Shown: in pieces, positions 1-40,196 of the stretch
How positions within the stretch are numbered: position 1 is the stretch's first letter
Layout: each line of letters begins with the position of its first letter
Assembly (NCBI GenBank): GCA_002269645.1
Contig: NIVC01003800.1
Coordinates: 1 to 40,196, forward strand
From: Macrostomum lignano
Lineage: Eukaryota
Length of the DNA: 40,196 nucleotides
Reading direction: 5' to 3'
The notes under the pieces: model-generated
Told to the model about the DNA's origin: nothing
Database searches by the model: none
The model's input: the letters and a program-made list of their open reading frames with translations, nothing else
Position numbers and translations under genes: made by a program

Positions 1-365
1 GCAGATTAGCAAGCACGACCCCAGATATTATAGAAGCATCCACCAGATAGCAAGCATTCTGCAGATAGCAAGCACCCCCAGATATTATAGAAGCATCCAC
101 CCAGATAGCAAGCATTCTGCAGATAGCAAGCACCCCCAGATATTATAGAAGCATCCTGCAGATAGCAAGCACCCCCAGATATTATAGAAGCATCCACCCA
201 GATAGCAAGCATCCTGCAGATAGCAAGAATCCCTAAATAGCAAGCATCCTGCAGATAGCAAGAATCCCTGAATAGCAAGCATCCCTGGATAGAAAGAATC
301 CCATGCATGTAGCCAGTACCCCTCTCCCAAATAGCAAGTATCCCCCCTCGAGAGCAAGCATCCAC
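1..365. repeat. Minisatellite, about 58-bp period built from three CAGATA-core subunits; runs off the window start
   Basis: GCAGATAGCAAGCACCCCCAGATATTATAGAAGCATCCACCCAGATAGCAAGCATTCT recurs at 61 and 119 and decays after about 240. Confidence 0.9.
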
Positions 366-493
366 GAGACAGCAAGTAGCTAGTGCAAATGTTACTTCCG
401 CTAATGCAATAATCGCTTTCTCAGGTTGTGCAACAATCCACGTCTCAGCGAGCGCAATAATCTCTTTTTAGACAGCGCAGTAATCAGCTTCTC

Positions 494-1856
494 AGCTAGT
501 GCAATAATCCTTGGTTTATTAATAGCAATAATCCTTGATTAATCAAGTGCAATAATCCTTGATTTATTAAGTGCAATAATCCTTGGTTTATCTAGCGCAG
601 TAATCCTTGGCTTATCAGGTGCAATAATCCTTGGTTTATCAAGTGAAATAATCCTTGGTTTATCAAGTGCAATAATCCTTGGCTTATCAACTGCAATAAT
701 CCTTGGTTTATCAAGCGCAGTAATCTTTGGCCTATCAAGTGCAATAATCCTTGGTTTATCAAGTGCAGTAATCCTTGGCCTATCAAGTGCAATAATCCTT
801 GGTTTATCAAGTGCAATAATCCTTGGTTTATCAAGTGTAATAATCCTTGGTTTATCAAGTGCAATAATCCTTGGCTTATCAAGTGCAATAATCCTTGGTT
901 TATCAAGTGCAATAATCCTTGGTTTATCAAGCGCAGTAATCCTTGGCCTATCAAGTGCAATAATCCTTGGCTTATCAAGTGCAATAATCCTTGGTTTATC
1001 AAGTGCAATAATCCTTGGTTTATCAAGTGCAGTAATCCTTGGCCTATCAAGTGCAATAATCCTTGGTTTGCCAAGAGCAATAATCCTTAGTTTATCGAGT
1101 GCAGTAATCCTTAGTTTTCCAAGTGCAGTAATCCTTGGTTTATTAAGAGCAATAATCCTTGGCTTATCGAGTGCAGTAATCCTTGGTTTGCCAAGAGCAA
1201 TAATCCTTGGTTTATCAAGTGCAATAATCCTTGGTTTATCAAGTGCAATAATCCTTGGTTTATCAAGTGCAATAATCCTTGGTTTATCAAGTGCAATAAT
1301 CCTTGGTTTATCAAGTGCAATAATCCTTTGTTTATCAAGTGCAATAATCCTTTGTTTATCAAGTGCAATAATCCTTGGTTTATCAAGCGCAGTAATCCTT
1401 GGCTTATCAAGTGCAATAATCCTTGGTTTGCCAAGAGCAATAGTCCTTGGTTTATCGAGTGCAGTAATCCTTGGTTTTCCAAGTGCAGTAATCCTTGGTT
1501 TATTAATAGCAATAATCCTTGGCTTCTTGAGTGCAGTAATCCTTGGTTTGCCAAGAGCAATAGTCCTTGGTTTATCGAGTGCAGTAATCCTTGGTTTTCC
1601 AAGTGCAATAATCCTTGGCTTCCTGAGTGCAGTAATCCTTGGTTTGCCAAGAGCAATAGTCCTTGGTTTATCGAGTGCAGTAATCCTTGGTTTTCCAAGT
1701 GCAGTAATCCTTGGTTTATTAATAGCAATAATCCTTGGCTTCTTGAGTGCAGTAATCCTTGGTTTGCCAAGAGCAATAGTCCTTGGTTTATCGAGTGCAG
1801 TAGTCCTTGGTTTATTAATAGCAATAATCCTTGGCTTATCGAGTGCAGTAATCTAA
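494..1856. repeat. 24-bp minisatellite (TCAAGTGCAATAATCCTTGGTTTA)n, about 56 copies, with higher-order variant blocks
   Basis: Unit visible directly. The 8-aa periodic ORFs (LINQGLLH / LGLSSAII) give a 24-nt period. Degenerate units extend back to about 400. Confidence 0.97.
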
Positions 1857-1914
1857 GTGTTTTTATTTAGTCCTTTAATAAAACCTTTTAATAAAATAAT
1901 TTACACTACTACTT

Positions 1915-1985
1915 TTAAACTACTTAGATTCGAACCTAGGTCGCTGCATTAGCAGTCTGGTCTGTTCAGCTCTAGGCTAGCTCTC
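1915..1985 (-). mobile_element. Degenerate tRNA-derived (SINE head-like) remnant
   Basis: Minus strand reads TAGCCTAGAG...GACTGCTAATG...GGTTCGAATC: A-box-like and B-box motifs plus an anticodon-loop-like CTGCTAA. No intact acceptor stem. Confidence 0.45.
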
Positions 1986-2444
1986 ATCGAAGTTATCAGT
2001 GATGTTGTACCACTTATATAATTCAACACTCACACCAAGTCAGGTAGAGTAAAAAGTCTCACGAAGCAGTTATGACATAATCAATTTCTTAGGCAAGTCA
2101 GTACCAGTGTCTATGAAAGTTTACAATATGGTTACGTAATATAAATTCAGTACTGCGCTATGCTTTCACACTCAAAGCTGTGACGCAATTCAATTGAGTG
2201 TCAAATTCAGCCAGTACACAGATGATAAATAAAGTGTATTGTGATGCAATCTATTTCAGAATCAGAATTCAACCAGTCAGTTTTTCTGCTAGCATTCTTA
2301 CGATGCATTTCAAGTCGAAAGAGCTGCTTGACCTTTGCAAAAAAGCATGTTTTTCGAATATTTAATCCCTTTAGCATCAAGCAATTTCTTAGCCACGATG
2401 CATGTACTGTCACGGGAAAATTTCTGATCGAACAGTGCAAGTTC

Positions 2445-2540
2445 GAAGAAAATCGGTTGAGCCGTTTTTGCTAAAATCGATCACACACACACACATACAC
2501 ACACACACATACCGACAGACCATTTTTAGTATATGGATAT
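2445..2540 (+). mobile_element. Helitron/HINE-like non-autonomous 3' end with (CA)n microsatellite
   Basis: GAAAATCGGTTGAGCCGTTTT, then (CA)n at about 2481-2510, then CAGACCATTTTTAGTATATGGAT. This layout resembles the 3' ends of Lep1/DINE-1-type elements (hairpin AAATCGG..CCGTTT, microsatellite, T-rich TATATAGAT-like end). Confidence 0.5.
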
Positions 2541-3244
2541 ATTGTAGCTCAATAGACAGTATTTCAGACTTCAGGTATTAAGCAAAAGCTATATAGGGGT
2601 CATTTTTGGACGTATGATTTAAAAGTATTCTAGACAATCCTTTCAAGCAACATTGTGACAGAAATTTTAATTAAAAATAAGCTTGATAAATGCCTTTGCG
2701 GTATTCTCTCCTTGGTTGACGCACTTTATCTTTAGCCACAGTGTCTGGAGAACTGCACACCCCGGCATAGAGGTAGGCTTCCTCTTTGCCATGACTGCAA
2801 TTTCCCGCACCTCTCAAGAAGTACAATAAAGTTAAAATTCCCAAGTCACAATCCGACCCCCCCCCCAGTGCATTGTGTAACGGTCAGCTCTTGTAGAGCA
2901 TCTAGCTTCATTTTGCTCTTCTGAAGATGTAGGTGTAGTAAGATCGAGAGAGTGTGCGCAGCTGCTAGTGAGTGATGAGTTTGCTTTGGGGGAGACGACG
3001 GGGTCTTGAGCACAGTGACTTGCTATATGTCAACTGGCTAATGTTATGCTAAGAAAGCAGACGGGACCCTAACTTGACAGACGTGGCTATATAAATGGTA
3101 AAGTAAGCAGGGGAAGCTGGAGAGAAACTGGAGGGAAGCAAGCAAGTGCTGAGCTCATACTGGAACGCAGACGAAGGAATTTCAAGTAAAAATTTGTACC
3201 CGAGACTCGCTAGACTTAGCAGTTGCTGCCTCACAACTAAAATA

Positions 3245-4943
3245 ATGGCAGCCAGGCGTAGAGCGCAAGAACGGGACTTCAATAGGCGCAGACGGCTGAT
3301 TCTGGACCGCGGCATCGACTTAGCCTACAATCAGAAGGACACGGCGTTCGGCGAATGCCTACTAAAGGTGAATGTGCGCGAGGGCACCAGATTGGAGAGG
3401 CGACAGTTGGCGTTAGCAAAGCAGCAGGGGCAGGTGGCGGCTCACCGGGACCAGGAGAAGAAGCGCTTTGTGGCGCTGCGCGATCAGGCAATCCGGGAGC
3501 CGACTCTGCTGCTGGAGAGACTGCCCAGTGCCGAGCAGTATCCGGACTTTATTGACATGAGCTTGCCCAGGTAAGGCCTTTGGTGCCGTGCTCACTCGTA
3601 GGTATGGATAGGATGCTTCAGATAGATTTCTATCAGTCTACAACCAAATGCAACGCCAGGGACTGTACGAGTGTGTTAGTGAGGGAAAGCAATATTGTTA
3701 CCGAGGGAGGCAGAGTGCGGTAAACACGAATGACTCTCGCGCGCCACGACCCCTGGTTCGATTCCGTGCGCGGCCGCATTCGTTTGGAGCTTTTGCGCAA
3801 AAATTGGCCGAGGGGATGCCGTGAGATCCAAACCCATGAAGGCCAGCCTCCAGGGTACAGAGAGTGTACATGCCTGACGATTGGAAGTAAAGACCGCTGT
3901 ACAACCCTGAACACAAGTAGAATTTAACGATCAAAAATCGCAAGGAAGCACCTCGAATTGACCTACGAAATGTGAAAAGCATCACTAGCATCAGCTATAG
4001 GGCAAATCGAAATAGAGCAAAAACCTTTGATCCCCTACCCCAGTATTGAAAATGATATAATATTAGTTAATTCAATCAGAAGATGGGAAGATTGCATTCA
4101 GGGAAAGTTTCCGCATAACTTCTGAAAGCTTATAGACTCTTTATGTTGTAAATGAATTGTAAATTTCGCGCTGCTTTGCAGGTTCATGCGCCCGCTGGAG
4201 GCGCGCCAGTCTAAGGCGCCGGAATTCGCCACACTGAGCGTGTTTCAAGCCGTGAAGAAACGCAAACGCAACCCCTGGGAGGAGGCGGTTCGATCTAAGG
4301 TCCAGTTCCGGCCGACCCTGTGCCCCTGTCCCCGCCTGAGCCGAGGCGACACAGAAAAGTTGACGGCCGACTGGGCCCAAGTGGCCGAGCTGCAGAGCCG
4401 GGCGCTGCAAAGTGGATCAGCGGTGAGCAAAACTGAAACAAATGCTGTGCGGTGTTTTCGATGCGGTTAATGCTTGACTCGAGTTGCTTTCAACGGCTGA
4501 CTGTAGCCACTCAATGTGAATGGGATGAGATTAATAAAACCATGCCTAAACAGTTATCACCGTAACTAAGGGGGGTTTGAGCCCAGTGATTAGAGCGTCG
4601 GACTCACGACTTGAAGGTCGGGGGTTCGATTCCCGATTCCACTGGAACAATTTGCATCCTTGAGCAAGACACTTAACTCTGCATTGCTTCAGTTCACCCA
4701 GCTGTAAAATGGGTACCAGCATTAGCTGGGGTAATTGAGGGTGTGTGGCGACCCCCTGCAGTCCTTGGACTGAACAGCCGTACGCAGCCTTCAGATGCGC
4801 CGTGCAATCAAAGACTACTTAAGTATACGTTACTTTAGTCGTCCTTGCGTGCAATAGCTGCGGCTGAGCTGTCGCTTGCACATCTGGCCCAATTGGGGCA
4901 GATGTAATCAATTATTATTATTAATTATTATCATTATTATTAA

Positions 4944-4974
<31 letters not shown>

Positions 4975-6201
4975 ATTATTATTATTAAGCTGAAATAAAC
5001 TTTCAAAAAGTGAAAAAGTAAAATAAAAATAACAGCTAATGAGTACTAACTTGTGTACTAACCGGCATGTGAAGCAGCCGTACCTGCACGTGCCTCAACC
5101 GCAGTAAACACAGCAGTTTTTCTTGGCTTATGGCTCAACTAAATCGAACATTCAATAAACCCCGACCTTAAATCTGAAAACTCACGCAGCCCTCAGCGCC
5201 GAATCGCTCGCTCACCACCAAGCCGTACGTCGCAAACCCGGCCACCAACCCGTTGGGTTTGCCGTCCCGCCTGAACTCAGCGTTGCATCGCCTGGCTCGC
5301 GACCTGTTCGACGATATGCCATCAACGTCTGGCGGCCTGGCGTCGGCTTCCTCCACGTCGGCAGCATCGAGGAAAAGTCCTCTGGCGCCGGTCGATGAGA
5401 CGCCGCAGCAGTCGCCGATTTTCATCACCCAGATGAGCAACGGACAGCTAAGAGGACCGAGTGAGCCGGTGTTCGACTTCGAGCGGCGAAGGAGCGACAG
5501 TCGGAGACGGGAGAAGGAACAGGTGAGCACTGGGTTGCTTGACCGTTGCAACGTGTGGCCCCCATGAGGGCCAATCCCAAGGCACAGAGAGTGTACATGC
5601 ATGAAGATTAGAAAGGGCCGCTGTACACCCTGTGTGAGCGTGTGTATGAGTGCGTGTCTGCGTAATTCTTGGCGCGCTTGAATGTGCTCAGGAGTCATTG
5701 AAATGGGGAGAATTGCCTCAGCTGTGCAACAGTGTCACCGAAGACGTTGCACCTATGTGCCCTTCTGAAAATATGCCGGTAACTATTTACTATCAAAAAC
5801 TACTTTGAGTAGCTGGGAAGCAAGTGAAACAGCACTAACTCTTGCCTATTCCACACGATTACAAGGCGGTGCGCAAGCAGCAAGTGGACCGCGCTCTCAC
5901 CAGCATTTACCAGCTGCTGGACGGTCGGCGCGCCGCCGGTCAGCCGCACCTGCGCTCAGTGAACAGCCGCCGCCACCGTGGCCTTCTCGACGAAGTCGGC
6001 GGAAACAACGACGAAGACGACGGTGTCGACGTTGATGACGAAGCGGCCCCGGTTGATTTCAGAAGTCAGCATCCAACAACGTGCAGGACGGCGGAGAATC
6101 AGCGAATCCTGACGGAGGCCAGGCGAAGCCGGGTTGTCGTCACGAGGAGGCGGCTGGTGCGGGCGATGAAGACAAGCAGCTTGGGAGTGCAGAGCGGCTG
6201 A
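3245..6201 (+). CDS. Uncharacterised basic/coiled-coil protein, 4 exons, about 410 aa
   Basis: Exons 3245-3570 (donor AG|GTAAGG, phase 2), 4182-4422 (TTGCAG| ... |GTGAGC), 5190-5522 (ACGCAG| ... |GTGAGC) and about 5866-6201 (acceptor uncertain: AAG at 5865 or CAG at 5880; CTAAC branch-like site at 5835). Phases are compatible and the exons match GC-rich ORFs 3146..3574, 4186..4470, 5253..5567 and 5842..6201. No recognised domain. Confidence 0.75.
3704..3912 (+). mobile_element. tRNA-derived SINE family A, old 3'-truncated copy (intron 1)
   Basis: B-box GGTTCGATTCC at about 3755, then the family body CCCATGAAGGCC...GAGTGTACATGCCTGAC...CGCTGTACAACCC. Confidence 0.8.
4570..4988 (+). mobile_element. 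tRNA-derived CORE-type SINE with (ATT)n tail (intron 2)
   Basis: A-box-like GAGCCCAGTGA and B-box GGTTCGATTCC (4623). About 4654-4716, CCTTGAGCAAGACACTTAACTCTGCATTGCTTCAGTTCACCCAGCTGTAAAATGGG closely parallels the MIR CORE consensus (CCTTGGGCAAGTCACTTAACCTCTCTGTGCCTCAGTTTCCTCATCTGTAAAATGGG). Ends in (ATT)n at 4911-4987. Confidence 0.8.
5560..5770 (+). mobile_element. SINE family A, headless diverged copy (intron 3)
   Basis: CCCATGAGGGCCAATCCCAAGGCACAGAGAGTGTACATGC...GGGCCGCTGTACACCCTGTGTGAG matches the family body. Confidence 0.8.
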
Positions 6202-7047
6202 GCCAATAATGCTGAGGACTTCTGCGCTACGAATATCTGAAGCCTGATTGATATTACGATTTACTCTCGTAAGAAAGTCTTTAAAAGAAAAAAGTTGTGT
6301 CCGATGTGTGTGACTTTAATCACCATAATGTTGTGAGCCCCGTCCTTCGGAGCGACGCCTACAGCTGAACCCTGTTGGGTAACTGCGAGCCCCAGGTCCC
6401 CAGTTAGAGCTCCCGTCCCGCGCCCTAAAGAGAAGCAGTAAAAATGTCAGAAAAGAACTGGCGAGCTTCCGTGCAAAGCCGATGCAGTCCACACTTGTTA
6501 TGGTAGACAAGAAGTTTGTTTTGAAGTAGCCAAAGATAGGACCAAGAGGACTCAAGACCGCGGCTGCCCACTAGACAGCAAAGGACCTGTCAACTTAGCT
6601 TAATCTCATAAATTGGAGCCCCAGTAACCTATGTACACAAATGCTACGTCATTCTGCTCACGGTGACACTAGGATTAACGGAAGCTGGGTTTGGCAAAAA
6701 ACGACGAAAACGAGCATATTGGACTTGGGATAGCCGGATAGGGGAGAACAAGCATGGGGATAATTAGGGACCCGACATCATGAGCTTAAGTTGACATGCC
6801 CTTTATTCTATATTTTTTATCTGACCTACGAGTACTTGAATACTAAGTACTTTAAGAACTAATGTACGGTACGGTAGGGCAGGTGGTGCGAGTGGCTTGC
6901 TCGGCGTACGCATTGATTATTGATTGGAGGGTTGGGCAGACTGGAAGGGTTGTTGGGGCGGGGCAGGAGGGCGGGCACGATTGCACAACAAAAAAATGGT
7001 CTGCGTTTTTGACATCGGATTGACCGGGTTGCTGAAATTTGAGCTTT

Positions 7048-7110
7048 CAGTGTCGAGTTAGCGATGAAAAAACCGGCGTCCCGGGGTTCGAATCCAGCGC
7101 CGGAGTCAGT
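7048..7110 (+). mobile_element. Degenerate tRNA-like/SINE head
   Basis: Perfect B-box GGTTCGAATCC enclosed by the inverted repeat CCGGCG...CGCCGG. Weak A-box upstream (GTGTCGAGTTAG). Confidence 0.35.
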
Positions 7111-7276
7111 CATTCGATAGTCAACGAGACTGAAAAATAATAAGCAAAGTCAATACTGAATTTCAGATTTCCCAGAATTTTTTCTCTCGTACTTGTGTTG
7201 CATGTTTATCCTGAACAGAAGTTTTTTTTTCTACTCGTACAACGAGATTTCGAGATCTATAACGGTGTTGCGGAAA

Positions 7277-7636
7277 GGGGGGCCGTAGCCCAGCGGTAGC
7301 GCAGCTGCTCTGGTGTGCCAGCGACCCAGACTCGATTCCAAGTGCAGTCACATTATTTTGGGGCTGAATTGGAATCTCGGCTTGGCTCTGCTCGTGCAAT
7401 TAACGGCCTTGAGAGCCAACCCCCCAAGGCGCAGTGAAGTGTACATGCCTAACGATAAAATAAAGTTGGGGCCGCTGTACACTCCTGTGTGAGTGTGTGC
7501 CTGCGTACGTATCCGCGCGCTTGTATGCCTGCTCAGGGGAGTCGGCGGAATGGGCAGTAATGCCTCTCGCCGGTTGTGTGCCAATGTCGCTTAAAGTGCG
7601 CCAGGGTGCACACAACCCCCCTGCCTCTAATAAAAA
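7277..7636 (+). mobile_element. SINE family A, full-length young copy with 16-bp TSD
   Basis: Head GGGGGCCGTAGCCCAGCGG...GACTCGATTCC, family body, and AATAAAAAAA tail. TSD AACGGTGTTGCGGAAA at 7261-7276 and 7637-7652. Confidence 0.95.
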
Positions 7637-7960
7637 AACGGTGTTGCGGAAAAATTAAAAAGAATAATTACTCTGTTTTGCATAGAAATTATAGGCTTAA
7701 TAAAGTGACTCGAAAATTACGCTCGTATAAATAATATGAGCAGCTTACGGGGTACTTTTATGCATAGTTTACTTATTTTCGTTTATTTATTTATAAAAGT
7801 ACATGTAGTAAGAGCGTAATATATCAAGTGTTAGAGTTTTTATATAGTCTTACAAATCGGTTATCAGTTTGACTGCTAACCTATTGTTTCTGAGAAGACT
7901 CAAAGGGGTAAACTAAATTACAATGAGTCTTAAAGAAAAGCGAACCCATATCATATACAG

Positions 7961-8244
7961 CAGAGGTGTCGCCATGGATTTTATGGTCGGGGATAAAGCC
8001 AAGAATTCTAAAAGACTAAACTCCTACATTATTTTAGGAATCCGTGTTGTTAGCACTCATTTTGGCGCCCAGACACTCATTTTGGCGCCAAAGGCGCTAT
8101 ATTTAGGCGCCCTGAAGCAAAAGAATTGGTTTCCATAATGGTTCACAAGGTGGGGCCAGGGGAAGCAAAATCATTGGCATGTCCCCTTATAGCTTTTACT
8201 GAGGGGGCATGCCCCCTGCCCCCCCCCCGGTGGCGACGCCCCTG
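7961..8244. mobile_element. hAT-type MITE (284 bp)
   Basis: 14-bp TIRs CAGAGGTGTCGCCA (7961) and TGGCGACGCCCCTG (8231-8244), with 2 mismatches. Perfect 8-bp TSD ATATACAG at 7953-7960 and 8245-8252. Confidence 0.88.
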
Positions 8245-8395
8245 ATATACAGTTTGATTGAATCTTTACTCAATCCAAGTTAGATCTCTATGGAATCCTA
8301 GATATATAATACCTATTACGAAACACTAATATATTAAGTTACTAGAATTCATAATAAACAAATGAACTCTCCAGTTAACTAAAGAAGCTGTAATT

Positions 8396-10257
8396 CTAAG
8401 AGAAATTCTCGCCCTCCGCCTCGCCGTCGTCTCCGTAGCCCATGATCCGGGCGAACTCCTCGTAGCTGACCTGTCCGTCTCGGTCCGTGTCCGCCTCTTC
8501 AATCATGGCGTCCACCTGCAAATTGGCTATTCATTGAACGATCAAAAGATTTCTCACTGACAGCCAAAGTAAAATGACGCTACACGTTTACTCTGCGAAA
8601 TTCATTAGAAAGTTGGGAAGTTTTCGCTCTTTTAGCACTTAACTGACACAAACCTCACCTTCTGAAGTTCCGCATTGCAAATCAAGCATGTGTGCGTTTG
8701 GTTCAATTTTTATTACACAAGTTGATGTAATTCTTTATTAGAGGCAGGGGCTGTGTGCACTTTTTAAGTGACATTGTCGCACGACCGGCGAGAGGCATTA
8801 CGAGTACTGCCCTTCCGCCGACGCCCCTGAGCAGGCACACAAGTCATAAGCACAGGCACACACTCACACAGGAGTGCACAGCGGCCCTAACTTTATATTA
8901 TCGTTCGGCATGTACACTTCACTGTGCCTTGGGGGTTGGCCCTCAAGGGCGTTAATTGCACAAGCAGAGCCAAGCCGAGATTCCAATTCAGCCGCAAACT
9001 CGGTCGAGGAAAATCCAAGAACTAGCAACAAAATACATTTTCAGCCAGTCAAGCGTGGGACAATGTCACAGGGCGCGTTTTAAGGCCTGGGCGCAAACGT
9101 AGGCCGCACCGCCGGCAGTTGTCCGGGGCGCCGGCATCAGCCAGCAGGCATTCGACGAAACGCCGAGTGCGCGCCTGCCCCTGCGGGTAGGGTGCCTGCA
9201 GCGTCAGCAGCAGCGCCTCCTGCACCGGCTGTGAGCAGTACGTCTCGGCTCGGATAATATGGACTGACAGCTGGAGTCGCCCACGTTGCAACAGTTCGCT
9301 GGGACGGAACAGGCCGGTGCCGCATTGGTGACTCGCTCGTAGCCGATCTTGAAGGCCAGCGTGCACCACATCGACCTGCTGTTCGAGCGATTCCGTCAGT
9401 GTCCAGGTCTCGGCGTTGTACAGCAGGACGGTCTCGATCACCGCCTGGAACAACGCCGCCCTCTGTGGGTCAGGCAGGGCCTCCGACTGTAGGGCAGCAC
9501 TCACGGAGCGGAAGGCAGCACAGGTAAGTCCACGGCGACGTCGCAGAGAAAGATGCAGCCAGTAACTATAAAGTCTCCAATAAGTTGCTTGCCTTCGGGT
9601 CTCTAGTAGCATTTTTAAAAAATAGCTTTATAAACACGTGAAAGAACTTTTGAAAAAAACACATGTTGACTTAATTTGCAATTCGGAAGTCCAGAAGGTG
9701 AGATATTGTCAACAAGGTGCTAAAAACATGAAAACCGCTTTTCTCGGTAACGATTAGCAAGTGTAGCAGCCAGCGGGGTTTCACCTCCTCCTTGGTGAGC
9801 CGCTCCCCCAGGTTCAGCATGACTTGGCGCAGCTCAGCGGGGCTCAGAAATCCGTCTCCGTCGGCGTCGAACAGGCGAAACGCCCGCCGCAGCTCGTCCT
9901 CGGAGTCGGCGTTGCGCATCTGCTTCTTCATCATCTCCAGGAACTCGTCGAACTCGATGCTGCCGGAGCCGTCCTGGTCAACTTCCTTGATCATCTCCTG
10001 CGTGTCGGGTGGAGATTGATTCGTTGCAGAAGACTATGCAAAAAAGAATTGATGTTTTCACCAGTAACCTTGAGCTCATCTGGCGTCGGCTGCTGACCGA
10101 GCGCCCGCATCACAACAGCCAGCTCCTTGTTGGTGATGGCGCCGTCTCCGTCCTTGTCAAATAGCGAGAATGCTTCCCGGAATTCGCCGATCTGATCTTC
10201 GGTCAGCTCGTCGCTGTTGCCACTGCCTCCGGGTCGACGAGCGCTTCCAGCAGACAT
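8396..10257 (-). CDS. Calmodulin-like protein, four canonical EF-hands, 173 aa, 3 coding exons
   Basis: Exons 10257-10069, 9997-9785 and 8515-8396, all phase 0 GT-AG. EF loops [36 protein letters not shown] and [12 protein letters not shown]. It has an N-terminal extension and an acidic tail and is too divergent for canonical CaM. A probable upstream UTR-exon donor (GTGAGT) lies at about 10591. Confidence 0.93.
8733..8998 (-). mobile_element. SINE family A, 5'-truncated copy lacking the tRNA head (calmodulin-like intron 2)
   Basis: Reverse complement aligns to the 7277 copy from GGCTGAATTGGAATCTCGGC through CCTCTAATAAA. Confidence 0.9.
9049..9612 (-). mobile_element. RTE-clade-like LINE fragment, C-terminal post-RT region
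   Basis: The ORF contains [24 protein letters not shown]...[10 protein letters not shown]...LLL...[17 protein letters not shown], the typical post-RT region of RTE-type ORFs (LLYGAETW; RRL.LAGH..R). 5'-truncated, with no RT catalytic core. Confidence 0.8.
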
Positions 10258-10348
10258 CTTCCGGGTGTTGAGTACGTTCTGGGTATTCAGTTTGCAGAGT
10301 ATTTAGAAACTTCACTTGAATCACTCAGGAACTGAATCATTAATGAGC

Positions 10349-10567
10349 TGAATCACTCATGAACCGAATCACTCATGAACTGAATCACTCATGAACTGAA
10401 TCACTCATGAACTGAATCACTCATGAACTGAATTACTCATGAACTGAATTACTCATGAACTGAATTACTCATGAACTGAATCACTCATGAACTGAATCAC
10501 TCATGAACTGAATCACTCATGAACCGAATCACTCATGAACTGAATCACTCATGTTCAATCACTCATG
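10349..10567. repeat. 16-bp minisatellite (TGAATCACTCATGAAC)n, about 13 copies
   Basis: Unit visible directly. Lies in the probable 5'-UTR intron of the calmodulin-like gene. Confidence 0.95.
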
Positions 10568-11756
10568 TCTGACTTGTTCACACACACTCACCTTTGCAGC
10601 AACCGTCAGGAGGTGCCTATCGTCAATTCAGCCGAACTAAAGGTTGGAAAGATGTTTATCTAACTAAAACGGCCCTATCTGCAGCTTAAAATTTGTCTAT
10701 AGCTGACGAGTATCTCGGATATTTGTTATTGAGCCTCAGCGAATCGCTGGTGGTTTTATTGTTCGGTTTTTTGCTATGGATTTAATAGGAAGAGGACAGG
10801 CATACGCAAATTTGTACTCATTTGCTTTCAGTTTGGGATTTGTGTGAATGCCAGTCGCGCCAGGTAGAACAAATGCCGAACCAGCAGCCGGCATTGATCA
10901 GGCTGGTAAATGTACGGACACAGTTTTATTCTCTGCAAACAGTTTCTAACCCTTCGGTTTCCGACTAAATCTCTCTCTCTCTACTACACGCGTCGCGAGG
11001 GAAGAAGCGAGTCAGTCCTCTTTTGTTGACTGCACGCTTGCCGTTACTAGCACAGGCATTGGCCAGTCTGAGCAGGGCCTAAAATCAATGCTCCAGGGGG
11101 TAACGTCGAGGGTAAATTGGGAGAATGCGCTTGTAGAATGAAGGGAAGAGAGCGGTGAACTGTAGCCGGTGCTCACTCCAGAGTGGGGGGGGGGCAATTC
11201 TCTAGTCCTCAAGGCGACTTGGTAGAGGAGCTGGTCTGCCTGGGAAAAAAGCCGGTGGTTATAATAGAACATACTAGGAGGGTGCGATAGCGAAGAGAGA
11301 GAGAGAGAGTCGACCAGACAATGGAAGAAAAATGAGAATGTAGAATCTAAAAAATTAAATCGAAAACTCAGAGCTTGACGAGGGAGATGAGGCTGAGAGG
11401 GAGAGACAGACAGCCCGCATTGTGCCGTTGTTGTGGATCCGCGCAGCTCCTGCCACTAACTAGATAGTGAATTTGAGATGTTGTTCTGTTCTGTTCTGTT
11501 GTTCTGATTTGTGCGATGCTCGGCTCAGTGCACACGGATCGATCTGGTCACAAAACTCATAGAAACTAAAACAACAGTCACCGATAACCTGCCTCAGTTG
11601 AATGCATACAGTATTATTCTCTAGTTTGTTCTCAGTCAAATCGTGCTTCGATACTGTTAATAATTAATTCGTAAGGACTAAACAAAAGTGGCTAGCGCAG
11701 AAGTCAGGGCTTCCACAATTGAAGACAACGCTTAGCTATAGGCTTATACGTTAGCA

Positions 11757-13172
11757 ATGAGCGCTCTGCAAGGAACAGATGGTAAGGAAGAAAAGATACC
11801 GACGATCTTTGATGCCGCGCTAGCCGACTCCACATTGGGCATTGCGTTCGCCATTGACACATCGGGCAGTATGCATGCCAAGTTCGAGCCCTTGCTGGAC
11901 GAGCTTGCAGAAGCTTTTAGTCAGCTGACGCGCACTAATCGACGCTACTTTCTGTTTCGATTCGGGGCCGGTCGGGTCGACCGATGGTGTACGATGCTGA
12001 ATAGACGGCGCGAAGCTGGAGTTGACGCTTTTGATGAAGATGAATCGGATGCGGATGCGGCAATCAGATGGCTTCGCCTATGCGGCTGTCGGGGCGATTC
12101 CCGCGGCGCTAGGGCGGCTCTATCTGCCGTTCTATCTGCCGACGGCTGCGACGCTGCCTGCCTTGTAATGGACGGCCTTCCGGAAGGTGGTCAACAAGCC
12201 GAATTGGCTGCTTTTGTGAGCGCCAGTCGTCAGTCCAAATGCCGAATCCACTGCGTGTGTCCAGAGTTGACTGGTGTTCCAGTCCAGGCGGGCCTGACAG
12301 AGTTTTTTAACCGGCTGGCGGTCGCCACCGCTGGCTCGCTCACCATTTCCAGAATCGGCATCAGCAGCGTTGGCAGAGACGGCCTCAACCGTGTGGGCCC
12401 GGTGCTACGCGTGTCGCACGCCTGGTCACCTGCACGCGGCGGCAGCCATAGTCTGCCGAGCCGGTATCCAGTCACTGCTGCACTGTCCGGCGACCCTTTG
12501 CTCAACGCGCAATCCTGGATCAAGTTTCAAACCTCGCGACGATCGCGGCCACGTCCACCGTCACCATCGTTGGCACCTTCTCAAAGTGCTGCTGTTGGTA
12601 CACTTATTGGACAGCGGGTCCTTGCCAGACGTCAGTCGGATGGCCAGTTTTACGGAGGCATTGTGCGCGACTGTAGCAGCTGTGATCAGGTTTGATTTCA
12701 TGCTTTAGCTCACATCTTGGCGTTGTAACTATGCCTCATACGTGATACCAGTGCGTCTACTATATCTATTTAGACCAACGTTTCACCGATCTATCGAGTG
12801 GAGTTCGGTCCGGTTGAGGCGCCAGATGGATTCGCCGTCTACACTTACCGCTTCGTGCCGCTGCCCGACTTGATCTGCCTGGACGATGGACTGAGGCGGA
12901 GCATCCGGCTAGGCGACTGGGTGTTGGCTCCGGTGTCGATGAACAAGAGAAAAACAGTCAGCGGTCCCTACCTTACGGCTAGAGTTCTCCAGCGCTCTCC
13001 GACTTCGTTAGTCATTGCTTTCGACGATGTTGAAGCAGCTGGCGGAGTCTGTAGCGTGGCTGTCTCGGCGGACAGTGTCGTCCGCATCGACAACGATCTA
13101 CATCGCCGGCTAAACCTGGAGGCCGTTCTTCGACAGAGCCGCGTAAGCTTAATGACGAAGTCCGATTCGTAG
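11757..13172 (+). CDS. vWA-domain protein with C-terminal tandem Tudor-like (DUF4537-like) module; VWA3B/C11orf16-like, about 443 aa
   Basis: Exons 11757-12689 and 12774-13172 (84-nt phase-0 intron GTTTGA...TTTAG). MIDAS motif FAIDTSGSM and a later MDGLP. C-terminal IGQRVLARRQSDGQFYGGIV...YRVEF...IRLGDWVLAP resembles DUF4537. Confidence 0.8.
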
Positions 13173-13997
13173 ACTGCAATGTAACGTTCTTCGATAGACA
13201 CCGTCATTCCTCACTGATTGATTCGCTGGAAAGTGTCTAAAGATGTATTTTTTCTATCATCAAATGAAGTTATTTTAAAGCATCGGTCTGATACTAGTTC
13301 ATTCATGAGTGTATCTTCTCAGAAACCTGTTTGGCGAATAATTCCAAGAATTAAAAGTCGAAACTGAAATCAGTGCAAAACTTTGCAAAACAGTGTTAAC
13401 ACTACTAGTCAAACTGTCAACCACTTGCTGTCTCCAGTTCCTAAAATGGGCATTGTTATATTCGAAGTCTTTTCCTCCGGGACTCTCTACCGGGGCTGAA
13501 CGAACGGGCATGTGAAAAAATTAACTAATGAATCGAATCAAAAGCACGGCTTTCTAAACTGTTGATGAAAACAGTATCCTTTAAATAGTGTAGAAGTTTA
13601 TAAACTTGTTTTATTTGATTGCTAAGACCAGCTTATTTGCAGTTTCTCAGAAGGGTAAAAAGCTTCAATTTTAGTACAGACTAAAAATTATTTTTTAAAG
13701 AGTAAATAATTTGAAGAGTCTTTCGTTATAGATATCGGCTGATGTATTCATATAAATATATGAGAGCATGACTCATGGTACGAGCGTACTTTCTACGCGT
13801 AGGGCCAACACCACACCATGAAAACATCTATAAAGCAGAAAAGTGACAAAAAGGGACAACTGTAAATCAGTCGGTACTAATAGGGAATAGATAGAAGGAT
13901 GCTTGTGATGCATTTTTTAACCTTTTTGGGTGTAATTTGACACCCATCCCGCCATTTTGCCAGGATTTCAAACTATAGGAACGTTTCCAACGAGATT

Positions 13998-14356
13998 TTT
14001 TTATTAGAGGCAGGGGGGTTGTGTGCACCCTGGCGCACTTTAAGCGACATTGGCACACAACCGGCGAGAGGCATTACTGCCCATTCCACCGACTCCCCTG
14101 AGCAGGCATACTAGCGCGCGGATACGTACGCAGGCACACACTCACACAGGAGTGTACAGCGGCCCTAACTTTATATATCGTTAGGCATGTACACTTCACT
14201 GCGCCTTGGGGGGTTGGCCCTCAAGGCCGTTAATTGCACGAGCAGAGCCAAGCTGAGATTCCAATTCAGCCCCAAATTAATGTGACTGCACTTGGAATCG
14301 AGCCTGGGTCGCTGGCACACCAGAGCAGCTGCGCTACCGCTGGGCTACGGCCCCCC
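13998..14356 (-). mobile_element. SINE family A, full-length young copy with 14-bp TSD
   Basis: Nearly identical reverse complement of the 7277 copy. TSD TTTCCAACGAGATT at 13984-13997 and 14358-14371. Confidence 0.95.
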
Positions 14357-14698
14357 TTTTCCAACGAGATTATTCTTACGCAAAATATTTTACCATAAAA
14401 ATTGAAGTACTCGTATTACTGTATGAAATTTTACTGAAGAAGGTTATAAAATTACCGCTTTCCCGTCTAATTTTTCTAGATTTTACACCTGCATCAGGAC
14501 ACGCACATCCTTGATTAGGGTACCCAGCCATTCTCATCATCAGGGATAGTCAGGTTGCTCAAACGGTGCCTAGCATTCAAATAGTCTTGGCGTTAACTAC
14601 AAACGAGGAAAATAAATCGAAAACAAGCAATGCTATGGCGGGAAAATGAGACAGCAGCGAATAAAATTTCTCAGTCACAAGCGAAGCTTGATTAGTTT

Positions 14699-17600
14699 TC
14701 ACTTGCCCTCCATCAGCTGGACCTTCTTCAACAGCAGTAGGCTTCTGTCGCAGTCGGGCAGCTCAGCGAAGGCCGCGTCCTTGTCTAGATCGGCCAGCGG
14801 CATTCTTGCGAACAGCGGCGTGGCGCAGTCCTCCATCTGGCGGCTGGTGTGCCGTCTGGCCAGCAGGAAGCCGCGCACTGGCGACATCCGGCCGGCGCGC
14901 ATCCCGGCAACCAGGACGCGCTCAGCCGTGGCCTTGAGGTTCGGCACCTGTTGTCGGTCGGCAATACACGAACGCGTTTGAGCTTATTTATTCTCTGAGT
15001 CACCCACAGTTAATTCAGAAATGACTGCTTAAACGGTAGGTTTTATAAGACTTTGCCACCGAGTCGTCTTCAACATGAAGGCATCTGCTCATTAGGGAGT
15101 CTTGAGTAAAAACATTGTTCTTACAAGTATATGGTTGTCTCTCTCCGATCCGTACCTAAGAACACCTCAAGGCATGAACTAATATTTGTAACCGCGGTTC
15201 TGGCCACTGTCAGAGTCGACTCGGAGAGCCATTCTATAATAATTCATCATTCCAACATTATTCTGCAAACCGAACAGCTTGTACAGTGCTAACTCTGCGG
15301 GAATCTCAACTTGAAACCTCGGTGTTGCTAACACTGTCCCATCAGATGAACTGGAGCTGACCTTAACTGACCATTTGCACCCCGTGCCTACCGGGCGAGC
15401 AGCTCAGCGGTCAACAGTCCGTATCTCGCTCCAAAGCACCCAGGTTCGATTCCATTTGCGGCCAGATTTATTTGCGGCTTGTGTACAAAAGATTCCATGA
15501 GGGCCACCCCCCAAGGCACTCAGTTTTAGAATGCCTGACAATCAGAAAGTCAGGGTCGTTGTACACCCAGTGTGGGTGAACATGAGCGTGTATCTGTGTG
15601 AGTGCGCGTCAGCAGAATGGGCCAGACTGCTTGCTTTCTCCTCGCTGGTCAACTGTCGCCTCTATTTGCGGCATTGCCTAAAGTGCTCCCTGCGAGCTAA
15701 CTTTCACCAAACTACCACCAAATTATCACCAAACTATCACCAAACTATCACCAAACTTTCACCAAACTACCACCAAACTATCACCAAACTACTACCAAAC
15801 TACCACCAAACTACCAACAAATTATCACCAAACTATCACCAAACTATCACCAAACTTTCACCAAACTACCTCCAAACAACCACCAAACTATCACCAAACT
15901 ACCACCAAACTATCACCAAACTACTACCAAACTGCCACCAAACTATCACTAAACTGCCACCAAACTATCACCAAACTACTACCAAACTACCACCAAACTA
16001 TCACCAAACTACCACCAAACTATCACCAAACTACCACCAAACTATCACCAAACTTTCACCAAACTTTCACCAAACTACCACCAAACTATCACCAAACTAC
16101 CACCAAACTATCACCAAACTTTCACCAAACTTTCACCAAACTACCACCAAACTACCACCAAACTATCACCAAACTTTCACCAAACTTTCACCAAACTACC
16201 ACCAAACTACCACCAAACTATCACCAAACTTTCACCAAACTTTCACCAAACTACCACCAAACTACCACCAAACTATCACCAAACTACCACCAAACTACCA
16301 CCAAACTATCACCAAACTTTCACCAAACTACCACCAAACTATCACAGAGTTAACTATCACCGAACTATCACCGAGTTATCATCGTGGCCGCAATTACGAA
16401 AAACACAAGCCTATTAAGGAGCATATTAACCAGGGGCAACTCTGCTTAGAGGTGATAAACACAAACCTTGAACTCATCGGCCATCGCTAGCATGGCGGGC
16501 GCCGCCTCCACAGACAGGCGAGACTTGCTGCCCGGGTACAGCAGGCTCAGGAACAGCTGCACGTCCTCGTAGCGCTTGCCCATCAGCCGAATAGAAGCGT
16601 CGCGACTGTCGGCAATCTTAGTGCGGAAGTACTCCGACTGGCAGCTCAGGCACTCTGGCAGGGCGTACAGCTTCCTGTCCTCCACCACCAGCTCGAGACT
16701 GTTGCAGCAGTTCTCGCCGTTGCCGCCACGTCGGGTGAAATCCGGCACCGGGTTGGAGCCCTCGATGCGCTGCAGCAGCGGGCTGGCCGGCTCGAAAATC
16801 AGGGCAATCACGTGCAGGTCGAACTTCAGCCGGTACGCGTCCGGCGCCTCCTCGGCCCGCTGGATGGCGGCTTGGCGGACTCGTAGCGCCAGGAATTCGA
16901 ACTCGGACTCCACCTGGAACAGGTTGCCGCTGGCTAGTTTGGCCACGTCCCAGGAGTTCTTGTCGGTTCGGTACTGCGGCTCGATCAGGAGGTGAATTCT
17001 GCGCAGCGGCTCCTGCAGTAACAGCTTCAGGCGGAACTCCAGCCTGTTGGGGTTTATCAAGCTCAATTGTGGGGCTTATCAAGCTCAATTGTGGGGCTTA
17101 TCAAGCTCAATTGTGGGGCTTATCAAGCTCAATTGTGGGGCTTATCAAGCTCAATGTTTGGGGTTTATTAAGCCCAATGTGTGGGGTTTATCAAACTTAA
17201 GTGTGGGGCTTATCAAGCTCAATTTTTGGGTTTATCAGGCTCAATGGTTAGGGCTTATCAAGCTCAATGTTTGGGGTTTATCAAACTTAAGTTTGGGGTT
17301 TATTAAGCTTAATATTTGGTGTTCATCAAGCTCATTTGTTGGATTTATCAATATCAATGTTTGGGTTTATCAAGTTCGATGTTTGGGGTTTATCAAGCCC
17401 AATGTTTGGGGTTTATCAAGCCCAATGTTTGGGGTTTATCAAGCTCAATGTATGGGATTTATCAAGCTCAATTTTTGGGATTTATCAAGCTCAATTTTGG
17501 GAATTTATCAAGCTCAATGTATGGGATTTATCAAGCTCAATTTTTGGGATTTATCAAGCTCAATTTTTTGGATTTATCAAGCTCACTTGCAGTGTTAATC

Positions 17601-18458
17601 GGACTCAGGTGAACAATTAGTGAACAAATTGGAGTACTCTGTTTTGGAATCAGGGCCGTCATTAGTAATGCGTCACAATTACCATTGGCATGCAGTGGCC
17701 GTAAGCATCTGGTCAGAAATTCGATGATAGCACTGGTGTAGATGATAATACCGTAAGTATATCTATGGCCCTGACCTAAAGCCTGACGTGCTAAGAGGCA
17801 AGGAGAGAAAATATATAGAATCAACTTGGCTCGCCATCAGAGCCAGCCCAACATTGAAATAGATATAACAAGCACTACGTGATGCTACTGACAGTAAGTA
17901 GACAAGATAGCTCAACATTATCAAGAGTTAATAAAAGTTTGAAAATGCAATATAAAATCGTGAAAACGCTCACGCAGGGTGTACAGCCTCCCTAAATTTC
18001 TAAGAAACAGGCATGTACACTCTTTGTGCCTTGAGGGTTGGCCCTCATAGGTGTGAATCGTACGACAACCCTAACCCACCTTTTCGTGCACAAGCCGCAA
18101 AATTCAGTTCCAAATGAATTTGGCCTTGCACGGAATCGAACCAGGGTCAGTGGTGCGAAGGTCAGAGGTTGCACCACTGAGCTGCCTGCCCCCCCCACCT
18201 AGCGAATGTCGCTTACCAGCTGTCCTCCTTCTTCAGGCACTGCCCGGTGACCAGCAAGTGCTCCGGAGCCAGCCGGTGCTCCTCGGACATCGCAATGGAG
18301 CCGCTGTTTGCGCACAGGTCGGCCAGCAGAGTCGGCTGCGTTGCCGCACCGCTGGCAGGCAGCAGAATGTTGGCCCTCAGCGGGCTGGCAAACGGGATGC
18401 TCTGCTTGGATCCGGTGCCGGTCCTGGGCGACTCAGGCGATGTGGGTGACTGCGGCAT
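14699..18458 (-). CDS. BTB/POZ-domain protein with a divergent N-terminal (possibly MATH-like) region, 3 coding exons, about 355 aa
   Basis: Exons 18458-18217 (TG|GTAAGC, phase 2), 17043-16467 (CAACAG|G ... AAG|GTTTGT) and 14947-14699. The spliced product reads LELVVEDRKLYALPECLSCQSEYFRTKI...LFLSLLYP...MLAMADEFK|VPNLKATAERVL, a BTB signature. The start codon and last exon are less certain. Confidence 0.82.
15393..15700 (+). mobile_element. SINE family A, diverged subfamily copy
   Basis: A-box CAGCTCAGCGG, B-box GGTTCGATTCC, body CCATGAGGGCCACCCCCCAAGGCAC...ATGCCTGAC...GTCAGGGTCGTTGTACACCC. Confidence 0.85.
15703..16372. repeat. 11-bp minisatellite (CACCAAACTAT/CACCAAACTAC/CACCAAACTTT)n, about 60 copies
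   Basis: Unit visible directly. The 11-aa periodicity (3 x 11 nt) in ORF 15531..16490 agrees. Intronic. Confidence 0.96.
17048..17587. repeat. About 22-bp minisatellite (GGGGCTTATCAAGCTCAATTGT)n
   Basis: Near-perfect units at 17049-17150 that diverge rightwards. Abuts the BTB exon acceptor. Confidence 0.93.
17965..18197 (-). mobile_element. SINE family A, diverged copy with a different tRNA head
   Basis: Minus strand reads GGGGGCAGGCAGCTCAGTGG...GGTTCGATTCC...CCTATGAGGGCCAACCCTCAAGGCAC...GAGTGTACATGCC...GCTGTACACCCTG. Confidence 0.85.
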
Positions 18459-19196
18459 CGTCTCTGCTTGCTCAGGTCCTGCTGGCTTCAAAATTGGCTT
18501 TCAATTCTATTGCTTTCGACTCTGCCAAAATCTTTCTTGATCTCTCCCTCCCCTATTGTAGTTTTCTAAGCATTTGCGGCGGGGAGCGGGCGGGAGCGAG
18601 AGGAGAGAGAGGGACAGAGAAACGCCCCAATCCCCATTCCCCATGCTAGCGAGCAGTTGGCGCTGATCGATATATTATCGATTTCCCCCCAAGGCGATCA
18701 GCGATCTGGAGGGTAAGGGGGTGAAGGAAGACTACCGGCTGCTTGAGATCTGGCCCGGTAGCTGACAGACAGGATTTTCAGCTCAATAGTTCATTGGGAC
18801 TAAAGTAGTTGCTAGACCGCCAGTGCAGGGGAATGATAGAATTGGGAGCAATTGTCCCCGCACCTGCTGCAATACTTGCCAAATAGCTCTAAATTGCTTT
18901 TCTAAATCTCTCCACAAAAGTAGAAATCAACCAACAAATTTCAAGTTAGTAGAATGCTGCGCTTTTTTCTTGCGGTTATAAAGTAAAATTTTCACTTCAA
19001 ATGATTTTTGGGTCATTTATACGCCTATAGTATATGTCCATCTAATACACGTTATTATACTCTTGTGCATGAAATGTGGACGTCAAAGTAGTTTATAACA
19101 AACTATTTTAATATCTGTTATTAGTGTTACACGGCATGTCTTGATTTTAGAGGTCTTGTATTATCATTATAGTGATTGATTGACAAGCAGATATAA

Positions 19197-19858
19197 GATA
19201 TTTATTCCCCACTTGGCCCGGACCATAGACTACAGAAACCTATTTATTCCTCCACTTGGGTCCGGCCATAGACTACAGAAACCTATTTATTCCATGCTTG
19301 GGTCCGGCCATAGACTACAGAAACCTATTTATTCCATGCTTGGGTCCGGCCATAGACTACAGAAACCTATTTATTCCATGCTTGGGTCCGGCCATAGACT
19401 ACAGAAACCTATTTATTCCATGCTTGGGTCCGGCCATAGACTACAGAAACCTATTTATTCCATGCTTGGGTCCGGCCATAGACTACAGAAACCTATTTAT
19501 TCCATGCTTGGGTCCGGCCATAGACTACAGAAACCTATTTATTCCATGCTTGGGTCCGGCCATAGACTACAGAAACCTATTTATTCCATGCTTGGGTCCG
19601 GCCATAGACTACAGAAACCTATTTATTCCATGCTTGGGTCCGGCCATAGACTACAGAAACCTATTTATTCCATGCTTGGGTCCGGCCATAGACTACAGAA
19701 ACCTATTTATTCCATGCTTGGGTCCGGCCATAGACTACAGAAACCTATTTATTCCATGCTTGGGTCCGGCCATAGACTACAGAAACCTATTTATTCCATG
19801 CTTGGGTCCGGCCATAGACTACAGAAACCTATTTATTCCCCATTAGGGCCCGGCCATA
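19197..19858. repeat. 42-bp minisatellite (GGGTCCGGCCATAGACTACAGAAACCTATTTATTCCATGCTT)n
   Basis: 14 units from 19258 (13 identical), plus degenerate flanking units. Confidence 0.98.
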
Positions 19859-19945
19859 GGTTCAATTGCAGTTTTATTGCGCCATAGCTTTGCCCTCCCC
19901 ACAGTCTCGACAGCGGTACGCTTCATCGGACCGAAGTAAATAATT

Positions 19946-20008
19946 TCACAAGACTGAAGGACGCCTGCTCCTCTCCGAGTCCTCTGATGCGCCGGGACAT
20001 CTGGCCAC
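19946..20008 (+). mobile_element. Possible fragment of the CORE-SINE 3' tail
   Basis: GACTGAA...GATGCGCCG...CATCTGGCC occur in the same order as at 4768-4889. Confidence 0.35.
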
Positions 20009-21314
20009 CTTGATAGGCGAGTCAGACGTATTTTTATAGAATTTCCTATTTTTATTTGCTTAAAAATACTTAGTTACACGACTTAGAGTAGTCTAGTAGA
20101 GTTAATAACAAGCTTTGGTTTTTGGGTGCTCAGTCTTGGTTCTTGTCAATATTCAGGCTTTGCGCCACGGAGCAATAAAAAATGAGGTGTTTCAATAAAG
20201 TTGGCACTCAATAAGCAGCTTGTATTAAATAAATGCAAGTACGAGCGTACATTATTTCAAACCCATTCGGCTGCTGTACAATGGGACAGAAAATTATGTA
20301 CAAGCCTACTGAGCTGTAAGGGAATTCTTGAGCACTAGCTAGTAGTCCAGTTTAGAACCCCCACAAGTTTAGGATGAAGAAGAGCTTATCCACCAGAGGG
20401 ATCAGAATCCGGACCCGAGGGGGAAAGGCGGCAAAGCTTTATTCAGAGCCTCGGACTGAAGGCGATTCGGCTAAGTCTATCGGGAGTCCCCTGCGGCAGC
20501 GGGGCATGCAGTTTGTGCGCTACCGGGGTGGACGAGAAACTTGATTGATTTCTAATTAGGAGCCTTCGGGCTGATTTCTTGATCGCAGTTGAGCCAGGCG
20601 GCTTGAAAGCAGTTAGTCCGGAATTGCTCAGCTGTGCTCACGCAGAGGCGCCTCAGCATTGGGGAGGATATTCCCCCCCGCGGGAATGGTAGGAAAGAAT
20701 ATCCCAATTTGCTTCGGCTGACTGCCTTCCCTGCTCTGAGCGATTCGCTGCCAACTATGCATTCTCGGGTGAGTAGCTGAGGTGCACGCATTTTTTAAAT
20801 AGAAATCGAGGGTTTGCTGGCACCAATGAGCTCGCACTGTCAACTAGGAGTAGACAAATACGGCGCCTGCAAAGGTAGGGATTGGATCTGGACCCCCCAG
20901 CCCCCAACTGCCTACCACTCACCCAGCACATCAGCAAATAGTCCGCAGGAAGCAGGCTGTCTGCGCAGCTCAGCTAGGAAACGGATTTCTGCTCAATTTT
21001 TCGGCTGGACAGCCGCTCTGGAGGGTAGCAACAGGGTTTAGAGAGTTAGCTGCTGAGCTCTCTTCTCCTTGGCTGGGCAATAGTAGAAAACCTATGGCTC
21101 ACAATCCGTTTCCAATGCTCTCCAACCTCTCGTAGGAAAGCCGGTTGAAGAAGTGATTTTGGTTGTTCGGCCAATTGGATGGGGATTAGCCAACTTAGCG
21201 CATAGGCCACTCGAAGCCTTTAATAACTGGAGCTTCCTCTTCAACTATAGCGAGTGGAACTGAGCCCCCAGTCTTCCGCCAGAGCAGCATTAGAAAGCAA
21301 AAATAAGTTTGATT

Positions 21315-23601
21315 ATGCGAGTTTGGCTGTTCTGGCGGCGTTACCCGCTGTTTCGTCTTCTGCTTCTGGTCACCTCGCTTCTGTGGCTGACCCTGGTAGC
21401 TGCGCTGCTCAGTATCCACGCGGATCACGGCCTCAACGATGACACCGACTCCAGCGACCGAGTGCTGGCTGAAAAATCCCGCCTGAGCGCCGAGTTTAGG
21501 CGCAGCGACCGGGGGAAGCGGCTGCAGCGACTGCGCGAGCGTCAGGACCGGCTGCGCAGCATCCTCATGATGGAAGAAGCGACCAGCTCGACGGCAACGT
21601 CCGCCATGAAGACAAGCTTGACGGCGCCATCAACCGGTGCGCCGACATCAGCGGCCGGCGGTCCCGGCGACCTTGGCGCCCCGGTGTGGGTCGACCCGAG
21701 CCTGCTGAACGCCGACGAGCGCGACCGATTCGAGGCTGGCTGGCGCGACAGCGGCTTCAACGAGTTTGCCAGCGATCGAATTGGACCGCGACGTCGCCTG
21801 CAAGACTTTCGGCCGCTGGCCTGCCGCAAGAATAACTGGACAGCGGCCGGCCTGCCCAACACCAGCGTCATCGTCTGCGCGCACAACGAGGCCTGGTCGG
21901 CGCTGCTCAGGACGCTGCACTCCGTGCTGGACAGGTCGCCTCCGAACCTGCTGCACGAGGTCATCCTGGTGGACGACGCGTCAACTCGACCGCAGCTCGG
22001 CCGGCCTCTGGAGGATTACCTGGCTGAGCTGGGCCGGTCCGGTACGAGCGCTCGGCTTAGATTAATACGGAATTCCCGCCGCGAAGGGCTGGTCAGGTGA
22101 GAGGTGACAAGATGTACAGGTTCTCATTTACCAGTACACAGGCAGGCACTATAAGGTCAACTCTGGGTCTTAGATAGCAATCTGACACCGCTTTGTCATG
22201 ACGAGCATTTTCAATTTCAACTACCGCACAATAGGAATCCCAAACTCTGAATCTTTCAGGTCCCGCTTGGTTGGCGCCGCGGCCGCAACTGGCCAGACGC
22301 TCACTTTCCTGGACTCGCACGTCGAATGCGCCGAAGGCTGGCTGGAGCCCCTGCTGGACCGAGTGGCCCGCAGCCGACGAACGGTGGCCGTGCCCTACAT
22401 CGACGTGGTCAGCAGCGAGTCTCTGGCCTTCCTGCACGTGGCCCCGGAGCGAATGACGGTAGGCGGTTTCGACTGGCCGGGTCTGGCGTTCGCCTGGCGC
22501 CCGGTGCCAGACCGGGTACGGCGGAACCTCACAGGCCGCGCCGATCCAGTGCCGAGCGCCACTATGCCAGGCGGCCTCTTCACCATAGACCGGGCCTTCT
22601 TTGCTGAGCTCGGCGGCTATGACCCAGGGATGGAGATCTGGGGCAGCGAGAATCTCGAGCTCAGCTTCCGCGTGTGGATGTGCGGCGATCAAGGCCGAAT
22701 CGAGATTGTGCCCTGCTCGATCGTCGGCCACCTGTTTCGCTCCGTCAGCCCCTACACCTGGGGCAAAAGCGGCGCCGCCGAGGTGTTAAAGCGGAATGCC
22801 ATCCGACTGGCGGAAGTGTGGCTGGACGGCTTCAAGCATATCCTGTATCGCCAGTTCAACTATCGGCTGGGTGACTTCGGCGACGTCTCGCAGAGGCGGC
22901 AGCTCCGACGAAGGCTTGGCTGCCGCTCGTTCCGCTGGTACCTGGACACCGTCTGCCCGGAGCAGCTGGCGGCGCGGTGGTGGCGTCTGGAGGCCGATAA
23001 CGCCACCGCCGTTCGCATGGGGCCACTGCGCGTAGCTACGACACTCTCGGGCCGCATCTGGTGCCTCGACGCCGTGTTCTCCACCCTCGACGCGGAAGAG
23101 AAGGCGGCGACGCCTATGATTCGGGAATGCCACGGCGAAGGCGGCGGCCAGACTTGGGTGATCGCGGAAGCGGCAGCAGCCTCCGCCACCTCCGCTGATA
23201 GAGGCGGCAGGCCACTGGTTCTGGCGCGATCCGATGGTAGTTGTCTGCACTACAACAACCAACAGCTGTCGCTGGCGCCGTGTCAGGACACTGACAACGG
23301 TGAGGGTAGTCTGGCGAGGCTGCAAAGTTGGTGCTACGAGCCTCTGAAGCGCCGCCTAATCCATTCAGCCAGCGGGCGCTGCCTCGCCGTGCTTCACTCG
23401 GCCGCAGTGCCCGTGCCGCGGCTTGGCGTCATTGCCTGCCGCGACGGCGAGGGCGAGCAGGGCCAACGAAAGAGCGATGACGACTTCGGCTTAGCCTGGG
23501 AGCTGCCGGAGCCGCTCGACTTGTCCGATGACCGGCCCGTGGCGTCAGGCGCTTCAGTACCGCCTTTGTCAATCAGCGGCGACAAAGCAGCAGCGCATTA
23601 G
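21315..23601 (+). CDS. GALNT: Polypeptide N-acetylgalactosaminyltransferase (GT27) with ricin-B lectin domain, 2 exons, about 707 aa
   Basis: Exons 21315-22096 and 22260-23601 (163-nt phase-2 intron; junction REGLVR|SRLVGA). N-terminal TM helix, SVIVCAHNEAWSALLRTLHSV, ILVDDAS, DSH metal motif, YDPGMEIWGSENLELSFRVWMCG, VGHLFR, and lectin repeats (CLDA, CHGEGGGQTW). The specific paralog cannot be assigned. Confidence 0.96.
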
Positions 23602-24710
23602 CAAGCAGCTCGTGATTTTAGCCAAACGAAATACATTACGGATCAGGAGCGCAAGGCAGAAAATCTGTGACTTGTAAAGGGGAGAGTGGCCGTCCAGTTT
23701 TAGACTACTACTTGTCAGTAGCAAGTACTCGTTTTTGTAAAGGTTTTTACGCAAAAAATGGAAAAAATGGTTCAGTTTTTCTTGCATGCATTCCTTACGC
23801 TTGACCGTTTCTTCAGTGCGTTTTTTAAATGTCGTCATTCACTTTTGCCTTGGTTGTTAACATAGGCAAAAAATCTAAGAGTCACCATGACAACCGAGCT
23901 GAGTTGGTCTTCAGTGTCAACTCGGGAAATCGGCAACTCGGCAAGCGCTGTGGAAAAGTACATCCGAAAAAACACGCACACGCGCTGTCTACAATGATTG
24001 GCTCTATCGGTGATAAAAGTATGACTACGACAGAGAGGCGGCCATGCAGCTGCGTGGACGCTAGTTTTAGATTTAGTACAGGCCACTCCGATTTTGGAGA
24101 GCAGTGCTTTTGTTATCAGTTTAAGAGTGGGCTGTTTAAGATTAATACAGTACGCTAAAAAAAGCGCGCCGAAAATGTAGTGCTGAAATTGAATGCAGCA
24201 TGCCGAAATTGAATGGGAAATCTGCATTCAGGAACAAGCTTTGTCCATAGACAGAAGTAACGCCCTCACTATGGTATGAAATAGAATATCCAATTGACGA
24301 AATTGAATGCCACTTGCCGAAATTGAATGACGGTTGAAGTAGCTAAATATACTAGCGTAGAGTGATAAAATTGAATGTCAGCTTGCCGAAACTGAATGCG
24401 AGTGTTGTTGAAATTGAACAGAAAAAGAAGTATTCCCCCTTTATGCAAGTGTTATAGCAAAAAATGCTTTCGTGCCACGTTTATTGACCTCGTCATCGGC
24501 ACGATAGGATATTGGATATGCTTGCAACTATTCGATTTACTTTACATCTAAAAACCAAAATGCCCCTCAAAATGATACAATGAATGCAAACGAATCGCTA
24601 AGCTTCAGCATATTGTTTTTATCCCAGACCTATTGTTATAGTTTATCTTCCTTGTTCATTCCAAAGCTACTTAATCGGTAACTCGTAGTATCGCTCTCTG
24701 CCTTCTTGCC

Positions 24711-25872
24711 TCAATTCTTCAGCAACAGAGTGCTGTAAATAGCGTTGATCACACCGTTTGGCTCATTAACTGGCACAGTGTACACCGGTCCGCCGTCAGA
24801 AAATACCAGCGTCTCCAAGACGCCACCACGAGAGGTAGCAGAGTCCGGGACGCGATACACAAACGGGTAGGTCAGAGCGAGTTCCTTGCAGTCGATTGAC
24901 ACCGATGTAACGTTTGGATAGCGCTCAAACTTGTGGGAATAGTGCAGGCTGATGCATGCGTTTGAAGGCTCGTACGAGTAGGATAGAAAGTTGAGCGCAT
25001 CTCTGGGTGAGTCGACCCAGCGGCCCATGAACGGCCTCTTATGCAGCGGGAAGGTCACCTTTTCTGGGTAGCGGCACTTCTTCCCAAAAGAGTCGTGCAA
25101 GTCATTAACCCAGCCACCCTCCAGCTCGTGGAATGACAGGTCAATGAAGGGCCAGCAGCCGTGTCTGGCCACGTTAAGACAATGTGACTTGCTGGACACT
25201 TTCCACCGACCAGCTTGCCTTAGGCGAAGGTCCGGGTGCCTGTTGATGTTGATGTTTTGTCTTTTTTGACTACCATTTTTAGGAACGTCTACTAAGGGTG
25301 CGAGGACTTGACTAACCAACCGTCTATGACAGGAACGCCTATAGTTGCACGCAATGTCGATAGACTCACCCCTTCAGAGCTTCAATAAGTCTGCGCTTGT
25401 CGGCCTCCCTCATCAGCATGTCCAGATCGTCATCCCATGGAATGACGCCATGATGCCGGTACGAGCCTAACAGTGTACCTCCGTACAGCATCACCTGGAT
25501 GTTGTGCTGTTTGCACAGGTCCAAAAACGCCCACAGCAGCTTGACAGTTGCTCGCAGTTCAGTCGCATTGATCTGCGGATCGAACAGATCACCTCGAGGC
25601 GGCGACCTTGCGCTCAGCATTCGAATGTAGAACTCAGAGGAAGGCAGCTGGGGCAGCTCAGCGGGCTGAGTGGTGCTCTCCGTGCTTTTCCCGCTGAAGC
25701 CTTGGTGCGTTATGGGACGTTTATTATCGCTAGCCGATTCCCATGGCAAACTTTTCTTTACCTGTGCGTTCAAGTAATCAAAATACAGCTTCGCAGTTAT
25801 TGTACTGAACGCTACTAACAGGAAATACCCTAAAATCCGCTGAGCAGTGCATCCAATCAGCAACCGAGGCAT
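24711..25872 (-). CDS. LicD/fukutin-family nucleotidyltransferase-fold type II membrane protein, 2 exons, about 343 aa
   Basis: Exons 25872-25370 and 25239-24711 (130-nt phase-2 intron GTGAGT...CAACAG; acceptor chosen by frame). Signature [22 protein letters not shown], later WPFIDL and FPLHKRPF, plus an N-terminal TM segment. Confidence 0.9.
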
Positions 25873-27048
25873 TTTAATGATGAAATCCACTTAGTAGAAA
25901 ACCGTTTGCGTGGCTCCGGTATGCAGTGTTCAGTGTAGCTCTTAGATCGCATGCATGAACTTCTGACTTTTCTTTTAGCCACTCGCTTGCTTGGAAGCTT
26001 CCGTTTATGTCGCTTCAGTGTGTGACGCACTATTCCAGTGTGTGATGGAACTGAGCGCAAATAAATGGCAACTGATGGATACATCAAATATTTCCCATTT
26101 ATACAAGTGTCTATGGCAAAAAAATATTGCCTTAGCACTGGTATAAATGGGGAATATATACCATTTACTTTGGCACATTTATTTTTAGAAAGTATGCTTT
26201 AGAAAGTAGAGCAGTACTCGTACGTATTTCTATGAAGTATGTACTGCTCTCTGAATTCCACACAGATAATTTGGAAGGAAAATTCGGTGTGTGTTGCTCA
26301 GTGCAGCGTTACTAGTAAAATATCAAGTTGATGAAATTGGAACACTTTGGGACATTGGGACACATCGCATGAGAATGCCGCTGTGTACTACATTTCAGGT
26401 GAGCTTAGTCGTAAACTTTTTTGCATGACTCGGCCGTTTCCTGTCCCGAGTCCCTGGGTGATGCAGTAAGCAAGTCCTAAAGAGCTTGCTGTTCAAATTC
26501 AATAACCCAATGTCCGATAAATATAATGGAGGTTAAACATGTGCCCAGCTCTTCCATACACACTCCGAGTGGTTTCGCACTACTATTGATCTGTCAGTGT
26601 GCAACAGTATTCGCATCCCATTATCCAATATGATTCGTTCCTGCCTACTTGTCAGTAGGAGCCCTCTTTAATCATTCCACAGGCAAATTAAAATTGTATT
26701 ATCTATACGAGCTCGGAGTTGAATAACAAGATTCTTGAGCTAAAATGTTATTTTACACACAATGAATGATGCGATCACGAAATTGCTTCTTTTACCAAGC
26801 CAAATCAAGAGGCTTGTAGCAGCAGTCAAAGACTGATTCTAGTCAGTAGAACGCAATGTAAACATTTGTGCCACTGTGCAATGCAGTGCCAGCTGTTAGC
26901 CAAAGGGCACCTAGCCGCAGGCTGCAATAAGCAAATTCAGTCATTTCTGCTGTCAAAGTTTCGCTGGCTATTTCCTCTGATGCCGATTGCGTGCCCATTT
27001 AATACACGATGAACCTGGACTTTGGCGCTGAGTTAGTCAGTCAAAGTT

Positions 27049-28641
27049 TTAAGCTTCAGCCTCTGCTACGTCGGCTTCCGCCTCTGCCTCTCCTATATCG
27101 CCGTCAGCCGCCTTCGACCACCGCCTGTGCAGCCGGTCGGAAACGCAGCAGCAGGCGATGTCGATCAGGGCGCCGACCGCCGCCGAGCACCGGGCCGCGA
27201 ACCTCTCGGTCGGCGCCAGCAGGTGCAGCTCGTCGGCTCGAATTGCCCCGGCCAGCAGGACGAGACGAAGGTCGGCCAGGCCGGCCGGCGCAGGAGACGA
27301 AGAGCCGGCCGAGACCAGTGCGCAGGCCGTGGCCACTGCAGCGATCGCCAGGAGCCGGTGCACGTCAGCGCCGAGCTTGGCCGCCAGGCTGCGCTGGCCC
27401 AGGAAGATGGCGCAGCCGGCCAGCCTGGAGGCGCCGGCGCCGGCGCTCAGCGAAGCGGCCAACGGCAGCAGAAAATCCGCGCCGCCGATGGCTGACGAGG
27501 CGCCGAGGGCGCGACAACAGCGCCGACTGGCGCCGATCGCTGCAGCGCCGGACCCCGTGGCGAAGGCGACTCCGGCAGCGGGCAGCGCCTCGGCCAGGCA
27601 GCGGACGGGGCTGGGCCGCCCGCCGGAAGCGGCAAGCAGCGGCGGCAGAGGCAGTGCGAGTCCCAGCAGCAGCAGCCAGGCCGCCAGCAGGCCGAGGCAC
27701 AGCGCCAGGCCGGGCACGCTGGCTCCAACGTCGGCCAGCGGCGGCGGCGGCGGCGCCTCCAGCGCGGCCTGGGCGGCCAGGCTGGCAAAGCCAAACGGCG
27801 CCAGGTGGCGCAGGCAGTGGTGGGCGCGCGCGACGGCACTCCGCAGAGCTCTTACCGTTTCGAATAGGTCGCCGTGGACGTCGCGATGCTTCAGCAGGGC
27901 TACGGCTGTCCTTGTGACGGCCAGCAGGCCCAGCAAGTTCGGACCGGGCGGGGCGAACACGGCAAAGTCAGCCGGATCGGCGCTGCTGGTTGCATTGCTG
28001 GCATTGGCCCAGCGGAGCTGCCAAGCGTGCAGCCTCAGGGGCCGCTTGCTCATGGCAGCCGCAGCCAAGCTGTCGGGGAACAGCAGACCGCCCAGGACGT
28101 CCAGAATAGCGGCCGCGGCGGCCAGGGTGTCACCTGAGGTGAACTCGCCGCCGCCTCCGCCGCTGCTGTCCTCGACTCTCAGCTGTCCAGGCCGAAGCCA
28201 CAGCATCAGCGACATAATGCCCCCGGTGGCCAGAATCCAGGCTGCCATCTGCATAGCAACCGTTGCTAAGACCAGCGCCGCGACGCTGCCAAGACTTAAT
28301 TCGAGCAGCGCAGCGGCAGCGGCAACCGTGGCCTGCGGCAGCACAGCGCAGCGGAGGAGGTCCGCCCAGGCCCGGCCGGGCCAGCCGAGCGCCCAGGCCA
28401 GCAGGCCGCCAGCGGCGACGTCTGCGCAGAGAATCCGCAGGCTGACGCCCAGCAGGAGGCCGGCCAGGCCGCCAGCCGTGCCAGCCAGCAGCGCCGGCAG
28501 CGGCGTCAGCCTCGGGCCGTCGTGCACGCGTCGCAGTGCGCGACTTTGCTGTCGACCTGGCCGATGACGCCCGGGGCGCCGGTTGGAAGCCTCGCCAACG
28601 GGGCTGAGGCCGATCTCCTCCGTGCTGTCCGGGCTGTGCAT
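27049..28641 (-). CDS. Intronless, highly divergent SLC1/DAACS (EAAT-like) transporter homolog, 530 aa
   Basis: Uninterrupted ORF (first ATG 28641). EAAT-type landmarks occur in order: WPGRAWADLLRCAVLP (TM2), LFPDSL, NLLGLL, LAPFGFASL, FATGSGAAA (HP1), FLLPLAASL....AIFLGQ (TM7), HP2 PAGL, and TM8 TERFAARCSAAVGALID. Confidence 0.82.
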   Translation of the reverse strand: MHSPDSTEEIGLSPVGEASNRRPGRHRPGRQQSRALRRVHDGPRLTPLPALLAGTAGGLAGLLLGVSLRILCADVAAGGLLAWALGWPGRAWADLLRCAVLPQATVAAAAALLELSLGSVAALVLATVAMQMAAWILATGGIMSLMLWLRPGQLRVEDSSGGGGGEFTSGDTLAAAAAILDVLGGLLFPDSLAAAAMSKRPLRLHAWQLRWANASNATSSADPADFAVFAPPGPNLLGLLAVTRTAVALLKHRDVHGDLFETVRALRSAVARAHHCLRHLAPFGFASLAAQAALEAPPPPPLADVGASVPGLALCLGLLAAWLLLLGLALPLPPLLAASGGRPSPVRCLAEALPAAGVAFATGSGAAAIGASRRCCRALGASSAIGGADFLLPLAASLSAGAGASRLAGCAIFLGQRSLAAKLGADVHRLLAIAAVATACALVSAGSSSPAPAGLADLRLVLLAGAIRADELHLLAPTERFAARCSAAVGALIDIACCCVSDRLHRRWSKAADGDIGEAEAEADVAEAEA

Positions 28642-28984
28642 GGCTGTCAGCCGGCTTGTCTGGGGCTCGCTGGCCTCATATAGTCGAGTGTTGCACACAG
28701 TCTGGTCAGCAGAATTTGAATTGCAGATTGCCAAAGCTGCTCTGTCAGAACAGGAGCGGCACTCACTGTGCGCTGAAGCTTACATTCGAGCTTCTGATTC
28801 GTTTCACCTGTTTGCGGCTTGAAAAGTAAATGAAGACAGGAGTTGCTGCGTTGGCTAATCATGGTTGAATAATTATCTAAAGTAACTAAATACGAGCGAA
28901 CTTAATGAAGACTGCGTTTCACAGCAGTATTGATTGGTTCTTATAGATAATGAAAAAAATAGTGACAGTATTTATGCCCGAACA

Positions 28985-29701
<717 letters not shown>

Positions 29702-30475
29702 CCATGACACACACACGCAGTACACATTAGCAATGAGAACATTAATTATCACCTTTGAAAGGATATGGACTCTGCTTAAAATAGATTTTATGAACTTTTG
29801 GATCAGCGCACTTGGTGTTCAATAGTATGTAAATATTAAATATCAGAGTTCCTCATAGATAAAATCAAATACGCAGTGGCCTCCGTTCTCTCCATGCTTC
29901 GAGCGGACATTTCCGATCATCCTCTCGCAGTCCATTCACTCTCCCCATCCCTCTGGTTCATTCTATTCGAATTTCCCTATTTCTTATCTTTCTTCTTGCA
30001 CAAGCAATTTCAAGAAACGCTCGCTCGCGTGCCAACCGAAAGCAGCTTGGAGCTCGCGTCTCTCCTATCCATTAATATTCATTAGCTTTTACTGGCCTGG
30101 CAGTAGCGTCTATAGGCCTCTGTGTAAGATTGGACTCGATAAAATCTGACACGAAAACTAGAGCGGCTAGCAGGTGGCTACCGTTGGGTGTCTGGCGGTA
30201 ACTTCACTCTGCACTCTGACAGGAGACACGAAGTCATAGAGACATGACATGTTTGTCGCAAAAGTAGGCGACCGTGACATCGTGACATTACAGGAGGAGT
30301 GCTGGATGCATTGATAGGACACAATCAGAAGACGCAGTCACAAGTACAATTTGATTAAATTTCTGCCTGCAATACATGCCTGCTTGCTTAGGATGAAGTG
30401 TCCGATATGGCTCTCAACTTTAATTTGATCGTGAGCATCAGTAACACTCCACTGCCCAAAGTCCTTCAGTGACTC

Positions 30476-31254
30476 TCCGCTACCCAATGTCCTTCAGATA
30501 GCTACCCTCCGCTACCCAATGTCCTTCGGATAGCTACCTTCCGCTACCCAATGTCCTTCAGATAGCTACCCTCCGCTACCCAATGTCCTTCAGATAGCTA
30601 CCTTCCGCTACCCAATGTCCTTCAGATAGCTACCCTCCGCTACCCAATGTCCTTCGGATAGCTACCCTCCACTACCCAATGTCCTTCGGATAGCTACCTT
30701 CCGCTACCAAATGTCCTCCAGATAGCTACCCTCCGCTACCCAATGTCCTTCGGATAGCTACCCTCCGCTACCCAATGTCCTCCAGATAGCTACCCTCCGC
30801 TACCCAATGTCCTTCGGATAGCTACCCTCCGCTACCCAATGTCCTTCGGATAGCTACCCTCCGCTACCCAGTGTCTTTCAGATAGCTACCCTCCGCTACC
30901 CAGTGTCCTTCAGATAGCTACCCTCCACTACCCAATGTCCTTCGGATAGCTACCCTCCGCTACCCAGTGTCTTTCAGATAGCTACCCTCCACTACCCAAT
31001 GTCCTTCGGATAGCTACCCTCCGCTACCCAGTGTCTTTCAGATAGCTACCCTCCACTACCCAATGTCCTTCGGATAGCTACCCTCCGCTACCCAGTGTCT
31101 TTCAGATAGCTACCCTCCACTACCCAATGTCCTTCGGATAGCTACCCTCCGCTACCCAGTGTCTTTCAGATAGCTACCCTCCGCTACCCAATGTCCTCCA
31201 GATAGCTACCCTCCGCTACCCAATGTCCTCCAGATAGCTACCCTCCGCTACCCC
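30476..31254. repeat. 32-bp minisatellite (CTCCGCTACCCAATGTCCTTCAGATAGCTACC)n, about 24 copies
   Basis: Unit visible directly. Alternating 64-bp dimers occur in the distal half. Confidence 0.97.
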
Positions 31255-33434
31255 TCAATCTCAGCAAGCAGAGCACAACCGAACTCTTTCAACAGTCGCA
31301 GCAGTCATTGCATCAGGAAACGAGAGCTTGGCAATGCTGGATAGCATGCATGGTACTCTTATTTTCTTTGCGTAATAAATCAAGCCAGCTCACTAGCTTT
31401 GGCATCTGCTCGGCCATTGTTGAGGCCTGTATTGCTGCTAATAAATATTCCCGCCCACTGAAACTGTCCAACGCCAAGACAGGGACAGAGCAAATAAATT
31501 TCCTGCAGCTAACTGGCATAGACAGGCAGGATAAGGCAAGAATGAGCAATTGCTTGCGTAGAGGAGACCTGAGGAGGCTTGCGCAGCACTTTCTCTTTTG
31601 CTATAGCCTTTTCCAATTAACTCTTTATCTCTATCATGAATTATTGACTAGATACTGGCTCATTTTCTTTCTGGTATTCTGTGCAACTGGTTAATCTTTT
31701 ATTACTGACTAATCCATAGTGGGCCATTTTCGTTGTCACTGGTCATCATCTGATGGGCGGGATTTCTAGGGCTTCTTTGTGCGATAAATTCTGCGGCTTC
31801 TTCAAGTCAAAGAGAAATGGAGATTTCTAAGAAACGATTTGCTTGGAAAGAGAGAAATTTATGGATAAAGACTGCTGAGATAAGAAGATGATTGACTTTA
31901 CCTGCGTTATCAATTGAGCAATAGCTATCTTGATAGTTAGCTACTCATAGTAGTCGATTCAAGGACCACCTGGAAGCTGGACGGGAATACACATGGACAA
32001 CCGCAGTAAAGGGCCGCTACACTCGACTGTCTTAGAAATGATCTGATCAATTCTAAACCAAAGCTTTAAACAGTTGTTTTGAAATGCAATGCTTTGCATA
32101 CCGGTACTTAGCTTAAAGAAACCATGGGCTTTTGAACATTAAAATATTATAAGGGTTGTTTGAAATTCGGAAGTCTTTTACATTATTGATTTTTACGAGC
32201 TATACTTCAAACTGCTTTCATAACAGTAAGCCCGGCAGGGACCCCTGAGGAAAGTAGATGGACGGGTATTTTGTTTCCTGGAAAATAATTTTTGAAGATT
32301 AAAACAAACCTTATAATTATTTTTTTAACTTTTACTGGTAAATCATCTAAATGAATGTGAAAATTACATTTTCCCTTTATTACTTTAGCTCAACTTATCT
32401 ATACACAGACGAATATGTACTTTACTTTAGCGTATATGCTCATTTTATTTTAAATCAGAACCTGATTTCATTGCCAAAATCCATCGAATTCTCCAATTAG
32501 CAGAACAATTTCCCCAACCAGTTTGGCATGCATGCAGTTTCTGCCCGCAGGCTGAAGTATACATTATAATGCTAGGCATTTTTCCACACGACTGACCACT
32601 AAACCGCTTAACCGCTAAAGGCTTCGTAAATAAGCAACCGTACTGACAGACATTTGCTAATGTTTATTTATGAAAGGCCACATACGCTCGTAGTAATGCT
32701 TAGCCTGCCTGGATTAATTTTTACATGGCCAGCCTAGCCTATGATGGGTGTGAATCACGCTGTTTTCAAACTTAATAATGATATTAGTAATAATAATATT
32801 ATTATTAGTTAATTACAACTAGAGAAAGAGAAGAAGAAAATGAAAATCAATCAAGCAAAGTCGATCCCCAAGGCTCAAGGGAAGCCGGCTAGCGGCTCAG
32901 TTGGCATATGCAGTTGCTTGCCATAATGCGCCAGCATACGTGCGTACGCCATTCGCCATTCGAATGCGCCAGTAGGCAGGGGGGGGGCTCCGTGAGTTAT
33001 TGGTGGTCACGGCTGGCTGACCCCCGGCCTATACTGAACCTATATAGAAAGTACTTTCTGGTGCCTGACTTGCTGCTGGCCGGGCCTTTTGCCGCTACGC
33101 GAAGTGGCCTCTGAAGTCAAGATGGGAAAAGAAAGAAACAGAGCGAGAGAGATGAGCTGGCAACAGATTCCCCGCTGTCAGCGAATGACTGATTAGCCTT
33201 CCCCTATTCTGTGCGGCGTGTTAGCTGTCCGCCCTGGCAGCGGGCGGCCGTCCGTCACTGGCCTGTCAGGTGGCTTCTGATGCGTCAGCGCCGGCTTCGA
33301 GTCAGATGGAAGATTATTTTAGAGGCGGAAGGTTAGGGGCTTTTCAATTTTACCGACAGGATTAGATTGGATTGGGGCTGGGGAGGCCCGGACTCTCATG
33401 GGCTGTCATGGGTAGCTGTTGGATTTTGGCGCAA

Positions 33435-34130
33435 GACAGGAAGGGACAGACACTAAGACAGGAAGGGACAGACACTAAGACAATAAGGGACAGACACTAA
33501 GACAGGAAGGGACAGACACTAAGAAAGGAAGGGATAGACACTAAGACAGGAAGGGACAGACACTAAGACAGGAAGGGACAGACACTAAGACAGGAAGGGA
33601 CAGACACTAAGACAGGAAGGGACAGACACTAAGACAGGAAGGGACAGACACTAAGACAGGAAGGGACAGACACTAAGACAGGAAGGAACAAACACTAAGA
33701 CAGGAAGGGACAGACACTAAGACAGGAAGGGACAGACACTAAGACAGGAAGGGACAGACACTAAGACAGGAAGGGACAGACACTAAGACAGGAAGGGACA
33801 GACACTAAGACAGGAAGGGACAGACACTAAGACAGGAAGGAACAAACACTAAGACAGGAAGGGACAGACACTAAGACAGGAAGGGACAGACACTAAGACG
33901 GGAAGGGACAGACACTAAGACAGGAAGGGACAGACACTAAGACAGGAAGGGACAGACACTAAGACAGGAAGGGACAGACACTAAGACAGGAAGGGACAGA
34001 CACTAAGACAGGAAGGGACAGACACTAAGACAGGAAGGGACAGACACTAAGACAGGAAGGGACAGACACTAAGACAGGAAGGGACAGACACTAAGACAGG
34101 AAGGGACAGACACTAAGACAGGAAGGGACA
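33435..34130. repeat. 22-bp minisatellite (GACAGGAAGGGACAGACACTAA)n, about 31 copies
   Basis: Unit visible directly; highly homogeneous. Confidence 0.98.
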
Positions 34131-34685
34131 GTTGCCAAGGCGGATAGAAATATATAAAAAATTAGCTTGTAGAAGTTGAATCAGCCTAGACAGGAAATTG
34201 AGAGAAAAGTTAACACCATAGCATTTTCTTAGTCTGGATTAAGTTTGGAAAGCAAAATCTCTGAGATTATCTCTGACAGAAGACGAGAGCTGCTAAATAC
34301 TAAAAATCTCTTTTTTGGCCTAACTTGAAGTTTTTCTGCCAAAGCAGCTGAGTGCTGACGGTAGTAGCTGCCAACGTTTTGATTCACTCATATCAAAAGT
34401 GCAAATTATAAGCAATAAATAAGGCTTACACCAACGAAATCTTGCATGATATTTTTAGTGTTAGATCAGTTAAACAATTAATGGTTTATAAACAGCTTTG
34501 GTAGATTTTCCTCAAGCTATAGACATGGAAATTATAGTACAGTTGACTAGGATAATCTTGTCTGGCAAACTGTGTTATGCAGATAAACTGGCCGGAGTGA
34601 CCTCGTCTATGTGAACAGGCAGGCCGCCTAAAGAGGCGGCGGAATGGGTCAAGAATCTGCGGCTGGGCCCCGAGATATGACTCCT

Positions 34686-36077
34686 CTAGACCCAGGACAG
34701 CTGCAGTTGCTCGCCCTCCAACTCGATTGAAGTCTGCGTCGGATGCGGTGGCGGCTGCAGAAGCAGCGGCGGCTTCTCCTCGGATTTCGACAGCACCGAT
34801 GCTCCGTTCTTCTCAGCATCGACCGCGTCGTCGCCGGCCTCGGCTTCGGCCGGCGCTGCAGATGAAAAGCCGCGCACCGACCGACGCAGGCGTCGACGCT
34901 GCTCCGACGTGCGTCGGGACGGCAGCTGCACCGAGGCGATGAAGGCGTCGTCTCTGCCGGCTCGGTCTTGACCGCCGCCGACGCTGGCAGCCGCGGCGAC
35001 CCCGAGTCGCCGGGTGCACAGCAGCCTGGCCAGCTCCCTGCGAAACAGGGCGCCGGTGGCCAGGTAGACAAAGAATTTCAGCGCATTGTGACTGACGGCC
35101 AGGCTGTTAACTATGTGACTAGCGGCCAGGTGAGTGAAATAGGTGCGCAGCTGGGGCAGCTGGCCGTCATCGATTTGCTGGCGCACCTGGGCGTCGGTGA
35201 GGTTGCAGGTGAGGCCCTCCAAGTCGGTGCTGACCAGGCTGATGCTGGCAAACAGCAGGGCGGTGACCGGCAGCATGGCGCCGATCTGGTAGAAGGAGAC
35301 ACTCAGCAGCGTCACCGTGGCTGCCGTCGGTTGTCGCCGCTGCGCCGACGTTGGCATGGGCGCAGACAGCTCGGACACGGTGGCCACCGCTCCGCTAGCC
35401 GCTGACCGCCTCACCTGCACCAGCACCAGCAGGTTGAAGGCCAAAATAGTCAGCGGTGCTGCGGCGAAGAACAGCACTTCCGTGATCTTCGTCCAAACGT
35501 TGTAGAACCTGTGCTGCATCGTGCCAGCCTCCAGAATCCGTTTGTCCTCTGTGCAGATCTGAACGCTAGCGTCGTAGTGATAGAAGCGGAGCTGCATCAG
35601 CGCCACCAGAAGGCAGCCGACAGACAGGCAGGCGGTGGCCGCCAGAGCCCGGCGGACGGTGCAGAGCCGGTGGCTGCTGAACGGATGGCAGATGCCGATG
35701 TAGCGCTCAACAGTGAAGCCGAGAATCAGAGCCGGGGACAGGTACTGCATCCAGATGCTGTAGACAGGGAAGGCCCAGCAGACGGGCCGGTTGTCGAGCA
35801 CTCTAACGTCATAGTACTCTCGCAGATGCCAGGGCAGCTGCTGCATCAGCAGGAATGCCGCATCCAGTACAGCCAAGGCGCACAGGTAGATGCTGGAGCT
35901 GCTGCGCATCTGGCGACTGCTCCAGACGGCCAGGCTGAGGAGGCTGCCTGGAACGCCAAGCACCAGCCAAAGCGGCAGCAGAGTGCGGGCGAGGTGCACA
36001 CTATAGGGCACGAATGCCAGGCTGAGGCTGAGACTGCTGCTGTGCCGGCTCAGAATGCCAGCGCAACTGTCGTTCAT
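34686..36077 (-). CDS. Intronless class A (rhodopsin-like) GPCR, FMRFamide/peptide-receptor-like orphan, 463 aa
   Basis: Seven hydrophobic segments. TM2 YLCALAVLD, TM3 Cys and FTVERYIGICHPF, an ECL2 Cys, and TM7-H8 ALKFFVYLATGALFRREL. Confidence 0.93.
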   Translation of the reverse strand: MNDSCAGILSRHSSSLSLSLAFVPYSVHLARTLLPLWLVLGVPGSLLSLAVWSSRQMRSSSSIYLCALAVLDAAFLLMQQLPWHLREYYDVRVLDNRPVCWAFPVYSIWMQYLSPALILGFTVERYIGICHPFSSHRLCTVRRALAATACLSVGCLLVALMQLRFYHYDASVQICTEDKRILEAGTMQHRFYNVWTKITEVLFFAAAPLTILAFNLLVLVQVRRSAASGAVATVSELSAPMPTSAQRRQPTAATVTLLSVSFYQIGAMLPVTALLFASISLVSTDLEGLTCNLTDAQVRQQIDDGQLPQLRTYFTHLAASHIVNSLAVSHNALKFFVYLATGALFRRELARLLCTRRLGVAAAASVGGGQDRAGRDDAFIASVQLPSRRTSEQRRRLRRSVRGFSSAAPAEAEAGDDAVDAEKNGASVLSKSEEKPPLLLQPPPHPTQTSIELEGEQLQLSWV

Positions 36078-36287
36078 GGCCAGCTAATTGTCAGACTGAC
36101 TAATTTTATTACCAGCTCGCTGTGTGAAATTTTGCGCAGCAGAATGGAGGCGACCTACCAGTAGCTTTTAAAAGATCATTTTCAAATCTTAAGCCCTGTC
36201 AGCTGGGCTTTGATTGGTCAGAATTGAATCCGGCTACTACCCAATGGAAGCTATAGTAGCAGCGGCTTCAGCAGCAGCAGTAAGACT

Positions 36288-36644
<357 letters not shown>

Positions 36645-37228
36645 AAACAAATCGCTATTTTTAATTATGTAATTTTACCGTTTGTTAATAAACTAGTTGG
36701 CCAGTTTTACTGATAACTAAAAAAGAAGGAACGCTGCAGTGTGCTACTTCTAGTAGTATGATGTAAATCGAAATAAAAATTCAGATAATAATGACAAAGC
36801 AGTCACCTGCATTCTATCTTCTATCTTAACGATTTGAGGATTTTTTATGAACCTTTGATTCTGGGTGCGGGCAGCCATGCCTAGCAAGAATCCGTTAATG
36901 CATCGGAGTTGCAAAAGCGCAAATCCAGCAACTGCCTGTCCGCTCTGATCCGCCAGACTTATCAATCGCGCGCCAACAGCCAAGCTCTGAGGTAGCAGTG
37001 GAAATCGGGCTTGAGTGCAGGCGCTGGATTTGCGGGACCCGGCAGGAAATGCGCCAGTTTAACGCACTTGCTTGCATCAGAGGTTCGATAGCAGGGTCGC
37101 GATTAGCGGCAGGGTTTGCCAGGGATAACTGGGGATAAGGTTGACTGCCTTTGCGACCAGAGATAATCGTTCTAATGGAAGCCATTGACAAGCAGAGGCA
37201 ACGCCCTACCCTCTGCGGTCAGCTTTAT

Positions 37229-38082
37229 CTGTGTGTCAGCATGCCTACCTATCTACCTGCCTACCTACCTATCTACCTGCCTACCTATCTACCTGCCTAC
37301 CTATCTACCTGCCTACCTATCTACCTGCCTACCTATCTACCTACCTACCTATCTACCAACCTAGCTATCTACCAACCTACCCATCTATCTACCTACCTAC
37401 CTATCTACCTATCTACCTATCTACCAACCTACCCATCTATCTACCTACCTACCTATCTACCTACCTACCTATCTACCTATCTACCTATCTACCTGCCTAC
37501 CTATCTACCTGCCTACCTATCTACCTATCTACCTATCTACCAACCTACCTATCTACCTACCTACCTATCTATCTACCTATCTACCTATCTACCAACCTAG
37601 CTATCTACCAACCTAGCTATCTACCAACCTAGCTATCTACCAACCTACCTATCTAACTACCTACCTATCTATCTACCTACCTATCTACCTACCTATCTAC
37701 CTACCTACCTATCTATCTACCTACCTATCTACCAACCTAGCTATCTACCAACCTACCCATCTATCTACCTACCTATCTACCTATCTACCTATCTACCAAC
37801 CTACCCATCTATCTACCTACCTACCTATCTACCTACCTACCTATCTACCTATCTACCTATCTACCTGCCTACCTATCTACCTGCCTACCTATCTACCAAC
37901 CTACCTATCTACCTGCCTACCTATCTACCTGCCTACCTATCTACCTATCTACCTATCTACCAACCTAGCTATCTACCAACCTACCTATCTACCTACCTAC
38001 CTATCTATCTACCTACCTATCTACCTATCTATCTACCTACCTACCAATCTACCAACCTACCTATCTACCTACCTGTCTACCA
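37229..38082. repeat. Compound (CTAC/CTAT/CTGC/CAAC)n tetranucleotide array
   Basis: Visible directly. A long internal duplication is apparent between about 37360-37510 and about 37737-37890. Confidence 0.97.
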
Positions 38083-38337
38083 TTTATTTAGTTGCAAATC
38101 TGTGTCTGCAATACAAGCTACAGGAAAATACTAAATTCAGAACTTTCAATACTTGGATGGCAATTGCAATTGGCAAGGTTAATTTTTCACACTGGCAATG
38201 TATGCAATGCAGCTGCATGCTGCAATGGTAGATACGCGCACGAGTGTCTATGGCCATTATTTCAGCCCTTACCTACTACGCAACGTCAACGTCTTTCATT
38301 TTACATTCTGCCCAAAAAAGGTTATAATTGATATTAC

Positions 38338-39532
38338 TATAGACATTACCCGCTGCTAGCGGGGGTGCGGGGGCAGAGCCCCCGCTGGGGCGTGGGGGCG
38401 AAGCCCCACATTTTAACCATAGACAAAATCAATCTTGCACGCTGGAGATGGTGAGGGGAGGGGGTAACGAAAGGAGATTACAATTGAAAGCTAGTTGCCA
38501 CTATAAAACAAAGCAATGGTTTCTCTAATCAACCGTCGATTCTTCCTCCGCTTATGGACATGCGATACGCAACCGTCGACGGTTTGTCATCCGAAGAGGT
38601 GGCAATTGCAGCCATTTCTAGCAAGTGGGAAAGAGAGAACGAATGGCTGCTGCCCATGTTGGATGCAATTGCTGACACCGATTTAGAGAAGCTGCTAGCG
38701 ACTGACCCGATGTCGAATGCAAGTCTGGATGAACTGGAGAGCCTTGCTCAGCAAGTTGAACGTGAGAATCAGTGTCAATCAACCATTGCAAAGGAATTGG
38801 CTTCCGTCGGTCGTTTCGAGAAGTTTCTGACTGACAATGGTGTACAACTGGATTTGTGCTATGAGCCATCAACTAACGGCTGCCGTGGAGGTGGCTACTA
38901 CGGCCGACCCTCAAGTTGTACGCAGTGAGGCAAGTGACCCAGTTGACGTGATCAACGATCCTACGTCGGGCTCGGTGCGCTGTGTGCGAGTTATTCCGGA
39001 AAATCGGAAGAATTTGAAGATTAGAGCCAATGGTGACACCAACGTCGTTGAATTTGTATTTGAGTAGCATCTGATCGCAAGCGAAAAACTAGTAATGATA
39101 TTAACCAATTTTCACTCGTTATTTTCTTGTTGTCTAAAAATAAATTGCAATCCTGCACGTAAGATGCATTAGACCTAAAGGATAATTTGCCATAGACAAC
39201 ATCAATTCTGCACGCTTGGGCGTGCCAGATCAGCAATCCTGCACGCAGAATCAAATAAGAATGATATATTCCTGCACGGTCACGAGTGCGGGAATGACAT
39301 CTGCACGAGTGCGCGCTAGCGCACGAGTGCACGATGTCCTTCACGCACGAGTGAACGTGAAGGAATTCCATTGTCGGATGATTCATCGTGCAGGAATGCA
39401 CAAAACCGTGCAGGAATGCATTTCTGCGCCTAATGCTTTTTCAGTGAGATTTTACCATAGACATCCATTCCTGCACGCAAAAGAGTGCAAGAATGCCATT
39501 CTTGCATGGAAAATCAGCCGACAATGTCTATA
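38338..39532. mobile_element. Unclassified non-autonomous DNA element, about 1.2 kb, with 10-bp inverted termini and internal CCATAGAC repeats
   Basis: TATAGACATT at 38338-38347 and its reverse complement AATGTCTATA at 39523-39532. Three internal CCATAGACA...TGCACGC motifs at 38417, 39190 and 39455. GC hairpins lie just inside the left end. Confidence 0.55.
38554..38928 (+). CDS. Small acidic ORF (124 aa) inside the element; possible relic of a transposon gene
   Basis: ATG-initiated, non-repetitive and helical/acidic (LDELESLAQQVERENQ...GRFEKFLTD). An overlapping +1-frame ORF continues to 39067. No recognisable catalytic motif. Confidence 0.35.
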   Translation: MDMRYATVDGLSSEEVAIAAISSKWERENEWLLPMLDAIADTDLEKLLATDPMSNASLDELESLAQQVERENQCQSTIAKELASVGRFEKFLTDNGVQLDLCYEPSTNGCRGGGYYGRPSSCTQ

Positions 39533-40196
39533 AGACACAGCCTGGCCATTATTTCAGCGTGCCGGAAGCGGTCATTATTTCAGGGTAAGAGTCTGCGTGC
39601 GTGCGACTGCGTAAAGAGGGCGTGGTTGGGCCATAGACTATAAATAAAAAAGCTGTTGGGCCATAGACTATAAATGAATAAGCTGATGATAGGCTTGAGC
39701 TGACGAGAAGTAGAGATAGTCTAGATCGAGGATTAAAAGAGCTGTCTTTTCTTTTTTCGGCTATGGCGCTTATCAATTGGTCGCATCTTCCGTGGACAGC
39801 CTTAACGGAGTATCTAGATATGAGTTAGAACTACTATCCGAGCTAAGTGCAAAGGAGCATCAACAGGATGTAGAATTGAGTTCATTTATCAAGTGGCTCG
39901 AAGATCCACTGGCTGATTCTGGAGACTTGCTCCTCCCGCCGAAGATGGAGTCAACCTTGACGCCGTGGAAATCCAGTCGTTGCCAAGTCGTGGCTAAATA
40001 GTTTTGACTATCATTTTTCTTCTCACTAATATTACTATTGTTATGATTATCATTACTGTGAACATTACTCCTTATGCCAGTTAATATATGAATACTTTAA
40101 CTAATCGTCTATGGTTCAAACGTCTGTTAAAGCTGAAATAATGGCCAGTTGAGTTTGTCATTACGCCAGGCTGTGTCTTCTGGACAATGGCCGGCA

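What the first reader, a model, noticed from the sequence alone, without database searches (positions are those of the whole stretch)
27049..28641. Intact SLC1/EAAT homolog that has lost essentially all Na+ and substrate-binding residues (candidate pseudo-transporter)
The 530-codon ORF has no stops and keeps the EAAT helix order, but the functional motifs are replaced. TM7 NMDGT reads SAGAG (about 27433-27447). The HP1 serine-rich TSSSSATLP reads TGSGAAAIG. TM8 VDWLLDRFRTMVNVLGD reads TERFAARCSAAVGALID (about 27162-27212), so the GltPh-equivalent D394, R397, T398 and N401 appear as A, S, A and G while D405 is kept. These residues are established as essential for Na+-coupled acidic or neutral amino-acid transport. 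A conserved scaffold without them suggests another role, such as an uncoupled anion channel, a regulatory subunit in hetero-trimers, or a sensor. The alignment was done by eye.
Basis: partly seen in the sequence, partly recalled or inferred. Interest (0 to 1): 0.72.

Follow-up and report, generated by a model that had tools for sequence, protein, structure and literature searches.

The report
Flatworm glutamate-transporter homolog without binding sites
A flatworm (Macrostomum lignano) gene-like open reading frame clearly has the fold of a glutamate/amino-acid transporter, but almost every residue that normally binds sodium and the amino acid has been replaced by alanine, glycine or serine, so it is either a re-purposed "dead" transporter or a gene copy on its way out.

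Summary
Window 27049-28641 (-) is one uninterrupted 530-codon exon. It matches Pfam SDF/SLC1 over its full length (E 4e-17) and scores 105 bits against a profile of 13 relatives (best of 500 shuffles: 1.9 bits). An AlphaFold model matches ASCT2/EAAT3/EAAT1 (target TM-score 0.74-0.83). The TM3 Thr-Thr pair of the Na3 site is Ala-Trp. None of 55 relatives has lost all of these.

A neighbouring gene is 100% identical to a Macrostomum lignano protein, so the host is that flatworm. The ORF is an orphan. Its best match among 1.84 billion representative proteins is 26% identical, and it is absent from the annotated proteomes.

It most likely is, or recently was, a maintained coding exon. The frame is unbroken, codon usage matches its neighbours, and its GC richness is confined to the exon in 42% GC surroundings. 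Two of its four Asn form glycosylation sequons in the correct extracellular loop. It cannot be a Na+-coupled amino-acid carrier. Its actual role and its expression were not tested, and a young pseudogene is not excluded.

The parts
27049..28641 (-). Single-exon 530-codon ORF (ATG 28641-28639, TAA 27051-27049) encoding a full-length SLC1/SDF-fold protein. GC is 72% (GC1 0.76, GC2 0.60, GC3 0.80).
28237..28242 (-). TM3 positions equivalent to GltPh T92/S93 (Na3 site). They read A134-W135 where the family has Thr-Thr (89% and 80%).
   Evidence: residue roles from PMC12668577
27988..28005 (-). Two N-glycosylation sequons, N213-A-S and N216-A-T, in the extracellular TM4b-c loop. They use 2 of the protein's only 4 Asn. 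28 of 55 relatives have a sequon in the same loop.
   Evidence: shuffle P = 1.9e-4
27532..27558 (-). HP1 tip, residues 362-370: TGSGAAAIG in place of the serine-rich TxSSxATLP. T362 and S364 are kept; S365->G, T368->A, P370->G.
27433..27447 (-). TM7 unwound-loop motif, residues 399-403: SAGAG in place of NM(D/N)GT. GltPh equivalents: N310->S, M311->A, D312->G, G313->A, T314->G.
27271..27309 (-). HP2 tip, residues 445-457: AGSSSPAPAGLAD in place of (A/S)AGIPxAGLVT. It has a 3-residue insertion, and the conserved Pro column reads A451.
27160..27210 (-). TM8, residues 478-494: TERFAARCSAAVGALID in place of xDWxLDRxRTxxNVxGD. GltPh equivalents: D394->A483, R397->S486, T398->A487, N401->G490; D405 is kept as D494.
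26998..27003 (-). ATTAAA hexamer 46 nt downstream of the stop codon, a possible polyadenylation signal. Read from the sequence only, not tested.
   Evidence: sequence reading

Best explanation
The ORF is a lineage-specific, very fast-evolving paralog of the animal EAAT/ASCT (SLC1) family in the flatworm Macrostomum lignano. It is, or was until very recently, a maintained protein-coding exon. Its product keeps the SLC1 architecture: TM1-8, HP1 and HP2, the helix-breaking Pro/Gly positions, and an extracellular TM4 loop with N-glycosylation sites. The pocket that binds three Na+ and the amino acid has been emptied to Ala/Gly/Ser, so the protein cannot perform Na+-coupled amino-acid transport.

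Shown: homology, fold, motif loss and exon-like sequence properties.

Inferred: the binding-site constraint was lost after duplication. The force that keeps exons GC-rich in this genome then pushed the freed positions toward GC-rich codons (Ala, Gly, Arg, Pro). The frame, membrane-compatible helices and glycosylation sites stayed under selection.

Guessed: the product is a transport-dead SLC1 protomer. It would act either through its scaffold, for example by trimerising with itself or with canonical paralogs, or as an ungated leak or facilitator for something other than amino acids.
For: Homology and fold:
- Pfam SDF full length, E 4e-17.
- 105 bits against a relatives-only profile, versus at most 1.9 bits for 500 shuffles.
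- AlphaFold pTM 0.59, with TM helices at pLDDT 70-86.
- Foldseek top hits are ASCT2, EAAT3 and EAAT1, E 2e-12, target TM-score 0.74-0.83.

Motif loss:
- Placed identically by three alignments.
- Unique among 55 relatives, which all keep xM(D/N)G and D..RT..N..GD. The two partial exceptions are P0144 and P0164.
- Residue roles are as defined in PMC12668577.

Maintained coding exon:
- The whole match lies in one frame, with no frameshift or stop despite about 75-80% amino-acid divergence.
- Synonymous codon usage correlates r = 0.93 with the neighbouring GalNAc-T and GPCR genes, and GC3 is 0.80 against 0.76-0.80.
- GC richness starts and stops at the ORF ends. Introns and intergenic DNA of the window are 39-53% GC. 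Neutral decay here should therefore lower GC, whereas this ORF is the most GC-rich piece of the window.
- With unbiased substitution, a sequence of this composition stays stop-free in only 0.2% of simulations at 0.27 substitutions per site.
- Only 4 Asn remain. One is the nearly invariant N235, and two form sequons in the homologous extracellular loop (P = 1.9e-4).
- All 3 conserved Phe and 7 of 10 conserved Pro are kept.
- Among clearly derived residues in columns the family never charges, Ala outnumbers Pro 33 to 3 and Arg 33 to 5. Charged residues are 7 of 94 there against 12 of 69 elsewhere.
Against: - No expression evidence could be obtained.
- The ORF is absent from the 15-billion-protein collection, and no relative above 26% identity exists among 1.84 billion representatives. 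The adjacent GalNAc-T is present at 100% identity as a UniRef M. lignano protein. The GenBank annotation of this species was transcript-based (PMC5730564). The ORF may therefore be unexpressed.
- No ortholog or homeolog was found, so dN/dS could not be estimated.
- The composition is extreme: 22% Ala, 46% GARP, no Tyr. Divergence is uniform across segments. Both look like relaxed constraint.
- Tests for continuing selection on hydrophobicity are only marginal once inherited residues are set aside. The derived-only charge test gives p = 0.08, and the alignment-free test of charge-free runs gives P = 0.02-0.10.
- Under strongly GC-biased fixation, an open frame survives 2-10% of the time by substitutions alone.
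- A single exon is unusual for this genome, where the mean is 4.9 introns per gene. It could mark a retrocopy.
Confidence: 0.55

Rival explanations
1. It is an unexpressed, recently inactivated or never-functional duplicate or retrocopy, that is, a young pseudogene. Its frame is still open only because stop codons are rare at 72% GC. The motif losses are simply decay.
For: - Missing from annotated M. lignano protein sets, although the neighbour is present.
- Single exon in a genome averaging 4.9 introns per gene.
- Extreme Ala/Gly/Arg/Pro enrichment, with raised GC1 and GC2 relative to neighbours.
- The antisense strand is open for 504 codons.
- It stays stop-free in 2-10% of GC-biased simulations.
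- Selection tests on derived residues are only marginal.
- M. lignano carries large recent duplications (PMC5730564).
Against: - Losing 33 of 65 conserved residues neutrally needs about 0.27 substitutions per site. No frameshift accompanies this, and the whole match is in one frame.
- Non-coding DNA at this locus is 39-45% GC. Neutral decay should lower GC3, yet GC3 is 0.80, equal to the intact neighbours, with sharp edges at the start and stop codons.
- Codon usage correlates r = 0.93 with the neighbours.
- Two of four Asn sit in sequons in the correct loop.
- Pro and Arg are rare among derived residues in membrane columns.
- No poly(A) tract or closer parental paralog was seen.
Confidence: 0.3
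2. It is still an active carrier or channel with a changed specificity. The enlarged, apolar Ala/Gly-lined pocket might carry a neutral or hydrophobic solute without ion coupling. Alternatively the protein might conduct anions constitutively through the scaffold/transport-domain interface. This is a sub-case of the best explanation, stated separately because it predicts measurable flux.
For: - The SLC1 fold and both hairpins are retained.
- D494 (GltPh D405), T362 and S364 are kept.
- Uncoupled SLC1 proteins are physically possible. Reconstructed ancestors bind aspartate without Na+ (PMC12668577; PDB 9bh0 and 9bgy among the structural hits).
Against: - The uncoupled ancestors keep the NMD loop and D394/R397/N401 unchanged, whereas here all are gone.
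- HP2 carries an insertion and has lost its conserved Pro.
- No characterised SLC1 member lacks these residues, to my knowledge and among the 55 relatives examined.
- The TM2 Ser that is 87% conserved in the relatives reads Ala here (A107). From my own recollection, this TM2 Ser affects anion selectivity in EAATs; that role was not checked here.
Confidence: 0.12
3. The match is a compositional or alignment artefact, and intact NMDG and TM8 motifs lie elsewhere in the sequence or in another frame.
For: The sequence is low-complexity-like (22% Ala). Word-based searches were swamped by it.
Against: - Shuffles score at most 1.9 bits against 105 bits for the ORF.
- Three alignments and a structure model agree.
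- The protein has only 4 Asn, 6 Met and no Tyr, so no NMDG-like motif can exist anywhere in it.
- No other frame or locus in the window matches the family.
Confidence: 0.01

Closest known systems
Animal EAAT/ASCT transporters (SLC1A1-7; Pfam PF00375 SDF). Nearest sequences are protostome 'amino acid transporter' proteins from Pomphorhynchus laevis, Plakobranchus ocellatus, Romanomermis culicivorax, Chironomus riparius and Mesorhabditis belari.
   Same: Same fold and the same order of TM1-8, HP1 and HP2. It has the eukaryote-type TM4b-c extracellular loop with N-glycosylation sequons. Conserved Pro/Gly/Phe landmarks are kept: FPG, LP, PG, FPxxL, GxNxLG, PxG, NP->SP, AFxT, FxLP and IFxxQ.
   Different: Identity is only 19-26%. 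It lacks the NMDG loop, the TM3 Thr pair, most of the HP1 Ser run, and the TM8 D/R/T/N residues that coordinate Na+ and substrate. It is a single exon with 46% Gly/Ala/Arg/Pro.
GltPh / GltTk, the archaeal Na+-coupled aspartate transporters used as the structural reference
   Same: Overall fold (Foldseek target TM-score 0.67-0.70). The D405 equivalent is kept (D494).
   Different: Equivalents of T92/S93, N310, M311, D312, T314, D394, R397, T398 and N401 are A, W, S, A, G, G, A, S, A and G (roles from PMC12668577).
H+-coupled and reconstructed uncoupled SLC1 homologs (GltP-type; AncInt of PMC12668577; PDB 9bgy, 9bgz, 9bh0)
   Same: These are precedents for SLC1 proteins that do not use Na+. The ORF has an aliphatic residue (Ala) at the position-92 equivalent, as H+-coupled members do.
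   Different: H+-coupled members are defined by L311 and N405, while the ORF has A and D. Uncoupled ancestors keep the NMD loop and the substrate-binding D394/R397/N401 intact, and the ORF keeps none of them.
Partly degenerate invertebrate SLC1 paralogs found among the hits: P0164 (Sinanodonta woodiana, KAL3846709.1) and P0144 (Oedothorax gibbosus, KAG8195426.1)
   Same: Animal SLC1 paralogs with eroded motifs. P0164 reads TM7 SCNGG and TM8 ...DRIRSTSSVVSH. P0144 reads HMNGG and MEWLMERFRT..NVVAD.
   Different: Both still keep most of the TM8 D..R(T/S) core and the HP1 Ser/Thr run. They keep 39 or more of the 65 conserved columns, against 32 for the ORF. They are not close relatives of the ORF, at about 20% identity.
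Transporter-like sensors or 'transceptors' and pseudo-transporters of other families (yeast Ssy1, Snf3/Rgt2) - from my own knowledge, as an analogy only
   Same: The concept is the same: a transporter fold retained after loss of transport, and used for another role.
   Different: They belong to different folds and families. Their function is demonstrated experimentally, whereas nothing is demonstrated here.

Membership tests
SLC1 / Sodium:dicarboxylate symporter superfamily (Pfam PF00375), by fold and homology | Significant full-length match to the family profile, above the curated threshold | tested here: met
   62.6 bits against a gathering score of 27.9, E 4.4e-17, profile positions 10-386 of 387. 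105 bits against a relatives-only profile, with shuffles at most 1.9 bits.
SLC1 / Sodium:dicarboxylate symporter superfamily (Pfam PF00375), by fold and homology | Eight TM helices plus two re-entrant hairpins, in the elevator-type fold | tested here: met
   AlphaFold model with pTM 0.59 and helices in the expected order. Foldseek top 50 hits are all SLC1 structures, target TM-score up to 0.83. Model confidence is moderate (mean pLDDT 63).
Na+-coupled SLC1 transporters (EAAT, ASCT, GltPh type) | Na+-site residues [S/T]92-93, N310, [M/S]311, [D/E]312 and [D/E]405 in GltPh numbering (definition from PMC12668577) | tested here: not met
   The ORF has A134, W135, S399, A400, G401 and D494. Only the last fits.
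Na+-coupled SLC1 transporters (EAAT, ASCT, GltPh type) | Substrate-coordinating T314, D394, R397 (or the ASCT-type equivalent) and N401, plus the HP1 Ser motif | tested here: not met
   G403, A483, S486 and G490. HP1 reads TGSGAAAIG, with only T362 and S364 kept.
H+-coupled SLC1 transporters (GltP type) | Signature [A/L/I/V/M/F]92, L311 and N405 (PMC12668577) | tested here: not met
   A134 fits, but the 311 equivalent is Ala and the 405 equivalent is Asp. The substrate residues are also missing.
Functional, expressed protein-coding gene | Transcript evidence, and purifying selection (dN/dS below 1) against orthologs | not testable with these tools
   No M. lignano reads or sister-species genomes could be reached. 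There was no exact or close match in the protein collection, on contigs or in metagenomes. Only indirect evidence is available.
Processed retrocopy / pseudogene | Frame disruptions, a poly(A) remnant or target-site duplications, and a closer parental paralog | tested here: not met
   No stop or frameshift. No A-tract was seen in the roughly 450 nt read downstream of the stop. The nearest relative of any species is 26% identical. Intronless status is compatible with a retrocopy but not diagnostic. Target-site duplications were not searched for specifically.
SLC1 homotrimer or heterotrimer | Trimerisation through TM2, TM4 and TM5 | not tested
   Scaffold segments keep relatively more family-level identity (ratio 0.67-0.70) than TM7 and TM8 (0.44-0.47). 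No multimer modelling or experiment was done.

The most novel reading that the evidence does not exclude
M. lignano expresses a glycosylated SLC1-fold membrane protein that has lost ion and amino-acid binding completely and has acquired a non-transport role. It might be a dominant modulatory protomer in trimers with canonical EAATs, a constitutive anion or solute leak, or a receptor or scaffold. It would be the first natural 'pseudo-transporter' of the glutamate-transporter family. It would also be a natural test of which parts of the elevator fold are needed for folding and assembly rather than for transport.
Probability: 0.3. Interest if true: 0.7.

Novelty: new variant of a known kind. Interest (0 to 1): 0.45.

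Why it matters
SLC1 transporters are among the best-understood elevator-type carriers, and their Na+ and substrate sites are close to invariant from archaea to humans. In the 55 relatives examined here, none lacked them all.

A naturally selected family member with an emptied pocket would show what the fold can do without transport, such as assembly, leak conductance or signalling. It would be a ready-made negative control for structure-function work. It would also illustrate how exon-specific GC pressure can remodel a membrane protein toward Ala/Gly once functional constraint is lifted.

If it turns out to be an unexpressed relic, the finding is ordinary. It would be a decaying duplicate in a genome known for massive recent duplication.

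Tried and rejected
- Word-indexed protein searches. With the ORF alone, none of 8000 candidates scored. With the ORF plus a 13-relative alignment, only P0191 was returned. The Ala/Leu-rich words swamped the candidate list, so the exhaustive HMMER search was used instead.
- Exact-sequence look-ups of the ORF, the neighbouring GPCR ORF and P0001 on contigs or in clusters found nothing. No second M. lignano copy or ortholog could be fetched, and no dN/dS was possible.
- A scan of metagenome contigs for relatives gave 277 pattern matches, none confirmed.
- The bacterial promoter and terminator scan is irrelevant for a eukaryotic locus and was disregarded.
- The idea that the antisense ORFs 27158-28567 and 27009-27917 (+) are the real gene was rejected. 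They have no Pfam match and are Arg/Ala/Ser/Pro-rich, as is typical opposite a GC-rich coding strand.
- The idea of other SLC1 fragments or frame-shifted pieces in the window was rejected.
- The large charge-exclusion signal (7 of 258 against 42 of 150, p = 7e-14) was first taken as strong proof of selection. It shrank to p = 0.08 when restricted to clearly derived residues, and to P = 0.02-0.10 in an alignment-free version. I treat it as supportive only.
- Literature searches for an SLC1 pseudo-transporter, or for this gene, returned nothing relevant.
Full report
**What is at the coordinates.** Window 27049-28641 on the minus strand is one uninterrupted reading frame of 530 codons, from ATG to TAA. 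It is 72% GC (GC1 0.76, GC2 0.60, GC3 0.80). The GC content changes within about 100 bp at both ends, from 68-78% inside to 42-50% outside. The protein is 22% Ala, 17% Leu and 10% Gly. It has only 4 Asn, 4 Lys and 6 Met, and no Tyr.

**Which organism.**
- The neighbouring ORF 22198-23601 (+) is 100% identical to a UniRef polypeptide N-acetylgalactosaminyltransferase of Macrostomum lignano (P0001).
- P0001 maps onto the window as four exons (18295-18441, 18694-18756, 21312-22097, 22258-23598) with GT-AG introns.
- The window is therefore free-living flatworm DNA. It is full of micro- and minisatellites, as described for this genome (PMC5730564).
- Other genes in the window are a LicD-domain gene (24711-25890, -) and an intronless rhodopsin-type GPCR ORF (34686-36077, -).

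**Is the homology real?** Yes.
- Pfam SDF (PF00375) matches residues 59-503 over profile positions 10-386 of 387. The score is 62.6 bits, E 4.4e-17, against a curated cut-off of 27.9.
- The best solved-structure sequences are EAAT1cryst (E 1e-10), then EAAT2, EAAT3 and ASCT2.
- Because the composition is extreme, I built a profile from 13 relatives without the ORF. The ORF scores 105.3 bits (E 7e-32). The best of 500 shuffles scores 1.9 bits, and the reversed sequence -2.9.
- A six-frame search of the whole window finds this one locus, in one frame, as one domain.
- An AlphaFold2 model built on the 14-sequence alignment has mean pLDDT 62.9 and pTM 0.59, with membrane helices at 70-86. Its 50 best Foldseek matches in the PDB are all SLC1 structures. 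ASCT2, EAAT3 and EAAT1 come first, at E 2e-12 and target-normalised TM-score 0.74-0.83.

The HMMER pairwise alignment, MAFFT with 13 relatives and MAFFT L-INS-i with 55 relatives agree on the following.

| Element | ORF residues | ORF reads | Family reads |
|---|---|---|---|
| HP1 | 362-370 | TGSGAAAIG | TxSSxATLP |
| TM8 | 478-494 (nt 27160-27210) | TERFAARCSAAVGALID | xDWxLDRxRTxxNVxGD |

- The residue roles come from PMC12668577. The Na+ sites are [S/T]92-93, N310, [M/S]311, [D/E]312 and [D/E]405. The substrate is held by T314, D394, R397 and N401.
- In those terms the ORF has A, W, S, A, G and D at the Na+ sites, and G, A, S and G at the substrate site. Only the D405 equivalent (D494) survives.
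- The TM7b Tyr that stacks on R397 is R406. The HP2 Pro is A451, and the HP2 tip has a 3-residue insertion.
- Of 65 columns at least 80% conserved among 55 relatives, the ORF keeps 32. The family median is 60 and the minimum 39. It keeps 28 of 43 non-polar columns but only 5 of 22 polar ones (Thr 1/9, Asn 0/3, Asp 1/3, Arg 0/1).
- Every one of the 55 relatives keeps an xM(D/N)G-type loop and the TM8 D..RT..N..GD core. They range from green algae and sponges to fish. Two are partly eroded: P0164 from a mussel and P0144 from a spider.
- The protein has only four Asn, so an NMDG-like motif cannot be hiding elsewhere.

**How isolated is it?**
- An exhaustive HMMER search of 1.84 billion representative proteins gave 67 hits. 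The best was E 2.4e-10 at 26% identity, and none was better than 1e-10.
- The named hits are EAAT/ASCT-type 'amino acid transporters' of very different animals, plus a green alga. The ORF therefore sits on a long branch, roughly equidistant from all of them.
- The ORF is not in the 15-billion-protein collection, and no gene with this product is on record. Its neighbour GalNAc-T is there.
- The GenBank annotation of M. lignano was built from transcripts (PMC5730564). Its absence is therefore a mild sign of low or no expression.

**Gene or relic? Points for a relic.**
- At 72% GC, stops are rare, and the antisense strand is open for 504 codons.
- In simulations of substitutions only, the frame stays open in 2-10% of runs at 0.27 substitutions per site if G/C-to-A/T changes are fixed 3-7 times less often.
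- GC1 and GC2 are well above those of the neighbours (0.76/0.60 against about 0.65/0.50). The amino-acid sequence itself has therefore slid toward GC-rich codons.
- Divergence is high in every segment.
- The gene has no intron, in a genome that averages 4.9 per gene.
- The striking exclusion of charged residues from columns the family never charges (7 of 258 against 42 of 150, p = 7e-14) mostly reflects inherited residues. It falls to 7 of 94 against 12 of 69 (p = 0.08) for clearly derived residues. An alignment-free version gives P = 0.02-0.10.

**Gene or relic? Points for a maintained exon.**
- Losing half of the conserved residues neutrally needs about 0.27 substitutions per site, or roughly 430 events. 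Yet no frameshift is present, and the family match runs in one frame from TM1 to TM8. Indels normally accompany substitutions at a rate of several per cent (general knowledge).
- Non-coding DNA here is AT-rich: introns 43-53% GC, intergenic 39-45%. Exons are 60-72% GC. Neutral decay should therefore lower GC. Instead, GC3 (0.80) equals that of the intact neighbours (0.76-0.80), and the GC step coincides with the start and stop codons.
- With unbiased substitution, the open frame survives in only 0.2% of simulations.
- Synonymous codon choice correlates r = 0.93 with the neighbouring genes.
- Of the four remaining Asn, one is the nearly invariant N235 of the GxNxLG landmark. Two form N-x-S/T sequons (N213-A-S, N216-A-T) in the extracellular TM4b-c loop, where 28 of 55 relatives also carry sequons. 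The shuffle probability is 1.9e-4.
- All three conserved Phe (AT-rich codons) and 7 of 10 conserved Pro are kept.
- Among derived residues in membrane columns, Ala (33) vastly outnumbers Pro (3) and Arg (5), which have equally GC-rich codons. This is what selection for helices in a bilayer would produce.

**Weighing.** I weigh this as about 0.55-0.6 for a coding exon that is, or was until very recently, maintained, and about 0.3 for a young, unexpressed relic. Even under the relic reading, most of the motif loss seems to have happened while the sequence was still treated as an exon.

**How it most likely works.**
- Shown: this is an SLC1-fold protein whose ion and substrate pocket is lined by Ala, Gly and Ser.
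- Following from established knowledge of the family: it cannot bind Na1 and Na3 normally, cannot form the Na+-induced high-affinity site, and cannot hold the alpha-amino and carboxylate groups of an amino acid. It is not a Na+-coupled (or H+-coupled) amino-acid or dicarboxylate carrier.
- Inferred: after duplication, constraint on the pocket was lifted. The exon-specific GC pressure of this genome then converted the freed polar positions to GC-rich codons. Most of the changes are A/T-to-G/C, for example N->S, D->G, T->A and S->G.
- Loss relative to the family is greatest in TM7, TM8 and TM3 (identity ratios 0.47, 0.44 and 0.52). It is least in the scaffold helices TM4 and TM5 (0.70 and 0.67).
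- Guessed: the product is a transport-dead protomer that acts through its scaffold, or an ungated leak or facilitator. No data here separate these roles.
- The reconstructed uncoupled SLC1 ancestors are not a true precedent, because their binding residues are intact.

**Comparison with what is known, and novelty.**
- By homology and fold it is a member of the SLC1/SDF superfamily.
- It fails the defining residue sets of both the Na+-coupled and the H+-coupled functional classes.
- I found no described SLC1 member with this degree of site loss, either in the relatives examined or in the literature searches. That is absence of evidence only.
- It is best called a new variant of a known kind.
- Interest is moderate. 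However, it rests on one lineage-specific, unannotated ORF in a heavily duplicated genome, with no expression or ortholog data.

Noticed in passing
window 18295-23598 (+): A four-exon polypeptide GalNAc-transferase gene (GT2 + Glyco_transf_7C + ricin B domains). It is 99-100% identical to UniRef M. lignano protein P0001 (775 aa), which identifies the organism. Intron 3 (22098-22257) has a GTGAGA donor and a TTTCAG acceptor. A paralog, P0002 (BOX15_Mlig008699g1), is 50% identical.
   Followed up: yes
window 34686-36077 (-): An intronless 463-codon rhodopsin-family GPCR ORF (Pfam 7tm_1, E 2e-15; GC3 0.80). Its exact sequence is not in the protein collection either, so absence from the collection is not specific to the SLC1 ORF.
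   Followed up: partly
window 24711-25890 (-): Two adjacent ORFs on the same strand as the SLC1 ORF. The upstream one ends in the first 47 positions of a LicD domain (E 7e-17), so this is probably a two-exon fukutin/LicD-type gene. Its GC is only 51-52%, lower than the other genes of the window.
   Followed up: no
window 28986-29701: An (AGAC)179 microsatellite that starts 345 bp upstream of the SLC1 ORF's ATG. It generates several spurious 150-250-codon ORFs (CLSV and TDRQ repeats) on both strands.
   Followed up: partly
window 498-1853, 10317-10553, 15699-16372, 17047-17585, 19199-19839, 30447-31253, 33433-34131, 36289-36644, 37244-38074: At least nine long mini- or microsatellite arrays with periods of 3-48 bp. 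The arrays at 498-1853 and 17047-17585 share a GGTTTATCAAG core. The 11-bp array at 15699-16372 produces a spurious 319-codon ORF with weak apolipophorin-like Pfam hits.
   Followed up: no
whole window; exon and intron table: GC richness is strictly exon-specific at this locus. Exons are 60-72% GC (GC3 0.76-0.80), introns 43-53% and intergenic DNA 39-45%, with steps at start and stop codons and at splice sites. The force behind this (codon selection, or something transcription- or conversion-linked) is not known to me. It matters for reading any 'intact ORF' in this genome.
   Followed up: partly
window 27158-28567 (+) and 27009-27917 (+): Long antisense ORFs of 469 and 302 codons lie opposite the SLC1 ORF. 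They are Arg/Ala/Ser/Pro-rich and have no Pfam match. They are a by-product of the GC-rich coding strand and could mislead gene finders.
   Followed up: yes
proteins P0164 (Sinanodonta woodiana KAL3846709.1) and P0144 (Oedothorax gibbosus KAG8195426.1): Two unrelated invertebrate SLC1 paralogs among the hits also have partly eroded TM7 and TM8 motifs (SCNGG with DRIRSTSSVVSH; HMNGG with MERFRT..NVVAD). Degenerate SLC1 paralogs may be more widespread in invertebrates than recognised.
   Followed up: partly
window 28742-28766 (-): A pyrimidine-rich ...CTCCTGTTCTGACAG|A acceptor-like site lies about 100 nt upstream of the ATG. It could be a spliced-leader or cis-splice acceptor. The frame is open upstream to 28779. 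Read from the sequence only.
   Followed up: no
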